A DNA stretch of 64,000 nt from Methanobacteriota archaeon (GTDB lineage: Archaea; Thermoplasmatota; Poseidoniia; Poseidoniales; Thalassarchaeaceae): assembly GCA_002718995.2 (NCBI GenBank), contig PBGL02000009.1, forward strand, positions 460 through 64,459. Reading direction: 5' to 3'. A program made the translations under genes and the position numbers. Below, piece after piece: positions 1 through 64,000 of this stretch; position 1 is the first letter of the stretch, and each line of letters begins with the position of its first letter. The notes under the pieces are model-generated. The model was not told where the DNA came from. It was given only the letters and a program-made list of their open reading frames with translations, and ran no database searches.

Positions 1-1470
1 TGATGGGATGGCATTCCTCACCATTACTCTGCAGTCGTTTGAAATTGACCTTGTGACACTCCTCGGAGAGCCGTATCTCGAAGGCCTTACCTTGGCCCTA
101 TCATAACCATCCAACAGCTTGAATGACAATTCTATCGATCCGTCATCCTCGAGCCTTGGCCCCCTGATTTCAGAGACCGTGCCTGTCGCATCCACCCTTG
201 TCTTCAACGAGCCCATGTGAGTGATAGGCCATGCATGACCGAATCTCTCGATCCTGTCCTCCATGGGCAGTTCTAGGTCATGATCCCCATTCTCGCAGAC
301 ACCTCTCAAATCGCATCTTACACATCTGGCCAGGGGATTCGGGTCAATAGGGGTCTTGGATGGCTTCCCTCCCTCGTCGAAGTAGCGGAGGGGAGATGGT
401 TCTGCCGGGCAGTCCTCCATTTGAGGATCGTTTGCATGTAATAGGTTGTACACATCCTTCAGGTCATCTCCGTATTGAGTTAGTTCCTCTGGAGTCGGCA
501 GTGGCACTTCCTTGACCGAGCCAGGGCCAAGATACCAAATCCCCAGTGACTCTACTTCCTCGGCCCTGTTGTGAGTTTCCCACCAGAGCCATGCGTAAAG
601 CCGGAGTTGCTCGATATAGCCTCCTGATCTGTCCCCCTTGCCTTTGGAAGCCTTGATGTCTATCACCGAGGGTTTGCCAGTCCACCTGTATACCAAATCA
701 TACTCACCCTGGAACCACCCTTCGGGGTGTGATGTTGTCTGTGTGAATGAGCCTGAATCGGGATCTACGAACCATGGCCGAGCCAACTCCCATGACTCGC
801 ACCATGAGACCTCAGAACCTGATTCTTGGGCACATGGATGTGGCTCCTCCCAAACTCGTGGGAAGCCATCTGGGGCTGGCCAGTTGTGCCTATGCTTACC
901 CCGCCTCCATGATTCTGCATGAGGCCCCCCTCCTGCTCTCATGCAAGCCTCTACCTGATCAATGTGCATTCTGATCCCGTTGGCCACCATCTCCCTGCAT
1001 TCCTGCTCATTGGCCCCTTCCGATGATCCGACCTTGTTCGATATTGACTCCCAATCTGCAACTGCATCGTCCCATGATGACTGGAAATGTGCATCTGCAC
1101 GAGAAAGGGCCCATTCCTCGAGAGAGTCCCTGGTAGATGGCCATTCGGAGCTATCCATTGGAAGCAGCGAAGGAGCGGGCCAAAGGTCGCTGAAGTCGTA
1201 GGCAGGACGCCCGTCGTCAAGTATCGGGGATTTCAGGAGGTCTCCCGAGTTAGCAGGGACGATCGAGGGAGAGTCCCTGAGGACCTTTGAGATGCAGGAC
1301 TCTGCTGCATTGCCCCTGATAATCTGAGGCGGCAGGGGACCCCTCAATCTTGGAATGTAATTGTAGTACCAGAGGCGTGGACAGGCCTGCCAAGTGACCA
1401 TCTGAGAGGCTGAAAGCCTCCTGTAGGGATTCACCGAGTTGTCCCCGGGTTCGACTGACTTGACTGGCAC
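1..1470 (-). CDS. PD-(D/E)XK nuclease of the Cas4/RecB/AddB type with an Fe-S cysteine cluster. The C-terminal end runs off the window edge and the gene is not in the supplied ORF track.
   Basis: I translated the minus strand by hand from GTG 1470 (in-frame stop upstream at 1498-1500) and it stays open down to position 1. The N-terminus has SASQMVTWQACPRLWYYNY, the first cluster Cys. The core has GEYDLVYRWTGKPSVIDIKASKG and YIEQLRLYAWL (D...D-x-K and QxxxY). A CPAEP...ARCVRCDLRGVC segment (C-x2-C-x5-C) follows. After that comes an OB-fold-looking segment, TGTVSEIRGPRLEDDGSIELSFKLLDGYDRAKV. The short ORFs listed in the track at 464-1501 are off-frame shadows. Confidence 0.6.
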   Translation of the reverse strand, partial: MPVKSVEPGDNSVNPYRRLSASQMVTWQACPRLWYYNYIPRLRGPLPPQIIRGNAAESCISKVLRDSPSIVPANSGDLLKSPILDDGRPAYDFSDLWPAPSLLPMDSSEWPSTRDSLEEWALSRADAHFQSSWDDAVADWESISNKVGSSEGANEQECREMVANGIRMHIDQVEACMRAGGGPHAESWRRGKHRHNWPAPDGFPRVWEEPHPCAQESGSEVSWCESWELARPWFVDPDSGSFTQTTSHPEGWFQGEYDLVYRWTGKPSVIDIKASKGKGDRSGGYIEQLRLYAWLWWETHNRAEEVESLGIWYLGPGSVKEVPLPTPEELTQYGDDLKDVYNLLHANDPQMEDCPAEPSPLRYFDEGGKPSKTPIDPNPLARCVRCDLRGVCENGDHDLELPMEDRIERFGHAWPITHMGSLKTRVDATGTVSEIRGPRLEDDGSIELSFKLLDGYDRAKVRPSRYGSPRSVTRSISNDCRVMVRNAIPS

Positions 1471-1518
1471 TATGGAATAGCGGGGGACGGGGCCATATCA
1501 ACCCAACGTGGTGGAAAA

Positions 1519-2655
1519 TCAGGGCCTATGTTCATTGAGCCACACGAGAGACACCTCAGTACGATCGAAAGTGGGCGTTACCTCGATTACTGCCACAGGG
1601 GCTTCGGCGTCTTCAGATATTTCCTCGGCGACTGATATTGGCATCTCTATCCTGCCCTCATCCAAGTCATAATGGAGGAACCTAGTCGGAAGTCCGGTGA
1701 ATTGGGAAATCTCCTCGACCCAAGCAGAGTGATCCTCGAACGACGAGTAAATTGCCCCGAAGACCAAGGTTGCATCCTCGCTCAATGTCTCATGCGGTGC
1801 GATAGTTGCCTCTCCCCTTCTCATGAATCTCCTCCTCATCTGGCCTGCGTCCTTGTAAACCGAGGTGCAGTACTTCAAGTGGAATCCATACGGCTCTCTG
1901 GCCTTTCCATCCAGTGGGTCTCTAGCGCCGATAGAAGCCGCCATCACCCTATCCCTGAGGGATTGTGCGAGCTCGGATGATCCCTCGGCACCAGCGGTAA
2001 TCTCGGTTGACAAGTTGAATCCCCTAAGTTCCATGTTGTCGTGGTTACCCACTGTTATCTCAAGCTCGTTCAGGTTCAGGAAGCTCACATCGAAGTCCCT
2101 CAGCTCTTCCAGAATATGCATCAATTCCTCCTCCTTGTCTGGCTCGCAGGGGAGCTCGACTCCAGTCAGGATACCGGACTGTGCGCAGGCTGCAATTGTT
2201 TCTTTGTACTGGTCTGCCTCCAAATCCAAGAAGTGGAAGCGGATTTCATCGAGGCCCGCATCTGCGAAATCTGCGGCCCATTCCGGACGGAATGGGATGC
2301 TGGTGTACATATGGAGGTGGAATTCTTGTCCGAACTCCTCCTTCAGGGCCCTGATTCCTTCCAAAGACCTCTCCCTCGCCATTAACGGATCTCCCCCCGT
2401 AATTCCAGCTCCAGTTGCTCGCATGGCTCGAGCCTCCTCGATTACCTCGTCGAACGACCCACAGGGCCTTTCGTTGGCGTACATGAAATCGATATCTCGT
2501 CTGGTCTCTGAGAGTGGGCAATAGTCGCACCTCCAATGGCAGTTGCCCGTTATGAAAAGTACCAGTTTGCTGCCCATCTGGCATTGTATGCAACCCTCGC
2601 AATCTGCAAGATCGGCAGTCTCTGCAACCTCTACAGTCTGAGGCAGAATGCTCAT
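1519..2655 (-). CDS. Radical SAM protein (archaeal pyruvate formate-lyase-activase-related type, COG2108-like)
   Basis: 378 aa. It carries the CxxxCxxC motif CHWRCDYC and GITGGDPL. Its ATG overlaps the pdxT stop (CAATGAG), which suggests translational coupling. Confidence 0.75.
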   Translation of the reverse strand: MSILPQTVEVAETADLADCEGCIQCQMGSKLVLFITGNCHWRCDYCPLSETRRDIDFMYANERPCGSFDEVIEEARAMRATGAGITGGDPLMARERSLEGIRALKEEFGQEFHLHMYTSIPFRPEWAADFADAGLDEIRFHFLDLEADQYKETIAACAQSGILTGVELPCEPDKEEELMHILEELRDFDVSFLNLNELEITVGNHDNMELRGFNLSTEITAGAEGSSELAQSLRDRVMAASIGARDPLDGKAREPYGFHLKYCTSVYKDAGQMRRRFMRRGEATIAPHETLSEDATLVFGAIYSSFEDHSAWVEEISQFTGLPTRFLHYDLDEGRIEMPISVAEEISEDAEAPVAVIEVTPTFDRTEVSLVWLNEHRP

Positions 2656-3248
2656 TGAAAGGCCTCCTTGGCTGACTCCAGAAGCCAGACGTGGAACCCC
2701 GGGTCTCCGGATAACTCGGGGTGGAATGTGAGAGCTACGACATTACCAGTCCTCACACCGACCACCTCGTCCCCGTGCATCGCTGAGATCTCTGCATCGT
2801 GTGATATGAATCTCGGGGCCCTGATGAAAACTCCGGGAAAGTCGCACCCCAATAGGGGGGAGTAGAGAGTGTCTTGGAATGAGTCGGACTGTCTGCCGTA
2901 CGCATTGCGGTCGATTCTGGCATCGACCAGTGGGTAGCCCCCATCCTGTGGGTCCGAGAGGAGGATTGCTCCCGCACAAGTGCCCAGCACGGGCAGTGTC
3001 GGCCTATCTCTGATCCACTGGAAGAGCCCGGGAAGCAGATTCGATGCCTCGTCGAGTCCTGTCAGCCTCATAGTGGTCGACTCTCCGCCCGGTAGAACGA
3101 GTGCTTGGAGGTCGGATGATTGAAGATCGGAGAGTTTTCTGATCTCGTGAATCTCCACCATAATGCCAGAACGCGAAGACGCTGCCTCTATTGCGGCGAT
3201 ATGCGCGTGTCTCGCGCCCTGAAGCATGACCAAGCCGATACGGAGCAC
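2652..3248 (-). CDS. pdxT: Pyridoxal 5'-phosphate synthase glutaminase subunit PdxT
   Basis: 198 aa. Motifs LQGARHAHIAAIE, LPGGESTTM, GTCAG (nucleophile Cys), RNAYGRQSDSF, FIRAP and FHPEL are colinear with the PdxT/Pdx2 pattern. Confidence 0.9.
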   Translation of the reverse strand: MLRIGLVMLQGARHAHIAAIEAASSRSGIMVEIHEIRKLSDLQSSDLQALVLPGGESTTMRLTGLDEASNLLPGLFQWIRDRPTLPVLGTCAGAILLSDPQDGGYPLVDARIDRNAYGRQSDSFQDTLYSPLLGCDFPGVFIRAPRFISHDAEISAMHGDEVVGVRTGNVVALTFHPELSGDPGFHVWLLESAKEAFQ

Positions 3249-3328
3249 GCCCCGGCGTCTCGCCTAGTGGAGATGAACCCTGTCGTGCCCTCCGATGGGC
3301 TGAAAGACCGGGGATTGCACGTCCAAGC

Positions 3329-4420
3329 ATGACTGGAGCGGGCAGAGTGCACAATTTCGGTGCGGGGCCAGCGGTGCTCCCACTCGAAGTGGTGTCCGAA
3401 GTAGCCGAGGCGCTTCCTAATCTATCCGACAGTGGCTTCGGGCTACTGGAAGTGTCCCATAGGAGCGAAGTCTTCCAGAGCGTAATAGACTCGGCCGAGG
3501 AAAGGGTGAGGAGGGTTCTTTCCGTGCCCGGTGACTACCATGTCCTATTCCTCCAGGGTGGTGCCTCAACCCAGTTCTACATGACCGCCCTAAATTTGCT
3601 CGGGGAGGCTGGAAAGGCGGACTTCCTAGTAACTGGCGGATGGTCCCAGAAGGCCATCAAGGAGGCCGGCAGGGTTGGTGATGTGCAATCAGCCTGGGAT
3701 GGGTCGGGAGACGGATTCGTTTCTGTCCCCAGTAACGGCGACTACGTCATCAGGGACGATGCTGACTACGTCCACTACACCTCGAACAACACCCTCTTCG
3801 GAACACAGTTCCACCACCTTCCGGACAGCGGGGGTAAGCCTAGGGTGGTGGATGCAAGCTCGGACATCTGCGGAGTCCCACTGGACATCTCATCCCACGA
3901 CCTCGTCTATGCAGGGGCCCAGAAGAACCTGGGGCCGAGCGGGGTCACTCTGGTGATCATCTCCCCCTGGGCAATTTCCAAGATAGGGGATGGTCTTCCC
4001 ACGATGATGGACTACAGGACCCACGTGTCCAAGGGCTCCATGTTCAACACCCCCAACACATTCGGCATCTTCGTCCTGGACAGGGTAATGGCTTGGGTCG
4101 AGAGGAACGGGGGTTTGGAAGGGGCCATAGACAGGAACAGGAGGAAGGCAACGCTACTCTACGATGAGCTGGATAGGACCTCATTCTGGGCCCCTCATGC
4201 CGAAGCCGGATCGAGATCAGTCATGAACGTCACCTGGAGGCTAGCCGACCAGAGCCTGGAGCCGGCATTCCTGGAGGAGGCCGTCGCCGCTGGAATGGGC
4301 GGCCTGAAGGGCCATCGGAGCGTCGGAGGAATCAGGGCGAGCATGTACAACGGATGCACAATAGACAGCGTAGAGGCTTTGGTTTCCTTCATGAGGGATT
4401 TCGAGGCGAGACACGGGTGA
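3329..4420 (+). CDS. serC: Phosphoserine aminotransferase
   Basis: 363 aa. It has the NFGAGPAVLP N-terminus, LEVSHRS, and the length and layout of a class V aminotransferase. Confidence 0.85.
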   Translation: MTGAGRVHNFGAGPAVLPLEVVSEVAEALPNLSDSGFGLLEVSHRSEVFQSVIDSAEERVRRVLSVPGDYHVLFLQGGASTQFYMTALNLLGEAGKADFLVTGGWSQKAIKEAGRVGDVQSAWDGSGDGFVSVPSNGDYVIRDDADYVHYTSNNTLFGTQFHHLPDSGGKPRVVDASSDICGVPLDISSHDLVYAGAQKNLGPSGVTLVIISPWAISKIGDGLPTMMDYRTHVSKGSMFNTPNTFGIFVLDRVMAWVERNGGLEGAIDRNRRKATLLYDELDRTSFWAPHAEAGSRSVMNVTWRLADQSLEPAFLEEAVAAGMGGLKGHRSVGGIRASMYNGCTIDSVEALVSFMRDFEARHG

Positions 4421-4428
4421 GCGTTCCC

Positions 4429-5130
4429 ATGGATACGAGGGATATTCTCGACATCCTGGACCTCACATTGCTGGACCACGATGCCTCCGAGGCCGATCTG
4501 AGGAGGATATGTGACAGGGCCAACCAGAACGGGCCCGCCGCCGTGTGCGTATTCTCCGAGCACGTTGAGCTGGTCAGGGGGATGCTGGATGACGGGATCT
4601 CCGTGGCTGCCGTGGCCGGCGGATTCCCCGTCGGGGGGGACGACGCTACTTCGATTCGCGAGTCGATAGAGGATGCAGTGAGGTCAGGGGCGGACGAGAT
4701 TGACTGCGTCCTAGAGCCCCGGGACTCCGACGGCTTCCCCGGGGAGCAAGACCTGTCCCTGCTCGAGGCCATGAGGCAGGCGTCTTCAGGCCGGACGCTC
4801 AAGGTAATCATCGAGACCCCCCTTCTGGGAGAGCATGCCATCAGGGCAGTGACTCGCATGGTACTGGCAACTGGCGCTGACTTCGTGAAGAGCTGCACGG
4901 GCATGAGGGGAGGATGCAGCGATGAGGACGCACGGCTACTGTCTTTCGAGGTCAAGCGTCATTCCGTAACGATGGGAGAGGACAGGGGAGTCAAGCTATC
5001 AGGCGGAATTAGAGTCAGGGAGGACGTCGAGAGGCTGATCGAAATCGTGGATTCCAATGAGGCGGACATCTCCGGCCCGTCGAGGCTCAGGATAGGCGCA
5101 TCGTCCCTACTTGACGACATTCTGAGATGA
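4429..5130 (+). CDS. deoC: Deoxyribose-phosphate aldolase
   Basis: Motifs DLTLLDHDASEADL, AAVCVFSEHV and DFVKSCTG (Schiff-base Lys region). I moved the start to ATG 4429 because the ORF-track start 4354 would overlap serC by 67 nt. GTG 4417 is an alternative start. Confidence 0.8.
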   Translation: MDTRDILDILDLTLLDHDASEADLRRICDRANQNGPAAVCVFSEHVELVRGMLDDGISVAAVAGGFPVGGDDATSIRESIEDAVRSGADEIDCVLEPRDSDGFPGEQDLSLLEAMRQASSGRTLKVIIETPLLGEHAIRAVTRMVLATGADFVKSCTGMRGGCSDEDARLLSFEVKRHSVTMGEDRGVKLSGGIRVREDVERLIEIVDSNEADISGPSRLRIGASSLLDDILR

Positions 5131-5131
5131 A

Positions 5132-5207
5132 TGGTGGGCTCGGCAGGAATTGAACCTGCGATCTTCGCCATGTGAAGGCGACGTCATAACCCCTAGACCA
5201 CGAGCCC
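5132..5207 (-). tRNA. tRNA-Val (anticodon CAC), with 3' CCA encoded
   Basis: The reverse complement folds as a cloverleaf: acceptor GGGCTCG/CGAGCCC, anticodon stem TCGCC/GGCGA with loop TTCACAT, T arm GCAGG-TTCAATT-CCTGC, discriminator A, then CCA. Confidence 0.85.
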
Positions 5208-5304
5208 CGGGTCCATGCGGGCTGAGCCCTCACGATAAGCATGATGACGCGACTGGGGCGCCATCTCCCGCCGGAATCAAAAGTCCGGCCCGATTCGGAC
5301 AAAC

Positions 5305-6753
5305 ATGGCTGCGGGTCTGGACTTCGGGGTCCTCAGGGAAAGGGACACCTGGAAAGGGTTCGGCGTGGGCGTCGTTCTGTTCTGCATTATCGGGTACTCA
5401 TCGCTCAGCCTTTTCGGGTTGTCCTCGTCGGCATACGGCGTAAGTGACGTAGTCGAGGTCAGCCCGGACTTCGAGGTCGAATCGATGAACAGGACCGGTA
5501 TCGACGATGCCATCGCCGATGATTCGGGAATGATCAGGCTCAGCGACCTCAGGGGCAGCGTGATCGTGCTAGACTTCATGGCGGTGGATTGCGCCAACTG
5601 CCACTACGTCCAGGAGCACATCGACCAGCGCATCGAAGAATGGGGGGCTCTCGAAGGGGAGTACCCGGTCGTCGCCCTGTCCGTGGCAACTTGGTACGCG
5701 TACGAGGACTTCGACAGGATAAACTCGACCTTCGGAGACTCGGATTCTGACAAGCACATGAGTTGGCCGGTTGCGAACGGTGGGCCCGATTCCGTGATCC
5801 TCGATGACGGCACCAGGGGGGACCTGGTCGAGCACTACTTCGCACAGGCCATCCCCCTCGTCCTTGTGATAGACCACGAGGGCTATGCGGTCGCCAAGGA
5901 GGGCACTGGGACGCCACTCGATGGCTGGTCCTCCTTCGATTCAGCGATCGAGAGGGCTAACGAGGGGGATGCCGAGTCACTCAGGTTCGGCATAGAGAAG
6001 CCCGACAGCTCGATGGCGGGCGTGTTCCTGATCGGGCTTTTCCTAGGGGTGCTGGTCTACTTCTCCCCCTGCGCGTTCCCCGTACTCCCGTCGTACATCA
6101 CCTACTACCTGAACCTCGGAATGAGGCAGGACGAGCTGATCGAGGCGGGCAAGATAACCGGTAGCATGCCGAGGCCCGTCGAGGTGGGCCTGTTCGCTGC
6201 CCTCGGGCAACTGGCGTTCTTCACGGTGGTAGGAGCGATAATCTTCGGCTTGGACGGGATCGTTGACCTCTCGGGGGCCCTGCACGACATCGCGGTGGCG
6301 ATAGCATGGCTGCTGCTCATCCTGGGCGGGATGATGCTGCTCGGATGGACGTCCCACCTCTTGGCATGGGTCCAGAGGGCGCTGGACAAGTACCAGACTG
6401 ACGAGTCCGACGAGAGATTCACTCCGCGCAGGAACATGTTCCTGTGGGGCATAGGGTACAGCGCCGCCTCTGTGGACTGCACGGCGGCGGCCGTGTTCCC
6501 GTTCGTAGCATGGCTCACTGTGGTCGGTGACGGCGCATTCCTCTCGGGCATGCTGGGCCTGATACTCTCCGCCACCATCCTGATGGTCACCGTGACCGCC
6601 CTCGTAGGGACTGGCAGGCAGGCCATGCTTGACTTCCTCAGGAGGTCGACAGGGGTCGTAAAGGCCACGGGCGCCTGGATGATGATGTTCGCAGGTGCGG
6701 GGCTCCTCGCCTACCTGACCCAGCCGGCACTGGTCTCGGGGATCCTCGGGTAG
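5305..6753 (+). CDS. Fusion of an extracytoplasmic thioredoxin-like (TlpA/ResA-type) domain to a CcdA/DsbD-type transmembrane electron-transfer domain
   Basis: 482 aa. An N-terminal TM segment is followed by VIVLDFMAVDCANCH (CxxC at 5590-5601). The multi-TM C-terminal half has FSPCAFPVLPSYITYY and a second membrane Cys (SVDCTAAAVFPF), as in CcdA. Confidence 0.75.
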   Translation: MAAGLDFGVLRERDTWKGFGVGVVLFCIIGYSSLSLFGLSSSAYGVSDVVEVSPDFEVESMNRTGIDDAIADDSGMIRLSDLRGSVIVLDFMAVDCANCHYVQEHIDQRIEEWGALEGEYPVVALSVATWYAYEDFDRINSTFGDSDSDKHMSWPVANGGPDSVILDDGTRGDLVEHYFAQAIPLVLVIDHEGYAVAKEGTGTPLDGWSSFDSAIERANEGDAESLRFGIEKPDSSMAGVFLIGLFLGVLVYFSPCAFPVLPSYITYYLNLGMRQDELIEAGKITGSMPRPVEVGLFAALGQLAFFTVVGAIIFGLDGIVDLSGALHDIAVAIAWLLLILGGMMLLGWTSHLLAWVQRALDKYQTDESDERFTPRRNMFLWGIGYSAASVDCTAAAVFPFVAWLTVVGDGAFLSGMLGLILSATILMVTVTALVGTGRQAMLDFLRRSTGVVKATGAWMMMFAGAGLLAYLTQPALVSGILG

Positions 6754-6761
6754 GTGCGAGA

Positions 6762-7490
6762 ATGGAGATGGTGGTGCTCGCTTTCCTCGGTTGCTTCCTA
6801 GCGGCCGCGCTGACGGTGCCTGCCGGGTTCGGGCTGTCGACCATGCTGACGCCGGTTGTTCTGCTCATGATGGGGCCCCACGAGGCGGTTGCCGTCGTTG
6901 CGGTGGTCCATGGCGCCCACAACGCCGGGAAGTTCGTTGCACTGAGGGAAAGCGTCGACCTCTCCGCGTTCCGGCACTACGGGGTATGGCTGGTCGCGGG
7001 GTCAATCATGGGGGCGCTGCTTCAGAACCAGGTACCGCAGGACCCGTTGCTGGCCGTGATAGGCGTCTTCCTGGTGCTGCTGCCGATACTCACCCTCAGC
7101 GAGTCGTGGACCGGGTACAGGATTCCTGAGGCGAATGACAGGGTGGGTGGCTTCGGTTCCGGATTCATGGGGGGCCTTTCAGGGCACCAGGGCGCCCTTA
7201 GGGCGATGTTCCTGACGAGGAGGCTGAGCGACAAGATGGCGTACGCCGCCACGGCTAGCGTCCTGGCGCTTTGCGTGGACCTATCGCGGATTCCCGTCTA
7301 CCTGTTCTTCAGGCCGGACGAGATTGTGGAGCACCTCCAACTGACTGCCATTTTGGTGGTAGCAGCCCTGCTTGGAGTCAGGGTTGGCAAGAGGTGGTTG
7401 GAGACAATGAAGTCGGAGTTGATCCGTAAGATTGTGATGTCGGGAATAGTTGCCAGCGGTGCTTTCTACATACTCGAGTCAGTGGCCTAA
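6762..7490 (+). CDS. TauE/SafE (TSUP, DUF81) family anion exporter-like membrane protein
   Basis: 242 aa and polytopic. It has a Gly-rich N-terminus TVPAGFGLSTMLTPVVL and an internal repeat GGFGSGFMGGLSGHQGALR, both typical of the family. Confidence 0.65.
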   Translation: MEMVVLAFLGCFLAAALTVPAGFGLSTMLTPVVLLMMGPHEAVAVVAVVHGAHNAGKFVALRESVDLSAFRHYGVWLVAGSIMGALLQNQVPQDPLLAVIGVFLVLLPILTLSESWTGYRIPEANDRVGGFGSGFMGGLSGHQGALRAMFLTRRLSDKMAYAATASVLALCVDLSRIPVYLFFRPDEIVEHLQLTAILVVAALLGVRVGKRWLETMKSELIRKIVMSGIVASGAFYILESVA

Positions 7491-8551
7491 ATTCTACCTA
7501 ATTGAGGGGAAGAAACCTCAAAGGAATCTCTGTGAGATTGAATATTCAGTAAAATCTCGCTCATGTTTATGGAATAGGCACATATCCTCCTCAGAGACTC
7601 AGAAATACGGTCCAGGAATAGGGCTTCTGAGATTTCCATAGAACTAGATCTGAGTTCTGTCTCGAAATCCTCGAGACCCACTAAGGCTGAAGAAAGTCTC
7701 TCCTTGGCCAAGTGAATCTCGGATACCTTTCTCTTCCGAAAGTTAGAGATAAGGAGTTTAATCGATTCCTGCCACACCGGAATTGCATCCAAGGGTGTTT
7801 CTTCGATCGACAATTGACTGCTGTCCTCCCTCTCCAAAGTTAATTTGCAAAGAGCATATGAGTGATCGCCCATTCTTTCCATCGTCCTGACGACTTTTCC
7901 CAATTCCGACGCCTCCCATCTCGAAGTCCCCAAAGAGTCCTCGATACTAGCAGACTCCAATATCTGCCCTACCTGCCTCTCAAGAAGTAGCCTGATCGCG
8001 TCCACCTCCTGCTCTCTTTCATGGCAGTCCTCTAGAACTTCCTTATCTGAACCTCCAAGAACGTCTACGACATCTCTAATTTGACTCAGGATTAGGAGAT
8101 ACATCCTATTCAGACTTGAGTAGAGTGGCATCTCCGAAGGACTCAGTAGACTTATCATATCTATCGAGTTTTCACTTTCCGATGATATGTCGACGCCTCT
8201 TGAGGTATTGACGAATTTCCGGAATATCTTCCTCTCTGTTCGAGAGAATCCGGAGTTTGAACGTATTCTAATCACCTGAGTGCCTGCCAAATAAGCTGCT
8301 ACTAGGTGATCGAACACCATGTTCTCTGGAACATCATCAAGATCTATTGCCACCTCCCTACGTCTGCTAATGGATGATGCTTCTGGAATCACTCTCAGGG
8401 TTCCCGATGGACGCCACTCTATTCGCACGTGGTCCTTGGCAGCCAAACCATGTTCTGTAACCCACTTCTTAGGCAGACTGACTATGAATGTGGAACCACC
8501 AGTCTGTTGTAATCTCCTTACCTCTGACTTAGGTGCTCCCTCATGATTCAC
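7487..8551 (-). CDS. phoU: Archaeal phosphate uptake regulator: an AbrB/SpoVT DNA-binding domain fused to PhoU repeats
   Basis: 354 aa. The N-terminal GGSTFIVSLPKKWVTEHGL...VRIE is an AbrB-type swapped hairpin. The helical C-terminus is PhoU-like. The gene is divergent from the PiT transporter. Confidence 0.75.
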   Translation of the reverse strand: MNHEGAPKSEVRRLQQTGGSTFIVSLPKKWVTEHGLAAKDHVRIEWRPSGTLRVIPEASSISRRREVAIDLDDVPENMVFDHLVAAYLAGTQVIRIRSNSGFSRTERKIFRKFVNTSRGVDISSESENSIDMISLLSPSEMPLYSSLNRMYLLILSQIRDVVDVLGGSDKEVLEDCHEREQEVDAIRLLLERQVGQILESASIEDSLGTSRWEASELGKVVRTMERMGDHSYALCKLTLEREDSSQLSIEETPLDAIPVWQESIKLLISNFRKRKVSEIHLAKERLSSALVGLEDFETELRSSSMEISEALFLDRISESLRRICAYSINMSEILLNIQSHRDSFEVSSPQLGRI

Positions 8552-8672
8552 GTACTTCCGAGGTGGAGTCTAAATAAATAGTTATAGTAGCCCTCTAGTG
8601 TAACGATATTAAGATAACTATATAGAAAATATATTTGTAAATCAATATACCTGTCATTTATCGCAAGGGGTC
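8552..8672. promoter_or_regulatory. AT-rich divergent promoter region between phoU-like and PiT genes
   Basis: This is the most AT-rich stretch of the window. TATA-like runs (ataactatatagaaaatatatttgtaaat, 8614-8641) lie 30-60 nt upstream of ATG 8673, and taaataaatagttatag sits on the other side. Confidence 0.45.
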
Positions 8673-10796
8673 ATGGAACCGATAATGACGCTAGTCCTGA
8701 TTGTATCTTTGGTGGTTTGTGCCTACATGGCATGGAACATCGGAGCTAATGATGTTGCCAATGCAATGGGTACGTCTGTCGGGTCAAGGGCCCTTACGCT
8801 CAAGCAGGCAGTGATCATAGCCGCCATATTCGAGTTCGCAGGTGCGTTCTTCGCTGGTGACGCGGTTACGGACACCGTGCGAAAGGGCATCCTCTCTGTG
8901 GACTTCGAGACGGTCACGGAAAGCTTCGCGAACGATCTGATGTACGGGTTCATTGCGGCCATGATGGCTGCCGCGGTTTGGCTTACCGTAGCAACCAGAT
9001 ACGGGCTGCCCGTATCCACAACTCACAGCATAATCGGCGGTATTGTCGGTGTGGGGCTGGTTCTCGAGGTTCAGCATGACACCTCCCTGATCGACTGGGG
9101 GGTCATCCAGAAGGTCGTGATGTCATGGGTGGCTAGCCCGCTGATGGGCGCCCTCCTGGCGTTCTTCACTTTCTTCATAGTTAGGGAGACCATCCTCGAG
9201 GCCGACGACCCGATTGGGAGGTCGAGGTGGCTCGCACCGATACTGGCTATACCGACATTCTTCGTCCTAGGGCTGGCGCTCCAGTTCAAGGCCCTGAAGG
9301 GTTTCTTCTCGAGGGCGCAGTCAGAGGGGTGGATTGAGAGCAAGTACGACTGGTTGCCAGTCAAGGAGAACGGTTCCTGGAACCCGATGGACGCCAACGC
9401 CTGGTTCCCGATCAACAGCCTGATTCTTGCCAGCATTGTCGCTGTAATTGCGGCAGCGGTCCTCGGTTACGTCCTGAGGAACTACGAGTTCAAGGGAGAG
9501 GAGGACGGCTTCCACGGGGTCGAGAGGATTTTCGTCTGGCTGCAGGTCATCACCGCTGCCTACGTCGCCTTCGCCCATGGGGCTAACGACAGGTCGAACG
9601 CGATCGGGCCAATGGCCGCCGTGTACCAGGTCCTGTCTAGCGGCGGGGAATTGGCCGAGTCGGCTGAAGTTCCCGTTTGGCTGGTGCTCCTCGGGAGCGC
9701 TGGAATAGCGATTGGTGTTATGACCTGGGGATGGAGGGTCATGGACACCATAGGGACCAAGATCACTGACATCACGCCCACGAGGGGATTCGCTGCCGAG
9801 TTCGGGGCCGCGACCACCATACTGATCTTCTCGATGCCCTTCCTCGCAGTACCTGTCTCGACCACTCACACGCTGGTCGGAGCAGTGGTCGGCGTTGGCC
9901 TGGCTGGGGGCGCGAAGGCTGTCGACTTCAGGGTGTTCGGCAAGATCTTCGCTTCATGGGTCGCGAGCCTCCCAGCTGCTGGATTCGGCTCGATATTGAT
10001 ATTCGTCGCCGTTGCTTCTGATCCGATCAAGCTACTGGTGGTGATACCAATTGCTCTAGCCGGTGTTGGTTACGTGATTTGGAGCACGCGCGACGATGAG
10101 ATCTACGTCGAGGACGCCCTCGCTGAGGTTGGTGGCGGCCCCGAGGTCGGGTCCCCTACCTACTTCGAGCTGTTCCACACTCATGCTGAGGCGGTGAACG
10201 AGACCGTTGAGCACATGCTGGTCGCTGTCAATGCCGCTGCTGACGGAAAGGACCCGTCTGAGGAGATAGAGGCCACTGTGGCCGCTGAGCTCAGGGCTGA
10301 CAACATCAAGAACGACCTGAGGAAGGCGATTGGCTCTGGCCAGTGGAGCCTCCTCCTGAGGTCGGAGGACTTCATGGAGATGCTGAGCAAGCAGGACAGG
10401 ATAGCGGACTATGCGCAGAATGTGGCTGAGCAGCTGTCGTTCAGGCCGCTTTACGAGAATGAGGGGGCCAGGGAAGCCCTGAAGGAGATGGGAGAGTCAG
10501 TGGCAAAGACCGCTTCACTCTACGAGGAGTCGGTCACCGCACTCCGTGACCTGACCCTTTCCGGGTACACCAAGGCGGGTCGCGAGAAGCTAGGCGAGCT
10601 GATTGACAAGGTGAACCTGGCCGAGCACGATGCAGATCTAGTCGAGGGCAGGGCAGCGTCCCTGGTCTTCAGCGAGGGAGACGATGAGGCTCTCGCAGCC
10701 ATGCACATGTACAGGGTCCTACAGAGGATGGACGACGTTGCGAATGCTTGCGAGTCGGCGGCTAACGCCTTCCTTCCGATAGTCTACAACAACTAG
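8673..10796 (+). CDS. PiT-family inorganic phosphate transporter fused to a C-terminal DUF47 (PhoU-like, YkaA-type) regulatory domain
   Basis: 707 aa. It has the two PiT signatures GANDVANAMGTSVG and GANDRSNAIGP. The last ~210 aa are soluble and helical (HTHAEAVNETVEHM...LRADNIKNDLRK...LAEHDADLVEG...LQRMDDVANACE), matching the DUF47 two-repeat pattern. Confidence 0.85.
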   Translation: MEPIMTLVLIVSLVVCAYMAWNIGANDVANAMGTSVGSRALTLKQAVIIAAIFEFAGAFFAGDAVTDTVRKGILSVDFETVTESFANDLMYGFIAAMMAAAVWLTVATRYGLPVSTTHSIIGGIVGVGLVLEVQHDTSLIDWGVIQKVVMSWVASPLMGALLAFFTFFIVRETILEADDPIGRSRWLAPILAIPTFFVLGLALQFKALKGFFSRAQSEGWIESKYDWLPVKENGSWNPMDANAWFPINSLILASIVAVIAAAVLGYVLRNYEFKGEEDGFHGVERIFVWLQVITAAYVAFAHGANDRSNAIGPMAAVYQVLSSGGELAESAEVPVWLVLLGSAGIAIGVMTWGWRVMDTIGTKITDITPTRGFAAEFGAATTILIFSMPFLAVPVSTTHTLVGAVVGVGLAGGAKAVDFRVFGKIFASWVASLPAAGFGSILIFVAVASDPIKLLVVIPIALAGVGYVIWSTRDDEIYVEDALAEVGGGPEVGSPTYFELFHTHAEAVNETVEHMLVAVNAAADGKDPSEEIEATVAAELRADNIKNDLRKAIGSGQWSLLLRSEDFMEMLSKQDRIADYAQNVAEQLSFRPLYENEGAREALKEMGESVAKTASLYEESVTALRDLTLSGYTKAGREKLGELIDKVNLAEHDADLVEGRAASLVFSEGDDEALAAMHMYRVLQRMDDVANACESAANAFLPIVYNN

Positions 10797-11638
10797 TCCT
10801 GCCAGCCGCTCTCGGTGGCCATCTCTGATGGCCCCTTGCGCTCCACCATCTCCATGACGGGCAGGAAGAGCCTCCAGCAAACCACTCCCACCAATGCGCC
10901 GGTGAACAGGTCGAACAGGTAGTGCTGCTTGGTGGCGAGGATGCTTATGCATAGCAGCACCCACTCGATCCACAGTATGGCGATGAACGCGGAAGCTGCC
11001 TTGCTCTCCGGGTGCTCCCTGACGACCCAGAAGGTCATCAGCCTGGCGAGCAGGTACGAGTGGACGATGTGGAGGCTCGGCCAAGCGTTCCAGGGATTGT
11101 CGGAGAAGTGGATGAAGCCGAAGAGCGCGTCCTCCAACGCGTTGGGGGGGTGGTCCAGCCAATGGGTGTCGAGCTGGTCCCTGAGATCGATCTCGGCAGG
11201 CAGCGCCATGAAGAAGAAGACGCACAGCATCGTGGCGAGCGCTAGCCCCTGGATTCCCAGTGCTAGCTCCATCCTGCCCCTGTCATCACGGGGGGCGATG
11301 AAGAGTGTCGCTGGGTAGAAGAGGTACAGCGCGGCATACGGAATGATCATCCAATTTATCACGGGGAAGTCTCGGTCGAAGGCTATCTCGGGATCCCAGA
11401 CGGTCGAAAGGTAGCTTGCCGCGATGTTGTTTGAAGCGAAGTAGGGGATCGCCACGCAGGACACACCCAATGCGAATACGAACAGGGTGAACATCCACCC
11501 GCCCATGTCCTCCCTGCGAGACCACATTGGCCTCCACACGCCCTTCCAGGGCAGGAGAATAGACAGTGGCGCCCTTCCATCCACGAGCACGCGAAGCAGG
11601 GTTCGTTCATGAACAAAGCGCAAGGGCCGCTCATTCAT
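10793..11638 (-). CDS. PAP2-superfamily membrane protein (PAP2_3 / phosphoinositol-ceramide-synthase-like)
   Basis: 281 aa and polytopic. It has a C2-like WPSLHIVHS and a C3-like TKQHYLFDLFTGALVG (H-x3-D). Confidence 0.5.
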   Translation of the reverse strand: MNERPLRFVHERTLLRVLVDGRAPLSILLPWKGVWRPMWSRREDMGGWMFTLFVFALGVSCVAIPYFASNNIAASYLSTVWDPEIAFDRDFPVINWMIIPYAALYLFYPATLFIAPRDDRGRMELALGIQGLALATMLCVFFFMALPAEIDLRDQLDTHWLDHPPNALEDALFGFIHFSDNPWNAWPSLHIVHSYLLARLMTFWVVREHPESKAASAFIAILWIEWVLLCISILATKQHYLFDLFTGALVGVVCWRLFLPVMEMVERKGPSEMATESGWQD

Positions 11639-13094
11639 CGTCAGGGAGTGCGAAGGACCCAGCGACCGTCACGATGGAGGAGCCTATTACCGCTGAGAGG
11701 AATACGTGCAGGTTCGCTAGGCCGAACTCGTTTGTAGGCGAGAAGACGTAATCGATGCCAGTCCAGATATCCGCGGTATACGCGCCGTAGAGGACCACGG
11801 AGAGCAGTCCGCAGACAGCGCCAATCAGTGCGCCCTTGGAAGAGACCCCCTCCCACAGGGTGAGTAGGACCGGCATCACCGTTGCAGCTGCTAGCAAGTC
11901 GGCGAACAGGAATATCTGAAACACGCCGCCCGCATCGAAGGCGGATATTCCAATTAGGGGTATGGTGAAAGGAAGTGTTGGCCCGGTGGCCAGATAGATT
12001 GCTATGGGAATCATGCCGATTGTCAAGTAACGCGCATTCTGCAGACTCATCGTGCTATCGCTGAGGTCTCTTGATATCGAAGCCACAATGGCATTTTGCA
12101 GGGTATCGACGCTGGAGCATACCAGAGCGATTGCAAGGACGATGAATGCGGCTACAAACAGAACACCGGCATCCTCAATCAGGTAGAAGAAGGCTGCAGA
12201 TGGGTCGGTAACGGCCCCCTGCCCAGCGACGACGGTCCCGAGGACGCCCATCACGAATACCAGCGGGAGGACGAGGGCCGCAGCGAGCCATGCCCCCTTG
12301 GCCAGGGCCTCGTCGGACTCAGACGCCCACGCCCGCTGCCAGTTCCCCTGGGAGAACATCTCAGCAGCGGTGATAGCGATGATCAGAGCCAGGCCCGACT
12401 CGAAAGAGTCCATGTACGACATAGACCCGATGCTCCAGGAGTCTTCGGGGTTGTATGCCCTGGCATCATCAATCAGCCCCCCGATGTCTCCGCCGAAAAG
12501 AACGAGCAGGAGGGCCACCACGAGGAACATGATGGTCCACGCCTGGACTCTGTCGGTCGCTAGGGATGCTGGAAGGCCGCCTCTGGATACGTACCCTGCG
12601 GTGACAATCCCAACAAGTGCCATGGGGATTAGCGGCTCCATCCCGGAGAGAGTCTCCATCCCCTTGCCGATTGCAGTGAACTCGGCGAACAGGAAGGTGA
12701 ACATGTACAGCACCGAAATCAGCCCCACGTAGACCTGCATTGGCCTGCCTAGGCGGATGCGCACGTAGTCGGCCAGAGTCACTCCCGACGGCAGCCTCTC
12801 GCGGATCATCGGTCCGACATACGCCAGAAGTAGGAATGGCGTGGACGCGGAGACGGCGTAGCCGACTACATCCCAGAACCCGCCGTAGTAGCCGACCTCC
12901 GATGGGCCGAAAAGGATCCATATCCCCATCCCGGAGGCGAACAGGCTCAGCCCGATTCGCAGCCAGTCCTGCGAGCCCCTGGCCGAGAGGTAGTCATCGG
13001 CCTCGATCTCCTTGGCATTCGATGCTTGGTATCCGATGTAACCGAAGACACCCAGCGTTGCAATCATCAATCCGTATGCGATATTCGTATCCAT
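11631..13094 (-). CDS. Sodium:solute symporter (SSS) family transporter
   Basis: 487 aa with about 13 TM segments. The N-terminal DDYLSARGSQDWLRIGLSLFASGMG is typical of the SSS family. GGAGG lies 8 nt upstream of the ATG. The gene is downstream of P5C dehydrogenase, so a proline-type substrate is plausible. Confidence 0.75.
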   Translation of the reverse strand: MDTNIAYGLMIATLGVFGYIGYQASNAKEIEADDYLSARGSQDWLRIGLSLFASGMGIWILFGPSEVGYYGGFWDVVGYAVSASTPFLLLAYVGPMIRERLPSGVTLADYVRIRLGRPMQVYVGLISVLYMFTFLFAEFTAIGKGMETLSGMEPLIPMALVGIVTAGYVSRGGLPASLATDRVQAWTIMFLVVALLLVLFGGDIGGLIDDARAYNPEDSWSIGSMSYMDSFESGLALIIAITAAEMFSQGNWQRAWASESDEALAKGAWLAAALVLPLVFVMGVLGTVVAGQGAVTDPSAAFFYLIEDAGVLFVAAFIVLAIALVCSSVDTLQNAIVASISRDLSDSTMSLQNARYLTIGMIPIAIYLATGPTLPFTIPLIGISAFDAGGVFQIFLFADLLAAATVMPVLLTLWEGVSSKGALIGAVCGLLSVVLYGAYTADIWTGIDYVFSPTNEFGLANLHVFLSAVIGSSIVTVAGSFALPDDE

Positions 13095-13213
13095 TTCTCT
13101 CCCTCCGCTGGTATTACCCAGATCAGGTCAAGGGGTCGTCGCCTCGCGGCGACCTCTCAGCACTAAGCTCCCCCGTTTCCCCCATGGGAAACAGGATATT
13201 CAATGTTGGGACC

Positions 13214-14854
13214 TCATTCGTCCGCTCCCATGAACGGGTATGTCCAGTCCTGGGGTATGTCGAGGGTCCTCTTGACTGAGCGTGGCGATATCCACCGGAG
13301 CAGGTTGAGGGGGCCCCCTGCCTTGTCGTTGGTGCCAGACGCCCTAGCCCCTCCGAATGGCTGCTGGGCCACTACGGCCCCGGTTGGCTTGTCGTTGATG
13401 TAGAAGTTCCCGGCAGTGAACCTGAGGGCCTCGTAGGCCTTCTGGACGTTCTCCTCGGAGCTCGAGAATATTGAACCGGTCAGTGCGTAGGGAGAAGCCT
13501 TGTCACATACTTCTAGGACGCTCTCGAAGTCTTCGTCGTCGTAGAGGTAGACTGTCAGGACGGGGCCGAATATCTCCTCTATCATGGACTCGGAGTCCGG
13601 ATCGGTGGTTACGATTACCGTTGGCTCGATGAAGTACCCTACCGAGTCGTCATACCCCCCTCCGCAGACGATCTCGCAGGTGTCTCTCTCGGATGCCCTG
13701 TCGATGTATCCGGAGATCTTGTCGAACGCCCTCTTGTCGATGACCGCGGTCATGAAGTTAGTGAAGTCCCTGGCATCGCCCATCTTTATTTTGCCAATCT
13801 CCGTTATCAGGTCCTCTGAAATCCCCTCCCATACGGACCGTGGGACGTAAGCGCGGCTTGCCGCTGAGCACTTCTGCCCCTGATACTCGAATGACCCCCT
13901 GAGCAGGGCCACTAGAAGGCCCCTCCTGTCGCAGTCCGGGTGAGCGACCACGAAGTCCTTGCCTCCCGTCTCGCCCACTATGCGCGGGTATGACCGTAGT
14001 CCCGGCAGTGCCAGCCCTATCTCCTGCCAGAGCCCCTGGAAGGTAGCGGTCGAGCCAGTGAAGTGCAGGCCCGCGAAGTCGGGGTTGGACAGTGCGACTT
14101 CCGTGATCTCGGCACCCGATCCGGGGAGGAAATTGATTACCCCGGGAGGAAGCCCCGCTTCCATCATGAGTTGCATCAGAACGTAGTTTGAGAGGTATGA
14201 GTTCCTACTAGGCTTCCAGACGCCGGTGCACCCGACGATTGCCGGTGCGCTGGGTAGGTTCGCAGCGATACTCGAGAAGTTGAACGGGGTTATCGATAGT
14301 ACGAATCCCTCGAGGGGGCGGATGTCAGTAGTGTTCAGGACGCCCTCGGGAGAGACCAGGGGCTGGAAGTCGTCATGGAAGCCCCTGGCATAGTGGCAGT
14401 TGAACCTCCAGAAGTCTATCAGCTCGCATGCAGCGTCTATCTCGGCCTGGAACGCCGTCTTGGATTGGTTTAGCATGGTTGCCGCGTTGACCCTCATCCT
14501 CCAGTCGCCGGCAAGCAAGTCTGCGCACCTCTCGAAAATCTCGCACCTTGCCTCGAGGCCCATCCCTATCCACTCGCCCTGGGCGTTGACCGCTGCATCG
14601 CAGGCCGCCTCAATCTGATCTCTGCCTGCAAGGTGGACTTTGGCGATAACGTGCCCGTGGTCATGAGGCACGACTTGGGTCGTCGTGGTCCCAGTGTAGA
14701 CCTCCTCGCCATTGATGATGCAGGGTATCTCGATGACCTCGGACAGCTGCCTGTCGATCTCTTCCATCAGAGACTCTCTTTCGGAACTTCCTGGAGCATA
14801 TCCCAATATTGGCTCATTCGTGGGTTGTTCCGGCATGACGCTCGCTGGTGGCAC
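13214..14854 (-). CDS. L-glutamate gamma-semialdehyde (1-pyrroline-5-carboxylate) dehydrogenase
   Basis: 546 aa ALDH fold. Motifs FTGSTATF, VGETGGKDF and FEYQGQKCSAASR (catalytic Cys), plus the long N-terminus typical of stand-alone P5CDH. Confidence 0.8.
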   Translation of the reverse strand: MPPASVMPEQPTNEPILGYAPGSSERESLMEEIDRQLSEVIEIPCIINGEEVYTGTTTTQVVPHDHGHVIAKVHLAGRDQIEAACDAAVNAQGEWIGMGLEARCEIFERCADLLAGDWRMRVNAATMLNQSKTAFQAEIDAACELIDFWRFNCHYARGFHDDFQPLVSPEGVLNTTDIRPLEGFVLSITPFNFSSIAANLPSAPAIVGCTGVWKPSRNSYLSNYVLMQLMMEAGLPPGVINFLPGSGAEITEVALSNPDFAGLHFTGSTATFQGLWQEIGLALPGLRSYPRIVGETGGKDFVVAHPDCDRRGLLVALLRGSFEYQGQKCSAASRAYVPRSVWEGISEDLITEIGKIKMGDARDFTNFMTAVIDKRAFDKISGYIDRASERDTCEIVCGGGYDDSVGYFIEPTVIVTTDPDSESMIEEIFGPVLTVYLYDDEDFESVLEVCDKASPYALTGSIFSSSEENVQKAYEALRFTAGNFYINDKPTGAVVAQQPFGGARASGTNDKAGGPLNLLRWISPRSVKRTLDIPQDWTYPFMGADE

Positions 14855-14884
14855 CCATCTAACATTGTTACGATTGGGGATTTT

Positions 14885-15172
14885 CTAAGTCCACTCGGTA
14901 GGCTCGTCCTTCTTGGCCTTCTTCCAGTGCCTGTAGCAGGACTTGCAAACGGTGATCCTGCGAGAGTCCCTGCTGAGTCCAGACTCGCCCCAAACATCTG
15001 CCGCTCTGTCGAACGCTAGCTTACGTCCACCGACCTTCTTGTCTGCCCAGTTCTGGCATCCTGCGACATCGCATCTGACCTCCCCCACGTACTCCTCGTC
15101 CGACTTGGAGGACGAGTTGGAGCCTAGACCAGCCTCCTTCCGCCTCTTGCGGGCGTTGGACTTGAATCCCAT
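14885..15172 (-). CDS. Small basic four-cysteine (zinc-ribbon-like) protein, function unknown
   Basis: 95 aa. It has the cysteine pairs CDVAGC and CKSC, with Lys/Arg-rich termini. It sits in a gap that no other frame explains. Confidence 0.4.
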   Translation of the reverse strand: MGFKSNARKRRKEAGLGSNSSSKSDEEYVGEVRCDVAGCQNWADKKVGGRKLAFDRAADVWGESGLSRDSRRITVCKSCYRHWKKAKKDEPTEWT

Positions 15173-15195
15173 GAGGTTCCGCCGGAGTCGGCCGA

Positions 15196-16611
15196 TTAGA
15201 AGGTTGCCTCGACGGAGTCGACATCGAATGGGCCTCCGGAGCTGGCTATGGAGGCACGACGGTCCGGTCCGACGCCTACGCTGACGACCGGGATGCCGGA
15301 AAGCTCCTCTATCCTGCGGACGTATCTGAGAACGGCCTCTGGCATTGAGGCTAGGCCCGAGCCTGATGACCTAGACCCATCGGCCATGGCTATCCACTCA
15401 TCGTCGGACAGTGCTGGGAAGCCGGGGTGAGTCTCGTAAACCGGGATGCACCTGGCTAGATCGTCACAGCTGGTGGGCATGACTCCGATGACTTCGCCGT
15501 CCAGCTCGTATCCGATGCATATCTTGATCTCGTCGAGACCGCCCAGCACGTCTAGCTTGGTCAGCACAAGCCCTGTGTAGCCGTTTATCCTGTGGCTGTC
15601 CTTTAGGGCCACCATGTCAAGCCACCCGGTCCTCCTGGGCCTCCCTGTTGTGGTTCCGAATTCATGGCCCACCATCGCCATGTGATTTCCTGGGCCATCC
15701 TCGTACGGGAGTTCGGTCGGGAAGGGGCCGTTTCCGACCCTGGTCGTGTATGCCTTGGAGATTCCGAAGCACTGTGAGACGTGTCCGGGGTGTATCCCAG
15801 CGCCATGGGTCGCATTTGCCCTGCTAGTGACAGAGGAGGTCACAAACGGGTAGGTGCCCTGGTCTATGTCGAGCATTGCCCCCTGGGCACCTTCTAAGAG
15901 GACGTTCTCGCCATTCCTGAGCGCCTCGTCGACCATCAGCCCAGTGGGCCTAATTGCGTCTCCGAACCTCTCTATAACCCACTTCAAGTCCGACATTAGC
16001 CCTTCGGGCTCTATCTTGTCATCGACGCCTACTGCTGCGAGTTGCTTGTTCATCCTCTGTGCGGCCTCGCTCACCTTGGCTTCGTCCGAGGCTACGCCTA
16101 CCAAGTCTACGAATCTGATGCCGACCCTCTCAATCCGATCCCTGTAGGCCGGGCCGATCCCCCTGCCGGTAGTTCCGACGACCCTGTCCGCACTGTCATA
16201 CATCCTGTGGAATGGCAGGATTACCGAGGCCCTCTCGCTGATGAAAAGACGGTTGCCCTCCGGGCTCTCCCCTGTGAGTTCCCTCCACCTGTCCAGTTCC
16301 TCCTCGAGGACCCATGGGTCGATGACCATCCCATCCCCGAGGACGAGCTTGCAGTTCTCCGCGGTCACTCCAGAGGGTATCTGATGTAGCTTGAGGGTCG
16401 TATCACCGAGGACTATGGTGTGTCCTGCATTGTTACCGCCTTGGAACCTGACTGCCCACGTTGAGTCCGCCGCTAGCTGGTCTATCGCCTTCCCCTTTCC
16501 CTCGTCCCCCCACTGGGCTCCGAGCACGACGCTAGCTGGCACCGTATATTGGGGCGGCGCAGTTGGTGTTTGATGCTTTGGATGCCGGAGGTGCCGAAAA
16601 ATACGTGGCAA
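15196..16611 (-). CDS. purA: Adenylosuccinate synthetase
   Basis: 471 aa. Motifs [19 protein letters not shown] and [10 protein letters not shown]. The N-terminal 25 aa are unusual, and GTG 16542 is an alternative start. Confidence 0.9.
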
Positions 16612-16654
16612 ACCTCACGAAGCGGTTATGAAGGGCATGCAGGTCGGCGGTCTG

Positions 16655-16819
16655 ATGGCTCAGAGGCACCCTGTCGCAGAAGCTCGACTTCTGAAGAAGT
16701 GGATATGCATGAAGTGCTCTGCCACCCACAGGGGCACCAAGAAGCCTAGGGCATGCCGAAAGTGCGGCTACAAGAACTTCAGGCCCAAGTCAGCAGAGAG
16801 GCGCCAAGGCGGCGCGTGA
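16655..16819 (+). CDS. rpl40e: 50S ribosomal protein L40e
   Basis: Motif [36 protein letters not shown] (C-x2-C...C-x2-C). I set the start at the third ATG of ORF 16628..16819. Confidence 0.8.
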
Positions 16820-16894
16820 TCTCTGACTGGGCAATCTTATCGATTGACAGTACACTCTCCCGGCTAGTGTGCACCGGTAATGCATAAGCCTGTT

Positions 16895-17263
16895 CTATGA
16901 CCTTTTGACTTCCGACATCAGAGTCTCAAGGGCCGTCTGAATCTGCAGGCACAGGGGACCGTAGTGGATAGGGAGGTTCGTGTCATTGAATATCTCGTCT
17001 AGCTTGGAGGCGGTCATCCCCAGCCTTACGTCCATATCCTTGTCCGTATTGAGTAGCCACTGATCGACAGACTCCTTGGCGGAAGCCCTGATGTTGCGAG
17101 GGACCTGGCTGTCGTCCAACTGGGCGAGGACCTGGGCTATCTGCTGGATTCTAGCTTCAATGTCAGTCAATTCAATCCCTCCATTCGCGGCGACCGGTGA
17201 GTGCTCCTTAAGCACATCCCCCCGGCGAACCTCGTCAGCACTCAGCCATGCCACTCTGCCCAT
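16895..17263 (-). CDS. UPF0147 family protein (archaeal)
   Basis: Motifs QVPRNIRASAKES and DTNLPIHYGPLCLQIQTALETL match the UPF0147 pattern. Start 17263 overlaps the upstream gene by 22 nt. GTG 17215 is an alternative start. Confidence 0.55.
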   Translation of the reverse strand: MGRVAWLSADEVRRGDVLKEHSPVAANGGIELTDIEARIQQIAQVLAQLDDSQVPRNIRASAKESVDQWLLNTDKDMDVRLGMTASKLDEIFNDTNLPIHYGPLCLQIQTALETLMSEVKRS

Positions 17264-18036
17264 GGCATATCCGTGTTTGAAAATCCCGACCCAGGGCCAT
17301 CCCTGCCTAGTGCAATAAGGCCCACTGAGACTCCGTCGTCAATGAGTTCCGAAATGCCCCAAGACATTGCATCTTGGATTGAGGCGTTATCGCGTAATGC
17401 CCTCTCTCCGACCCTGTAGCTTAGGAGCGCGGTGGTTATCGCCTCGCCCTCGCCCGTAGCTGCTACTGAGAGGTCTCTCGACGCCCAGAATCCACAACCG
17501 GGAAGTGGGACATCGCCAACCCTGCCAGGGGGCCTGTAACTGCACCCCCCTGTACTAGTTGCGCATGCCATTGCGCCAGTGGAATCCCTCGTAATGACTC
17601 CTACCGTATCACCGACCTCTTCCACAGGCTGCCTCCCCTCGACCGGGGCCCTTTTGTGGCCCTTCGAGTCGGCCCACGACCTTGCCCCCCCTCCCGTGAG
17701 TCCGTTGATTGGCTCATCCAAGAGATCGGCAGCAACTCGTATTGGGTTTGGAGTGTCTTCCATCGCGATCACGAAACCCATCCTGCCATCGCTTAGATGG
17801 AGGGATGCGTCCAGGAGCACTGAGCCATCGTTACGGAAAACCCCACCCGTTCCTGCGTTGAAGACCGGATCGTCCTCCAAGATGACGCATGCCTCTACGG
17901 CTGCTTCGAGTGCGGAGGCCCCAGATTGAAGGAGTTTCGACGCGACCTTGACCGCCTCTTCCACGTTCTTCTGCCTATCTGGCCCTGGCCCGGCACCCCC
18001 GTGTGCTACGACCGCTGGTATCGACTCCGACATCAC
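17242..18036 (-). CDS. Isoaspartyl peptidase / plant-type L-asparaginase (Ntn hydrolase)
   Basis: 264 aa. Motifs VVAHGGAG, DPVFNAGTGG and GDTVGVI (autoprocessing Thr), followed by ATSTGG. Confidence 0.8.
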   Translation of the reverse strand: MMSESIPAVVAHGGAGPGPDRQKNVEEAVKVASKLLQSGASALEAAVEACVILEDDPVFNAGTGGVFRNDGSVLLDASLHLSDGRMGFVIAMEDTPNPIRVAADLLDEPINGLTGGGARSWADSKGHKRAPVEGRQPVEEVGDTVGVITRDSTGAMACATSTGGCSYRPPGRVGDVPLPGCGFWASRDLSVAATGEGEAITTALLSYRVGERALRDNASIQDAMSWGISELIDDGVSVGLIALGRDGPGSGFSNTDMPWAEWHG

Positions 18037-18084
18037 ATCCCCCGCCCTAGGAATGGGAACAGGGACTTAGTTAGAACGGTCGGA

Positions 18085-20139
18085 CTATGCGGATGGCTGC
18101 TTGTCGGTCTGAGATGTGAATGTATCAATGACCTTTGCGAGACGCTCGACTAGGCTGACCTTCTCTTCTGCGCCCACCAATGCGAACTGGAGAACCTCAT
18201 CCAGCGAGTCGACGGGATGGATCTTGACCATGGACTCGTACTTCTCGTCTATCAGAACGTCCTGGAGGTTTGCACGAGGGATGATTACGGTCTCTATGCC
18301 AGCCTTTGCTGCAGCCTCTATCTTCGCGGTCACGCCACCTATGGGGAGCACCTCGCCCCTGACCGAGAGTGATCCGGTCATAGCCAGGTTTTGCTCTATT
18401 GGGACTCCTTCGAAGGCACTGATTATTGCTGTCGCCATGGTAATTGAGGCACTGTCCCCATCTACGTTGTGCGTGCCGGGGAATTGAACATGGAGATCGA
18501 AATCCTTGATGTCTTTGCCTGTGAGTTTCTTCACTACCGCGCTGATGTTTGTGACGCTCTCCTTGGCCATATCTGAAAGGCCCCCTGTGGCGATGACCTG
18601 TCCCGAGCGCCCTTGGGCCGGAGTTACCATGGCCTCCACTGGGAGGACGACTCCGGAGAAGTCGGATAGGCCGCTGTCCGCGCCGAGGACTGCTAGGCCG
18701 TTGATTCTCCCGACCCTTGTTCCGCGGTTGACGAGCATTGCATACTCGGACTGGCGTTCGAGGTACCTGTCGGCGACCTGTTGCTCGAGAGGCTTTGCTA
18801 TTGCCCTGGCGCGTGTGATGTGCTGGGCTCCCACGAGATCCGCGCCCTCTTCGGAAGCGAGATCCCCTGCGATTCGGACCAGCCCCCCGAGCTCTCGGAG
18901 CCTTAGGGAGAGTCTGCCTCTCCTGCCACTTCTCCTCTGTGCCTCCTTCAGGACGAGCCCGATGGAGTCCCTGTTGAAGTGGGGTATCGAGCGTCCTGAG
19001 TCCTTGTTCTGCTCGTTCCTTACCTCCTGCGCGATGAATCTGATGAGTCTCCTACGATTCCTCTCTGTGTCCCTCATGTCTGAGTTGACATAGACCTCGT
19101 ACCCATAGCCCCGTATACGGCTCCTCAAGGCTGGGTGCATCTGCTGGATACTGTCGAGATTTCCGGCGGCGACGAGGATGAAGTTCGTGGGGACTGGTTC
19201 TGATTTGGTAAGTGCCCCTGACGACCTCTCGGAGCGACCGCTGATTGAGAGTTCGCCTTCTTGCATGGCGACTAGGAGTGCCTGCTGCTCCTCCATCCTC
19301 AGCATCCTGATCTCGTCGATGTAGAGGACGCCCTTGTTTGCCCTGTGGACAGCCCCGGGCTCAACCCTCTCATGTGCGGGGGTGGCCAGATCGGCGCCGG
19401 ACTGGAATGGGTCGTGCCTTACATCGCCGAGAAGTGCCCCGGCTAGAGTGCCCGTTGCGTCGATAAATGGGGGGTCATCGTTTCTGGTCCTCTTTATGAG
19501 AAGCTTGGGTATGTTTGACTCGTCGCCAGCAGTTAGCCTAGTCCTGAGGAAGAAGTATCCGAATATCAAAAGAAACGATCCGAAAATTAGTGTCATTATG
19601 TCGCCTGTTTGCAGAACTGCGAGAAGGAGGGCTGCACCGATTACCATGACCACGAAAAGGAGGGTTCGATTTGTGCGCTCTCTCTGCAACCTAATCTGTG
19701 CCTTCCTCTCTGAGATTATCGCTGAGCCTCTTCCTGCTGGTACTGTCCTGACCTTTGGCTCATTCTCATCCTCTACGTTCCTGTAAACGAGAACATCCTC
19801 TAGGCTGTCTTTGGGCAGAAACTCAGTCATGGAACGGGCCAGCATCGACTTTCCAGTTCCTGGATCCCCCACCATAATCATGTGACGGCGTTGCTCGGCC
19901 GCCTTTTTGACGACGATTGAGGCGGCTTCCTGGCCGATCACCTGGTCGACTAGCTTCTCGGGAATGGGGACGCTGGCGGTTGATTGTATGTCGATAGTGT
20001 CTATCCACTCCTCGACCGGGACCTCGCAAACGGGGTCTTTGTCCTCCCCGATGCCGAAGGCAGGACCCTCGTCCCATGTTTCCAAATGGTCATCTTCAGG
20101 GACTTCTGGACTGGTTTTGGCCTCTGAATCACCGGACAT
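18085..20139 (-). CDS. lonB: Archaeal membrane-bound Lon protease (LonB)
   Basis: 684 aa. It has Walker A GDPGTGKS and two TM helices inserted in the AAA+ module (LLFVVMVIGAALLLAVL, LIFGSFLLIFGYFFL). The Lon protease domain has GDSASITMATA (catalytic Ser) and GGVTAKIEAA (Lys). Confidence 0.9.
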   Translation of the reverse strand: MSGDSEAKTSPEVPEDDHLETWDEGPAFGIGEDKDPVCEVPVEEWIDTIDIQSTASVPIPEKLVDQVIGQEAASIVVKKAAEQRRHMIMVGDPGTGKSMLARSMTEFLPKDSLEDVLVYRNVEDENEPKVRTVPAGRGSAIISERKAQIRLQRERTNRTLLFVVMVIGAALLLAVLQTGDIMTLIFGSFLLIFGYFFLRTRLTAGDESNIPKLLIKRTRNDDPPFIDATGTLAGALLGDVRHDPFQSGADLATPAHERVEPGAVHRANKGVLYIDEIRMLRMEEQQALLVAMQEGELSISGRSERSSGALTKSEPVPTNFILVAAGNLDSIQQMHPALRSRIRGYGYEVYVNSDMRDTERNRRRLIRFIAQEVRNEQNKDSGRSIPHFNRDSIGLVLKEAQRRSGRRGRLSLRLRELGGLVRIAGDLASEEGADLVGAQHITRARAIAKPLEQQVADRYLERQSEYAMLVNRGTRVGRINGLAVLGADSGLSDFSGVVLPVEAMVTPAQGRSGQVIATGGLSDMAKESVTNISAVVKKLTGKDIKDFDLHVQFPGTHNVDGDSASITMATAIISAFEGVPIEQNLAMTGSLSVRGEVLPIGGVTAKIEAAAKAGIETVIIPRANLQDVLIDEKYESMVKIHPVDSLDEVLQFALVGAEEKVSLVERLAKVIDTFTSQTDKQPSA

Positions 20140-20214
20140 AGTGCATCCTCCGCACCCTTCGCTGATACTGACACCTTCTTGAAGGTGTGTTAGACATGTA
20201 AAATGTGAAAACTG

Positions 20215-23200
20215 TCACTTTCGCCTGTTGAGGTATTCCTCGCCGTAGTAGTGCCACTGTTCCATGGTCCATCCATCTGGAAGCCCCTCGGGGGGCAATG
20301 GGATGGTAATTGGAGGCGGTGGAGGGGTTAGCCCGGGGGGGCGTGGAGGCTTAGTAACCGGGACATGCACTTTTGGCTGTAGGGCGTAATCATCCTGGTG
20401 GCGATCATAGTCGTAGTCCTCGCCCCTCCTCCTGAGAGCGGTTGCAAGGCCGATTGCCAGTACCATACAAACTAGCAATGCCAGACCCATTACCCCAACC
20501 GTGGTCATAGATAGAACGGATGGAGAGGAGGAGTCTGGTTCTGTTTCATCCCCTGGGACGTCCTCCGAGACATCAGAAGGCTTGGTGGCGAAGGTCTTGT
20601 ACTGGGTTTGTGTGGCTCTATCGAAACCATCCTGGTCGACTGCCTGTACACTCAGCGTGAAGTAGTCCCCAGCCCCAAGTCCCTCGCCAGATGAGGGGAG
20701 GATGATGAATGGCCCAAGATTGTAGGAGGTTCCGGACGAGTGGCAGATTCCCGTTATGCTGTTGCAGACTGTCCAGATTACGCTGGTATCGGAAAGCTCG
20801 AGTTCCCCTACATTGGAAATTGTCACTGTCGGATTTGTCCCATAGTCTTGGGAGTCTACCGTCACTTGAAGTTCGGAGTCCCATTCAAGGGGCAGGTCGT
20901 CGACGACATTGAACGTGAGATCCACGGAGGAGGACTCGCCGTGCCTGTCCTCAAGCGTGATGACGACTATCTCGTATCCGGGCTCTTGCCAACTGACGGA
21001 CAGGATTCCCGTGATCGGGTTATATTGCGCTGCTCCGGGAACGGCATTGGACGCTGTCACCCATATCTCATCATCCGGATCGTCAACATCGGTAATGATA
21101 TCCAGAATCTGTATTTCTAGTACCTCGTCTATCTTCATCATGTTATCTTCAAGACCCGAAATGTCGATCCTGGGGGCATCATTGACATTGAGCAGGTGGA
21201 AGGTTATTGTCGTATCCGAAACCATGGAACCATCGTCGGCTCTGACCGTTATGTCGACCATTCCGAAACCGTCGTCGTCTAGTGCGTTTATGTTCAGAGT
21301 CTGGCCATATATGTTAGCCTCGACTAGGGACTCGTCGGAAATCGACAGTAGTTCAAGAGAAATGCCGGCCACAGAAACCTGATTGCCGTTGGCATTAGTA
21401 TCGGACAAGTATGAAGTGAGCCCTAGGCTAGTTGAGCCTCCCTCGTTGAATGACTGAGTCGGGATAGGGGACCAGCGAGGGGCCCCGTTCTCAATTACGT
21501 TGAACATCAATAGTCCTGTATTCGTATCGTCACCATCACTGATTGTCAACTGGATCCCCTGGGGTATGGGATTACCCTGGCTATCCAGGACAACATCCTG
21601 GAATCTAACAACTATCTCCCAGTTCTCGGCGTCCCATTCCATGAAGCTGGACGAGCTGCTATCTATCTGCAGGAGTGAAAGTGGGGTCTCGGCGTCCTTG
21701 ACTAGACCAAAAACAGAGACCCTCTCATCCGTATCCACCTTCACGGTGGGAGTTCCAGCAAATTCTGAGTCTCCATTGCCAAGAACAACTGGCAGGGAAT
21801 TCTGTAGATAGAACGCGTTTCCGGAGAGAAGCCAATCACTACTCTGGCCGGAAGAGTCATGCCACTTCACCCTTAGATCGTAGTCTCCCGTCTCGGCACT
21901 GAGGGGTGTGTCAATGGTGTGTAGGTACCTCGCGTTATCGCCGGTACCGAGTAGCTCGGCGTCCCTTATCCACGCATCGTCCCAGAGTCCCGTTCCAGCG
22001 GGGCTATACTGCATGATTGGATCCATCGTACTTGTGTCATCGACCATGTCGTTGGATACTGCATTCGTTTCGAACTGGACCGAGCTCCCCCTGTCTATTG
22101 TGGTGCTTGAAACCGCGGCAGGCTGGCTAGGGGTCGGGGGGAGATCGTGGATTGCATATTCATCCATCGCGTTGTTGGAAGAAACTCTATCCCCTTCCAA
22201 ACCAGTAATTCTTGCCCTGAATGAGGTGGAACCCAGGTTTACCATCTCAATGTCATGGGTCTGTGATGAGGTGCTGAATGTCTGTGTGGCTCCGGGGCCA
22301 AGGTTGGTGACTCCAGTAGAAGAAACCTCTATCTCGTCTGAACCATCCATCCTGAAGATGGTTATCTGACCTCCATCCGAATATGCATCGACCCCGTTAT
22401 TTGCGACTTGGACTGACAATTCCAGAGTGTCGCCCTGCTTGAAGCCTTGATTCCCATTGCTGTTCGAGATTGTGAAGTCGGAAATGCCCACGTCAACAAG
22501 TGGGACCATGTCAAGATCTGCGGCTGAGAGGAAGTTGTTGTAGGACGAGTGGGGGCCATCCATCAGAGCAACCACCGGCCAGAAATTCTCAAACTGCGTG
22601 TAGCCGCCAGCTGCTCTTACCAGACTTAGGGGCACTGTCCATGATTTCTGGACGGGGGTGTTTGGGGTGAGGGTGAGTTGCTCAAATCCATTATTGGCAC
22701 TGTTGGTAAGCCAGTCCCTGAAGTTGTGATGGGGCCTGACGCCGTTGTCGTATGCGTCGCCACCGACCTTCTCCGTAACTGCGGCATACAGGTACACGGT
22801 TACGGACGAGAGTGAGCCGAGATAGGTCGAGTCCACAGTGATTGTGACCTCATCGGTAGTGGAGTCATGGTCGGCGCTCAGCACCATTGCATAGTTGGAA
22901 ACGTCAGAATCCATGCACCCTCCTGCTGTGTAGTCGGGATCGTAGTAATTGGTCCCCCCGGCGCCCACCTTGTAGCAGGTTCCAGATTGCTGATCGGCGA
23001 ATGAGAACGTTGGGTATCCCGAAGATGCGGCCATGACGTGGCTCCTGCGGTTGATTGGCCCGTCGGAGGGCCACCCTCCGGATGAAGACTCGAAGAAGGA
23101 TACGAACGTGAAGTCCTCGGGATTTGATGTTTTCAGATTATCCAATGAAGGAGAGGCACTGCTCATGCACGGGCCGCACCAGTGAGCGCCCACATATTCC

Positions 23201-23430
23201 CCGAATACGGTGTGGCCTGGACTGGTTGCATACATTTTCACGCCTTCTTGACGCAGTTGTTCGCGTGAATCCGATTCCGAGCCAGTATCAGAAATGCCTG
23301 AGAAAGACATGAAAATGACCAAGCCGGTTACGGTCAGGGCTTGGACCACCGACGTCATACGGTCTGTCCTCATCGATTGAGGCGTTGTGAACGCCCGTAT
23401 AACAATGATGCATTCTGGTTTGCTTGGCAA
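20215..23430 (-). CDS. Giant surface protein: signal-anchor, thioredoxin-fold module (WCGPC), CARDB/Ig-like and cadherin-like domains, C-terminal TM anchor, proline-rich cytoplasmic tail
   Basis: 1071 aa. GAHWCGPCMS lies at 23163-23192. A CARDB-like segment is VGISDFTISN...LSVQVANNG. A cadherin-type linker is LLNVNDAPRI. The TM segment TVGVMGLALLVCMVLAIGLATAL is at about 20437-20511. The tail reads PPRPPGLTPPPPPITIPLPPEGLPDGW. The real start is probably ATG 23373 or 23358 (MTSVVQALTVTGLVIF). Confidence 0.7.
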   Translation of the reverse strand: MPSKPECIIVIRAFTTPQSMRTDRMTSVVQALTVTGLVIFMSFSGISDTGSESDSREQLRQEGVKMYATSPGHTVFGEYVGAHWCGPCMSSASPSLDNLKTSNPEDFTFVSFFESSSGGWPSDGPINRRSHVMAASSGYPTFSFADQQSGTCYKVGAGGTNYYDPDYTAGGCMDSDVSNYAMVLSADHDSTTDEVTITVDSTYLGSLSSVTVYLYAAVTEKVGGDAYDNGVRPHHNFRDWLTNSANNGFEQLTLTPNTPVQKSWTVPLSLVRAAGGYTQFENFWPVVALMDGPHSSYNNFLSAADLDMVPLVDVGISDFTISNSNGNQGFKQGDTLELSVQVANNGVDAYSDGGQITIFRMDGSDEIEVSSTGVTNLGPGATQTFSTSSQTHDIEMVNLGSTSFRARITGLEGDRVSSNNAMDEYAIHDLPPTPSQPAAVSSTTIDRGSSVQFETNAVSNDMVDDTSTMDPIMQYSPAGTGLWDDAWIRDAELLGTGDNARYLHTIDTPLSAETGDYDLRVKWHDSSGQSSDWLLSGNAFYLQNSLPVVLGNGDSEFAGTPTVKVDTDERVSVFGLVKDAETPLSLLQIDSSSSSFMEWDAENWEIVVRFQDVVLDSQGNPIPQGIQLTISDGDDTNTGLLMFNVIENGAPRWSPIPTQSFNEGGSTSLGLTSYLSDTNANGNQVSVAGISLELLSISDESLVEANIYGQTLNINALDDDGFGMVDITVRADDGSMVSDTTITFHLLNVNDAPRIDISGLEDNMMKIDEVLEIQILDIITDVDDPDDEIWVTASNAVPGAAQYNPITGILSVSWQEPGYEIVVITLEDRHGESSSVDLTFNVVDDLPLEWDSELQVTVDSQDYGTNPTVTISNVGELELSDTSVIWTVCNSITGICHSSGTSYNLGPFIILPSSGEGLGAGDYFTLSVQAVDQDGFDRATQTQYKTFATKPSDVSEDVPGDETEPDSSSPSVLSMTTVGVMGLALLVCMVLAIGLATALRRRGEDYDYDRHQDDYALQPKVHVPVTKPPRPPGLTPPPPPITIPLPPEGLPDGWTMEQWHYYGEEYLNRRK

Positions 23431-23483
23431 CGGCTCTTTAGAGCCGGCATAGGAATTGATATTCAGGAAGTCCTCGGAATGCC

Positions 23484-24284
23484 GTGAGTGGCGAGTGGGT
23501 GGCCCTTAGGGAGGATGATGGGAGAGCGTATCTGCTGAGGCGCTCGCCCGGTGAGGTCAAGGTCAAGGGGCTTGGAAGATTTGACGCTGAGGAGCTACTG
23601 GATGGCTATTCTATTGGCGATAGGATAACTGTTGGGCAGAAGTCTCTAACCATTGTGGATCCATCACTACCCGAGGCTCGCAGAAACATGGCACGGAGAG
23701 CTCAGGTAATTGGTGCAAAGGACTCAGGTTTTCTAATTTCCTGGATGGGCATCGGAGTTGGTTCCAGAGTCCTGGAAGGAGGGCATGGATCTGCAGGGCT
23801 TGCAATGCACCTAGCTAATGTCATGGGCTCTTCCGGAACCCTGATTTCAGTTGAGTCTCGTCCGGAGCATGCGGAAGTCGGAAGGGCGAATATGGAAAGG
23901 CTATCCGAGATACTCCCCGAATTCCCAGAATGGCATTTGATAGACGGTGATTTGGTAGAAGTGGGTACGAGTGTTTCGGAAATCTGCGGAGAGTTGGATG
24001 CATCGATCATAGATGTCGCAGAGCCATGGCTGGTCATACCAATTATGGAACCCATATTGAGGATAGGGGGAAGGATAGCATGCTATTGCCCGACTACATC
24101 TCAGTTGGAGAAATCATGGGAAGTTGCCCAGGAAAATGGACTAATCATCGAATGGGCCGGAGAGATGATTGAGAGGAGGTGGGTCAAGGCCAGCAAGGGA
24201 GGAGTCAGGCCCGGGAACACACCCATTGGCCATACAGCACTATTACTGATAGCGGCTAAGGTCGCCACTTCTGAGGAAGAATGA
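23484..24284 (+). CDS. trmI: tRNA (adenine-N1)-methyltransferase TrmI (Gcd14 family)
   Basis: 266 aa with a GTG start. It has the SAM motif VLEGGHGSAGLAMHLA, plus DASIIDVAEPW and GGRIACYCPTTSQ. Confidence 0.7.
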   Translation: MSGEWVALREDDGRAYLLRRSPGEVKVKGLGRFDAEELLDGYSIGDRITVGQKSLTIVDPSLPEARRNMARRAQVIGAKDSGFLISWMGIGVGSRVLEGGHGSAGLAMHLANVMGSSGTLISVESRPEHAEVGRANMERLSEILPEFPEWHLIDGDLVEVGTSVSEICGELDASIIDVAEPWLVIPIMEPILRIGGRIACYCPTTSQLEKSWEVAQENGLIIEWAGEMIERRWVKASKGGVRPGNTPIGHTALLLIAAKVATSEEE

Positions 24285-24318
24285 GCACCGTTGATAACAC
24301 GAACCTGTTGCGAGGGGC

Positions 24319-25728
24319 ATGCGAGACAGCGCGTCATGGGAGCCGACATCCTACAGGACCCATACGATTGGACAGGTTTCTGAGAACGGAGCATCGATGG
24401 CAGGGTCAGAGGTCACAATTGCGGGATATGCGGAAACCGTGAGAGGGCGCGGGGCGATTTGTTTCCTGATGCTTCGAGATGGCACAGGGCATATCCAGGC
24501 TTTCCTCAAGAGAGACAACATGGACGAGGGTTCATTCGAATCTATCCAGTCAGCATCACGCGAATCGACGATTCAGGTCACAGGGACAGTTGCCCAGAAA
24601 AGGCCGCCTAAGGTCGCTGAAGGAGAGCCTGTTCCTCCACCTGAATACGAAGTCAACGTTTCCTCTGGTACGATACTCGCAGAGGCTGCTGCTCCGCTCC
24701 CGGTCGGAGTTACCGACGATGTCCAAGTGGGACTGGATGTAAGGCTGGACAATAGGCACCTAGACCTTAGAAGGGCGCATGTGAACGCGATGTTCCAGCT
24801 CAGATCAAAGGTCCTGCAGTATGGCAGGGACCACCTAATCAAGGAGGGTTTCCAAGAGATCAACAGCCCGAAGATCATCGCTGCAGCTGCCGAAGGTGGA
24901 ACTAACTTGTTCCCGATGAAATACTTCGAGACAGAGGCATACCTTTCACAGAGTCCGCAGTTGTACAAACAACTGGCAGTCCTAGGAGGGTTAGAGAGGG
25001 TTTTCGAAATCGGCCCTGCATTCAGGGCGGAGAAGCACGACACGTACCGCCATCTGAATGAGTTCATTTCCTTTGACATCGAAGGGGCATGGATGGACGA
25101 TGAGGACGTGATGGGCGTTCAAGAGAGGATGATACATCATATCTGGACAGAGGTTTCGAATAACGATCAGGACCTCATGGACGTCATTAATGAATACAGA
25201 GCCACTCAGGGGCAGGATGCAGTTACCGTGGATGTTCCAAGTCTCCCATTCCCAAGGATCCCCTACTGTGACGCGATAGAGATCGTCAAAGACGGAGGGG
25301 GCGAGATAGAGTGGGGCGATGACATTGAGAGTCACCACTGTGACCTAATTGCGGCAAAATACCCAGGATTCCACTTTCTCCCCAGATGGCCCATGGCGAT
25401 GAAGCCATTCTACATCCACCACAAGGAGGAAGAGAAGGGTACCACTGGAGGTCAGCTAAGCAGGGGTTTCGACCTCAATTATGGCCGGGATGAGATGACC
25501 AGCGGCGGTGCGAGAGAGCATCGGGTGGATGTCCTAGAACAGAACCTTAGGAACATGGGTCTCGAACCGGAAGACTTCGCATTCTACACTGATGGATTCC
25601 GATATGGGGCCCCCCCGCATGCGGGCTGGGGTCTCGGAGTAGCCAGATTGCTGATGGTCTTGACAGGGGCCGGTAATGTCCGAGAAGTGGTCCTATTCCC
25701 TCGAGACAGAAGTCGTGTTACCCCATAA
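24319..25728 (+). CDS. aspS: Aspartyl-tRNA synthetase, archaeal/eukaryotic type
   Basis: 469 aa. An OB anticodon-binding domain (ICFLMLRDGTGHIQ) is followed by class II motifs FRAEKHDTYRHLNEF and GAPPHAGWGLGVARL. Confidence 0.9.
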   Translation: MRDSASWEPTSYRTHTIGQVSENGASMAGSEVTIAGYAETVRGRGAICFLMLRDGTGHIQAFLKRDNMDEGSFESIQSASRESTIQVTGTVAQKRPPKVAEGEPVPPPEYEVNVSSGTILAEAAAPLPVGVTDDVQVGLDVRLDNRHLDLRRAHVNAMFQLRSKVLQYGRDHLIKEGFQEINSPKIIAAAAEGGTNLFPMKYFETEAYLSQSPQLYKQLAVLGGLERVFEIGPAFRAEKHDTYRHLNEFISFDIEGAWMDDEDVMGVQERMIHHIWTEVSNNDQDLMDVINEYRATQGQDAVTVDVPSLPFPRIPYCDAIEIVKDGGGEIEWGDDIESHHCDLIAAKYPGFHFLPRWPMAMKPFYIHHKEEEKGTTGGQLSRGFDLNYGRDEMTSGGAREHRVDVLEQNLRNMGLEPEDFAFYTDGFRYGAPPHAGWGLGVARLLMVLTGAGNVREVVLFPRDRSRVTP

Positions 25729-25740
25729 TTTGGTGATACA

Positions 25741-26403
25741 ATGGGCAGTGAGCTCCTGAAGTCCGAAGAACTGATGGAATGGGAAAGTAGGAAGAGGGCC
25801 AGATTCGTGAATAGCCTCAGTGGATTCAAGAGTGCGAATCTGGTAGGAACTCATCATCCCGAATTTGGGGACAACCTTTCCATAGTGTCCTCTGTCGTGC
25901 ACCTTGGGTCGACCCCTCCGATGATGGGATTCGTACTAAGACCGCCTGGCGAGGAGTCTCACACCTACAAGAATATCAAGTCTACAGGAGTATGCACCTT
26001 AAGTCATGTTAACGAGGACATAATCGAGGAGTCCCATCAGACCAGTGCTAGGTACTCCCGGGGGTGTAGCGAGTTTGACGAGGTTGGACTGACCCCCAGG
26101 ATGGTGAGCGGTTGGGTGGCCCCCTGCGTCGAAGAATCAAAGGTGAAAATGGGTTTGAGTCTGGTTGAAGATACTGAGTTAGCGAATGGTTGCCGATTCA
26201 TGACTTGTGCTGTGGAATGGTTCGAGGTAGAATCTGAAGGATTTTGTAGCGATGGTTACGTCGATCTACACGGCCTCGGGGGCGTCTCTATTTCTGGCTT
26301 GGACGGATACCACAGGACTCCTGGGATTTCCAGATTGTCATATGCCAAGATCGACCGGGAAATAGAAAAAAGGGAAGATTTTCGTGAAGGATGGGCTGAA
26401 TAG
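25741..26403 (+). CDS. Flavin reductase-like (split-barrel FMN-binding) protein
   Basis: 220 aa. Motifs SLSGFKSANLVGT, NLSIVSSVVHLGSTPPMMGFVLRP, HTYKNIKSTG and SHQTSARY match a COG1853-type flavin reductase subfamily pattern. Confidence 0.55.
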   Translation: MGSELLKSEELMEWESRKRARFVNSLSGFKSANLVGTHHPEFGDNLSIVSSVVHLGSTPPMMGFVLRPPGEESHTYKNIKSTGVCTLSHVNEDIIEESHQTSARYSRGCSEFDEVGLTPRMVSGWVAPCVEESKVKMGLSLVEDTELANGCRFMTCAVEWFEVESEGFCSDGYVDLHGLGGVSISGLDGYHRTPGISRLSYAKIDREIEKREDFREGWAE

Positions 26404-26474
26404 GTGTTAAATTCTCCAAATTTAGGCCTGCGCGAAGGACCGAAAATAACGGGTATCTATAACCCCTGCGTGGA

Positions 26475-27206
26475 ATGATAGATATGGCCAAGCCGAGGTT
26501 CGCATTTCTACTTCTGAAGGAGCACCCGTACGGCAGGGAAATGCTTCAGCAGATTCTTTCTGAGGGTTTCGTACCCGAGATAATTATCGAGGAGGACTCT
26601 CCGATCGGGGACGAGGAGCGGGAGAAATTTCTGAAGAGGATTGAGGGGAACCCGGTGGCTCCGACCGTAGAAGAACAGGCGAAGGAGAATGGGATTCTGG
26701 TAGAGACCGTCGAAATTCACAAGTCTCCCCAGGTGATGCCTCTCCTGGAAGGTTTGGATCTCGATTTGATAGTATTCGGAGGAACTAGAATAATCAGAGG
26801 TGAGATTCTGGAATTTCCACGCCATGGAGTTGTGAATTCCCACCCTGGAATTCTGCCGGACTGTAGGGGCTCAGCATCTCCGGCATGGTCTGTTTTCCAC
26901 GATATAAAAGTCGGATCGACGTGCCATTTCTGCGATAATGGAATAGATACGGGGGAGATACTCCTCAAGCGTGAAGTACCCGTCAAAAGAGGCATGAATT
27001 ATGAGGATCTCTGCTATGAAACGCTGGTTCTTTCGGGAATTCTGATGAAGGAAGCACTGATGGCCTATGATGAGGGACGGTGGTCTGACATGCGGCAACC
27101 CCAGGGGGAGAGTGAGTATCCGACATTCAGAAATGCTCCCGAAGATATCCTAGAGGCCGTCAGGGAGAAGCTGGAAAAGCAGACGTACGCACATTACGTG
27201 AATTAG
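26475..27206 (+). CDS. Formyltransferase-family protein (Formyl_trans_N catalytic core only)
   Basis: 243 aa. Motifs VNSHPGILPDCRG (N-x-H...LP-x-x-RG) and DNGIDTGEIL (catalytic Asp region). It has no tRNA-binding C-terminal domain. Confidence 0.7.
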   Translation: MIDMAKPRFAFLLLKEHPYGREMLQQILSEGFVPEIIIEEDSPIGDEEREKFLKRIEGNPVAPTVEEQAKENGILVETVEIHKSPQVMPLLEGLDLDLIVFGGTRIIRGEILEFPRHGVVNSHPGILPDCRGSASPAWSVFHDIKVGSTCHFCDNGIDTGEILLKREVPVKRGMNYEDLCYETLVLSGILMKEALMAYDEGRWSDMRQPQGESEYPTFRNAPEDILEAVREKLEKQTYAHYVN

Positions 27207-27214
27207 GTGAAAAA

Positions 27215-28018
27215 ATGAGTGAAGATTTACTGAGAGACGGGTTTCCATTTGCAGAAGACGTACTGAGAGGGCAGACCGCCCTAGTTTGCGGCGCCTCAAA
27301 GGGAATAGGGCGCTCTTGTGCCCTTATGCTCGCTCGAGCGGGGGCTCGGGTGATCGCCTGCGCTCGCTCCCAGAGCGACCTTGATTCATTGATTGCCGAC
27401 ATGCATGGGGATGGACACGAGGCTTTGGTAATCGATCTTGAAGATATTGGGGCCATCAGGGATGCATTCTCCCGCAGGACGGAAAGCATACAAATTCTGA
27501 TCAATAATTCCGGTGGCCCTCCTGGGGGGGCCCTGCTTGAGAATACACTGGAGGACTTTGAGGGGCCATTTAGTAGGCACCTCCACGCCGCTCACACGCT
27601 AGTGCAAATGCTGTCCCCCGGAATGAAAAATGCAGGTAATGGCAGGATTGTGAACATCATCTCAACGTCTGTGCGCGAGCCGATTGACAACATCGGACTG
27701 TCAAATACGCTCAGAGGGGCCATGGCATCGTGGTCGAAATCACTGTCTCGCGAACTGGACCCGTGCATTACCATAAACAATATCATGCCCGGATTCACCA
27801 ATACCGACAGGCTTGGATCTCTTGCTGGTTCAATCTCCGAAAACACTGGCAAGTCGGTGCAGGATGTCCGCGAGAATTGGATGAGTTCGGTTCCTATTCA
27901 GCGGCTTATCGAACCACTTGAGACGGCGACTGCTGTAACGTTCCTTTGTTTGCCGAGCAGCGGGGGAATTCGGGGAGTTTCTTTGGCGGTTGATGGCGGA
28001 AGAATGCGATCCATCTAA
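27215..28018 (+). CDS. Short-chain dehydrogenase/reductase (FabG-like)
   Basis: 267 aa. Motifs GASKGIGRS (TGxxxGxG-type) and NNSG, with the length and layout of a classical SDR. Confidence 0.8.
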   Translation: MSEDLLRDGFPFAEDVLRGQTALVCGASKGIGRSCALMLARAGARVIACARSQSDLDSLIADMHGDGHEALVIDLEDIGAIRDAFSRRTESIQILINNSGGPPGGALLENTLEDFEGPFSRHLHAAHTLVQMLSPGMKNAGNGRIVNIISTSVREPIDNIGLSNTLRGAMASWSKSLSRELDPCITINNIMPGFTNTDRLGSLAGSISENTGKSVQDVRENWMSSVPIQRLIEPLETATAVTFLCLPSSGGIRGVSLAVDGGRMRSI

Positions 28019-28030
28019 GGATTGATTTGA

Positions 28031-29275
28031 ATGAAGTTCGATATCTTCTTCTCTATTTCTCAGACACCAGATACCTCGGGCCATACCCCGACTGAGCGGG
28101 AGATGTTTTCCAACTTCCTAGATCAGGTGGAGAAGGCCGACGAGCTGGGGTTCGGAGTCGGTTGGGTTGCTCAGGCCCACCTCTCCACGGAAGTCCAGAA
28201 GTCAAATTCCCAGCCAGTTGTCCCTCACTATCCGGGAGAGGTTGGGCTCTGCACAGATTTTTTCCAAGTTGCGACGGCTATGTTCGCACGTACCAAGAGT
28301 ATGGAGGTTGGGAGTGCTGTAATGTCGATACTTGCCAGTGGCGGACCAATTCCGCAGGCCGAGCGAGTGGGCTCATTTCTTGCCTTGCATGGAATGAATC
28401 CCGAAGAAGGGAGGAAGTTACACATTGGTTTCTCCGCCGGACGCTTTGAATTCATGGCCCGGCCATATGGGATCGTTCCACGTGACCCCTTGGAGGAGGC
28501 GGCCTGGCCAGCCCTCAGAGGACAGGTTTTCGCTGAGGCATCAGAAATTTTCCTTCGGCTCTTGAACGGAGAAGTCATATCGAGCAAGATGATTAGAAAA
28601 ACTATCCTAACTCGAGAGAATTTCCGTTCAGACGAGGATTGGGGTAGAGTTCAGAGGGCCGCAGTCGAGCTTCATGGGCTCGGCGAGTTGCCGGAATCAA
28701 TTGCCATCCCGTCCCGATACAACTTCGAGGAGATAATGACGATTCCACAAGAGTGGCGTCGAGAGCTGCTAAATCTAGTTCTTGGAAGTCACGATGCAGC
28801 ATTGCAAGTCGAAGTCAACAGATGGGCACCTGTTCAGGTGTTTAACCTCTCAATTACTCCCCCTCATATTATCGAACAGACACACGAACGCATGACTGAA
28901 CACTATCATCCTTCAGGAGGGAAGTGGGGGCGTGACATGATGCCTCGTACAATTATGGTATTCGTCAATGATGAACCCGGACTGACTGATGAGGAGAGAA
29001 GTGCTGCTGCGAGCGAGGAAGCCAGAGCTGCGCTGACCACCTATTGGCATGCTCTCGAGGGTACGATCGACCCATCTAAGGTCGAGCGGGCCACGGATAA
29101 TGCAGTGATTGGCAATGTTAGCGAGGTGGCCGCACAAATAAGGGAGAGGTTCGATCATGAGGATCGGTTGATGTGCTGGTTCGACTTCTTCAATCACGAC
29201 TCTGAAAGAGTTCAGCGCAACATGGAGGCATTCATGACCAAGGTCGCACCGGCGGTTAACGGAGGGAGTGAATGA
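28031..29275 (+). CDS. Luciferase-like (LLM class) flavin-dependent monooxygenase
   Basis: 414 aa. It has the MKFDIFFS N-terminus and ADELGFGVGWVAQAHL, on a TIM-barrel LLM pattern with a long insertion. Confidence 0.7.
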   Translation: MKFDIFFSISQTPDTSGHTPTEREMFSNFLDQVEKADELGFGVGWVAQAHLSTEVQKSNSQPVVPHYPGEVGLCTDFFQVATAMFARTKSMEVGSAVMSILASGGPIPQAERVGSFLALHGMNPEEGRKLHIGFSAGRFEFMARPYGIVPRDPLEEAAWPALRGQVFAEASEIFLRLLNGEVISSKMIRKTILTRENFRSDEDWGRVQRAAVELHGLGELPESIAIPSRYNFEEIMTIPQEWRRELLNLVLGSHDAALQVEVNRWAPVQVFNLSITPPHIIEQTHERMTEHYHPSGGKWGRDMMPRTIMVFVNDEPGLTDEERSAAASEEARAALTTYWHALEGTIDPSKVERATDNAVIGNVSEVAAQIRERFDHEDRLMCWFDFFNHDSERVQRNMEAFMTKVAPAVNGGSE

Positions 29276-30450
29276 GCGCGCATAAAACCGAGCAGCCATC
29301 CAGTGTTGCTCCAGGTCGACCAGGATCGGCTGTTTTTCCTACGAATCCACTTGGTGAGAAGCATGACGGGATAGCCACGGGCCGTGATGTTGAGTGGGAG
29401 CCACTAGTTGATTTCAGGAGGATGGATGTTTCAGAAAATACAATCCATGGGGCAATCGCTTGGGCACATGGTAGTGAGATAATCCATTCATTCGGTGGAA
29501 ACGTTTTGGTTTACGGAAGATCCATGATGAAACCTCTGATGATGAAGCCATTCGTAGACGTCTTGGATGACCTCGATTGGGAGCAAAAGGCGATTGCCTG
29601 CTCCTCCCACAATGGCGATACTGAGCATGTTTCAGCTGCTCAATCCCTTCTTTCTGAATCCGAATGGGGGCTTATGCAATGCCCATTAGATGTCCCACTG
29701 ATTCAATTCGGACGTCAGGTCAGAAGACCCCGGAGGTGGTTTCACACCTGCTCGGGAGAGCATGCGGCAATCCTGAAAGCAATGCGTAAAATGGGGATGA
29801 ACAGAGCTGGATACACGCTCCCTAGCTCTCCATGGTTCCCATTGTACCTCGATGTTTTACGGGACTACATGAATAATCCAGATTGGGAGCCACTGAGAGT
29901 AGCAAAGGATGGATGTGGCTTCCCAACGGTTTCGAACACTGTGGACGAGCTCGCTGTAATGTTCGCTGGAATAGCTACGAATCGAGATAAGGATTGGATT
30001 TGGGAAGCAATGAATAGGCATCCAGATCTAATTGGCGGATTCAATAGGCTTGATTCCACATGCCTAAAGGCGGGAGAGGGGAAAATAATCGCCAAAGAAG
30101 GCGCGGATGGGCTAATGGGGTTAGCGATAGATCATCCCGATTGGCCAAATGGACTTGGTATCGTAATAAAAATCGCCCATGGTTGGAATAGCCAAGCCAC
30201 TTGGTATGTAGCAAGAGCTGTCCTTGGGGTCCTCGGAATATCTCTGAGGAATCCATACCCTCTGCACCGTCAGAAGGCATTCATCGTTCCGGGAATCGTA
30301 CCTGAAATGTACAGAGAGGCACTGGAAGAAGTAGTAACTTGGGATGAATGGGACCCTGACAGAGACCGATTCACCCTGGATTGGAAGGAGTATGCATCTG
30401 CCATGACAAGGTCGGATCCCTTTTCCAACGAGGGAGTCGGTGATTCCTGA
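29272..30450 (+). CDS. Asparaginase II family (PF06089-like) protein
   Basis: 392 aa. Motifs SSHNGDTEHV, CSGEHAAILK, DGCGFPT and AKEGADGL. Its ATG overlaps the upstream stop (ATGA). Confidence 0.65.
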   Translation: MSAHKTEQPSSVAPGRPGSAVFPTNPLGEKHDGIATGRDVEWEPLVDFRRMDVSENTIHGAIAWAHGSEIIHSFGGNVLVYGRSMMKPLMMKPFVDVLDDLDWEQKAIACSSHNGDTEHVSAAQSLLSESEWGLMQCPLDVPLIQFGRQVRRPRRWFHTCSGEHAAILKAMRKMGMNRAGYTLPSSPWFPLYLDVLRDYMNNPDWEPLRVAKDGCGFPTVSNTVDELAVMFAGIATNRDKDWIWEAMNRHPDLIGGFNRLDSTCLKAGEGKIIAKEGADGLMGLAIDHPDWPNGLGIVIKIAHGWNSQATWYVARAVLGVLGISLRNPYPLHRQKAFIVPGIVPEMYREALEEVVTWDEWDPDRDRFTLDWKEYASAMTRSDPFSNEGVGDS

Positions 30451-31886
30451 TGGATCTGATGAACTATATCGGGGGAAAATTCGAGAGGCATTCCGGAGAA
30501 AAATGGCTTGATGTCGAAGAGCCATCCACGGGGAATGTGTTTGCCAGAGCCCCACTATCAACTCCAGCAGATGTTGACTCGGCAATTCTTGCAGCTAGGA
30601 AAGCCCAGCCCAAGTGGGGCGGCATGGACGGTGAAGAAAGGGCGCGGTGGCTGGACAGGATTGCAGATGGATTAGAATCTAGATATGAAGAAATTGCATC
30701 TCTGGAGAGCAAGGATACTGGAAAACCAATTTCACTGGCCAGAACAGTTGACGCGCATAGATCGGTGGTAAATTTCAGATTCTTCGCAGATGAAATCAGG
30801 AGACACGAGGGGGAGATCTTTGAGATGGCCGACTCTACTAATTTCGTCTCATACAGGCCGGTCGGTGTTGGAGCACTAATCACTCCTTGGAATCTTCCAC
30901 TGTACCTGCTATCATGGAAGGTTGCACCTGCCATTGGAATGGGCAACACCGTGGTATGTAAACCGAGTGAGTTGACGCCGATGACAGCAAATCTACTCAT
31001 GGAAGTAATACACGAAGTAGGACTTCCTGAAGGGGTCGTCAATTTGGTTCACGGGGATGGCCTGGGGGCCGGTAGCAGCCTTGTCTCTCATGATGATGTG
31101 GACCTAGTATCATTCACAGGGGGGACGTCGACGGGATCTAAAGTCGCAGAAGCCGCAGCGCCACAATTCAAGAAGCTCAGCTTGGAGCTTGGAGGGAAGA
31201 ACTCTAGCATAGTCCTGGAGGACTGCGACATTGAGTCTACAATCAAGGGCGTGGTTAGATCCGGTTTCATGAATCAGGGTCAAGTCTGTCTTTGTGGAAG
31301 TAGAATTCTAGTCCAAGACGGAATTTATGACGAATTCATGGAGCGATTCATTGAGGAAGTCGAGTCGATGACTGTAGGGGACCCCTCTGATGAGGGGACT
31401 GACCTAGGGGCGTTGATTTCAGCGGAACACCTTAGGAAGGTGGAAGGCTACATCGAGTTAGCGAAGGAGGAAGGTGGAACAATAGTAACTGGCGGATATC
31501 CATGCCTCCCAGAACGATTGTCGAATGGAAACTGGATTGCGCCTACCGTGATTACTGGACTAAGTGTCGACTCTAGGTGCTCGACTGAGGAGATATTCGG
31601 GCCGGTCGTCTCTGTACACCGCTTCTCCAAGGATAGTGAGGCTATTGGAATAGCCAATAACACCCGATACGGGCTTGCAGGTAGCGTCTGGACTGGCGAT
31701 CTAGAAAGGGGCAGGAGGATTGCCGATTCAATACACACCGGAATGGTTTGGGTGAACACTTGGCTTCATCGTGATCTCAGAGCGCCCTTTGGAGGGGTGA
31801 AAGATAGCGGAGTTGGAAGGGAAGGCGGGAAGTGGAGTCTGGGATTCTTCTCAGAGGCCACTAACGTGTGTGTCAAGCACGATTGA
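30450..31886 (+). CDS. NAD(P)-dependent aldehyde dehydrogenase (hydroxymuconic-semialdehyde-dehydrogenase-like)
   Basis: 478 aa. Motifs VNFRFFAD, ITPWNLPL, FTGGTSTG, LELGGKN and the catalytic GQVCLCGSR. Its start overlaps the upstream stop (TGATG). Confidence 0.8.
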   Translation: MDLMNYIGGKFERHSGEKWLDVEEPSTGNVFARAPLSTPADVDSAILAARKAQPKWGGMDGEERARWLDRIADGLESRYEEIASLESKDTGKPISLARTVDAHRSVVNFRFFADEIRRHEGEIFEMADSTNFVSYRPVGVGALITPWNLPLYLLSWKVAPAIGMGNTVVCKPSELTPMTANLLMEVIHEVGLPEGVVNLVHGDGLGAGSSLVSHDDVDLVSFTGGTSTGSKVAEAAAPQFKKLSLELGGKNSSIVLEDCDIESTIKGVVRSGFMNQGQVCLCGSRILVQDGIYDEFMERFIEEVESMTVGDPSDEGTDLGALISAEHLRKVEGYIELAKEEGGTIVTGGYPCLPERLSNGNWIAPTVITGLSVDSRCSTEEIFGPVVSVHRFSKDSEAIGIANNTRYGLAGSVWTGDLERGRRIADSIHTGMVWVNTWLHRDLRAPFGGVKDSGVGREGGKWSLGFFSEATNVCVKHD

Positions 31887-31910
31887 CTCAGCAACAGTGA
31901 AAGTCCACTC

Positions 31911-32909
31911 TTGTTCGAAAGCAGCACTGTGGCGCCAGTTGGAATAGTAGGTATCGGTTCCTACGTACCCCCTAATGAGATGACCAATGAGGACTGGGCC
32001 GAGATAGTGGAGACCAGTGACGAATGGATAACAACAAAGACTGGGATGAAGAAGAGGCGAATAGCCGAACCAGGAGTTTCCACATCGGATTTGGCGGTGG
32101 AGGCTTGCAAGATTGCAATGGATGATGCTGGCCTAGAAGCTTCTGATATTGACATGATCATCCTAGCAACTTCATCCCCAGACGTTCCACTTTCCTCGAC
32201 GGCCGGGATCGTCCAGGAAAAATTGGGATGTACGGATTGCGCTGCATTCGACATCAATGCAGTCTGTGCAGGGTGGGTGCATGCCCTAGACGTCGGCTCG
32301 AGGTATGTAGGGACCCCTGGATACGACAATGTCTTGGTGGTTGGTTCGGAGATTTACTCCAGGATACTGAACTGGGAGGATAGGTCTACTTGCGTACTAT
32401 TTGGGGACGGTGCGGGTGCAGCAGTTATTTCCAAGGTGGAAAGTGGGCGCGGAATTCTAGGTTCTTGGCTATTATCGGATGGTTCTGGCTCATCGGTGAT
32501 AGAGATCCCAGCAGGAGGCGTCAGGACGCCGATTCCTTCAGAGGGTTTCGTGGAAGGGATGCAGTATTTCCACATGGATGGTAGAGCAGTGTGGAACTTT
32601 GCTATTGAGGCGTTTCCGCAGGCGGTCCGAGAGGTGCTAGAAAGAGTTGGCAAGACCCTGGATGAAGTGGACCTGATCATACCACATCAGGCAAACATCA
32701 ACATTATCGAGGCCGGGATGAAGAACCTAGGGCTGCCTATGTCCAAGACATTCACAAATCTGCACAAGTATGGGAATACTGCTGGAGCTAGTGTCCCCAT
32801 TGCCCTGAAGGAGGCTATCGAAGAAGGATTGGTTGGCCCGGGTTCACTGATTGTTACAGCTGCTTTCGGTGGCGGCCTAGCATGGGGCGCAAATGCGATA
32901 GTCCTCTGA
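31911..32909 (+). CDS. fabH: 3-oxoacyl-ACP synthase III (KAS III / FabH-like)
   Basis: 332 aa with a TTG or GTG start. It has the active-site Cys context DINAVCAGWVHAL, plus HQANINII and GNTAGASVP. Confidence 0.75.
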   Translation: MFESSTVAPVGIVGIGSYVPPNEMTNEDWAEIVETSDEWITTKTGMKKRRIAEPGVSTSDLAVEACKIAMDDAGLEASDIDMIILATSSPDVPLSSTAGIVQEKLGCTDCAAFDINAVCAGWVHALDVGSRYVGTPGYDNVLVVGSEIYSRILNWEDRSTCVLFGDGAGAAVISKVESGRGILGSWLLSDGSGSSVIEIPAGGVRTPIPSEGFVEGMQYFHMDGRAVWNFAIEAFPQAVREVLERVGKTLDEVDLIIPHQANINIIEAGMKNLGLPMSKTFTNLHKYGNTAGASVPIALKEAIEEGLVGPGSLIVTAAFGGGLAWGANAIVL

Positions 32910-35900
32910 CTACTGATCTACGCCCTTCCAGGTTCCGGACATGGGATCGAATACCATGATGCTGCCATCTGGATTCTGGCAATAGACTGATCCGGATAGT
33001 TCTGTCCAGACCAGTTGCCCGTGCTCATTCATCCTTGCATCATCAGGAGCAGCAATTTTCGAGGCCTCAGGCTCGATTTTTGATTCTTCGAATGTCGGCA
33101 CTCGTTCATCCTCAACACTCTCATCGATGACTTCAGGTAGACTGGTTTCAATGGCCTCAGACTCATTCGCGTCAGATGAGGATTCGAGCTGCATTGGCTC
33201 CTCGATTACGGTTTGTCGAATATCGACAAGTGAAGCCTCCTCGGTTTGGATTGACTCCTTCACCGGCTCACTTACTGATCTTCTGCGCATCACCATCCAG
33301 CCACCGAGCCCTATTAGTGAGATTATGACCAAAGCCGCGCCCAAGAATGCGTACTTTGCCATGCTGTCTGGCTCCAAGTGCCTGTCTGGGTCCTCGGGGA
33401 ATGCATCGCCGTTATCCCCGTATCCGTCCCCGTCAGTGTCTGACCACTCAGTGGGATCAACAGGGAAGGCATCGACGCCGTCTTCGAAGTTGTCGTCGTC
33501 TGTGTCGGTATCGAGTCGATTGGATCCAGCAGCCTCCTCGTCAACATCAGATAGCCCGTCATTGTCGTCATCAGTATCGGAGTTGTCGCCAATCCCATCC
33601 ATGTCGCTATCTACCCACTCGCCGAAGTCTAGAGGGAGTGCGTCTTCGGAATCGGGGAATCCATCATTGTCGTCATCCTCGTCCTCTTCTGAGTCATTGC
33701 ACCCATCCACGTCATAGTCATTCTCCGAGGTGCTAGTCCAACCCAGCAAACCCTGCGGGCAATGGTCATAGGCATCATCGATACCGTCTCCGTCGTCATC
33801 TTCATCTATGTCATCATGGACTCTGTCACCATCCAAATCAGAATAGCATTCATCCGCCGATTCTGCTCCTTCCTGGAGGGTTATGTGCGATTCAGGGCAC
33901 TGTTCCAAAGTTGTGCTTGATGCCTCTGAAACATAGAAGTCAAGAGGTGCTGGTGTCTGCTGATCTTGGCCTTCGCTTGGTGCGTAGAATCCTGGTTGAG
34001 ATGGGTTACAGGACGTCTGCCCTGGGTCGGGCTGGAAGCTTCCTGGGCTGCACTTCTCTTGGCCCGAACTAGCCGGCGACTGAACGTAACTTCCGGGATC
34101 GGCATCCAGGCAGTCATAGGGGGATGTAGAGCCAGTCTGGGGATTGTAGGTTCCAGCAGGGCACTGAGACTGGTCACTCGAACCATCGGTACTAACGAAG
34201 TGGCCGGGGTCTGCATCCACACACGATGATCTTCCCGAATTGGGCTGGTATGTCCCTTCTGAGCAGGGGGTCTGCGAATCAGAGCCGGGGTTGGCAACAT
34301 AGTGGCCAGGATCGGCGGCGCTGCACTCCGCGGAGGAGTTGGCCCCTGTAGATGGGTTATAGGTGCCCTCTGGACAAGGGGTCTGGGATGACTGCCCAAG
34401 GCCATCGACGTAGTGACCGGCCTCTGCCTCGAAACAAGTTGCAGAACCAGTGGATGGTTGGTATGACCCAGTGTCGCACTCATACTGGGCTATTGACCCC
34501 TCTGAGCCGACGTAGTTCCCTGGGTCGGCTTCCAGGCAGGAGGCCTGGCCCGAGAGGGGCTGATAGGTTCCCTCCGAGCATGGTTCCTGATTGGCTTGGC
34601 CATCAGAAGAGGAATAGTTCCCCGGGTCTGCGCCTAGACATTCGGAAGAATCGCTGGAGCCCTCGGATGGGTTGTATGTTCCTGCGGGGCATGGTGTCGG
34701 AGAGGTGGCGGCGCTGTAGTCCACGTAGTGGCCGGCGGGAGAGTCCAGACAGGTGGTCTGACTCCCGTATGGCTGGTATGTGCCGGGAGAGCATGGTGTT
34801 TGAGAAGAAGAGCCCTCGGAGTCCACATAGTACCCAGGAGATGCCCCATCGCACTTGTCCTGGCCCGGTAGCGGCTGATACGTTCCTGCCGAACAGGGAG
34901 TCTGGGTGGTCGATGCGTTGGAGGGTACGTAGTTCCCTGGAGACGCATTCAGGCATGTTGACTGGCCGGTGCTTGGCTGGTAGGTGCCAGGGGCGCATGG
35001 AGTCTGGCTGGTAGAGTTGTAGTAGTAAACGAAGTATCCGGCATCGGCATCGATGCAGGAGGTTGAGCCAGAGGATGGCTGGTAGGTGCCAGGGGCGCAT
35101 GGAGTCTGGGAGTTGGAGGCGTTGGAAGGGACGTAGTACCCTGCGTCGGCGTTGATGCATGACGCCTGACCCGTCGAGTTCTGATACGTGCCTGCTGGAC
35201 ATGCCGTCTGACTGCTTGAGCCGTTGGATGGCACGTAGTATCCCATGGAGGCGGGAGTCTGCGTCGATGCGCCGCTGGATGGCACGTAGTTACCTAGAGA
35301 CGCCTGTACGCATGAGGTCTGGCCATACATTGGTTGGTAAGTGCCTGGCTCACACTGTGTCTGGGAAGAGGCGCCACTGGATGGCACATAGTTTCCAGGT
35401 GAGGCCCCCAGACAACTCGATTGCCTAGTCCCGGGCTGGTAAGTCCCCGGATAGCATTCGTACTGACGGACACCAATTTCGACTGCAATCTGGAATGTTG
35501 AGTTTCCGACTAAGCTTCCATCATCAGTCGAGAAGAGCCATAGGGACATCGAGTATGATCCGTTTCCCCAAGTCCTATTCACGTGGATGAAGGCTATCGA
35601 GTCGCCGGAGAATCCGGTGCCGTTTGTGGAAAACGTGTCTAGACCTGCGGAGGTGTTGCTTGTACTGGAGCCCAGTAGGGATATCGTAGAGTTGTAGACG
35701 GAGAGGTCGAAGTTGGCCCCACCAGGGCTGGTCAAGCTCAAAGAAAAGCCACTGTCTCGCGGGACATCGATAGCGAATAAGTCCCCATGATCCGCGGGGT
35801 TTTGACCTGCATTAAGTTCGCCGATGTATGTGGCGCTCCTGTCCGATAGATTCACTCTTGGATAGGAGTTACCCGAGAAGTCCGGAGCATCTCCGTATAG

Positions 35901-37970
35901 TTGATTTGTCTGGTTGCCGGGAGAAGAGTCGGCACATGTGATCTGCCCAATATCAGCCTGATACGTCCCTGCCCCACACTGGGTTTGAGCCTCGGCTGCG
36001 GAAGATGTGACGTAATGTCCAGCGGATGCTAGGTGGCATGCTGACTGTCCGGCCTCCGGCTGGTAAGACCCCGGGATACACTCGTTGTAGTATAGTGAAC
36101 CATGGACTGAGAAGTGCCCTGCGGGGGAATCCTGACATGCCAGCCTGCCCCATTGCCCTTCTTCGCAGTCGAGCCAACGGGCTGGATTGGAGGGGTATGG
36201 GTCGGAAGGTACGGGAACACCGTCCCCGTCTTCATCACCGGCGATATGGGTGTCGAGATCGTTCCAGATTCCATCGCCGTCGTGGTCCTGATCGGAGAAC
36301 GCCAAGTCGGCGCCGTCATCGAAATTCATCCAGTGGGGCACGAGTAGATCATCGCTGGTTCCATCCAGTTCCCCGCTCTGCCCTCCCCAGCATGCCAGGC
36401 TGTAGTTCTGAACTATCGCGCACGTAGATTCCTCGCCGGTTGCGATTGCCAGTACGGGCCCGCCTATACTGACATGAACTGGGACGTTTCCATCTTCCCC
36501 CGTGCAGCCGCTAGTAGAAATGGAAGAGCTGCAGCTACCATCCCCCCATTGACCATGCGTGTTGAGCCCCCAGCAATTCATTGAGCCATTGTCTAGAATT
36601 GCGCAAGTGTGCCAATATGTCCCATCAATCGAATTGGCTGTCCTCCCGGTGGAGAATGGGATGTTTTCCGAGCCATTGGTGACTGCCCCGTTCTCAGAGG
36701 AAACCGTGTAGGTTCTGCCCCAGCAGTAAACCGAACCATTCTCGAAGATTGAGCAGACACTGTATCCTGGAGTTGCCAGAGAGACCGCTCTCATCCCAGT
36801 GGAGTGGTTCGCAGTTACAGGGGTGTTGCTGTCGGAAGTCGTTCCGTCTGCTAGGGTACCGAATCCATTGTACCCCCAGCACTTCACGTCGCCAGTGTTC
36901 AGGAGTGCGCATGTGAAGTCATTACCTGCAGACACGGAAACTGCAGTCCTGTTGACCCCCAAATCGACATCGACGGGAGAGTTTCTATTGGTGTTGCTTC
37001 CATCACCCAACTGTCCGTGATTGTTCCTCCCCCAGCATTTTAGTGAGGCGTCATCCAAGATGGCGCAAGTGTGCGTGTTTCCATTCGAAACGGCTACTGG
37101 GATGTTATTGCCGAATTCCACGGTCCCATTCATCAGAGTAGTGCTGCCCAGGCCCAATTGGCCATAGTTGTTCATCCCCCTGCACCTCAGGGTTCTATTC
37201 TCCAGGATAGCACATTGGCCGGCTTTTGAAATGACCTCGTCTTCGGTATAATCCGCTACGCTGCTAGTTGATCCGTTCGATGTCACGGCCGAGAATGTGA
37301 CCAGTGACCCATTTGACATGACAAGTACGGGCGAACCGGAGTCAAGGTCTAGGATCGAGTTGCTGAATACTGAGCCCCTGTCAGATCCTGGTTGACTGGG
37401 GCCAATGGTTGAGTTGGTTGTGTTTGTGGTCGAGGTGGCCTCGGAAATTGACCACGAGTCCGTGCCCCATGCATCTCCAGATGCCCCTCCGTTGCCATCG
37501 ACAAAATTGACGGCTAGGTAGAATATTGCTGTTCCAGAGCCCGTCGAAGGGGCAGTCCAATCAACTGTCCATGATCGAGAGTTTGAGTTTGAATGGGTGA
37601 CTTCGCCGGATTGGAGTTTAGCGTTGGGCCCGGCATTGGTGAACGTGCCCGAGTTTGAGTCCAGGTTGAAGCCTCCCTTGGAGCCGGATGGCCCGCCGGA
37701 TCCGCCTATCGAAAGAGAGTAAGTAGAGCCTGCAGAGTATCCGGAGCTGGGCAGGCCGGTTAGAGTCGGGGAAACCGTTGACGAGCTGGAATGACATCCG
37801 CCCCCACCGCACCCATTGGACGAGCTACCGGTTTTTCCGCCACTGTAGGCGAAGGCTGAGTCGGGAACCGAGACCAGCATGATGGAAAACAGAAACATAG
37901 CAATTGCGATTCTTGATTTTCTACCATTCCAGCCTGCCATATTCATCAATCCATGCACTACATCGCTCAA
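32910..37970 (-). CDS. Giant mosaic surface protein: signal peptide, reeler-like domain, RCC1 beta-propeller, TSP3-like Ca-binding repeats, ephrin-receptor-like Cys repeats, PPC domain, TM anchor, acidic cytoplasmic tail
   Basis: 1686 aa. RCC1 blades include CWGRNNHGQLGDGS, CWGYNGFGTLADG and CWGLNTHGQWGDGS (about 36366-37223). Asp-rich DxDxDG runs lie at about 36201-36308 and 33381-33845. Sixteen C-x-x-GTYQ-x5-7-C repeats are present. A PPC-like segment, GELNAGQNPADHGDLFAIDV...FDLSVYN, is at about 35526-35873. The TM segment AFLGAALVIISLIGLGGWMV is at about 33291-33359. Confidence 0.7.
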   Translation of the reverse strand: MSDVVHGLMNMAGWNGRKSRIAIAMFLFSIMLVSVPDSAFAYSGGKTGSSSNGCGGGGCHSSSSTVSPTLTGLPSSGYSAGSTYSLSIGGSGGPSGSKGGFNLDSNSGTFTNAGPNAKLQSGEVTHSNSNSRSWTVDWTAPSTGSGTAIFYLAVNFVDGNGGASGDAWGTDSWSISEATSTTNTTNSTIGPSQPGSDRGSVFSNSILDLDSGSPVLVMSNGSLVTFSAVTSNGSTSSVADYTEDEVISKAGQCAILENRTLRCRGMNNYGQLGLGSTTLMNGTVEFGNNIPVAVSNGNTHTCAILDDASLKCWGRNNHGQLGDGSNTNRNSPVDVDLGVNRTAVSVSAGNDFTCALLNTGDVKCWGYNGFGTLADGTTSDSNTPVTANHSTGMRAVSLATPGYSVCSIFENGSVYCWGRTYTVSSENGAVTNGSENIPFSTGRTANSIDGTYWHTCAILDNGSMNCWGLNTHGQWGDGSCSSSISTSGCTGEDGNVPVHVSIGGPVLAIATGEESTCAIVQNYSLACWGGQSGELDGTSDDLLVPHWMNFDDGADLAFSDQDHDGDGIWNDLDTHIAGDEDGDGVPVPSDPYPSNPARWLDCEEGQWGRLACQDSPAGHFSVHGSLYYNECIPGSYQPEAGQSACHLASAGHYVTSSAAEAQTQCGAGTYQADIGQITCADSSPGNQTNQLYGDAPDFSGNSYPRVNLSDRSATYIGELNAGQNPADHGDLFAIDVPRDSGFSLSLTSPGGANFDLSVYNSTISLLGSSTSNTSAGLDTFSTNGTGFSGDSIAFIHVNRTWGNGSYSMSLWLFSTDDGSLVGNSTFQIAVEIGVRQYECYPGTYQPGTRQSSCLGASPGNYVPSSGASSQTQCEPGTYQPMYGQTSCVQASLGNYVPSSGASTQTPASMGYYVPSNGSSSQTACPAGTYQNSTGQASCINADAGYYVPSNASNSQTPCAPGTYQPSSGSTSCIDADAGYFVYYYNSTSQTPCAPGTYQPSTGQSTCLNASPGNYVPSNASTTQTPCSAGTYQPLPGQDKCDGASPGYYVDSEGSSSQTPCSPGTYQPYGSQTTCLDSPAGHYVDYSAATSPTPCPAGTYNPSEGSSDSSECLGADPGNYSSSDGQANQEPCSEGTYQPLSGQASCLEADPGNYVGSEGSIAQYECDTGSYQPSTGSATCFEAEAGHYVDGLGQSSQTPCPEGTYNPSTGANSSAECSAADPGHYVANPGSDSQTPCSEGTYQPNSGRSSCVDADPGHFVSTDGSSDQSQCPAGTYNPQTGSTSPYDCLDADPGSYVQSPASSGQEKCSPGSFQPDPGQTSCNPSQPGFYAPSEGQDQQTPAPLDFYVSEASSTTLEQCPESHITLQEGAESADECYSDLDGDRVHDDIDEDDDGDGIDDAYDHCPQGLLGWTSTSENDYDVDGCNDSEEDEDDDNDGFPDSEDALPLDFGEWVDSDMDGIGDNSDTDDDNDGLSDVDEEAAGSNRLDTDTDDDNFEDGVDAFPVDPTEWSDTDGDGYGDNGDAFPEDPDRHLEPDSMAKYAFLGAALVIISLIGLGGWMVMRRRSVSEPVKESIQTEEASLVDIRQTVIEEPMQLESSSDANESEAIETSLPEVIDESVEDERVPTFEESKIEPEASKIAAPDDARMNEHGQLVWTELSGSVYCQNPDGSIMVFDPMSGTWKGVDQ
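33945..35459 (-). repeat. Intragenic tandem array: 14 copies of a ~102-nt (~34-aa) two-cysteine repeat, with 2 further copies at about 35916-36173
   Basis: The motif (P/A/E)GTYQP recurs at aa 841, 876, 926, 960, 994, 1028, 1062, 1096, 1133, 1167, 1201, 1238, 1272 and 1309 of the 1686-aa protein. The consensus is C-x-x-G-T-Y-Q-P-x-x-G-x-x-x-C-x-x-A-x-P-G-x-Y-V-x-S-x(5-7)-Q-T-P. Confidence 0.85.
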
Positions 37971-38057
37971 AGTGGTTTGTCGGACTAGTCCGAAAGCCCC
38001 TGTATTAATCCCGTAGCGATTCTATTGACAATATGACTATTCCTGCAACTCGCATGC

Positions 38058-39848
38058 TCATGCATCACTAGTGAAGACCTCTTTAGCATGACCGGGTATC
38101 TGAATTCCGGCCCCATCGAAAAGAGATTCCAGGGAGTCGGGCGGAGTCCCTTTTCTGGACATCTTTGCACGATGGCTGACAATCCTCCATGCGGCTTTGC
38201 TCCCTATTCCCGGAATCGCCTCCAGTTGCTGTTGCGTGGCATTGCTGAAATCGAGACCGGTCTCGACTGCGGATATACTGCGTTTTCCATGGCCCGTCAC
38301 CATGACGTCTGACCCAGTCTCGAGAGGGATCAAGTATGGAACTCCGACTAGTATCGGGTATGCCCCCATCTGCCTTCCGAAGGTGATGCCCGAGGACCCA
38401 TGAACAGAGGGGTCCCTGTGCTTGGGATCCATTACATGCTCGGGCAGCCTGATCCTATTGCCATTGGACTCCCACCATACGCCCCTCAGTATTGTGCCAG
38501 CAGGAAGCATCTGTTCCAGCATTGGCTGGTCTATCTCGTCCCTGACCCCAGTTTTGAAATCCCTGAATGCAGATTCGCTCACTTCTTGGAAACCCTGGCC
38601 TTCGACCTGCCTGATATTTATCCTTCTGAGAAGAAGCCCTTGTGCCTTTATTTTCCTTAGTAAATTCATGTTCATCCCGTAGGATTCTGCAGTCTCGCCG
38701 TTCAATCCAGCGATGAAGTTCAGACCGGGCAGCATCGCTGGAAGCCCCCTAGGGCCCCTCTCCCTGCCGAATTCGTTGATGTGTCGAATGGCAGTCATTA
38801 GCTGATCAGTGTCGCAATTCAGCCAATTCTCTTCATGCACACTGGGGTCTGCTGACTCCAGCCCAAAGGAAAGTACTGAGCCATCAGAGAGATATTCCAC
38901 CATGGCCTTCGTAATTTCCGTTGATTGCTCAATGTTTTCAGCGATTATCGAAGGATTGGCATTGTCCACATGCAGTACGTCGAGCCTGTCGTCCTCCCTG
39001 ATTTCACTGAGGACGCGTATTATTGGATCCGGGTTTGGTATCGGGTACTCTAGATCCTCGACACCCTCTGCTCGATATGTGTAGATGTCTGTAGCGCCGC
39101 CGATCCTAACGTTTCTGACACCTGAATCTAAAGCGGCAGATATCTCATCGATCACATCACTTTCAGTTCTCCATAGGGGTAATCCCTTCTTTGGTTCTAT
39201 GCAGAACTTGCACCCTCTCTTGAATCGGACACACCCCTGGTAGAGTTCGATTTCATACATCAGAGGGCCATGGGTTCCGTCCGGTGCGAGAATGTCTGGA
39301 TGTTCAGTTACTGCCTTGGATGAGGCCCCGGATAATGCCCATCTTGACCATTGTTCGGGAGTTCTTCGCTTATGCGCCCACTCTCCCGTCGATAGGTGGT
39401 GGTCAAGAGTAGCGTCGGTGTCTTGGACCGTGAGGAACAGGTTGGGCCTAAGGGGGGTCCAACCGTCATACCTCCAATGCCTGATTGCCCATCCCCCACA
39501 AAGAATGGGGGCATTCGTGGGCAGGGTCGATATGAGAGAGTTAGTTTCCTTCAGGCTTATTGGGGTCCCTCTGACATATTTCCCTGGAACCACTGCACCG
39601 GCGAGCAAGACAGCTCCTGAAAGGCCCCCCATTTCCCTTCTTACAGAGTCCATTCCTTCTGGATCGGACAATCTAGACTTGAATTTGATCCTCCATTCAT
39701 CTATGGTCATGTAAGTGTATTCTATGCCTCTACTCTCGAGTACCCCACAGATATACCTAACATGGAATCCAACGTAGTTCGGCACTCCAAAGGCTGCTGG
39801 CTCGTCCTCATAGCCATCTAGAACCAGCCATCCCTCGGGTGAGTCCAT
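38058..39848 (-). CDS. Radical SAM-type Fe-S protein with a C-terminal helix-hairpin-helix (archaeal COG1031-like)
   Basis: The Cys triad is QGCVRFKRGCKFCIEP (39199-39240). The C-terminus has LEAIPGIGSKAAWRIV (HhH). ORF-track start 39935 overlaps csl4 by 62 nt, so I prefer ATG 39848 (MDSPEGW). Confidence 0.6.
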   Translation of the reverse strand: MDSPEGWLVLDGYEDEPAAFGVPNYVGFHVRYICGVLESRGIEYTYMTIDEWRIKFKSRLSDPEGMDSVRREMGGLSGAVLLAGAVVPGKYVRGTPISLKETNSLISTLPTNAPILCGGWAIRHWRYDGWTPLRPNLFLTVQDTDATLDHHLSTGEWAHKRRTPEQWSRWALSGASSKAVTEHPDILAPDGTHGPLMYEIELYQGCVRFKRGCKFCIEPKKGLPLWRTESDVIDEISAALDSGVRNVRIGGATDIYTYRAEGVEDLEYPIPNPDPIIRVLSEIREDDRLDVLHVDNANPSIIAENIEQSTEITKAMVEYLSDGSVLSFGLESADPSVHEENWLNCDTDQLMTAIRHINEFGRERGPRGLPAMLPGLNFIAGLNGETAESYGMNMNLLRKIKAQGLLLRRINIRQVEGQGFQEVSESAFRDFKTGVRDEIDQPMLEQMLPAGTILRGVWWESNGNRIRLPEHVMDPKHRDPSVHGSSGITFGRQMGAYPILVGVPYLIPLETGSDVMVTGHGKRSISAVETGLDFSNATQQQLEAIPGIGSKAAWRIVSHRAKMSRKGTPPDSLESLFDGAGIQIPGHAKEVFTSDA

Positions 39849-39873
39849 GTCCCTCTGATGGGACGGCGGGCCT

Positions 39874-41205
39874 TCACCGCTTCGACCGGTTTCGTCCTTC
39901 ACGGCCCCTTCTGCTGGGGCCTCCTTTCCTGCCACCGCCTGATGGCTTCGACTCCTCTACGACAATCTTCCTGCCGCCTATCTCTGCTCCATTCATCTTC
40001 TTGGCTGCGGATAATCCTTCGTCCCTGTCTGAGAATGTAACGAATGCGAAGCCCTTGGAGCGACCCGATTCCCTGTCCATTGCAATGTGGACTTCCTTCA
40101 GCTTGCCATGGGCCGAGAATGCCTTGGTCAGTTCATCCTCCGATGTATCATATGAGAGCCTGCCAACGAATAGCTTGGTCCCCATTGTGGCCTGAGCCTT
40201 GGCCCTCATCTCATTCATCGTCTCCCTCTCCTTGGCGAGTTCTTCCTTTGTTGCCCTGCCGTCCTTCACCTTGTCCATGCAATCGCGGCAGCGGATCGGT
40301 TTGCCTGGCGTGGGCTTGAAGGGGACCTGAGTGTCACATCCGCAAAGGGTGCATACGGCCTTGTGCATTTCTCGCCTTGGTCCGCCCTGGCCGCCGCGCC
40401 CACCTGGCCTTCCCCCTCTGCCCCCTCTGGTGGCTTTGGCACTGGCTGGCATTTCATGGGAAGCTCCCCTCCTGTAATCTGCCAGTGGGGACAGGTATGG
40501 CCTCGCACCGTCATGACCGAGTCCGGCCTCTGCCTCTGGGGACCATCTCTCTCCTGACCTGTTGAGCTTTGATTTGTTGGACCTTATCTCGTGCCCGTGA
40601 CCGAATCCGTCTGAGAGGACCCTGTATGCCGAATAGTCGCATCTGGGGCACTTGACGTTGAAGTCGGGCTTCTCGTCGGATGCCACGAGGTCTGCGCCGC
40701 ACTGCGTGCACAAAGCGGAAAGAACTCCGAGGTTGGTGCTCCCCTTGGTTGTGGCCTTGAGTATCGGATCGGATTTGGTTATCTTGGCCCTAACGATATC
40801 TCTCATCCTCATAGCATCCCCTGGTGAGGGAGTGAATCTATCGACGACCTCTGAGACGTGAATGTCTGCAAAGAGTTTCATTGCAGGGAGGCTCCTGTGA
40901 CCGCCCTCCTTGCTCTCTACGTGCAGTATCCTGATTTCGGCAACGTTTTCGTTTAGTCGATTAACTTCGCCGATAACAATATCCCCGACAGTTGGAGAAT
41001 TTATTGGTGGCCTTGAGGGGTCTACTGAAATGTTACCATCATCCAAAACTAGCCTCCCGTTTACCACTGCTACGAAGCCAGCACTGGCCTCCGTGAGCCC
41101 GTTTCCTGCTTCTGCGCCCGCTGGGACGTCGACAGGAGTTCCGGGCGTGACAAGGTCACCGACAGTAGCCGTCATCGGCCGGGCGACCGGACGACCCCCT
41201 ATCAA
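39874..41205 (-). CDS. csl4: Exosome complex RNA-binding cap subunit Csl4 fused to an RGG linker, a CxxC-x17-CxxC zinc finger and an RRM domain
   Basis: 443 aa. Residues 1-205 are Csl4: GDIVIGEV, IHVSEVVDRF, MRDIVRAKI and the Zn ribbon CTQC...CPRC. Residues 258-276 read TRGGRGGRPGGRGGQGG. Residues 285-308 read CTLC-x17-CRDC. Residues 343-419 form an RRM with RNP2 LFVGRL and RNP1 KGFAFVTF. An RGG-like tail follows. Confidence 0.8.
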   Translation of the reverse strand: MIGGRPVARPMTATVGDLVTPGTPVDVPAGAEAGNGLTEASAGFVAVVNGRLVLDDGNISVDPSRPPINSPTVGDIVIGEVNRLNENVAEIRILHVESKEGGHRSLPAMKLFADIHVSEVVDRFTPSPGDAMRMRDIVRAKITKSDPILKATTKGSTNLGVLSALCTQCGADLVASDEKPDFNVKCPRCDYSAYRVLSDGFGHGHEIRSNKSKLNRSGERWSPEAEAGLGHDGARPYLSPLADYRRGASHEMPASAKATRGGRGGRPGGRGGQGGPRREMHKAVCTLCGCDTQVPFKPTPGKPIRCRDCMDKVKDGRATKEELAKERETMNEMRAKAQATMGTKLFVGRLSYDTSEDELTKAFSAHGKLKEVHIAMDRESGRSKGFAFVTFSDRDEGLSAAKKMNGAEIGGRKIVVEESKPSGGGRKGGPSRRGREGRNRSKR

Positions 41206-41218
41206 CGGTACGGACGGG

Positions 41219-41833
41219 CTATGGGGGGGTCAGTCTCCAGAAACCGGCCTTAGTAACTCCCCTGGAGCTACGGTGATGGTCGAATGACGCGGGAATCGCG
41301 AAGTCTGCTTCGCCATACTTCTCTACGGACCATCCCGCCTCCTCGAACCTTGTACGGATGTGCTTCGCATCGGAGCTGTGCATGATGTGTGAGACTACTC
41401 CAATGGACTCTATCAGGTCCAAGAAGGGAGCATCTGCCTTCTCTTTCTGCCTCCCCCACGGAGGATTGGAAATCACCAAATCGATGTCGGTCAGATCGGA
41501 ATCCAACGAAGAGACATCGGATTCCAGAACCACGCATGATTTTTCTCCTCCCAATGATTCGGCGTTCTTTCTTGATACCTCGCAGCATCTGCTATCTGAA
41601 TCGACTAGAATAGCCCTATTTGCGCCGAGATGCAGCGCCCCGATTCCAAGTATTCCGTTTCCTGATCCTAAATCAATGATGGAAGTCCCTTCAGAGAGGT
41701 CGCCAAATGCAGCAATATCGAAAATCCATCTGGCAGCCAACTCTCCCGAAGTGGTGTACTGTTCTAGGCTGACATCAGGATTTTCACACTTTTCCAACTT
41801 TGATAACAGCATGGACAGCTGTCGCAGGCGCAT
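41219..41833 (-). CDS. METTL5-like N6-adenine RNA methyltransferase
   Basis: 204 aa. It has the SAM motif IIDLGSGNGILG and the catalytic DLVISNPPWG (NPPW). Confidence 0.7.
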   Translation of the reverse strand: MRLRQLSMLLSKLEKCENPDVSLEQYTTSGELAARWIFDIAAFGDLSEGTSIIDLGSGNGILGIGALHLGANRAILVDSDSRCCEVSRKNAESLGGEKSCVVLESDVSSLDSDLTDIDLVISNPPWGRQKEKADAPFLDLIESIGVVSHIMHSSDAKHIRTRFEEAGWSVEKYGEADFAIPASFDHHRSSRGVTKAGFWRLTPP

Positions 41834-41861
41834 GGACGGGGATGGGGGGCCAAGTGATGAA

Positions 41862-43010
41862 CTACTGCCCCTCCCCGATTAGCCCTGAGTCACTAGCTAA
41901 TGGGTATCTTGTGTCATGTATTATTCCTTCCGCTAGCATTAATTCAGCCATTAGAACGCCATATCCCGCGGCCCCTCTGATCGTATTGTCGGCTACAGTG
42001 GTGTAAGTCAGCCTATTTCCCGATACATGGATGCTGCCAACTGCAACTGCCATGGCTGCACGAAGATCATCACTTGGAGACCGGGCTACTCCTCCCTCCC
42101 ACCTTGATTCCTCGACGTCATCTGGATCAGCGACGAAGCGAATTGGCTCTTTGCAGGCCGAGGGTAGATTGAGTGCCTGGGCCCTGGAACTGTGTTTAGA
42201 CCAGATCAGAATAATCTCATGGGCGCTAACATCTCTTTCGAATGTCACCTCCACCCTAGCAAGGTGGCCATGTTCTCTATCCACTCTTTCGCAACTCACC
42301 TCGATGTCTATTTCCGCATCATTTATGCCATTCGAGTCGAGATTCCCCAGGATCCTCAGAAGTTCCCCTCTAACGCTTTCCGGCTCCCCTTCAATCTCAC
42401 TCGGAAGAGCGGCATTTGGATCGCGATTGCGTAGCATGTCCCTGCCTCCGCCGGAGAGGGACTGCTCGGTTGATATCGAGATTCGCTCAATTCCTATTTC
42501 TGAATTCAGAGGTGAGAGGGTGATTGCCAGGGGTACTGTCATACAATTACTGCAGGAAATCAGCCTCCCGTCACCATATTGATTCTGAAAACTGAGGATA
42601 TCCAGATGGTCACTGTTGGCTTCTGGGATGACTAATGGCACGTGATCCTTCATCCTGTGGATAATTGAGTGGCTAATTACGATCAGGCCAGAACTTGCAA
42701 GCACCTCCTCCGCTATTTCTGCTGGGCCCTCGGGGAGTGCTGAGAAAACTATTCGAATACCCTCTGATATTAGGTCTTCAGCCAGAGACTTCGGATCGCC
42801 AATTTCCCTGACAAAAATATCTGGAAGTTCTGGCCTCTCTTGATTCAATGACCAAGGCAAATCAGAGATGCTCATTCCAGCTGTTGCAGGAGAGCCTATG
42901 ACGGCTGCGGGATACAACCAGTGATGGTTGACTATCCTCTGAAGTATCCTCTGGGCAACTAGCCCTCTTGACCCCATTATAGCGCATCGAACCCTTCCCA
43001 GAGTGCCCAT
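41862..43010 (-). CDS. asd: Aspartate-semialdehyde dehydrogenase family protein
   Basis: 382 aa. Motifs VFSALPEG, VPLVIPEANSDH, the active-site CSNCMTVP and EQSLSGGG. The nucleotide-binding Gly motif is divergent (GSRG), so the substrate assignment is provisional. Confidence 0.6.
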   Translation of the reverse strand: MGTLGRVRCAIMGSRGLVAQRILQRIVNHHWLYPAAVIGSPATAGMSISDLPWSLNQERPELPDIFVREIGDPKSLAEDLISEGIRIVFSALPEGPAEIAEEVLASSGLIVISHSIIHRMKDHVPLVIPEANSDHLDILSFQNQYGDGRLISCSNCMTVPLAITLSPLNSEIGIERISISTEQSLSGGGRDMLRNRDPNAALPSEIEGEPESVRGELLRILGNLDSNGINDAEIDIEVSCERVDREHGHLARVEVTFERDVSAHEIILIWSKHSSRAQALNLPSACKEPIRFVADPDDVEESRWEGGVARSPSDDLRAAMAVAVGSIHVSGNRLTYTTVADNTIRGAAGYGVLMAELMLAEGIIHDTRYPLASDSGLIGEGQ

Positions 43011-43091
43011 GGCTCTTGGAGGAAGAACAAGTCTATGAAGAAATGTTTTGATTGATGAATAGTTAAAGTACTCCCGTCTCTGAAAACAGAC

Positions 43092-44156
43092 GTGGCAGAA
43101 GCTGAGATAGTCAATTATATCCTCCTAGTTGTGGTGGTTTTACTTCTAGCAATACTAGTCTATGCCCTAACATTACTGAAGTCCATACAGGAGCAATCGG
43201 CTACTATTCGTGATCAATCGGTGAAAATTCACACCCAAGGAGAAGTGAATAAAGAGGCGATAGACAAATTAGATTTCTCTGTAAAACCTGCAGATATAAC
43301 CGCGGGTATTGCAGGTAGTGAGTCTGTGCTGAAGGGTGCGGTTCTGAATTCACTTAAGGACATTAATTTCTCTGGGGATATCGAAGGAATCCGTTCTTCC
43401 GCACAACGAATAGGAGAGGAGGTTGCTGATATCAACAAGATTTTTCTCGACAAACAAGAGGCTGCTGGTTGGGCGGAGATTGAGCTTGAGACGAGGCTCA
43501 AAGACTCATTCGCGAATGTGCATATTCGCAAGAAAGTGACCAAGTTGGCCAGCATCCCAGATGCACATTTGGTGTTAAATGGTGGAAAAATACTCTGCAT
43601 AGATTCCAAGTTCCCCTCAAAGTCATTCAAGGCCATGATTCCAGAGTCAGAGGGCGGAGAGGGAGATGAGCATGGGAGTAGGCGTGTCACTCCTCGTAAG
43701 GATTTCATCGCCGCTATTACGACACATTTTGCTAAGGTAGCAACAGATTATGTGAGGCCTGATCTCGGTACCACTGAGGTTGCGTACCTGTACGTCGCAT
43801 CAGAGCGTATCTACCACCATATGGTGAATCCTGACAACACGAAAGAAAGTCAAATTGTTCGAGATGCGGCAAACAATGGCGTAATTCTCTGTTCACCTTC
43901 CACACTAATCGCAAACATGCACCTCGTGCGGGTCGCAGAGCGCGCGATGGGAATTGCCGGAGATAGCGATAAGATTCTCAGAGGACATGATAACATGCGT
44001 CGTGCAATTGCAGAACTGGTTAAGGCGTGGTCAAAAATGAGTGGGCATGTCAATAATGCCCAAACCAATCGCGCATTAGTCCAAGACCTTCTAGATGAAG
44101 TCGAGCGGTCTATGGAGAGTTTGGAGAGTCTTGACTTGGGTGGAGATGAAGACTGA
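43092..44156 (+). CDS. rmuC: RmuC-family DNA recombination protein
   Basis: 354 aa with a GTG start. An N-terminal TM and coiled coil are followed by ILCIDSKFP and PSTLIANMHLV, as in RmuC nuclease-like domains. Confidence 0.7.
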   Translation: MAEAEIVNYILLVVVVLLLAILVYALTLLKSIQEQSATIRDQSVKIHTQGEVNKEAIDKLDFSVKPADITAGIAGSESVLKGAVLNSLKDINFSGDIEGIRSSAQRIGEEVADINKIFLDKQEAAGWAEIELETRLKDSFANVHIRKKVTKLASIPDAHLVLNGGKILCIDSKFPSKSFKAMIPESEGGEGDEHGSRRVTPRKDFIAAITTHFAKVATDYVRPDLGTTEVAYLYVASERIYHHMVNPDNTKESQIVRDAANNGVILCSPSTLIANMHLVRVAERAMGIAGDSDKILRGHDNMRRAIAELVKAWSKMSGHVNNAQTNRALVQDLLDEVERSMESLESLDLGGDED

Positions 44157-44174
44157 GGACCCCTCCCGTGCATC

Positions 44175-44756
44175 ATGGTAGAGTGGCGCACAGAGAGTTA
44201 CCACCCTGTCGTCCATCTTCCTGAAGAGTATGAAGTAAGGGACTTCACAACGGGGGACTACATGCCCTCCAAGTATGAATATGACATAGGGAGATACGAT
44301 GAATTGCGCCCAGGGATGTATTCCACGGAGCTTTTCTCTGGGACTAGGTTCCTGCATATTGGAATAGACATAGGAGGACCAGTGGGAACTCCATGCATGG
44401 CCTTCGAAGAGGGGGAGATCTCTCACTTCGGCTACAATGCAGCTGATGGCGACTACGGGTACGTCATCATCACGAAACACGATATCGAGGGCACTACGGT
44501 TTGGGCATTGTACGGACACCTAAACTCCGAGTCCATTTCAGGCAAGGAGGCAGGGCAGAAGATATCCAAGGGAGAAGTGATTTGCTGGATGGGAGATAAG
44601 CATGAGAATGGAGGTTGGGACCCCCACCTTCATTTCCAGCTCTCCCTTATTGAGCCAGAGACGCATGACATGCCAGGGGTGGTTAGTCCAGAAGACAGGA
44701 ATCAGGCACTCAGGGACTACCCTGACCCTCGACTAGTCCTCGGCCCCATCTACTGA
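44175..44756 (+). CDS. M23 (LytM-type) metallopeptidase-family protein without a signal peptide
   Basis: 193 aa. Motifs HIGIDIGGPVGTPCMA (HxxxD), YGHLN and DPHLHFQLS (HxH). No hydrophobic N-terminus. Confidence 0.7.
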   Translation: MVEWRTESYHPVVHLPEEYEVRDFTTGDYMPSKYEYDIGRYDELRPGMYSTELFSGTRFLHIGIDIGGPVGTPCMAFEEGEISHFGYNAADGDYGYVIITKHDIEGTTVWALYGHLNSESISGKEAGQKISKGEVICWMGDKHENGGWDPHLHFQLSLIEPETHDMPGVVSPEDRNQALRDYPDPRLVLGPIY

Positions 44757-45832
44757 ATCTTCGACAGGTGTGCCTTCAGGCCGACTATGGAATCCATCTG
44801 GGAAGGGTCAACACCGTTGACCAACGCAAGCGCAATGGAAATCCAGTCTGTGACGTGACTCGCGTAAAGCATCCTTTCCAGCAGAGAGCCTCCCTCGCAC
44901 TCTATCCTCCAAACCACAGGCCCTGAGATCTGCTCCAGCATCCAATCGATTCTCGATGAAGTCCTAGGGTTGATTCCCTCACAGGAAAGTACGACGAGTG
45001 CTTGTGATTCTGCATTCTTCGACATCCAGGCTACGATCTCGTTGTGATTCATCTCCGGGACTTCAGTGGACCTAGCGAAGGAGTCGGAGTTCTCGTTCAG
45101 CTGGCAGACGAACCGATATGCTGCCGGACCTAGTTCCGCGGGCGACACAATTCCTATTCCGCACCCCGAGAGTGACGATGCGAGGGTTACTGCCATTCCA
45201 TCTCCGCCTATCAAGTCAGAATTTGTCGATATCGTTCTGAGCCTATCCATCATTGATTCTAGTTCTTCGGCGGCAGGTTCGGGAAGAAGGCCTAGTTTCC
45301 AGCATACTGCCAATTGTGCACCGAAAATATGGCCGAAGGCGGACCTCGGGGTCTGGCCTCCTGGAACACTGATGCACACCGAGTCCTCACTGTTCCCAAG
45401 AATCTCCGAAAGTTGGCCCCCTGAAGAGATCCCTATCACAGTCCCCCCGTTCTCGAGGGCTGTTACTGCGCCGTCGAGAGTCTCTTCTGTTTCGCCCGAG
45501 TATGAAGTCGCTATAACTAGCCAATCCGGGCCCCACCAACTCGGTAGTCCATAGTCGCTCCATGTAACGAAGGGAAGTCCCCCTTCGGAGTCGGCCAGGG
45601 ACCCTAGAAAGCCACCTCCTGCACCGGATCCACCCATGCCGATACAAAGCACTCCGCTCCAGTCGTTATCCTCTCCGACCCCTATTTCTGAGTTGAGGGC
45701 GCTCTCAAAATCATCAATGAAACTCCTAGTGAAGCCAACCATATCTCCAGAGTCTAATTTCCCAATCAGGGACTCCATCTCTTCCGGATTCAACTTGACC
45801 CCCCCTTGCCGACTATGGGAATTGCTAGCCAC
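44750..45832 (-). CDS. Bifunctional phosphoglucose/phosphomannose isomerase (archaeal SIS-domain PGI/PMI)
   Basis: 360 aa. Motifs CIGMGGSGAGGGFL and ATSYSGETEETL. ATG 45778 is an alternative start that would avoid overlap with nmd3. Confidence 0.75.
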   Translation of the reverse strand: MASNSHSRQGGVKLNPEEMESLIGKLDSGDMVGFTRSFIDDFESALNSEIGVGEDNDWSGVLCIGMGGSGAGGGFLGSLADSEGGLPFVTWSDYGLPSWWGPDWLVIATSYSGETEETLDGAVTALENGGTVIGISSGGQLSEILGNSEDSVCISVPGGQTPRSAFGHIFGAQLAVCWKLGLLPEPAAEELESMMDRLRTISTNSDLIGGDGMAVTLASSLSGCGIGIVSPAELGPAAYRFVCQLNENSDSFARSTEVPEMNHNEIVAWMSKNAESQALVVLSCEGINPRTSSRIDWMLEQISGPVVWRIECEGGSLLERMLYASHVTDWISIALALVNGVDPSQMDSIVGLKAHLSKIQ

Positions 45833-46920
45833 TCGTCTTCTATGAATCCGATGCGGATCTCTTCCGAATTCCCGTCATCATCGTATGGTAAAGCTACTGC
45901 CACGACTCGGAAATCCACAGGGTCCATGACCTCTGCCGCAGAGCTGTCCCTGTTGAGTATGCCGACGGCGTGTTGTTCGGAGTAGGAACAGGCTACTGAA
46001 CTAGATTCCATGTCCCTCCATGAAAACCCGGCCCTTTCGAACATCTTCATTTTTCTCAGGATCGGGCCCTCCTTCTGCCAACTCTCGACTAGCCACAGAG
46101 AGCCACGGAAATTGACTACGTCACCTATCCCATAAGCTGGCTTCCTATAGCTTAGAGTCAGTCTGGAGACCTCGATCCCATCGTTGGCCCCAATGACGGT
46201 AGAGGTCTCTTTTACCGTTCCACCGAACTTCCTTACCAGATCCCTCGCCCACCTCCTGGCCATTGCCTTCGAGCCGAGTTTCAAATCCCACCCGCCAGTC
46301 ACCTTGCCCTCTTCAGAGATGAAGAACATGGGATCAGGCTCCATCGAAGAAAGCATCTCGTCCAGTGTTGATCGCAACGACTCTAGTTCGTCATCCTTCA
46401 GCCTCCTGCCTGCGGATCTGAGTTGCATTACGGCTTCGAAGTAAGACCCTGCCTTTCTCGTGCAGGTGGGGCAGACCGCATTACTGGTCTGGAGTAGTAC
46501 GGAGTGATTATCACTAAACTCGTGATTCTCCACTACCCCGACAACATCAACGTGGAGCCTGGATGTTCTCTCATCGATCTCCTCGACTGCGAAACTTACC
46601 TCTACCTTCTTTGAGCGATCCTCGACAAGTAGGTTCTCCCTTATTCGTAGATCGGCCAGATCATTCCCTTCCATCTCCGTCCATCGGCCCCTTATCTCGA
46701 AAAAGCCACACTTTGAACACCTATCCTGTTGGATACGCTCTGGCATTGTTGAAAGAGAGACTCTCGCTCTGAGGCATGTCTCGCAGAGCCTGTCTGAAGT
46801 CAGAGGCGGGGGGGCGCCACAGACGATACAGAAGGCCCCACTTGACATGTCATCCCCGATTAGGCGCCTCGACGTCCCGTTAGAAGGGTTCCCAATGCTA
46901 ATTAGGTCATGAATTAGCAA
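45790..46920 (-). CDS. nmd3: NMD3-family ribosomal large-subunit biogenesis protein
   Basis: The N-terminal Cys clusters are FCIVCG...CETC and CSKCG. The layout is full-length NMD3-like. The likely real start is ATG 46848 (MSSGAFCIVCG). Confidence 0.7.
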   Translation of the reverse strand: MLIHDLISIGNPSNGTSRRLIGDDMSSGAFCIVCGAPPPLTSDRLCETCLRARVSLSTMPERIQQDRCSKCGFFEIRGRWTEMEGNDLADLRIRENLLVEDRSKKVEVSFAVEEIDERTSRLHVDVVGVVENHEFSDNHSVLLQTSNAVCPTCTRKAGSYFEAVMQLRSAGRRLKDDELESLRSTLDEMLSSMEPDPMFFISEEGKVTGGWDLKLGSKAMARRWARDLVRKFGGTVKETSTVIGANDGIEVSRLTLSYRKPAYGIGDVVNFRGSLWLVESWQKEGPILRKMKMFERAGFSWRDMESSSVACSYSEQHAVGILNRDSSAAEVMDPVDFRVVAVALPYDDDGNSEEIRIGFIEDEWLAIPIVGKGGSS

Positions 46921-46923
46921 ATT

Positions 46924-47061
46924 TCACTGTTCGTCATGATGCGATGATTCAGACAATCTTGAATCTAGTTCGGTAAGCCTGGCCCTGATGTGATTCACAT
47001 AATAGCCGACCAGGAATGTTAGTACTGCGTAGGCTGCAAATAACTCTACTTGTCCTGTCAA
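46924..47061 (-). CDS. CcmD-like small membrane protein (45 aa). Not in the ORF track; the TTG start overlaps the ccmC stop.
   Basis: My hand translation gives (M)TGQVELFAAYAVLTFLVGYYVNHIRARLTELDSRLSESSHHDEQ. That is one TM helix followed by a basic/helical tail, in the position immediately after ccmC where ccmD sits in System I operons. An in-frame stop lies upstream at 47074-47076. Confidence 0.4.
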   Translation of the reverse strand: MTGQVELFAAYAVLTFLVGYYVNHIRARLTELDSRLSESSHHDEQ

Positions 47062-47843
47062 CTGGCCACCTCCTCATCGATTTCTCGAAGTCGCTGCTCG
47101 AGCTCGTACTCCATTCGCTGAACCAAGTCGGTCAGTATTGCTAGGCCTATGAATAGAATCAAAAATGATACAAAGCCGATAACGAGAACGCTGAAAATCT
47201 GCGGATCTAGGCCTGATTCTTCGGTATTTACGATCACCACTCCGGGATGCCTCTCTTGGTACCAGGTTGTTGCCACCGCAGTTATGGGGACTAGGGCGAA
47301 GCCGAAGAGCCCTATTGCTGCGAGTGTGTCCCTAGTGTCTTGGCCGTCGGGTTGTGACTTCTTGGACAATACAAGGAACATGGCTACTGCGGTTAGCAAT
47401 GCGAAGGTGTTGAGGCGTAGATCCCCCCAGTCCCATGGCACCCCCCACTCGGCAGATCCCCAAATTGGCCCGGAGGTCACCACGCCCAATCCGAAAAGGA
47501 GGCCCAGGTCGGATCCTGTTGAGACCCATCTCCATCCCCATTCCGTTCTGTTCCTGTACCATGAAATCGCGCCTACGAATAGCATTGAGAAGGCCAAGAA
47601 GGAGGACCATGCGAAAGGCACATGCCAGTAGAGTATCCGATATGCCTCAGGGGCATTCCATGAACTTGGGTCTACCAGCGGTGCCCAGTATACCCCTAGA
47701 AAGAGTGTGGCCACGGCCCCAATTATACCGAGAAATGTCAGCGTAAAACCGACTTCCCTCTGCGAAGGCATGTGGCGTCCAAACGAATCAAGGCCAAGAA
47801 TGCTCTTCCCTAATACTCTGGCAGAAACACTGCCACTGCCCAC
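47058..47843 (-). CDS. ccmC: Heme exporter protein CcmC
   Basis: 261 aa with six TM segments. It has the Trp-rich WWD-type motif GSAEWGVPWDWGDLRLN and flanking conserved His residues (YWHVPF, ERHPG). Confidence 0.8.
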   Translation of the reverse strand: MGSGSVSARVLGKSILGLDSFGRHMPSQREVGFTLTFLGIIGAVATLFLGVYWAPLVDPSSWNAPEAYRILYWHVPFAWSSFLAFSMLFVGAISWYRNRTEWGWRWVSTGSDLGLLFGLGVVTSGPIWGSAEWGVPWDWGDLRLNTFALLTAVAMFLVLSKKSQPDGQDTRDTLAAIGLFGFALVPITAVATTWYQERHPGVVIVNTEESGLDPQIFSVLVIGFVSFLILFIGLAILTDLVQRMEYELEQRLREIDEEVAS

Positions 47844-49228
47844 ACCATAGCTGCCGAGAGGCTCGCGATGATACAGGAGGAAAGCGGGCTACCGATTTCC
47901 AGCTCGAGCGACATTCCCGAGGTCATGATCACTGACAGCGCATCCATGAGTTCTATGAATGGCCACACTAGGACGGCAAGAAGGAGGGATGCAGCGACCG
48001 CGCTAGACCTCCTCAAGTCTGAGACCAAAAGGTGGAGGGCGGATGCTGCGCATGAAACATCGATGATGACTAATGCAGGTAGCCAGAGCCACTTCAATAC
48101 CTCATCAGAGGTTTCCTCGGGAATAGAGCCGCTCAAAACGAACCAAGAAATGTAGGTTACCGGAATAGGCAAAATGATCGATGCCGATATCACTGAATTT
48201 GCGGGTCTCGCGATCGGTCCAAGCATGGCATTCCACCAACGTCCACAGCCCTCCTCTGAGAGCCTACGAACTAGGGCTGGTGAGACCACGGCAGTAATGA
48301 ATGCTGGAGCGAGGACGAGGGCGGCGACCAAATCGTAACCGATATATGTGCTCATTGAGGCTGTCTGAGGCATGTCTATCCCCCCAAGTATTGTGTATGA
48401 CAACAGTAGTGCCAAGATTGCAGGGGTAAGCCTACCGATTGTATCCACGGGATTTCTTTTTTCCATTCTGAATGCCCACCCAGCTAGGGCGAGCATCGGA
48501 CTGGGTTCTATCTTGTGAGAGGGAGAGGGGAGTTTTGTGAGACCCGAGTGACCCGCTCCCACTGTTTCTGATATCGAGCCTGATTCGATGGAAATTATTC
48601 TGGTAGATCCAGAAATGAATTCCTGATCGTGTGTCGCCATCACTATTGCATGTCCTCGCGAGGAGAGCCCCCCTATCCAATTCGACAAAGTGGATCTCGC
48701 GACAGAATCTAGGCCCTCGGATGGTTCGTCCAGCAAAGCAACAGAGGGAGTCTCGCTAAGTGCCACTGGTGCTAGCCCCGAAAGAACGGAAAGTCTCCTA
48801 GTGAGCCCCCCTGACAATTGTGAGACTCTGTCCCCTCTTCGGTGATCTAAGCCCCAATCGGATAGCATTTCAGTGATTGTCTCGTCAGTTGGCTTGAGCC
48901 CGAAAATCTCGATAGCTGTCATGAGCCTCTCTTCGACCGTTTCTTCGCCGCATATCCCGTTTGACTGCAGGGTTAGACCCATTATCGGGGGTCTTGAACG
49001 CCTTCCCTCGGAGTCCCTTACGATCAGCCATTCTCCAGAAGGGGCCAACCACTCAACTTTACCTTTGGTAATAGGCAGGATTCCTGCGCATGCCTCGATT
49101 AGGGAAGTCTTGCCTGATCCGTTTTTACCCTCTAAAGCCAGTACATCTCCAGAGGAAATCTGCAATTCGAGACCCGAGAGGACCGTCCTATTGCCTCTGT
49201 GCACCTCTAGATCAGAAATCCTCAGCAT
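47810..49228 (-). CDS. Fused CcmA (ABC ATPase) and CcmB (permease) heme exporter
   Basis: The N-terminal half has Walker A GKNGSGKTS, the signature LSGGLTRR and Walker B ALLDEP. The C-terminal ~245 aa is a six-TM CcmB-like domain. I set the start at ATG 49228 (MLRISDLEV) rather than 49357, which would overlap the divergent rhomboid gene. Confidence 0.7.
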   Translation of the reverse strand: MLRISDLEVHRGNRTVLSGLELQISSGDVLALEGKNGSGKTSLIEACAGILPITKGKVEWLAPSGEWLIVRDSEGRRSRPPIMGLTLQSNGICGEETVEERLMTAIEIFGLKPTDETITEMLSDWGLDHRRGDRVSQLSGGLTRRLSVLSGLAPVALSETPSVALLDEPSEGLDSVARSTLSNWIGGLSSRGHAIVMATHDQEFISGSTRIISIESGSISETVGAGHSGLTKLPSPSHKIEPSPMLALAGWAFRMEKRNPVDTIGRLTPAILALLLSYTILGGIDMPQTASMSTYIGYDLVAALVLAPAFITAVVSPALVRRLSEEGCGRWWNAMLGPIARPANSVISASIILPIPVTYISWFVLSGSIPEETSDEVLKWLWLPALVIIDVSCAASALHLLVSDLRRSSAVAASLLLAVLVWPFIELMDALSVIMTSGMSLELEIGSPLSSCIIASLSAAMVWAVAVFLPEY

Positions 49229-49324
49229 GGGCCCCCTCCAGCTCATGCGAGCTGTAACGACCGTTTGAGTCGTTCCATCGACAGAAGCCCCTATTGGCAA
49301 CGGTTGATTGGGCGGCATGGGAAT

Positions 49325-50338
49325 ATGTCGGGCTCTTTGATGGCACTTGAATCGCAAGAGATGGTTGTGGGCCTTCTTTTTCTCATTGTGGCGATATCGC
49401 CATACGTTTCGGCCAAGAGAAATGATACCAGTTTCGCACTAGCAACAGTACTGTCACTGATGCTCGTTGCTTTCCTGCAATTCTCCAACTCATTTTTCTC
49501 TGGGGTCCCGATGCAATTTGACTGGCCGATTGGGGCATTTGGAATCAGGCCGGCGATAATGGGCGATCCTATGGAGTCCTACAGATTCGTGAGCTCGGCT
49601 TGGCTTCATGCCGATTGGATTCACGTCCTAAGCAACATACTGGTAATCGCCCTGGTCGGAATCCCCCTTGAGCAGAGAATGGGGGGCAGGCGTTGGATGG
49701 CTGTTTATGCCATAGGCTTCATGGGAGGAAACATAGCTTGGATATTGTCGCACCCGGACTCAAATATTCCAGCAATAGGGGCCAGCGGGGCTGCATTTGG
49801 CTTGCTTGGAGCATATATGGCGTGTTGGCCAGATGATGAAGTTGAGTTTCCCCTACTCTTCCTAATCAGGGCGTGGCCCATCTGGGTCATTGTCTTCGTC
49901 AGGTTGGGCCTGGAAGTATGGCAAATGTATTCCATTCAAAGCGGAACTGCTGGAGAGGGGACAGTGGCACACATGGCACATGTTGGCGGTTTCTTCTTGG
50001 CCTACTCTTTGGCTCAGACGATAGCCAGAGGCGGTCCCCATTCCCCTGGTCGGGAAGACGGTTCTGGATCGTCCACAGGGCCACGTTCCTTCGAGATGAG
50101 CAGACTTGATTCGGACCCATGGATGGAATCCGGGAAGCCACTGGAAGGTCAGGCGGCGAAGGTGCTGTCCAGACTCAGAGAAGAGGGGGATGAGCCTGAA
50201 ACCAGGAGGGCTTGGCTCGAGGAGCTTTCTGAGCATACGATTTGCCCCATATGCGATGGTGAGATTGTAGCAATGGTTTCTGGCTTGGAATGCCACATAG
50301 AATGCAATATCTCGAGCAAGCATCTGAACTGGCCATAA
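49325..50338 (+). CDS. Rhomboid-family intramembrane serine protease with a C-terminal cytoplasmic zinc ribbon
   Basis: Motifs WLHADWIHVLSNIL, GASGAAFGLLGA (catalytic Ser) and AHVGGF (catalytic His). The tail has CPICDGE...CHIEC. The track start 49265 is a TTG, and the first ATG is 49325. Confidence 0.8.
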   Translation: MSGSLMALESQEMVVGLLFLIVAISPYVSAKRNDTSFALATVLSLMLVAFLQFSNSFFSGVPMQFDWPIGAFGIRPAIMGDPMESYRFVSSAWLHADWIHVLSNILVIALVGIPLEQRMGGRRWMAVYAIGFMGGNIAWILSHPDSNIPAIGASGAAFGLLGAYMACWPDDEVEFPLLFLIRAWPIWVIVFVRLGLEVWQMYSIQSGTAGEGTVAHMAHVGGFFLAYSLAQTIARGGPHSPGREDGSGSSTGPRSFEMSRLDSDPWMESGKPLEGQAAKVLSRLREEGDEPETRRAWLEELSEHTICPICDGEIVAMVSGLECHIECNISSKHLNWP

Positions 50339-50405
50339 GACGGTTTTTTCGAACTCCAACAGGTTGAGATTATACAGGGCCGTAAATTGGCTCTCTAGGA
50401 GAGCC

Positions 50406-53400
50406 ATGCGAGGAGACTGGTCAGGAAGGCAGTCAGTACTAGCAGCCCTGATGCTCATTCTTCTTGACTTCTCAGGGGGCGCTACCGCAGTAGTTCCCTC
50501 TGAGAATATTGACGCAGGAGAGTTTGAAATCGATATCCCGGATGACTCTCCGCCGCCCCTCTATTGTGGCGATGTTATTTGTGAGGCCAAGGATAGGACG
50601 CCATATTTGCCGCCTTACGATGTTGATTGGCCGGTGCAAGAGCCCGGGTGGTGGTTCGAATATTGGTACGATCTTGACAACAATGGGATGGACGATAGGC
50701 TTCAGTGGATAATTTCCGGAGAACGAGATTCAGTGTCGACTAGCGCGATAATGGGCGAAGATGGCAGAATGACTGTCGCTATTTTCGTTGATTATGCTTG
50801 GCACCCGGGAACTGCCGACATAAACCGGCTGAAGGGCGTTCTGATGGATCACGGATGGGAGGAATACGGGTCCTACTTCAGGACTGTCGAGATTATTGAC
50901 ACTGTTATCGTCGAACATGTGCCAGTTAGTTCCCTTATGGACATTCTAATGCTTGATGGCGTGGTCCTAGTGGAGCAGCAAAATGTTCTGGTCCCCTACC
51001 TGAATACTGCGGCCAGGGGTTCCAAAGTTAGAGACTCGGATGTTTATAGTGAAACCATGAGGGACTATGGCTACGACGGTTCGGGAGTTGTAATCGCTAT
51101 TGCTGACACGGGCGTTGACAACGAGCACTTCTCTCTCGATGATTTCTCTGACAACAACGACGACAATGAAGCTGAGCCTGATGAGTTGCCGGATCCCAAG
51201 TGGGTAGCTGGCTGCGATGCCACTTCGTGGAATCAACAAGACTGCGATGACGGGGGGGACGACCCTGATGATGGCGATGGACATGGGACTCACGTTGCGG
51301 GAATAGCCCTTGGAACGGGAGACTCTGACAGAGACAACCAAGGTTATGCTCCGGGAGCGTATCTCGTTGATATCAAGGTCATGACTGATGCAGGGGCTTC
51401 CAATTCTGGGTACACTGTAGCCGGAATTAACTGGGCCGTTCAGAATGTCAATACAGACTGGGGAAATAATGACTCCAGCAGAGGTATCGACATACTTTCG
51501 ATGTCTTTCGGCAGCAGTTCAAATCCGACTGGAGATGATCCGGGAGATAATGGAACTGGGGCGGATGCAAACGCCGTGAATGCTGCTTCAGATGCTGGAA
51601 TAGTCTGTGTGGCTGCTATAGGTAATGATGGATACAGGAGAGTGACATCTGTAGGGGCGGCGGACTCGGCGATTACGGTCGGGGCCATAGATGACAAGGC
51701 GAGCATAGAGAGGGGTGACGACTCGATTGCTTCTTACTCAAACTCTGGGCCAAGGGAGGATGACGGTGATGACGATGAGTGGGACGAATTGAAGCCCGAC
51801 GTTGTGGCCCCCGGCTCCAATGTCATGTCTGCCCAGCATGCTGCCTCAAGTTCGCAGTTACCCGGCTCCCCCAAGCCACTAGCCAGCGACAATTACGTTC
51901 AGATGTCCGGAACGAGCATGTCGACTCCGGCGGTAGCCGGATTCATTGCTGGGATGCTCCAAATGGACGATAGCCTGAGCCCCCAGGAAGTGAAAGACAT
52001 ACTGCGAAACAATTCTGAGACCAGAGGGGAGGCTTCCGAACCCAGTGTAAGTAACAGGTGGAATGATCAATATGGATTTGGGATCGTGGATGGTGAGATG
52101 GTACTACAAGCGGTCCTAGGGGACACAGGAGGAGGAGATCCCGGAGGAAACCAGACGGAGCCACCCCCTTCGGGTGCGGGAGAGTGGATAGTAATCGAGA
52201 CACCAGAGGAGGACTCTTGGTTGGTCGAGGGGGAGACTTACAGCGCAAGAGGGCACATAGACGAAGATGCCGATACAAATGGGACTATTGAGGAAGTTAA
52301 GGTGAAAATCACCTATACGCACAGACCGGATGACTCCCCCAGGCAAACAGAAGTACTGGTAGACTGGCATGCTGCCCAAGGGACTATCAATTGGTCCACT
52401 CCATTCAGCGTCCCTGAATTCAGCGAGGACGATATCAACATCGAGGACGTGATTGTTGAAGTCCAAGCCAAGAATCAATTCGAACAATGGAGTAAGATAG
52501 AGAAGAGCGAACATCAAGTTGGACTGGTCGATATTGGATTGGGGGGGCCTAGTGGGCAAACTCCGGTTTCTGGCAATACCAATGTGTACGGGACATGGGA
52601 GTCGGTAAATGGAGGAACGTTGCAATGGAGGCTCGGAACTGATTCATGGGAAACCATAGACCAATTTGGAGGAAGTGGGAGCGGGTCCGGGGACTGGTCG
52701 GTCAATTGGGATACCACCGATGTGAACGATGGATTCTACCGGATCTCAGTCAGGATGATCAGTGGGGACGGAGTGCACTCAGAGGAAGTAAGGAGGACCG
52801 TTGAGGTCGATAACGACCCTCCAGCCCCCGACCTAATCTTCAGGAGCGGGATTTCAGTTGATGAATATGGCATCACCATCTCAGAAGCTTATGTCAATAC
52901 TTTCCTTGAAGTGAGGTGCGAGGTCAGGAATGACGGTGATCTGGATGCCACAGAGGTGAGCATCTACCTGAAAGAGAATGGAGCCAGGAAAGACGAGATA
53001 GTTGTACCGAGCATTGGTAGCGGTGATATCGTCGAGATCGTCCTATACTGGAACCCCTCCACGGTGGGTGAGAAAACGCTCACTATTTCCCTTGACCCCT
53101 CCAACAGCATTGATGAGATCAATGAGGACGATAATGAGCAGTCCGTAACATTCCCAATCATCCAAAGGCCGCAAGGAATAGATCTGGCACTGAGGGAGGG
53201 CGCAGTTAGGACAGAGCCATCAATCCCCAGACCCTCAGAGCAATTTCTCGTCACGGCCAGAGTAGACAACCTAGGATCTAGCGATGCGATCAATGTCGAG
53301 GCGACCCTCGAGATAAGAAACTCCCTAGGCTGGGAGTCTGTTTCTTCTACTGTAATGTCCCTGGTGGTCGGACAGGGTGCCTCGCAAGTTTCATTCGCTC

Positions 53401-55202
53401 ATCGAGTAAACGACACGGGGCCAATAGAAGTCAGAATTACATTAGCCGGTTCAACATTGGCTGACCTGGACTGGTCGAATAACCAGATAGAATCTGTAAT
53501 TCTAGTTGATGAGACTAGCCTTACTGGTTCCAGATTGGCCTCATTCTCCGTTGGCGAAATTCCTGTCGAGATCGTTGACTTGGACGAAGAAGGCGGCATT
53601 GTGATTACGGAGAGAGAAGGCAGCCTTGGACTCTACAGGATGAATCTTAATCGTGCTCTGACGCCATGCACTAATGTTTTCGAGGAAATGTGGACCGGGG
53701 ACATTTCTATCGTTAGTTCTGAGGACGGTTTTGCTCATGTTGCCTGGACCAGAAGGTACCTCGATTCATCTGGATACTTCAGGCAGACCGTGAGCTACAC
53801 TACACTGGATTCTAGTTGCCAACTGACGCCAATACAGGACATAATGCCGCCAATCCTGCTATCCGATGGCAAGTACTGGGGTTTGGACATGGACGTGAAA
53901 GGCTCTGAAATCGTTGTGGCCGGGTACCACAGGGATATTTTCACTGCGGGCACCCAACAAGACATAACGAGTGTTTTCGTGCTGATTTCGGACGCCCCGA
54001 CCAAGAGCCAAGATTGGGGGCTGAACCCAGCGGCGGTCAGTGAGCTTGACCTAGTTGCTGGTATGACTGACCCAGTTGACATTGAATTTGGAGACGAGGA
54101 CGTTCACCTACTTTACCAGTCATTGAGAAATGACACTACCGGGATAGACCGGTTGGGGCTATGGTACGCACACGGGCTGCCGGATCAATCGTCATGGGGC
54201 TACAGGAAGGCCGTTGGGGATCATGCCTTCTCTCCTGAAATGGTTGTCTCAGTGGATGATGATGAGGAAGTAATCGTGGCAGTCTGGGGAGAGGGGGGAG
54301 AGGATGATTCAGAGATAGTAGCAATTATTGGCGATTCCACATTTACCCCAATAGACGACAATGAAGTGAGGGTCCCTTCCAGAGGGCTAGGGATGATTGA
54401 GTTGTTAGAAACCTCTAGGGGGACTCAGGTTTTCTTTGACTTCGTCGGCCCGGGTGGCCCACAGATGCAATACGGACTGATCAATGCCGAAGAGGGGTGG
54501 ATCGGGATTTCGGATAGGATTGGACTTGGTAGACTGAGCGTCGTTGACAGATCGCCGACAGGCGGAGAGGCCGTAATACTCCATACGTCTCAAAGCGGGT
54601 GGCAAATCAGATCCCTGGTAGATGACTCTTCGCCGAATTCTGGAGATAGTGATCTACTAGAGATGATAAGAATCTCACTTGGATTGGACGAGCAGAATTT
54701 CAACGTACTTCTTGGGGGTACGGCCATTACGGTAATTTTCCTCAGTGTGATAGTCTTGCTTACGATGACGGCGAGGGCAGTAAGGTGGATTGGCAGTAGG
54801 AGGCGTACTTCTGCGCCCGGCTTAGTAATGCTTGAGGAGGATGTTGTGGACGTCATTCTCGAGACCGATATTTCTGTCAGTTCCAGTGAGGTGGAATTAG
54901 TCGAGGAAGAGGAGGAAGAGGAGGCCTCCCTTGGAGAGGGGGCTTCCGAGAGGAAGCGGAGAAGAGAGGGTAGGGCGAGGTCGGCCCATGCAGAATCGCT
55001 TCCCCCGCTGCCACCTCCTGCCATAACCCCCCCTCCAGCCGGCATGCCGATTCCGGAAGGGTCTCCGAAAACTGATTTCCCGCCCCCACTGCAAATGAAC
55101 AGGAGCGTTCTTTGCGATTCTTGCGGTGGAAGGTTCGAAGTCTCCAGTGGGCTAAAGATGACCAAGTGTCCCGTCTGCGATGAAAGAATCGACCTGTGGT
55201 GA
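50406..55202 (+). CDS. Giant membrane-anchored subtilisin-like (S8) serine protease with an I9-like propeptide, CARDB domains, a large uncharacterised beta-rich region, a TM anchor and a cytoplasmic tail ending in a zinc ribbon
   Basis: The catalytic triad contexts are VIAIADTGVD (about 51091), HGTHVAGIA (about 51283) and SGTSMSTPAVAG (about 51906). CARDB-like segments lie at about 52880-53160 and 53240-53500. The TM segment is at 54703-54775. The tail has an EEEEEEE run, the proline run 54993-55095, and CDSC...CPVC at 55110-55199. TTG 50364 is the ORF-track start. ATG 50406 gives a signal-peptide-like MRGDWSGRQSVLAALMLILL. Confidence 0.8.
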   Translation: MRGDWSGRQSVLAALMLILLDFSGGATAVVPSENIDAGEFEIDIPDDSPPPLYCGDVICEAKDRTPYLPPYDVDWPVQEPGWWFEYWYDLDNNGMDDRLQWIISGERDSVSTSAIMGEDGRMTVAIFVDYAWHPGTADINRLKGVLMDHGWEEYGSYFRTVEIIDTVIVEHVPVSSLMDILMLDGVVLVEQQNVLVPYLNTAARGSKVRDSDVYSETMRDYGYDGSGVVIAIADTGVDNEHFSLDDFSDNNDDNEAEPDELPDPKWVAGCDATSWNQQDCDDGGDDPDDGDGHGTHVAGIALGTGDSDRDNQGYAPGAYLVDIKVMTDAGASNSGYTVAGINWAVQNVNTDWGNNDSSRGIDILSMSFGSSSNPTGDDPGDNGTGADANAVNAASDAGIVCVAAIGNDGYRRVTSVGAADSAITVGAIDDKASIERGDDSIASYSNSGPREDDGDDDEWDELKPDVVAPGSNVMSAQHAASSSQLPGSPKPLASDNYVQMSGTSMSTPAVAGFIAGMLQMDDSLSPQEVKDILRNNSETRGEASEPSVSNRWNDQYGFGIVDGEMVLQAVLGDTGGGDPGGNQTEPPPSGAGEWIVIETPEEDSWLVEGETYSARGHIDEDADTNGTIEEVKVKITYTHRPDDSPRQTEVLVDWHAAQGTINWSTPFSVPEFSEDDINIEDVIVEVQAKNQFEQWSKIEKSEHQVGLVDIGLGGPSGQTPVSGNTNVYGTWESVNGGTLQWRLGTDSWETIDQFGGSGSGSGDWSVNWDTTDVNDGFYRISVRMISGDGVHSEEVRRTVEVDNDPPAPDLIFRSGISVDEYGITISEAYVNTFLEVRCEVRNDGDLDATEVSIYLKENGARKDEIVVPSIGSGDIVEIVLYWNPSTVGEKTLTISLDPSNSIDEINEDDNEQSVTFPIIQRPQGIDLALREGAVRTEPSIPRPSEQFLVTARVDNLGSSDAINVEATLEIRNSLGWESVSSTVMSLVVGQGASQVSFAHRVNDTGPIEVRITLAGSTLADLDWSNNQIESVILVDETSLTGSRLASFSVGEIPVEIVDLDEEGGIVITEREGSLGLYRMNLNRALTPCTNVFEEMWTGDISIVSSEDGFAHVAWTRRYLDSSGYFRQTVSYTTLDSSCQLTPIQDIMPPILLSDGKYWGLDMDVKGSEIVVAGYHRDIFTAGTQQDITSVFVLISDAPTKSQDWGLNPAAVSELDLVAGMTDPVDIEFGDEDVHLLYQSLRNDTTGIDRLGLWYAHGLPDQSSWGYRKAVGDHAFSPEMVVSVDDDEEVIVAVWGEGGEDDSEIVAIIGDSTFTPIDDNEVRVPSRGLGMIELLETSRGTQVFFDFVGPGGPQMQYGLINAEEGWIGISDRIGLGRLSVVDRSPTGGEAVILHTSQSGWQIRSLVDDSSPNSGDSDLLEMIRISLGLDEQNFNVLLGGTAITVIFLSVIVLLTMTARAVRWIGSRRRTSAPGLVMLEEDVVDVILETDISVSSSEVELVEEEEEEEASLGEGASERKRRREGRARSAHAESLPPLPPPAITPPPAGMPIPEGSPKTDFPPPLQMNRSVLCDSCGGRFEVSSGLKMTKCPVCDERIDLW

Positions 55203-55209
55203 GTCAGGG

Positions 55210-55872
55210 ATGAGGGTTCTTCTCGCCTCCGCGTCCGAGAGGCGTCGAGAATTGTTGTTTCGCCTTTTGGAAGACGAGGGAGTTACCTTGCATTCAAGGG
55301 GACTATCGGCAAAGGAGGCAATTGCCCCAAACTTTCTGGGAGTGGGCGAGAAGGCTGAGTTCACATGCATGGCAAAGGCCGTGAGTGCGTCTGAAGAACA
55401 GACGCTATTACACCAAGAAGAATCAGCGGATGGAGGGGCTTTCGACATAGTAATTGTTTCAGATACGTTGGTTGAGGACCCCGGGGATCACTTGTTGGCC
55501 ATGGGGAAGCCATCAGATGGTACAGAAGCTGTTTCAATGCTCCTGAGGCTATCTGGTGGCCGGCATAGAGTGTGGTCCTCCTCTGCAATACTTAGCAGAC
55601 CGGGTGGGCCCGTATTCAGCATTCCTTTGCATGGTGGTTGGACTGCCGAAATTTGGACTGAGAGCTCCATTGTTCAATTCGAGGACCTTTCTGAGGAGAG
55701 TATTTTCCAATTAATAGAGTCTGGATCATGGGAAGGCAAGGCCGGGGGGTATGATCTGGCCGGTGAGGCTTCCTCGCACTGCAATCTGGTTGAGGGGCAA
55801 GAGGTAACTGTCCTAGGATTGGCCTCCGAATCCATAGAATTCCTTAGGGCGGAAATAGCTAGACGAAGGTAA
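55210..55872 (+). CDS. maf: Maf-like nucleoside triphosphate pyrophosphatase
   Basis: Motifs MRVLLASASERRRELL, VSDTLV, GKPSDGTEA and EGKAGGYDLAG. I set the start at the ATG 8 nt after the protease stop. Confidence 0.7.
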   Translation: MRVLLASASERRRELLFRLLEDEGVTLHSRGLSAKEAIAPNFLGVGEKAEFTCMAKAVSASEEQTLLHQEESADGGAFDIVIVSDTLVEDPGDHLLAMGKPSDGTEAVSMLLRLSGGRHRVWSSSAILSRPGGPVFSIPLHGGWTAEIWTESSIVQFEDLSEESIFQLIESGSWEGKAGGYDLAGEASSHCNLVEGQEVTVLGLASESIEFLRAEIARRR

Positions 55873-56401
55873 CTCCGCCATGCAGGAGAACGAATTCCTT
55901 CTGTAACTCATCGAACCACTCTAGCATAGAGGAGTCGAACCTGACTCTGTCTACCTCAGGATCCATCAGCAAATCGTCTTGAATTCCCTTCAGTGTCCCT
56001 GGAGCGGCCCCACAGGAGACGCACGCCCCGTCTAGATCAATGATCAGTGATAGGGCCCTCTTCGAGTTCCCGGATTTCTCGAAACTCCAACCGGAAAGAA
56101 CTAGTGCCCCCCCATGGCCATCCAATGCAGCTCTGACTGGACCCAATCTCGACATTAATGCGGGAACTACATCTGGACTGTCGGACTCAACGAGAGAAGA
56201 CAACGAGAGTCCGAGGAGTCGTTCATTCTCAATTGGATCAACACTCTCAGAAACCCTCCTTTCAGCCTCCCTCCTCATCAATTCCTCGATCTGTGAGCCA
56301 TAGGCCTCTGCGAGCCTATCGCTGGCCTCCGAATCACCCTTACTGCCATCTTCCACAGGCATAGCAGGAGGTGGCCTTTCTTTAGTATGTCCTTGGAACA
56401 C
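55859..56401 (-). CDS. NifU C-terminal (Nfu)-like Fe-S cluster scaffold/carrier protein
   Basis: 180 aa. Motifs LDGHGGALVL and DGACVSCGAAPGTLKGIQ (C-x2-C). The gene is divergent from sufCBD. Confidence 0.65.
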   Translation of the reverse strand: MFQGHTKERPPPAMPVEDGSKGDSEASDRLAEAYGSQIEELMRREAERRVSESVDPIENERLLGLSLSSLVESDSPDVVPALMSRLGPVRAALDGHGGALVLSGWSFEKSGNSKRALSLIIDLDGACVSCGAAPGTLKGIQDDLLMDPEVDRVRFDSSMLEWFDELQKEFVLLHGGVTFV

Positions 56402-56464
56402 TGTGCGTGGACGAAAGCCAGTATTGAAAAGGGTGTAACTCTGGCATTATATTGAGGGAAACGT

Positions 56465-57244
56465 ATGAGCGGCGAAAAACCCATTCTAACAATTTCAAAT
56501 CTTCATGTTGGGATTGAGGGGACGCCCATATTGAAGGGAATCGACATAATCATTCCATCCGGAGAAATCCACGCCATAATGGGGCGGAATGGAAGCGGTA
56601 AAACTACAGCTGCAAATGTAATCATGGGGCACCCCTCATACGACATCGAGGATGGAGACGTACTGCTCAGCGGGGAAAGCATCCTTGACATGGAGCCATG
56701 GGAGAGATCGAGGTCGGGAGTTTTCCTATCTTTCCAATACCCTCAATCGGTTCCCGGACTCCAAGTCGGGAATTTCCTGAGGAAGTCGGTTAGTAGTGTC
56801 AGAGGGGACGAAGCAGCGAAGGGATCGGCTTTCAGGGAGGACCTGAAAAATGCGATGAGTAAACTAAACATTCCTTCCTCATTCCTTTCCAGATATGTCA
56901 ACGATGGCTTCAGCGGGGGCGAGAAAAAGCGATTCGAGATCCTACAGATGATGCTCCTAAAGCCCCGTCTCGCAGTACTGGATGAGACGGACAGCGGGCT
57001 CGACATAGATGGCATAAGGACCGTAGCAGAGGGAATTAACGAGGTAGTAAGGGGAACAGAAAATGGGGCTCTTATAATCACTCATTACTCAAGAATATTG
57101 GAACACGTTAAGCCAGATAGGATTCATGTGATGATTGGTGGCAAAATAGTTGCCAGTGGCGGTCCGGGACTAGCAAGCCTCTTGGAGGAAAACGGATACG
57201 ACTGGCTTGAAGAGCGAGTGGCCGAGGGAGAGGTGTTCGAATGA
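56465..57244 (+). CDS. sufC: Fe-S cluster assembly ATPase SufC
   Basis: 259 aa. It has Walker [10 protein letters not shown] and [14 protein letters not shown], and it lies directly upstream of sufB. Confidence 0.9.
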
Positions 57245-58653
57245 GTCAACCAAGTGAAGCGAGGGAGGCAGTAGGTGACTACAAGGCCGGCTGGCATGAT
57301 CCTGAAAATTCCACAATAAGATTTGATTTTGGCCTCTCGGAGAAAGTAGTCAGAGACATCTCAGAGCTAAAGAGTGAGCCAGAGTGGATGACTGAGATGA
57401 GGCTGAAGGCTTACCGTCACTTCACAGAGAGGCCGATGCCCGATTGGGGGAACACGGAGGTTCTAGAGGGCATTGATTTCGATAATGTATGCTACTTCCT
57501 CAGATCTTCGGATGAGACTGGAGAGACATGGGAAGACGTCCCAGAGGACATCAGGAATACATTCGAGCGGCTAGGCATACCCGAGGCGGAACAGAAGTGG
57601 CTCTCCGGAGTCACTGCTCAATATGAGTCTGAAACAGTTTACCACAGCATCAGGGAGGACCTGGAAAAGCAAGGTGTGGTTTTCCTAGACATGGATTCAG
57701 GCCTCAAGGAGTATGAAGAAATCGTAAGACGCTACTTTGGCACAGTCGTGCCATTCAGCGACAACAAGTTTTCTGCATTGAATACTGCGGTATGGTCTGG
57801 AGGATCTTTCATCTACGTACCAAAGGGCGTCAGTGTCGAGATGCCGGTGCAGGCATATTTCAGAATCAATGCCAAGAATATGGGGCAGTTCGAGAGGACG
57901 CTGATTATTGCCGATGAGGGTAGCAGCATTCACTACGTTGAAGGATGTACGGCTCCAACCTACTCTACCGACTCCCTTCACTCAGCAGTAGTCGAGTTGA
58001 TCGCCCTTCCCGGAGCACACATCAGATACACCACGGTCCAGAACTGGAGCAACAACGTGTACAATCTCGTCACAAAGAGAGGAGTGGCGCATGAGGACTC
58101 CAAGATCGAATGGGTAGATGGGAATATTGGTAGCAAGCTAACCATGAAGTATCCAGCGGTGATTCTGAAGGGAGAGGGTTCGCATGCTGAAGTTATCTCT
58201 GTGGCATACGCCGGTGCTGGACAGCATCAAGATGCGGGTGCCAAGGTCCATCATTTGGCATCCAACACGACTAGTAATATCCTCTCGAAGAGCATCAGCA
58301 AAGATGGCGGTAGAGGCTCATACAGAGGAATGGCGAAAATCATGCCAAAGGCTGAGAACTGCAGAATGAACATCGTATGTGATGCCCTAATTTTGGATGA
58401 GGGGAGTAGGTCCGACACATACCCAACCATGGAAGTCGGCAATGCAAGTGCTCATTGCGAGCATGAAGCCAGCGTTTCCAAAGTGGGAGACGAGCAACTC
58501 TTCTACCTGATGAGCAGGGGCCATACGGAAGCAGAAGCTTTGGGCATGATAGTGAATGGCTTCTTCGAACCCTTCACCAAGGAATTGCCCATGGAGTACG
58601 CAGTTGAGTTGAACAAACTGATGGCCCTAGAAATGGAAGGAAGCATAGGCTGA
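57241..58653 (+). CDS. sufB: Fe-S cluster assembly protein SufB
   Basis: 470 aa. It has the beta-helix core and the [10 protein letters not shown] ... GFF C-terminal pattern. Its start overlaps the sufC stop. Confidence 0.9.
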
Positions 58654-58661
58654 GTGAATCC

Positions 58662-59765
58662 ATGGATTCTAGTTCGGAGTATTTGTCACTCGAAGAGCCG
58701 AGGAGGGCTGTCCACCTTTGGAGGTACACGCCTTGGAAGAAGGTCCATCCCACGGGGGACATATCTGACATCCCTGATGAAGTTGGAAGTCCTCGACTAA
58801 GTCTGAAGTGCATAGACGGCGACGTCCCAGAAGGGGTGAGGTTGATTCACGGAGCTGGCCCCCTAGAAGGCCTTCCAGAGTCGGACGCCACTACATCTAG
58901 CTTCATACGTGCCATTACAGAAGAGTCTTCTTGGACGGTAGAGGTGGACCGAGGATTCAGCCCTGGGAAGACCGTGATATTGGAAATAGAAGTCGAATCC
59001 CCGATTTCAGCAGCTCATGTCTGCTTGAAAATCGGGAGGCATGCAAATTTGGAATTAGTCACACATGTCAAGGGGGAGTGTGAATGGTTGGGCCTACTAA
59101 GGACTGGTTCGACAGGCGAGGGGTCAAACACTAGCGATGTTGTTGTGAATGTACTGAATGGGGGGACGCTGCTTAGGGTCGATGCTATCCACATTGAGAG
59201 AGATTCCCAAGTCAAGGCTGGCACAATTTCCTCCGGATCTGAAACTACTAAGTCGGATCTAAGATACAGGATGGGTGAGCCAGGGGGTAACCTGAATGTC
59301 CTGGGCTCCATACTTTCTTCCGAAGATATGTCTCTAGATCACCACATAGAGATACACCATGATGCTCCTGAAACATTTAGTCGGCTCGATTGGCACTCAG
59401 CTTGCGGGGGCAAGAGTAAGACCGTTGGCACAGGGATGCTGCGAGTTGCCAAGGGGTCTAGAGGGGCGGATGCTGCTCAATTGTTCCAAAATCTACTCAT
59501 CTCGGAAACAGCGCAAGCGGATTCGATACCGGAACTAGAAGTTTCTGAGAACGAGGTAGTTGGTTGTGGCCACGGCACTGCTAGCGGGCCAGTAGATGAG
59601 GATCAGCTATTCTACCTAGGGACCAGGGGGCTTTCGACGGAGCAGGCCAAAAGTATGCTAATCGCTGCATTCCTGAACTCGACCCTGTCTGAAATGGGCA
59701 GTCCGGAGATGCACGATTGGCTGGTAGAGATGCTTACCGATGACCTAGATGCCCTTGGCATCTAG
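58662..59765 (+). CDS. sufD: Fe-S cluster assembly protein SufD
   Basis: 367 aa. It is paralogous to SufB (DQLFYLGTRGLS...AFL) and takes the third position in the suf operon. Confidence 0.85.
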   Translation: MDSSSEYLSLEEPRRAVHLWRYTPWKKVHPTGDISDIPDEVGSPRLSLKCIDGDVPEGVRLIHGAGPLEGLPESDATTSSFIRAITEESSWTVEVDRGFSPGKTVILEIEVESPISAAHVCLKIGRHANLELVTHVKGECEWLGLLRTGSTGEGSNTSDVVVNVLNGGTLLRVDAIHIERDSQVKAGTISSGSETTKSDLRYRMGEPGGNLNVLGSILSSEDMSLDHHIEIHHDAPETFSRLDWHSACGGKSKTVGTGMLRVAKGSRGADAAQLFQNLLISETAQADSIPELEVSENEVVGCGHGTASGPVDEDQLFYLGTRGLSTEQAKSMLIAAFLNSTLSEMGSPEMHDWLVEMLTDDLDALGI

Positions 59766-60541
59766 GCAGATCTATCCCTGTATGTAGAAACCAAGGAAGT
59801 AACTAAGATTCCGGAGGCGGCTCCGAAAACCATCCCCTGTGATTCTAGTCCATTACCAGCCAAGTCTCTGAATGCCAAGGTCATAACGGTGGTCATAGGG
59901 ATAACAAAAATTGCAAATCTAGTGGCCCAAATCTTGGGAGTCGGTGCGACCCCCATAGGCCTCAGAGTCACAGAACTAGATTTCTGTATGACCTGCCAAT
60001 TAACCCTCTCAGCATCGATCCTTAGCCTCTGTAACACAGCTGGTCTCACCCCAGGATCAGAGCCGTCTCCGCCATCCCGATCAGACTTGCCAGTGTAAAT
60101 TTTGACCCTCTTCAGATCTTGCCTCCTTTCGACCATTCTCTCAACTACTGCGGCTGCGGAAGGAGCGTCTAATCCCTTTAGGTCCACAACGAGAACGCCC
60201 CTGTCCCTTCGAACTTTGTCGCTGACGATCCATCCGCCCATTTCTGATGGGGCCCTTCCCTCAATTGGTGAAAGAATTGCTCTGAGTCTATGCAATTCCT
60301 CGAGCCTCTCTGCATCCCTATCTTTGGCCGAGTTTGCCATCTCGTTGACCCTGTAGAATCCAAAAATCGCAATCAGAGTGGCGGCCATTGCCCCAATTAC
60401 AAGGCCCGCCCTCAAGGAAGGGATGATATCCGGATCATCCAGTCCACTAGCGAAAATTGCGATGAAGGTAATCATTGTTGTAACCATTAGTCCGGCGACT
60501 ATTGAGATGGCCAGGACATCACGAAATCTGACCTCTGCCAT
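59762..60541 (-). CDS. Membrane protein with a central soluble domain that is weakly Smr-like
   Basis: 259 aa. Two N-terminal and two or three C-terminal TM helices flank VLVVDLKGLDAPSAAAVVERMV...VKIYTGKSDRDG...VRPAVLQRL, which resembles the Smr DLHG...GxG layout. Confidence 0.35.
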   Translation of the reverse strand: MAEVRFRDVLAISIVAGLMVTTMITFIAIFASGLDDPDIIPSLRAGLVIGAMAATLIAIFGFYRVNEMANSAKDRDAERLEELHRLRAILSPIEGRAPSEMGGWIVSDKVRRDRGVLVVDLKGLDAPSAAAVVERMVERRQDLKRVKIYTGKSDRDGGDGSDPGVRPAVLQRLRIDAERVNWQVIQKSSSVTLRPMGVAPTPKIWATRFAIFVIPMTTVMTLAFRDLAGNGLESQGMVFGAASGILVTSLVSTYRDRSA

Positions 60542-60620
60542 GTTGTGTCCAAAGGGCCTTCACTCAAGAGGACGTGGGTCATAGGGCAAGATTGATTTCC
60601 GAAATGTTATCCCTGGGCCT

Positions 60621-61367
60621 GTGAGCCTAGAGAGGAATGGCAGAGGGGATCGCCTCAGGGAAATCAAAGTCTCCAAGATTCTTGCTGGAATTGGTGGCGG
60701 TTACCTATTGCTATGCTTTCTAGCCCCCATGGCCATGCCCGAGGGATCCGTGCCTCAACTTTCAGGAAGAGCAAATGCAATCGACTATGCTACATTCGAT
60801 AGTTGGGGCAACACAAATGGTGGTGAGCATGCCGATATGGGTCATGATCAATCCGAACATGGGGGTTTCTTTGCATGGTCGGAGCTGAATCCGATATTCG
60901 CATTTACCTACGCGTTCGGGGATCTGAATTGTCATCAGAAACATGAAAGATCGTGGGAAATAAATGGGAATCAAATGCCAGTATGTGCGAGGGACATAGG
61001 GATATTCTTGGGATTTGCTTTGGGTGCCGCTTTATTTGGCTGGAGGGGGCTTAATCGCTGGACTATCAGAGATACTTTCCTCTCAGTTTTTCCCGATGAT
61101 TTTTTGCAAACCACCTACGCTAATGACAACAGGACGAGGGACATGGCCATATTACTCACTTTAGGGATCGTTCCAATGGCAATAGATGGATTCACTCAAC
61201 TTCTGACTGATTACGAGTCTGTGAATCCACTGAGGCTAGTCACGGGCATGGCAGCAGGCATGGTTATTGGGTGGTTTGTTTGTGCATCACTCTGTGCAAG
61301 GGCGAGTGGGTTTGACGGGGCTTCTTCGGTTATTCTCCCTGGTGAAGCCAGGCTAGTTCAGAAGTAG
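60621..61367 (+). CDS. DUF2085-family membrane protein
   Basis: 248 aa with a GTG start. It has GDLNCHQKHERSW...MPVCARDIGIFLGF, matching the CHQ...R-S...C-A-R-x-x-G pattern. Confidence 0.6.
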   Translation: MSLERNGRGDRLREIKVSKILAGIGGGYLLLCFLAPMAMPEGSVPQLSGRANAIDYATFDSWGNTNGGEHADMGHDQSEHGGFFAWSELNPIFAFTYAFGDLNCHQKHERSWEINGNQMPVCARDIGIFLGFALGAALFGWRGLNRWTIRDTFLSVFPDDFLQTTYANDNRTRDMAILLTLGIVPMAIDGFTQLLTDYESVNPLRLVTGMAAGMVIGWFVCASLCARASGFDGASSVILPGEARLVQK

Positions 61368-61370
61368 CAT

Positions 61371-62711
61371 CTAAGATGCTGTCCACCATTTTACCAAGTC
61401 CTCAGGATTCTCTGGAGTTTCGCCTGAGTCATTTCCACTTCCCAATATTTTGAGTCTCTCGATTACTGAGTCGACGGAGGCAGGGTGGTGTCCAGATTTG
61501 ACTATCTGACCCATTGAGAATCTTAAGTGAGTTCCGGGATTGTCCCTAATCCACTTAACAATCGCATCCTTGAGTGGCCAGATTGCTATTGAGAGTAGCC
61601 CCATTGCCCTGAATTCGTCCCTTAGCTGAGACCTAGGGGCCTCTCTGCCGATCAGTGAGCGATGTTGGTGTATCCACCCCAATCTCTCATGCAGATACTT
61701 GACTATGGTTTGCGTATGTCTTTCGGATACTGTTCTAACTGGGCCGAGAGAATTGCGCAGCTCCCGGATATCGGCAGAGCCCATCAGGGATAACGTGCCA
61801 AGCACAGATGAGATAGAATGGGAAAGGACGTGATGGGGGACATCCACCCTATCACCTTCCCCTACGGAGTCCATGATTGATGCATGTTCTTTCTGAGATT
61901 CATTGATTACCCTCCAAGGGGACTTTCCGGCGAGCCATTGTTCCTTCGAACTCGTCGGCTCAAGGCCCAGCCCCTCCAAAGTGGTCTGTCCATCGGAGTT
62001 TCTGATTAGCCTCCTCAACAGATTCCTATCGACTATTTCGATATCGACATTTACGGGACTTGGGCGAGAGTGCAAGAACCCCCTGATTACCCCTTTTAGC
62101 TGCCCCCTGAATTCGTCCTCGGTCCCCTCATTTAGGATTGGGCCAATTATTGCACCCATGTCAAATGGGACTGGCATTTCCTTTTCCCCTGATAGCAAAT
62201 CCCTGTAGCCGTCCCTAATTTTCCTCTGTAGCTCCGTGGTCTCGAAGTATTCTTCTTTGTTCGAATGCGCCCTAAGGGTGCCACTCTTGATTCGATTCAG
62301 TGCCACTTCTGGGTCGCAGTCCACCCATATGCAAAGATCCGGGACCAATGCGGCTGAGTTCATATGAGCAACACGTTCGACACCGGCGCCGCCGACAATG
62401 CCCTGGTAGACGAGCGATGAGTGGATATTTCTCTCGCTTACTATGGCCATTCCTTGTTCAAGCCGCGGGAGAATCCATCCATGGGAGTGGTCGACCCTGT
62501 CGGCAGCAAACAATCCTGCCTCTTCCTCGGGAGTGATTTTCCTTGTTCTGACGGCGTCGATTGCGAGTCTGCCCAGTGGATGTTCCCTCCTTGGCTCACC
62601 CGTAACCTCAACCGAAACAAAGGGAAATTCTCTTCGCATGACATCGGCGACTACTCGGGTAGCTAGGCCTTTCCCACTGCCATCTCCCCCCTCCACAGTA
62701 ATCAGATACAT
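61371..62711 (-). CDS. Thymidylate-kinase-like P-loop protein with a ~240-aa uncharacterised C-terminal extension
   Basis: 446 aa. The N-terminal ~200 aa has the VEGGDGSGKG P-loop, FAADRVDH, a DR-type motif and a lid-like RIKSGTLR. The remainder has no motif I recognise. Confidence 0.6.
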   Translation of the reverse strand: MYLITVEGGDGSGKGLATRVVADVMRREFPFVSVEVTGEPRREHPLGRLAIDAVRTRKITPEEEAGLFAADRVDHSHGWILPRLEQGMAIVSERNIHSSLVYQGIVGGAGVERVAHMNSAALVPDLCIWVDCDPEVALNRIKSGTLRAHSNKEEYFETTELQRKIRDGYRDLLSGEKEMPVPFDMGAIIGPILNEGTEDEFRGQLKGVIRGFLHSRPSPVNVDIEIVDRNLLRRLIRNSDGQTTLEGLGLEPTSSKEQWLAGKSPWRVINESQKEHASIMDSVGEGDRVDVPHHVLSHSISSVLGTLSLMGSADIRELRNSLGPVRTVSERHTQTIVKYLHERLGWIHQHRSLIGREAPRSQLRDEFRAMGLLSIAIWPLKDAIVKWIRDNPGTHLRFSMGQIVKSGHHPASVDSVIERLKILGSGNDSGETPENPEDLVKWWTAS

Positions 62712-62715
62712 TCCC

Positions 62716-63471
62716 TCACTCTTCCTTGGAATATACGTCGTAGAATTGATTCCTGGAGAGGCTTGTGAGGCCCATTCCGGCTAGTATCAAGAGTGGGCCG
62801 ATGAACATCATCCCCCTGCTCCAGAGTCCAACGAAGGATAACCACCAAGTTCTCCTGTAGCTCAACCCCTTTCTCGCCTCTGCTGCACCTGCCAAACCAG
62901 CTACTCCAGAAAATAAAGTCAGTAGAGCAACTGCTGTTCCGATGAAAACCGATTCACCCAGATGGCTGTCTCCTCTGATATCGGAATTTTTGGTTCCTTC
63001 GCCTTGGACAAGGGTGATTGGAATTTGCGAATAGTCGCCGGGGATAATCAATATCCTCACAGTTACATTGCCAGGGTGGGCTACTTCAAGAGTAGATGAT
63101 CTGCGTGGCAAATCGGAGATTGAGAACCTTCCCCCAGAATCGGTAATATCACTTCCAATTTCGATTCCTAGGTCGTCAAATACCTTCACGGTGACCCCTT
63201 CTACGTGATCCCCTCCCGTGGTGTTATCTACCAACTCAGTAATGACTAGTCCGTTTACGTCTGCCTTTCCCCCGGAGTCATCGAGCTCGCCGGAAAGGAT
63301 ATCGCTAACGTTTCCCGAAATTAGCATGATTCCAACTATTACCCCCAAGAGGCTCCCCAGTGCGATTAGGAAGGCGCCCATGTTCCGCGTGGCTGAATCC
63401 GTCGAAAGATCTGAGAGCCATAATTCTAGGCCAGTCCTGTGATCGATTTCGTCCTCAAACTCGTCGCTCAA
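62716..63471 (-). CDS. Membrane protein with an extracellular carboxypeptidase-regulatory-like (CarboxypepD_reg) domain
   Basis: 251 aa. An N-terminal TM is followed by VEGVTVKVFDDLGIEIGSDITDSGGRFSISDLP and then three C-terminal TM helices. Confidence 0.5.
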   Translation of the reverse strand: MSDEFEDEIDHRTGLELWLSDLSTDSATRNMGAFLIALGSLLGVIVGIMLISGNVSDILSGELDDSGGKADVNGLVITELVDNTTGGDHVEGVTVKVFDDLGIEIGSDITDSGGRFSISDLPRRSSTLEVAHPGNVTVRILIIPGDYSQIPITLVQGEGTKNSDIRGDSHLGESVFIGTAVALLTLFSGVAGLAGAAEARKGLSYRRTWWLSFVGLWSRGMMFIGPLLILAGMGLTSLSRNQFYDVYSKEE

Positions 63472-64000
63472 CCATCTTCACCTCCGCTTCGCTGCATATC
63501 CGACATGGCACTAGGCTGTTCATCATGCCGATTCCCAGACCCCTTGCCATCGAAATGACCCTTAGCACTGCTCTTGTTCAATACTGCAATACCAGCAAGC
63601 AACAGGGCCAGCAATAATATCGATTTTAGCCACGTTGTTTCGGACTCTGCTTCGATCGGGCAGTCGGAGTTGCATTCCTTGTCGCCTTCTTCATCGGAAA
63701 TGAGCAGGTCCACCAAATACATGGAAGTCCAATTCTTACCAGTAATCCAATATTCAGAGGAACCATTGTGGGCAATCCCATTCAAGACTTCATTATTTGT
63801 AACTCCATTCTGGGAGGAAAGGAACGATGCATCAAACTCCGCTACAATATTGCCGCTTGATGGCTCTATCATCAGGATTCTGTCCTCCTGCCAAATATTC
63901 GCAAGAATCCTATTTCCTGAATCGGTACTTACGCATTCCAACTCGTTGATCATCTGCACGCCGTTCCCACTTGAGTCAGTCACCTCTACTGATCGGATAA
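63468..64000 (-). CDS. Glutamine cyclotransferase (glutaminyl cyclase)-like beta-propeller protein with a C-terminal TM anchor. The N-terminus lies outside the window.
   Basis: Motifs INELECV, ILANIWQEDRILMIEPSSGNIV, VLNGIAHNG and YWITGKNW. The frame stays open upstream of the listed GTG (63983) to the window end. The C-terminal TM is ILLLALLLAGIAVL. Confidence 0.6.
   Translation of the reverse strand, partial: IRSVEVTDSSGNGVQMINELECVSTDSGNRILANIWQEDRILMIEPSSGNIVAEFDASFLSSQNGVTNNEVLNGIAHNGSSEYWITGKNWTSMYLVDLLISDEEGDKECNSDCPIEAESETTWLKSILLLALLLAGIAVLNKSSAKGHFDGKGSGNRHDEQPSAMSDMQRSGGEDG

Follow-up and report, generated by a model that had tools for sequence, protein, structure and literature searches.

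A predicted tryptophan catabolic gene set

Five genes at the centre of a seven-gene array in a Marine Group IIb (Thalassarchaeaceae-like) archaeon most likely belong, together with genes for tryptophan 2,3-dioxygenase (TDO), an AmnB/AmnA-type 2-aminophenol 1,6-dioxygenase and a RidA-type deaminase, to a conserved catabolic gene set. We propose, with a probability of roughly 0.6, that these five genes (genes 2–6 of the array; Table 1) encode the middle part of a route that degrades tryptophan by way of 2-aminophenol and dispenses with kynureninase, with a chemistry predicted from sequence comparisons. The literature searched gave no description of this route, in line with a first-pass annotation of the same DNA that could not map the whole set onto a described pathway, and tryptophan breakdown of this kind is most likely undescribed.

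Table 1. Features of the locus, in positions of the window (the whole 64,000-nt stretch of contig PBGL02000009.1 that was analysed).
Feature	Position	Strand	Match or basis
GCD14-like methyltransferase (tRNA-methyltransferase-like), first gene of the same-strand run	23484-24284	+	
Non-discriminating AspRS, second gene of the same-strand run	24319-25728	+	
Flavin reductase (split-barrel, PF01613)	25741-26403	+	Pfam 53.9 bits
Conserved promoter/operator-like element	26439-26470	+	Conservation across genera
Stand-alone formyltransferase-core protein, 243 aa	26475-27206	+	PF00551 50.7 bits
Classical SDR oxidoreductase	27215-28018	+	adh_short_C2 109.3 bits, adh_short 105.8 bits
Divergent luciferase-like (LLM) TIM-barrel protein, 414 aa	28031-29275	+	Bac_luciferase 34.8 bits
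Class-3 (Rhizobium etli-type) asparaginase-family Ser-Lys hydrolase (AsnII)	29272-30450	+	PF06089 153.5 bits
2-Aminomuconate-6-semialdehyde dehydrogenase-like ALDH (AmnC-like)	30450-31886	+	Aldedh 562.3 bits
Bacterial-type FabH (KAS III)	31911-32909	+	PRK09352 381.8 bits (cut-off 249), TIGR00747 345.2 bits (cut-off 292.1)

Gene organization and boundaries

The seven consecutive ORFs lie on the + strand (25741..32909), separated by 71, 8, 12, -4, -1 and 24 nt; coordinates and gap sizes agree exactly with the first-pass annotation, and all seven family identities given there are borne out by Pfam/NCBIfam profile matches. The annotation had described a tightly coupled operon, and the tight co-directional spacing is real, but such packing is the norm for this genome and no more than chance. 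A rough ORF model covering all 1.48 Mb of the genome puts the coding share at 91% and the median same-strand gap at 24 nt; 51% of same-strand gaps are 25 nt or less and 75% are 75 nt or less, and 24 of 421 runs have at least seven same-strand genes. The run itself is longer than seven genes, starting with two housekeeping genes (GCD14-like methyltransferase and AspRS), with just 12 nt between the second of these and the flavin reductase gene. Because of this earlier start, and because a conserved promoter/operator-like element lies within the 71-nt gap, the seven genes are unlikely to be one unit.

The element, ACCGAAAAkAAyGGGTAT-N6/7-CCCCTsCG, stops 4 nt short of the start codon (ATG) of the formyltransferase-like gene, and it is conserved in front of this gene across genera irrespective of the gene upstream. 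Among 41 related genomes there are 59 matches in 31 (4 for a reversed control), and 24 of the 25 genomes with an orthologue of the formyltransferase-like gene have the element directly upstream of it. The same element also precedes formate-THF ligase in relatives, and a second copy in the host genome, with one mismatch, lies 19 nt before the ribB ATG of the riboflavin operon (contig C12); it matches no Rfam family. It is probably the 5′ boundary of the core unit, with a putative transcription start region before the formyltransferase-like gene. Near-identical RNA-library contigs span the junctions 2|3, 3|4, 4|5 and 5|6, from the formyltransferase-like gene to that for the ALDH, and are weak evidence of co-transcription because contigs cannot prove a single transcript.

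The flavin reductase and FabH genes are later, lineage-specific additions at the two ends of this core; conserved synteny, unlike the spacing, goes beyond chance, and it holds for five genes and leaves these two outside. The flavin reductase (closest solved structure 3fge, a 'putative flavin reductase', E 1e-54) has orthologues in 15 of 22 genomes of its own genus, in each case immediately 5′ to the gene for the formyltransferase-like protein, and, one weak match aside, in none of 19 from other genera. Lying upstream of the promoter-like element, it is therefore probably outside the core unit, and it is probably a genus-specific accessory supplying reduced flavin to the LLM protein; a reductase partner, as had been anticipated, does adjoin the set in this genus. 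FabH is a lineage-specific neighbour unrelated to the conserved set. Its orthologues (E ≤ 1e-30) are found in 22 of 41 relatives, restricted to genera g1 and g4, and locus maps also place it after the ALDH gene in g12 and g13 (of the same family) but not in g10 and g16. No PP-binding/ACP protein and no KAS I/II was found in the host genome (85.7% complete), which, with the narrow distribution, argues against KAS III as the end of a pathway.

The GC content of the seven-gene region (0.512) is indeed lower than that at 9–16 kb (0.592), as had been noted by eye, but the region is close to the genome mean of 0.517, and it is the 9–16 kb stretch that stands out, ranking in the top 6% of 2-kb windows. 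There is no compositional sign of the transfer from a donor lineage that had been suspected.

Conservation and partner genes in archaea

The LLM, AsnII and ALDH genes sit side by side in 17 of 18 archaeal loci from three families of the order, and all five core genes (Formyl-SDR-LLM-AsnII-ALDH) are contiguous in 8/8 further loci of family f1. A sister order (family f4) has the single co-directional string TDO-SDR-LLM-AsnII-ALDH-LigBa-LigBb-RidA-Formyl in all seven complete loci, an eighth, cut by a contig end, being left out. Genes for LigB and a LigB::RidA fusion lie directly 3′ of the ALDH gene in genome G022, so that there, as in the sister order, the ALDH gene sits between the asparaginase-like and AmnB/AmnA-like genes; in family f3 the LigB genes are ~2–3 kb downstream, behind panB. 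The host genome carries TDO at C15:63324-64289 (200.8 bits) and a LigB-LigB-RidA trio on another contig (C19). Of the solved 2-aminophenol 1,6-dioxygenase subunits, the beta subunit is matched by LigB_a (E 2.7e-106) and the alpha subunit by LigB_b (E 8e-43). TDO is found in 40 of 41 relatives, a Cyclase-type formamidase in none of the 41, and kynureninase above cut-off in none of five genomes. Most of the array is a conserved functional unit, as first supposed, but not a self-contained one, its partners lying on other contigs here and, in the sister order, in a single string with it.

The ALDH is best matched among NCBIfam models by 2-hydroxymuconic semialdehyde dehydrogenase (555.7 bits, under the 693.25 cut-off); 2-aminomuconate 6-semialdehyde dehydrogenases take the first seven places among its PDB matches (E 7.7e-141 to 1.9e-133), with hydroxymuconic semialdehyde dehydrogenase ranking behind them. 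The formyltransferase-like protein consists of the Formyl_trans_N core only, retains the N-x-H-P...D-x-G motif, and falls under every NCBIfam equivalog cut-off (fmt 55.9/201.5, PurN 36.9/150.1); its best solved relatives are the hydrolase domain of 10-formyl-THF dehydrogenase and GART, and a separate PurN-like paralogue is present on host contig C2. It is a core member in families f1 and f2 and in the sister order, where it is last of the nine genes. The SDR reaches no NCBIfam equivalog threshold. Its gene is directly upstream of the LLM gene in 8/8 f1/f2 loci of a first survey and in 8/8 f1 and 8/8 f4 loci of later maps (one of the f4 loci is cut just after the LLM gene), and beside it in none of 12 annotated bacterial loci. 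The SDR belongs to the gene set, yet has no role in the scheme proposed below.

The LLM–AsnII pair

The LLM protein, product of the signature gene of the set, is highly divergent: Pfam Bac_luciferase covers only residues 1–111, neither NCBIfam nor, at E ≤ 1, the PDB sequences give a match, and the family is small, at 321 representatives (E ≤ 0.001) among 1.84 billion. An AF2 model (pLDDT 88.3) has the LLM fold by Foldseek, with a best match of 2.7e-14 and 13–18% identity among the matches listed. The gene occurs in 39 of the 41 relatives and, class-wide, in 110 of 121 genomes.

AsnII is an obligate partner of the LLM protein, its gene following the LLM gene in all but one of 18 archaeal loci. 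It matches ReAIV/ReAV at E 5e-15, and ReAV residues R47, S48, K51, S80 and K263 (residue roles as given in PMC12292245) correspond to R83, S84, K87, S112 and K275; unlike in ReAV, the zinc-site Lys is replaced by Glu163. The Ser-Lys tandem residues are conserved in 11 of 11 aligned sequences.

The pair recurs in bacteria, where 48 loci were examined, as labelled mostly from Bdellovibrionota/Oligoflexales and Myxococcota-type MAGs, 12 of them annotated by Pfam. AsnII directly follows the LLM gene in 40 of the 44 loci with room, carries a fused Cyclase domain (kynurenine-formamidase family) in 17/48, and has TDO within the locus in 14/48. Locus L077 reads LigB-LigB-RidA-ALDH-FAA_hydrolase x2-LLM and then, after other genes, AsnII::Cyclase and TDO; L059 reads RidA-ALDH-FAA_hydrolase x2-LLM-AsnII::Cyclase, with the LigB pair found by tblastn. 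Five bacterial genomes with a pair unlinked to TDO all carry TDO and LigB elsewhere (controls 2/14 and 4/14).

Proposed route and alternatives

In the route that we favour, TDO would open tryptophan to N-formylkynurenine, the formyl group of which would be removed in bacteria by the Cyclase-type formamidase fused to the asparaginase-like protein, and probably in these archaea by the formyltransferase-like protein, which may remove or transfer it. The LLM protein, as a flavin-dependent oxygenase of kynurenine or N-formylkynurenine, would use reduced flavin to insert oxygen beside kynurenine's aryl ketone by Baeyer-Villiger-type chemistry, giving a beta-aspartyl 2-aminophenyl ester or, after an acyl shift, N4-(2-hydroxyphenyl)asparagine. 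Hydrolysis of this beta-aspartyl aryl ester or amide by AsnII would yield aspartate and 2-aminophenol, whose ring would be opened by AmnBA; the ALDH would then oxidise 2-aminomuconate semialdehyde and RidA deaminate the product. Substrates and products of the LLM protein, AsnII, the formyltransferase-like protein and the SDR are predictions only.

Several observations count against the tryptophan route. The LLM model is no nearer to type II Baeyer-Villiger enzymes than to luciferase, RutA or sulfonate monooxygenases; the ALDH and RidA fall under NCBIfam equivalog or subfamily cut-offs; and most lineages have no dedicated flavin reductase. Family f3 has the formyltransferase-like orthologue in 0/14 genomes and lacks the Cyclase too, which leaves the scheme with no enzyme for deformylation in that family. 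Of 22 own-genus genomes, 9 (completeness 69–92%) retain LLM, AsnII and ALDH but gave no LigB pair. Within the class, where TDO and LLM are both near-universal, their co-occurrence is little informative.

A competing, though unlikely, possibility is that the LLM–AsnII pair frees 2-aminophenol or a related aminoaromatic from another amide or anilide, for instance an N-aryl or N-acyl compound from the environment, with only a secondary link to TDO. Nothing in the sequence or fold comparisons fixes the LLM substrate, 24 of 36 bacterial loci with at least 3.5 kb downstream have no TDO or Cyclase within the locus, and genome G023 (96% complete) has TDO plus the LigB pair but yielded no LLM, AsnII or formyltransferase-like gene, so TDO and AmnBA can exist without the LLM module; the last two points also weigh against the tryptophan route. 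Set against a different substrate are the fusion of AsnII to a kynurenine-formamidase-family domain and the proximity of TDO in bacteria, the position of TDO at the head of the sister-order string, and its retention in all five unlinked bacterial genomes tested. A classical-type route with substituted enzymes, in which the LLM protein stands in for kynurenine 3-monooxygenase as the C3 hydroxylase of kynurenine and the LigB pair acts as the ring-cleaving enzyme for 3-hydroxyanthranilate, seems improbable. LLM enzymes are capable of hydroxylation, and the 2-amino-3-carboxymuconate branch of the kynurenine pathway shares the ALDH and RidA steps, but no kynureninase above cut-off was found in five genomes, a Ser-Lys amidohydrolase is implausible as a C-C hydrolase, the LigB pair matches 2-aminophenol 1,6-dioxygenases, and the mapped strings contain no ACMS decarboxylase-type gene (among the 12 Pfam-annotated bacterial loci; the archaeal maps cover the query genes).

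Least probable of all is the self-contained seven-gene biosynthetic or tailoring pathway of the first-pass annotation, whose product, a small molecule or lipid head group with acyl or amine parts, would be primed by KAS III and N-formylated as the last step. The seven genes are co-directional and close, FabH passes the NCBIfam cut-offs for a genuine KAS III, and the formyltransferase core retains its catalytic motif. This reading is disfavoured by gene spacing that is normal for the genome, by the restriction of FabH and the flavin reductase to few genera where the other five genes are class-wide (the formyltransferase-like gene excepted in f3), by the failure to find ACP or KAS I/II, and by a catabolic context in which the conserved partners are ring-cleavage enzymes and TDO and the seven best solved relatives of the ALDH act on 2-aminomuconate 6-semialdehyde. 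That the genes are unrelated neighbours, held together by genome compactness and inheritance within one archaeal class, is very doubtful: AspRS and the tRNA-methyltransferase-like gene are equally packed and equally conserved neighbours in f1, and related genomes are non-independent samples, but LLM–AsnII adjacency recurs in bacteria labelled as other phyla, the AsnII::Cyclase fusion is independent of gene order, and the set keeps its membership while its order varies between f1, f3, f4 and bacteria.

Organization of the gene run

The seven forward-strand open reading frames are separated by 71, 8, 12, -4, -1 and 24 nt, exactly as the first-pass annotation had it, and Pfam and NCBIfam searches agree with the family named there for each product: a flavin reductase, a formyltransferase-like protein, an SDR, an LLM flavin monooxygenase, an asparaginase-II-like protein (AsnII), an ALDH and FabH. 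The reading of these genes as a tightly coupled seven-gene operon holds for the frames and their spacing but not for a single unit, as five genes are conserved and the two end genes appear to be lineage-specific. Synteny in relatives, which that annotation had suggested checking, extends over the five core genes (formyltransferase-like, SDR, LLM, AsnII and ALDH) and not over the flavin reductase and FabH.

The packing of the seven genes is nothing special for this genome. By a crude longest-ORF model of the 1.48-Mb genome (85.7% complete), 91% is coding, the median same-strand gap is 24 nt, gaps of 75 nt or less make up 75% of same-strand gaps, and 24 of 421 runs comprise at least seven genes. 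The run itself is opened by genes for a GCD14-like methyltransferase and a non-discriminating AspRS, the latter ending 12 nt before the flavin reductase. Close spacing in such compact genomes does not define operons; AspRS, the genus-specific flavin reductase and the lineage-specific FabH are packed as closely as true members. The cluster had also been judged by eye to be less GC-rich than 9–16 kb, which is correct as numbers (0.512 versus 0.592), but against a genome value of 0.517 it is the 9–16 kb stretch that is unusual and not the cluster, and we reject horizontal transfer on compositional grounds. Transfer is also unsupported by per-gene GC3 values of 0.47–0.57, which lie inside the 5–95% range of the genome (0.45–0.76).

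Coordinates of the features described, in the window unless a contig (C) or fetched locus (L) is given
Feature	Position	Strand	Position in fetched locus
Seven-gene run	25741–32909	+	
Upstream element	26439–26470		
Second copy of the element 18-mer, own genome	C12:77476–77493		L106 5477–5494
CTP-dependent riboflavin kinase	C12:31200–31610		L107 1483–1926
Formate-THF ligase, own genome	C25:45832–47544		
TDO ORF with overlapping thiolase gene, own genome	C15	-	L033 8040–10365
TPR protein, family f3			L017 8484–9332
TPR protein, family f3			L020 10682–11512
High-GC stretch	3001–19000		
Sodium:solute symporter	11631–13094	-	
TPP riboswitch	13083–13184	-	
Asparaginase_2 protein	17242–18036	-	
RCC1-repeat protein	32910–37970	-	

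Gene neighborhoods in archaeal relatives

Nine window proteins were mapped on 18 LLM loci of relatives in the same order, and 20 further loci were then compared; the archaeal relatives compared are not independent of one another, which limits the synteny counts as support. LLM, AsnII and ALDH genes are contiguous in 17 of the 18, and the exception, in family f2 of this order, has the formyltransferase-like, SDR and LLM genes in one place and AsnII in another, near a LigB pair (AmnB/AmnA-type 2-aminophenol dioxygenase genes). The formyltransferase-like and SDR genes lie directly 5′ of LLM in all eight loci of f2 and the window's own family (f1). In the third family, f3, the formyltransferase-like gene is absent from all ten of the loci mapped, and the SDR is found 0.9–2 kb from LLM on the same strand in seven of them. 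Two f3 loci have a 276–282-aa TPR protein directly 5′ of LLM, in the slot held by the SDR in f1, f2 and f4.

The fullest arrangement is seen in f4, a family of another order within the same class, where all seven complete loci carry one co-directional string of TDO (tryptophan 2,3-dioxygenase), SDR, LLM, AsnII, ALDH, LigB, LigB, RidA and the formyltransferase-like gene; an eighth locus ends after LLM and was left out of this count. The five-gene block is intact in all eight further f1 loci, with FabH behind it in genera g12 and g13 (five loci) and with LigB-LigB(-RidA) 3–5 kb downstream instead of FabH in g10 and g16 (three loci). Four further f3 loci have panB between ALDH and LigB-LigB-RidA, and one of the four (genus g19) retains the formyltransferase-like gene. 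In another relative, G022, LigB and LigB::RidA genes lie directly 3′ of ALDH.

Occurrence of the cluster genes among 41 genomes
Gene	Genomes	Distribution or basis
LLM	39/41	genome-wide search
Asparaginase_II	40/41	genome-wide search
Formyltransferase-like orthologue	25/41	f1 23/25 (including the window's own genome), f2 2/2, f3 0/14
Flavin reductase orthologue	15/22 of own genus	beside the cluster only in these; other genera none except one weak match
FabH orthologue	22/41	genera g1 and g4 only

At the level of the class, LLM is found in 110 of 121 genomes, and TDO in 40 of 41 relatives. Gene order thus compared, the five genes are most likely the middle of a conserved catabolic set leading from tryptophan/kynurenine to 2-aminophenol, and the flavin reductase and FabH are, to judge from their distribution, lineage-specific additions. 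Against the pathway reading, no LigB pair was found in 9 of the 22 own-genus genomes, and G023, the genome of another relative, has TDO and LigB but LLM, AsnII and the formyltransferase-like gene were not found in it.

In the window's own genome the remaining members of the set lie on other contigs. TDO (200.8 bits) is on C15, and its frame shares 26 nt with the beginning of a thiolase (Thiolase_N/C) gene, an overlap that may hint at a lower route down to acetyl-CoA. A tightly spaced LigB-LigB-RidA trio (320, 308 and 141 aa, separated by 8 and -4 nt) is on C19; the first LigB matches the beta subunit of a solved 2-aminophenol 1,6-dioxygenase (E 2.7e-106) and the second the alpha subunit (8e-43), so that the dioxygenase pair and a RidA-type deaminase are both present in the genome. 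The sole FAA_hydrolase, on C13, is unlinked, and no linked decarboxylase, hydratase, aldolase or acetaldehyde-DH gene was found in the archaeal strings with the queries used. What the window adds to the set is a split three-locus layout, an accessory flavin reductase and FabH, and a shared upstream element.

Related loci in bacteria

The LLM family is small, with 321 representatives at E≤0.001 among 1.84 billion, bacterial members included. An alignment of 15 sequences is without any conserved stretch, and bacterial loci were sought with a sub-alignment of four bacterial LLM sequences; because this served as query, the 48 loci obtained represent only that bacterial branch. By their record titles they are mostly Bdellovibrionota, Oligoflexales, Polyangiaceae, Myxococcales-type, and unclassified Pseudomonadota or 'Deltaproteobacteria' MAGs. 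AsnII is directly 3′ of LLM in 40 of the 44 loci with room for it and elsewhere in the locus in three more; it bears a C-terminal Cyclase domain in 17/48, and TDO is within the locus in 14/48. Pfam annotation of 12 loci gave an AsnII::Cyclase fusion in eight and an adjacent TDO in six, and in none of the 12 is a formyltransferase-like gene or SDR next to LLM. The bacterial locus L077 reads LigB-LigB-RidA-ALDH-FAA_hydrolase (two copies)-LLM, with AsnII::Cyclase and TDO a few kb further, and a second, L059, reads RidA-ALDH-FAA_hydrolase (two copies)-LLM-AsnII::Cyclase, its LigB pair being seen by tblastn only. A bare LLM-AsnII pair is present in 24 of 36 loci with room, and most loci are not TDO-linked, which counts against the reading; TDO and LigB are found elsewhere in all five such genomes tested, compared with 2/14 and 4/14 controls.

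The encoded proteins

The 414-aa LLM matches Bac_luciferase (PF00296) over residues 1–111 only (34.8 bits, cut-off 27.9), a match that spans more of the length of its bacterial homologues. It has no single-sequence PDB match at E≤1 and no NCBIfam model, and the best solved match of its profile is LuxA (E 1.5e-5); relatives 80–87% identical are recorded as Candidatus Thalassarchaeaceae, Thalassarchaeum or Poseidoniales, which assigns the window to an archaeon of Marine Group IIb type. According to its AF2 model (pLDDT 88.3, pTM 0.88) the protein is a (beta/alpha)8 TIM barrel of the LLM superfamily. The best Foldseek matches are all LLM enzymes (probability 1.00, target-normalised TM 0.6–0.78, top E 2.7e-14) and include an Agrobacterium monooxygenase, RslO1, luciferases, RutA, 3,6-diketocamphane monooxygenase and sulfonate monooxygenases; the matches listed extend to about 1e-9 at 13–18% identity. 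The type II Baeyer-Villiger diketocamphane monooxygenases 5aec and 4uwm rank 23 and 28 (14% identity), with luciferase, RutA and MsuD at least as close, and from the model no LLM subfamily can be named. The protein thus shares the TIM-barrel fold of the two-component oxygenases LuxA, RutA and 3,6-diketocamphane monooxygenase, from a superfamily that uses reduced FMN (or F420) delivered by a separate reductase, and in its own genus an adjoining flavin reductase (Flavin_Reduct by Pfam), but is only 13–18% identical to the solved LLMs listed.

AsnII matches PF06089 with 153.5 bits (cut-off 25) and is 26–32% identical to its bacterial homologues. In the Rhizobium etli enzyme ReAV, Arg47, Ser48, Lys51, Ser80 and Lys263 are essential by mutagenesis (PMC12292245), and R83, S84, K87, S112 and K275 of AsnII align to these, such that Arg47 and both Ser-Lys tandems described there are kept. 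The class-3 zinc site, made up of two Cys and a Lys, is altered: AsnII has C160-S-G-E163-H with C215, so that in Marine Group II a Glu takes the place of the Lys, and the Cys residues are both replaced in the f4 orthologue and one is Ser in two unfused bacterial homologues. ReAIV and ReAV share the PF06089 domain but are distant matches (E about 5e-15), and unlike them the AsnII type of the window is paired with LLM (adjacent in 17/18 archaeal and 40/44 bacterial loci). The window also encodes a plant-type asparaginase/isoaspartyl peptidase (Asparaginase_2), so that the class-3-like protein is not required for ordinary hydrolysis of asparagine. The context of AsnII argues for a beta-aspartyl substrate other than free L-asparagine.

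The seven best PDB matches of the ALDH are all 2-aminomuconate-6-semialdehyde dehydrogenases (best E 7.7e-141); its best NCBIfam model, TIGR03216 for 2-hydroxymuconic semialdehyde DH, scores 555.7 bits, below the cut-off of 693.25. The SDR is of the classical type by its Pfam match, and for its step we can only guess at enoyl/keto reduction after deamination or at flavin reduction. FabH exceeds the cut-offs of PRK09352 (381.8 versus 249) and TIGR00747 (345.2 versus 292.1). The 85.7%-complete genome yielded no PP-binding protein as a type II FAS context for FabH, and its sole ketoacyl-synt match, in a search for KAS I/II, is a weak one to a thiolase.

The formyltransferase-like protein is a 243-aa Formyl_trans_N core without a C-terminal domain. 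It scores below the NCBIfam equivalog cut-offs for fmt (55.9 versus 201.5), PurN (36.9 versus 150.1), ArnA (33.8 versus 777) and dTDP-sugar formyltransferase (33.1 versus 238). It has the common fold of PurN (GART), Fmt and the hydrolase domain of 10-formyl-THF dehydrogenase and keeps Asn-x-His and Asp-x-Gly, its motifs N-S-H-P-G-I-L-P and I-D-T-G-E-I-L aligning to GART and 10-formyl-THF dehydrogenase; the catalytic roles of the Asn/His/Asp motif we take to be those in E. coli PurN. That the gene is simply purN is rejected, since a separate PurN-like paralogue is present on contig C2 and in relatives, and unlike PurN and Fmt it sits in a TDO operon in the sister order and has an upstream element in common with ribB in the own genome and, among relatives, with formate-THF ligase. 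In part of the group the protein is a candidate substitute for kynurenine formamidase: no Cyclase-type kynurenine formamidase was found in 41 archaeal genomes, and in f1, f2 and f4 gene content offers no other candidate for deformylation. As a universal substitute it is weakened by f3, which has neither an orthologue (0/14) nor the Cyclase type and shows no deformylation candidate.

A putative kynureninase-free route

Of the canonical kynurenine route (TDO, Cyclase formamidase and kynureninase) only TDO was found in the archaeal genomes, and none of the five genomes searched has a kynureninase above cut-off. Kynurenine is an aryl ketone, and the LLM could act on it by a Baeyer-Villiger insertion through a flavin peroxide, with aryl migration yielding the 2-aminophenyl ester of the aspartate side-chain carboxyl, which could shift to N4-(2-hydroxyphenyl)asparagine. 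Either product would be a natural substrate for a Ser-Lys hydrolase of asparaginase fold, giving aspartate and 2-aminophenol, and the latter would be the substrate for the AmnBA-type dioxygenase of the set. Formyl transfer from a formanilide to THF would be near-isoenergetic, because the accepting N10 of THF is an aryl amine too. The Rut pathway, in which LLM oxygenation is followed by an amidohydrolase and a RidA-type deaminase, with a flavin reductase, serves as a working analogy, although the partner hydrolase in the window has another fold than RutB.

In its lower part the set resembles amn-type clusters, which we take to consist of the AmnB/AmnA dioxygenase, AmnC dehydrogenase and AmnD deaminase. 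The likeness lies in the ALDH of the window, in the LigB pair of the genome and the RidA-family protein after it, and, in the bacterial L077 and L059, in two FAA_hydrolase genes (decarboxylase/hydratase type). The set differs in being headed by TDO, LLM and AsnII rather than by genes supplying the aminophenol or acting on nitroarenes, and in being split over three contigs in the window's own genome. With the canonical kynurenine pathway it has TDO in common, and in bacteria the set includes a Cyclase-type formamidase domain, but LLM and a Ser-Lys amidohydrolase would stand in place of kynureninase. Neither an LLM or asparaginase-like step in the breakdown of kynurenine nor this cluster in Marine Group II was found described in full-text literature that excludes most subscription journals, in keeping with the first-pass view that the genes cannot be mapped to a described pathway, and the set leading from tryptophan/kynurenine to 2-aminophenol is apparently undescribed.

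In its most complete form the proposal combines three new activities: an LLM 'kynurenine oxygenase' of the Baeyer-Villiger type, an AsnII releasing aspartate and 2-aminophenol, and an archaeal formyl transfer from N-formylkynurenine to THF that would give 10-formyl-THF, not formate. These would occur in Marine Group II, in archaea of the sister order and in several predatory or gliding bacteria, and one shared operator would connect the archaeal unit with riboflavin synthesis, as the supply of flavin to the LLM, and with formate-THF ligase, as a supply of one-carbon units. That all of this holds together we consider unlikely, at roughly one chance in five. The uncultured Marine Group II archaea rank with the most abundant heterotrophs in surface ocean waters, and what is said of their diet comes from genomes. 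If the catabolic reading holds, it would provide them and Bdellovibrionota/Myxococcota-type bacteria with a kynureninase-free use of tryptophan yielding aspartate and central metabolites, a new use of the formyltransferase fold, and first functions for a tiny divergent LLM family and a non-asparaginase branch of the class-3 asparaginases.

A conserved upstream element and expression

The 71-nt gap before the formyltransferase-like gene contains an element of ~32 nt, ACCGAAAAkAAyGGGTAT-N6/7-CCCCTsCG, that ends 4 nt before the ATG and is conserved across genera whatever the upstream gene. Its 18-mer recurs once in the own genome with one mismatch, where about 0.002 such genome-wide matches are estimated to be expected by chance. 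This second copy is 19 nt 5′ of the ATG of ribB, which opens an operon with a RibL-like gene, riboflavin synthase and lumazine synthase. In 41 relatives there are 59 matches to the element in 31 genomes compared with four for a reversed control, and of the 25 genomes with the formyltransferase-like gene, 24 have a copy directly 5′ of it. Eight other copies examined precede ribB (three), formate-THF ligase (four) and an EamA transporter gene (one); the own formate-THF ligase gene has no copy, and none was found near the cluster in the sister order and most of f3. In three f4 loci of genus g20 (L088, L089 and L090) there is another conserved stretch about 30–60 nt 5′ of TDO, whose sequence bears no relation to the window's element.

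Because of its constant distance of 18–21 nt to the ATG and its A/T-rich core, the element is consistent with a promoter that an operator overlaps and that is followed by a very short leader. No Rfam family matches it at the gathering score, and 26380–26520 gives no match below E 3.5; an RNA hairpin formed by GGG...CCC is not favoured, as by eye G-T-G-G and C-G-C-G variants alter the 5′ arm and no change compensates for it. Nor is a known riboflavin operator supported, the RbkR operator described for Thermoplasmata being a TTAC-N10-GTAA palindrome (PMC5397151) and the element here having an ACC-N10-GGT layout with other letters. The CTP-dependent riboflavin kinase of the own genome is a stand-alone protein of 147 aa with the kinase domain only; it is without the wHTH domain of RbkR, and the riboflavin operon is therefore under some other control. 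On the promoter-operator reading the core unit appears to start downstream of the flavin reductase and to be linked to flavin and one-carbon genes, in what looks like a small regulon of flavin, one-carbon and catabolic units. We know of no regulators in Marine Group II, and the element is a candidate operator in this group.

Co-expression in metatranscriptomes, another check proposed earlier, was addressed with four RNA runs from three studies that contain only 10–18% of sampled words. RNA-library contigs at least 95%, mostly at least 99%, identical cover parts of AspRS, SDR, LLM, AsnII, ALDH and FabH and span all four junctions between genes 2 and 6, with DNA carry-over possible; such bridging is compatible with co-transcription of genes 2–6 but is no proof of single transcripts. 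Among the regions without contig cover are 25585–26852 (flavin reductase and 5′ formyltransferase-like gene) and 30974–31290, from which no conclusion is drawn.

Other features of the window

The high-GC stretch to the left of the cluster (0.58–0.60 versus a genome mean of 0.517, in the top 6% of 2-kb windows) contains genes for a PHO4-PhoU_div phosphate transporter, PAP2, a symporter, another ALDH and adenylosuccinate synthetase. A TPP riboswitch (55.2 bits, Rfam gathering score 54.3) lies directly 5′ of the sodium:solute symporter gene, which is a candidate for a thiamine-related transporter. To the right, a gene whose end abuts the FabH stop base-to-base encodes a protein of 1686 aa that combines RCC1 repeats with Ephrin_rec_like modules, and this protein is far more variable among relatives (46–85% identity) than its neighbors.

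What the first reader, a model, noticed from the sequence alone, without database searches (positions are those of the whole stretch)
39874..41205. Exosome cap subunit Csl4 fused to an RGG linker, a CxxC-x17-CxxC zinc finger and a canonical RRM
**Seen in sequence.** One uninterrupted 443-aa ORF carries four modules.
- A complete Csl4 at aa 1-205, with the S1-like core and the CTQC...CPRC ribbon (nt 40591-41205).
- A Gly/Arg linker, TRGGRGGRPGGRGGQGG.
- A CTLC-x17-CRDC finger (nt 40282-40353).
- A textbook RRM with RNP2 LFVGRL and RNP1 KGFAFVTF (nt 39949-40179), followed by a GGRKGGPSRRGREGR tail.

**Established knowledge.** Csl4 is one of the RNA-binding caps of the archaeal exosome. RRM_1 domains are abundant in eukaryotes and present in some bacteria, but to my knowledge they are very uncommon in archaea.

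**Inference.** This lineage has bolted a eukaryote/bacteria-style single-stranded-RNA-binding module and RGG boxes onto the exosome entry cap. That could change substrate recruitment or promote condensate-like behaviour. The gene sits in a conserved-looking RNA context, with a METTL5-like methylase immediately upstream.
Basis: partly seen in the sequence, partly recalled or inferred. Interest (0 to 1): 0.72.

Follow-up and report, generated by a model that had tools for sequence, protein, structure and literature searches.

The report
Exosome cap Csl4 with built-in RNA binders
In a group of very abundant ocean archaea, the Csl4 "lid" protein of the RNA-degrading exosome has permanently gained a zinc finger and a eukaryote/bacteria-style RNA-binding (RRM) domain; the fusion is real and conserved, but it is common across these archaea, already partly labelled in databases, and its function is untested.

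Summary
One gene on the minus strand (ATG 41175, stop 39874; 433 aa, not the 443-aa TTG-extended ORF) encodes:
- a complete Csl4 (N-terminal domain, S1, four-Cys zinc ribbon);
- a strongly conserved 60-aa segment that is predicted disordered;
- a Gly/Arg spacer;
- a CxxC-x17-CxxC zinc finger and a helix;
- a canonical RRM and an Arg-rich tail.

It is not an assembly artefact. 77 of 80 species-level Thalassarchaeaceae (Marine Group IIb) genomes carry the same uninterrupted architecture in the same slot: METTL5-like methyltransferase, then Csl4 fusion, then radical SAM. All eight zinc-ligand cysteines are invariant and the RNP aromatic residues are 97-100% conserved.

Positional orthologues in other marine Thermoplasmatota keep Csl4 and the conserved segment but swap the C-terminal cassette:
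- two RRMs in Marine Group IIa / Ca. Poseidonia (at least 304 protein clusters);
- two zinc fingers plus a long RGG tail;
- one RRM.

Many two-RRM forms are already named Csl4 by NCBI or JGI. The window's form is mostly named "CxxC-x17-CxxC domain-containing protein". I found no paper describing either.

The most likely function is an exosome cap carrying its own tethered single-stranded-RNA capture modules. I could not show directly that these genomes encode the Rrp41/Rrp42 core. Rating: new variant of a known kind, moderate interest.

The parts
39874..41175 (-). Whole gene for the Csl4-zf-RRM fusion: 433 aa from ATG 41175, stop TGA 39874-39876. The mechanical ORF extends to TTG 41205.
   Evidence: Relatives start at the equivalent Met. 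The upstream DNA is a conserved non-coding element.
41011..41175 (-). Csl4 N-terminal domain (aa 1-55), with the TPG and GxG signatures.
   Evidence: Covered by NCBIfam NF034126. Pfam ECR1_N hits in orthologues. AF2 pLDDT 84-91. Foldseek match to 2BA1_A.
40732..41010 (-). S1-like OB domain of Csl4 (aa 56-148).
   Evidence: Pfam S1 is only weak (E=0.019). The fold is modelled at pLDDT mostly 60-89 and matches Csl4 chains.
40618..40731 (-). Csl4 zinc-ribbon domain (aa 149-186): CTQC...CPRC.
   Evidence: C156, C159, C176 and C179 are invariant in 71 genomes. Canonical Csl4 (2BA1, 179 aa; NCBIfam model of 180 positions) ends about ten residues after this domain.
40441..40617 (-). Conserved post-Csl4 segment (aa 187-245): LSDGFGHG...LNRxGxRW..AE..LGHDGARPYLSPxADxRRGxxH. 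Predicted disordered. Shared by all cassette variants.
   Evidence: Invariant residues include W211, R225, P226, Y227 and R235-G237. AF2 pLDDT below 50. No Pfam or PDB match.
40378..40440 (-). Gly/Arg-rich (RGG) spacer (aa 246-266), variable in length between species.
   Evidence: 26-37 aa between the conserved motif and the finger, G+R about 44%. P0001 differs from the window by one extra RGG unit.
40261..40377 (-). CxxC-x17-CxxC zinc finger (aa 267-305; TIGR04272 / PF23477).
   Evidence: C275, C278, C296 and C299 are invariant. It is the most conserved region, majority-residue frequency 0.80. AF2 pLDDT about 83. The domain family binds zinc in M. mazei small proteins (PMC12704099).
40180..40260 (-). 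Long alpha-helix connecting the finger to the RRM (aa 306-332). It forms one unit with the finger.
   Evidence: AF2 helix at 310-331. The finger-plus-helix unit is 52-58% identical to both units of P0130.
39946..40179 (-). Canonical RRM (aa 333-410): RNP2 LFVGRL, RNP1 KGFAFVTF.
   Evidence: Pfam RRM_1 E=6.5e-19. F336, F376 and F378 are 97-100% conserved. AF2 pLDDT about 89. Foldseek TM 0.92 to the CIRBP RRM 5TBX.
39877..39945 (-). Arg/Gly-rich basic C-terminal tail (aa 411-433).
   Evidence: Always Arg-rich, variable in sequence, predicted disordered.
41176..41218 (-). Intergenic region with a conserved promoter-like element: CCGTACCGTTGATAGGGGGTCGTCCGGTCGCC, with a TATA-like TTGATA about 25-30 nt before the ATG.
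   Evidence: It is conserved at a fixed distance in 57 of 58 sequences compared, with no codon periodicity. A leaderless transcript is inferred, not shown.
41219..41833 (-). Upstream gene: METTL5-family (PH1948 / Ta1320-like) methyltransferase.
   Evidence: Directly upstream in 65 of 65 testable genomes and in every variant lineage examined.
38058..39848 (-). Downstream gene: radical SAM protein with a C-terminal helix-hairpin-helix. Probable start is ATG 39848, 25 nt after the Csl4 stop.
   Evidence: Adjacent in 71 of 74 genomes. No PDB relative.

Best explanation
This is the Csl4 cap subunit of the archaeal RNA exosome in a Thalassarchaeaceae (Marine Group IIb, Poseidoniales) genome. It has permanently acquired a roughly 240-residue C-terminal appendage.

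Shown:
- Residues 1-190 are a complete Csl4 (N-terminal domain, S1, four-Cys zinc ribbon).
- The appendage consists of a highly conserved segment that is predicted disordered, a G/R-rich flexible spacer, a zinc-binding CxxC-x17-CxxC finger joined by a helix to a canonical RRM, and a basic tail.
- All parts are under purifying selection across the family.

Inferred:
- The Csl4 body sits on the Rrp41/Rrp42 ring as in A. fulgidus.
- The finger-RRM unit and its G/R flanks hang on a flexible tether of about 80 residues near the channel entrance, up to three per complex.
- They capture single-stranded or partly structured RNA and raise its local concentration at the S1 pore, for 3'-5' phosphorolysis or A-rich tailing.
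- This would do in cis what DnaG does for the Sulfolobus Csl4-exosome and what RRM/zinc-knuckle adaptors do in trans for eukaryotic exosomes.
- The conserved disordered segment most likely folds on binding a partner, either a protein or the ring itself.
- Sister lineages keep this segment but exchange the cassette (two RRMs, two fingers plus RGG, or one RRM). Selection therefore appears to act on having RNA-binding modules tethered to Csl4, not on one particular module.
For: Identity as Csl4:
- NCBIfam equivalog above its cutoff.
- Full-length match to PDB 2BA1.
- The AF2 model's best Foldseek hits are archaeal, yeast and human Csl4 chains.
- All variants hit the same equivalog model.

Real, fixed fusion:
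- 120 of the 120 best homologues are full length.
- 77 of 80 species genomes have one intact ORF with one finger and one RRM.
- The exact protein sequences P0043 and P0003 recur in 115 and 52 index blocks of the assembly collection.
- The short calls are contig-end truncations.

Functional modules:
- The eight zinc cysteines are 100% conserved and the RNP aromatics 97-100%.
- The finger and the middle segment are the most conserved regions.
- The RRM superposes on CIRBP at TM 0.92.
- The finger family binds zinc (PMC12704099).

Orthology of the variants: same position after the METTL5-like gene and a shared middle segment.

Precedents: DnaG needs Csl4 to bind the exosome and adds poly(A) affinity (PMC3672285). 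Csl4 binds aRNase J in Pyrococcus (PMC7144898).
Against: - No Rrp41, Rrp42, Rrp4 or DnaG gene was seen in the window or in about 0.5 Mb of related loci. Their presence in Poseidoniales rests only on indirect literature evidence: Rrp41 and Rrp42 markers were present in 46 of about 49 archaeal clades in a data set that includes Poseidoniales.
- There are no RNA-binding, complex-assembly or expression data.
- The Csl4 N-terminal domain, which should contact the ring, is the least conserved folded part (majority-residue frequency 0.58).
- AF2 gives no information on where the appendage sits relative to the Csl4 body (pTM 0.41).
- RRMs can also serve as protein-interaction domains.
Confidence: 0.6

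Rival explanations
1. The appendage is mainly a protein-recruitment platform, not an RNA catcher. The conserved disordered segment, and possibly the RRM acting as a UHM-like protein-binding domain, would dock another RNA-metabolism factor on the cap. Candidates are DnaG, aRNase J, a helicase, the neighbouring METTL5-like methyltransferase, or the ribosome.
For: - The middle segment is as conserved as the folded domains yet predicted disordered, which is typical of a docking motif.
- It is retained in all variants while the RNA-binding cassettes are exchanged.
- The non-A variants share a second short C-terminal motif, (S/K)RE..A..EEG.
- Csl4 is a known docking site for DnaG and aRNase J.
Against: - The RNP1 and RNP2 aromatic residues that stack on RNA bases are 97-100% conserved. 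UHM-type RRMs usually lose them (own knowledge).
- The flanking G/R and Arg-rich tracts, and the fact that every alternative cassette is a nucleic-acid-binding type, point to RNA.
- The two ideas do not exclude each other.
Confidence: 0.15
2. The protein works outside the exosome as a free-standing RNA chaperone or ribosome-biogenesis factor. Its S1, finger, RRM and RGG modules would act together, for example in rRNA maturation alongside the METTL5-like rRNA methyltransferase, or as a cold-adaptation RNA chaperone like CIRBP or the cyanobacterial Rbp proteins.
For: - The core subunits were not demonstrated here.
- There is tight, invariant linkage to a METTL5 homologue.
- The closest solved RRM is cold-inducible CIRBP, 46% identical, and NCBIfam's Rbp_regulator model gives a sub-threshold hit.
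- The N-terminal domain is the least conserved folded region.
Against: - The full three-domain Csl4 body, including the N-terminal signature residues, is retained in all lineages and scores as an equivalog.
- No second, canonical Csl4 was seen among the homologues examined, so this is probably the only Csl4 available to the exosome.
Confidence: 0.12
3. Artefact: the ORF is a chimeric assembly join or hides a frameshift, and the two halves are really separate genes.
For: - The G/R tract is encoded by GGN-rich repeats where short-read contigs often break (L089-L095 start inside the gene).
- Public databases hold 115-155-aa 'RNA-binding protein' calls for the C-terminal part.
Against: - The same intact ORF occurs in 77 of 80 species genomes, including long-read contigs of 0.7-1.6 Mb.
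- Every short call examined is truncated by a contig end, and its frame stays open back to the contig edge.
- Identical protein sequences recur in dozens of independent assemblies.
Confidence: 0.01

Closest known systems
Canonical archaeal Csl4 (A. fulgidus AF_0206, PDB 2BA1/3M7N; S. solfataricus and P. abyssi Csl4)
   Same: N-terminal domain, S1 domain and four-Cys zinc ribbon. Full-length sequence and fold match.
   Different: Canonical Csl4 ends about ten residues after the zinc ribbon (about 180 aa). This protein continues for roughly 240 more residues with a conserved disordered motif, G/R spacer, zinc finger, helix, RRM and basic tail.
Two-RRM Csl4 of Marine Group IIa / Ca. Poseidonia and other marine Thermoplasmatota (e.g. 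P0129, P0124, P0132; NCBI MEE3134389.1)
   Same: Positional orthologue downstream of the same METTL5-like gene. Same Csl4 body and the same conserved middle segment. RRM-type appendage.
   Different: Two RRMs and no zinc finger, plus a C-terminal (S/K)RE..A..EEG motif that the window's form lacks. Already named Csl4 by NCBI and JGI, whereas the window's form is mostly named 'CxxC-x17-CxxC domain-containing protein'.
Archaeal DnaG on the Csl4-exosome (Sulfolobus solfataricus)
   Same: An extra RNA-binding component positioned on the cap through Csl4 that changes substrate affinity (PMC3672285, PMC4227792).
   Different: DnaG is a separate Toprim-domain protein bound non-covalently. Here the extra binders are unrelated domains (RRM, zinc finger) fused covalently to Csl4. 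Functional equivalence is an inference.
Eukaryotic exosome adaptors that combine an RRM with zinc knuckles (NEXT: RBM7 + ZCCHC8 + MTR4; TRAMP: Air1/2 + Trf4 + Mtr4). Comparison from own knowledge.
   Same: RRM and zinc-finger modules deliver RNA to an exosome.
   Different: Those act in trans through a helicase and are not homologous assemblies. No helicase link was shown here. This is an analogy only.
Glycine-rich single-RRM proteins (CIRBP/hnRNP A18, plant GR-RBPs, cyanobacterial Rbp, bacterial RRM proteins)
   Same: RRM followed by a G/R-rich tail. Closest solved RRM is CIRBP, 46% identity and TM 0.92. NCBIfam Rbp_regulator hit at 79.5 bits.
   Different: Those are free-standing proteins of 90-170 aa. 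The NCBIfam score is below the 100-bit cutoff. The nearest non-Csl4 RRMs found are at most 51% identical and come from mixed sources (Planctomycetota, algal plastid-type RNPs), so no donor can be named.
CxxC-x17-CxxC (TIGR04272 / PF23477) small zinc proteins of Methanosarcina
   Same: Same domain family, above both curated cutoffs. Zinc binding shown experimentally for two M. mazei members (PMC12704099).
   Different: Those are stand-alone small proteins of unknown function. Here the finger is one module in a Csl4 fusion and is always followed by a conserved helix.

Membership tests
Csl4 (exosome cap subunit; NCBIfam NF034126, arCOG00676) | Full-length match to the curated equivalog model, above its trusted cutoff | tested here: met
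   102.1 bits against a cutoff of 90. Residues 18-201 align to model positions 2-178 of 180. Some close relatives fall just below the cutoff (P0071, 83.6 bits).
Csl4 (exosome cap subunit; NCBIfam NF034126, arCOG00676) | Three-domain architecture: N-terminal domain, S1/OB domain, zinc ribbon | tested here: met
   The PDB 2BA1 chain aligns at residues 5-177 of 179. The AF2 body has pLDDT mostly 75-91, and the top Foldseek hits are Csl4 chains from archaeal, yeast and human exosomes. Pfam EXOSC1 and S1 alone are sub-threshold.
Csl4 (exosome cap subunit; NCBIfam NF034126, arCOG00676) | Four zinc-ligand cysteines in the C-terminal ribbon (archaeal type) | tested here: met
   C156, C159, C176 and C179 are invariant in 71 genomes. 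They are lost in the P0132 lineage.
Csl4 (exosome cap subunit; NCBIfam NF034126, arCOG00676) | Physical assembly on an Rrp41/Rrp42 hexamer encoded in the same genome | not testable with these tools
   No core genes in the window or the held loci. I had no seed sequence and no whole-genome access. Only indirect literature support.
RRM (Pfam PF00076 RRM_1) | Profile match above the gathering score, with RNP2 and RNP1 motifs and their aromatic residues | tested here: met
   68 bits against 20.7. LFVGRL and KGFAFVTF are present. F336, F376 and F378 are 97-100% conserved.
RRM (Pfam PF00076 RRM_1) | Beta-alpha-beta-beta-alpha-beta fold | tested here: met
   The AF2 secondary structure is E-H-E-E-H-E at pLDDT about 89. 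TM 0.89-0.95 to solved RRMs.
RRM (Pfam PF00076 RRM_1) | Binds single-stranded RNA | not testable with these tools
   Inferred only, from the conserved RNP aromatic residues.
CxxC-x17-CxxC domain (TIGR04272 / PF23477 zf_Tbcl_2) | Profile match above the cutoff, with exact CxxC-x17-CxxC spacing | tested here: met
   48.6 bits against 36, and 49.3 bits against 27. C275/C278 and C296/C299 are separated by 17 residues and invariant.
RNA-binding regulator Rbp (NCBIfam NF058537) | Score above the curated cutoff | tested here: not met
   79.5 bits against a cutoff of 100. It resembles these proteins but is not filed as a member.
METTL5-family methyltransferase (upstream neighbour) | Full-length similarity to METTL5, PH1948 and Ta1320 | tested here: met
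   1WY7 E=6.4e-24, 6H2U E=4.1e-19, 1NE2 E=3.6e-14. Query residues 2-189 of 204 are covered. The rRNA m6A activity itself was not tested.

The most novel reading that the evidence does not exclude
Planktonic marine Thermoplasmatota (MGIIa, MGIIb and relatives) have turned the exosome cap subunit Csl4 into a modular 'adaptor-in-cis'. An ancestral conserved docking segment is followed by lineage-specific, exchangeable RNA-binding cassettes: RRMs probably acquired by horizontal transfer, CxxC-x17-CxxC fingers, and RGG tracts. These cassettes would set substrate choice for the exosome. That would be a prokaryotic counterpart of the eukaryotic NEXT/TRAMP-type adaptors, and one of the few cases where RRMs sit in core archaeal RNA metabolism.
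Probability: 0.35. Interest if true: 0.7.

Novelty: new variant of a known kind. Interest (0 to 1): 0.5.

Why it matters
Marine Group II archaea are among the most abundant archaea in the surface ocean and remain uncultured, so their RNA metabolism is known only from sequence.

If the reading is right, their exosome carries its own RRM and zinc-finger substrate catchers on the cap. No characterised archaeal exosome is described that way. It mirrors, in a single polypeptide, the adaptor logic of eukaryotic exosomes.

It also documents RRMs, which are rare in archaea to my knowledge, fixed in a core housekeeping complex across a whole order, with cassette swapping between families.

Practical points:
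- Many MGIIb copies are mis-named 'CxxC-x17-CxxC domain-containing protein' because they fall just under the Csl4 model cutoff.
- Contig breaks in the G/R-coding repeat create spurious small 'RNA-binding protein' entries.
- Because the proteins are soluble-looking and modular, the hypothesis can be tested by recombinant reconstitution without culturing the organism.

Tried and rejected
- **Frameshift, chimera or split gene: rejected**.
- **Stand-alone RRM genes in Poseidoniales as a source of the module.** The 115-155-aa 'RNA-binding protein' entries start at internal Met codons of the fused gene, and the four 125/155-aa contigs inspected begin inside it. They are not evidence for free RRM genes.
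- **Donor of the RRM: unresolved.** The exhaustive representative search was swamped by multi-RRM eukaryote-type proteins. The best single-RRM neighbours are at most 51% identical and come from Planctomycetota and algal plastid-type RNPs. The window's RRM is equally distant from RRM1 and RRM2 of the two-RRM variant.
- **Core exosome genes.**
  - Pfam annotation of 43 of the 49 ORFs called in the window found none.
  - tblastn with remembered E. coli RNase PH and S. solfataricus Rrp41 sequences against the window and all 88 loci fetched by then found nothing.
  - I had no way to query whole MGII genomes.
- **A canonical short Csl4 in related lineages.** The only short hits (P0378, P0379, P0380) are truncated fused genes. 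The nearest unfused Csl4 was not reached.
- **First genome scan failed.** The 12-sequence alignment had no stretch conserved enough. I repeated it with 4 sequences, which returned only MGIIb loci.
- **Remote homology of the middle segment:** none in Pfam, and only chance-level matches in PDB.
- **Literature.**
  - Ten full-text searches found no description of an RRM- or zinc-finger-fused Csl4, or of the MGII exosome.
  - Koonin et al. 2001 (PMC311015) is not held. So I could not check the Csl4-methyltransferase linkage in other archaea that I remember from it.
- **The first AF2 run** (13 sequences) modelled the S1 and zinc-ribbon parts poorly. A more diverse 29-sequence alignment fixed that.
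Full report
**1. The observation**

The window has one uninterrupted ORF at 39874..41205 on the minus strand.
- **Csl4.** The NCBIfam Csl4 equivalog NF034126 covers residues 18-201 at 102.1 bits, above its 90-bit cutoff. A. fulgidus Csl4 (PDB 2BA1, 179 aa) aligns over its whole length at E=7.9e-15.
- **Zinc finger.** TIGR04272 and Pfam PF23477 match residues 278-313 above both cutoffs.
- **RRM.** Pfam RRM_1 matches residues 345-414 at 68 bits, E=6.5e-19.
- **Caveat.** Pfam's own EXOSC1 and S1 models are only marginal, E about 0.02.

A two-step AlphaFold2 prediction supports the same reading.
- The first alignment, 13 sequences, was too shallow.
- The second, 29 more diverse sequences, gave a confident Csl4 body, finger, long helix and RRM.
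- Foldseek against the PDB ranks A. fulgidus Csl4 first (E=3e-15), followed by yeast and human Csl4 chains taken from exosome complexes.
- The RRM superposes on the CIRBP RRM at TM 0.92.

**2. Corrections to the observation**

- **Start codon.** The true start is almost certainly ATG 41175, giving 433 aa. Relatives start at the equivalent Met. The 40 nt upstream are conserved as DNA at a fixed distance, with no codon periodicity. They contain a TATA-like TTCATA/TTGATA about 25-30 nt before the ATG. That suggests a dedicated promoter and a leaderless mRNA. The TTG 'start', and the 'PFIGG' N-terminal extensions seen in some database calls, are this element translated.
- **The 'linker' is not just a linker.** Residues 187-245 (LSDGFGHG...LNRxGxRW..AE..LGHDGARPYLSPxADxRRGxxH) are among the most conserved in the protein. 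AF2 predicts them disordered. They match nothing in Pfam or the PDB.
- **The G/R tract.** It is conserved in composition but varies between species by RGG-unit insertions and deletions, 26-37 aa.

**3. The fusion is real**

The best 120 homologues are all full length, 388-479 aa at 59-98% identity, and come from Poseidoniales MAGs. A scan of one genome per GTDB species returned 80 loci, and every one with a family- or genus-level label is Thalassarchaeaceae/MGIIb (Ca. Thalassarchaeum, MGIIb-O1; plus Marine Group II MED-G33 and MED-G37); the rest carry only order-level or generic names such as UBA173, which is 97% identical to the window.

In 77 of those 80 loci the gene is one intact ORF with exactly one finger and one RRM. 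The other three are two contig-end truncations and one gene with an ambiguous base.

The short 'RNA-binding protein' calls of 115-155 aa in public databases are not separate genes. The four contigs inspected begin inside the gene, and in the two translated the frame stays open back to the contig edge. Short-read contigs tend to break in the GGN-rich repeat that encodes the G/R tract.

Across 71 species genomes, conservation is as follows.
- All eight zinc-ligand cysteines are invariant.
- The RNP aromatic residues F336, F376 and F378 are 97-100% conserved.

| Region | Majority-residue frequency |
|---|---|
| Zinc finger | 0.80 |
| Middle segment | 0.76 |
| Zinc ribbon | 0.74 |
| S1 | 0.73 |
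| RRM | 0.71 |
| N-terminal domain | 0.58 |

**4. Genomic context**

The upstream gene is a genuine METTL5 homologue. It matches PH1948 at E=6e-24, human METTL5 at E=4e-19 and Ta1320 at E=4e-14. It lies directly upstream on the same strand in 65 of 65 testable genomes.

A radical SAM protein with a C-terminal helix-hairpin-helix follows in 71 of 74 genomes. After that comes a giant surface protein of about 1700 aa.

The rest of the window is ordinary housekeeping and contains no other exosome subunit.

**5. A wider family with swappable cassettes**

The exhaustive representative search collapsed all MGIIb proteins into one 50%-identity cluster. It also exposed about nine further clusters that begin with a Csl4 body.

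| Variant | Architecture after Csl4 and the middle segment | Examples |
|---|---|---|
| A (the window) | G/R spacer, one finger, helix, one RRM, Arg-rich tail | P0071, P0043 |
| B | two RRM_1 domains, no finger | P0124, P0125, P0126, P0128, P0129, P0132, P0133 |
| C | two CxxC-x17-CxxC fingers and a long RGG tail, no RRM | P0130, on a 3.0-Mb contig at 71% GC |
| D | one RRM and a Lys-rich tail | P0147 |

- Pfam and NCBIfam confirm these architectures.
- Eight of the nine non-A clusters (P0125 was not scanned) hit the Csl4 equivalog model over its full length at 92-123 bits.
- All share the post-Csl4 conserved segment, with an invariant Trp.
- Where context is available, they sit directly after the same METTL5-like gene. 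So they are positional orthologues, not paralogues.
- The two-RRM form fills at least 304 clusters at 90% identity. It carries NCBI names such as 'exosome complex RNA-binding protein Csl4 [Candidatus Poseidonia sp.]' and JGI names such as 'RNA recognition motif-containing protein/exosome complex RNA-binding protein Csl4'.
- The window's form is mostly named 'CxxC-x17-CxxC domain-containing protein' or 'hypothetical'. Many copies score just under the Csl4 cutoff, for example P0071 at 83.6 bits.
- The finger-plus-helix unit of the window's protein is 52-58% identical to both units of P0130.
- The window's RRM is equally distant from RRM1 and RRM2 of the two-RRM form.
- All non-A variants end in a shared (S/K)RE..A..EEG motif that the window's form lacks.

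**6. Mechanism**

Shown: this is a complete Csl4 with a conserved appendage of zinc finger, RRM and G/R tracts.

Inferred: the Csl4 body caps the Rrp41/Rrp42 ring as it does in A. fulgidus. The finger-RRM unit, on a disordered tether of about 80 residues and present in up to three copies per complex, captures single-stranded RNA and feeds it to the S1 pore.

Precedents from the literature:
- In Sulfolobus, DnaG needs Csl4 to bind the exosome and adds affinity for A-rich RNA (PMC3672285, PMC4227792).
- In Pyrococcus, Csl4 binds aRNase J (PMC7144898).
- The CxxC-x17-CxxC domain binds zinc in M. mazei small proteins, though its function is unknown (PMC12704099).

The conserved disordered segment is best read as a docking motif for an unidentified partner.

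The main gap is that I could not show that these genomes encode Rrp41, Rrp42 or Rrp4. None lies in the sequence I hold. The only support is indirect. [quoted passage not shown]

**7. Rival explanations**

- A protein-recruitment role for the appendage is compatible with the main model and may well coexist with it.
- An exosome-independent role as an RNA chaperone or ribosome-biogenesis factor cannot be excluded without the core genes. It is disfavoured because the full Csl4 body is retained in every lineage and no second Csl4 was seen.
- An assembly artefact is excluded.

**8. Novelty**

Ten full-text searches found no description of this architecture. Annotation pipelines already label many of the two-RRM orthologues as Csl4, so the domain combination is visible in databases.

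This is therefore a new, undescribed variant of a known component. It is an order-wide trait of marine Thermoplasmatota and not an oddity of this genome. Interest is moderate: it is notable for archaeal RNA biology and for the evolution of RRMs outside eukaryotes, and it can be tested by reconstitution. It is still domain accretion onto a known scaffold, with no functional data.

Noticed in passing
window 41176-41218 (-), and the equivalent region of L009-L088: A conserved DNA element of about 30 nt lies immediately upstream of the Csl4 start at a fixed distance: CCG(T/G)ACCGTT(C/G)ATAGGGGG..CCGGTCG. It has a TATA-like core flanked by short inverted repeats (GACCG...CGGTC). It may be a promoter plus a regulator-binding site. 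Some database gene calls translate it as a 'PFIGG' N-terminal extension.
   Followed up: partly
L027-L042 and L044-L067, 40-60 nt upstream of the Csl4 start: Different MGIIb sub-lineages carry different perfect hairpins with the same TAC loop in the 40-60 nt upstream of the Csl4 start, between the methyltransferase gene and the conserved promoter-like element: GAGCC-TAC-GGCTC in one, GCCGTGC-TAC-GCACGGC in another. The stem sequence changes but pairing is kept, which suggests a functional terminator or processing hairpin. The window's own sub-lineage lacks it.
   Followed up: no
window 38058-39848 (-): A radical SAM protein of about 596 aa with a C-terminal helix-hairpin-helix follows Csl4 in 71 of 74 genomes. 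It has no relative in the PDB and no specific family assignment. It may be an uncharacterised nucleic-acid-modifying enzyme linked to the METTL5-Csl4 pair.
   Followed up: partly
window 32910-37970 (-): A giant 1686-aa protein is conserved at this position in relatives, where Pfam reports RCC1 repeats, WD40_RLD and faint Ephrin_rec_like hits. It has an N-terminal hydrophobic segment, Cys-rich 'GxYQ' repeats, an Asp-rich calcium-binding-like region and a C-terminal membrane anchor. Probably a cell-surface protein.
   Followed up: no
P0132 lineage (L007 10001-11410): This two-RRM Csl4 lineage has lost zinc-ribbon cysteines (CSNSG...CHTSG replacing CxxCG...CxxC). The other lineages examined keep all four.
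   Followed up: no
C-termini of P0124, P0125, P0126, P0128, P0129, P0130, P0132, P0133 and P0147: All non-MGIIb variants share a short acidic motif, (S/K)RE..A..EEG, at or near the C-terminus, whether the cassette is RRMs or zinc fingers. The MGIIb form lacks it. It may be a second docking motif.
   Followed up: no
L089-L095; GenBank HIA39672.1, HIO95128.1 and similar entries: Short-read contigs often break inside the GGN-rich repeat that encodes the G/R tract. This leaves truncated 115-155-aa gene calls that are deposited as stand-alone 'RNA-binding protein' or 'RNA recognition motif-containing protein'.
   Followed up: yes
window 50364-55202 (+) and 20215-23430 (-): Two further very long ORFs (1612 aa and 1071 aa) were not annotated here. 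A 1593-aa protein with Peptidase_S8 and CARDB domains lies at the equivalent edge of the syntenic locus L004, which may correspond to the first of these.
   Followed up: no
window 61371-62711 (-): The thymidylate kinase domain occupies only residues 6-176 of a 446-aa ORF. The remaining roughly 270 residues have no Pfam match at E<=1e-5. This may be a fusion or an over-long ORF call.
   Followed up: no
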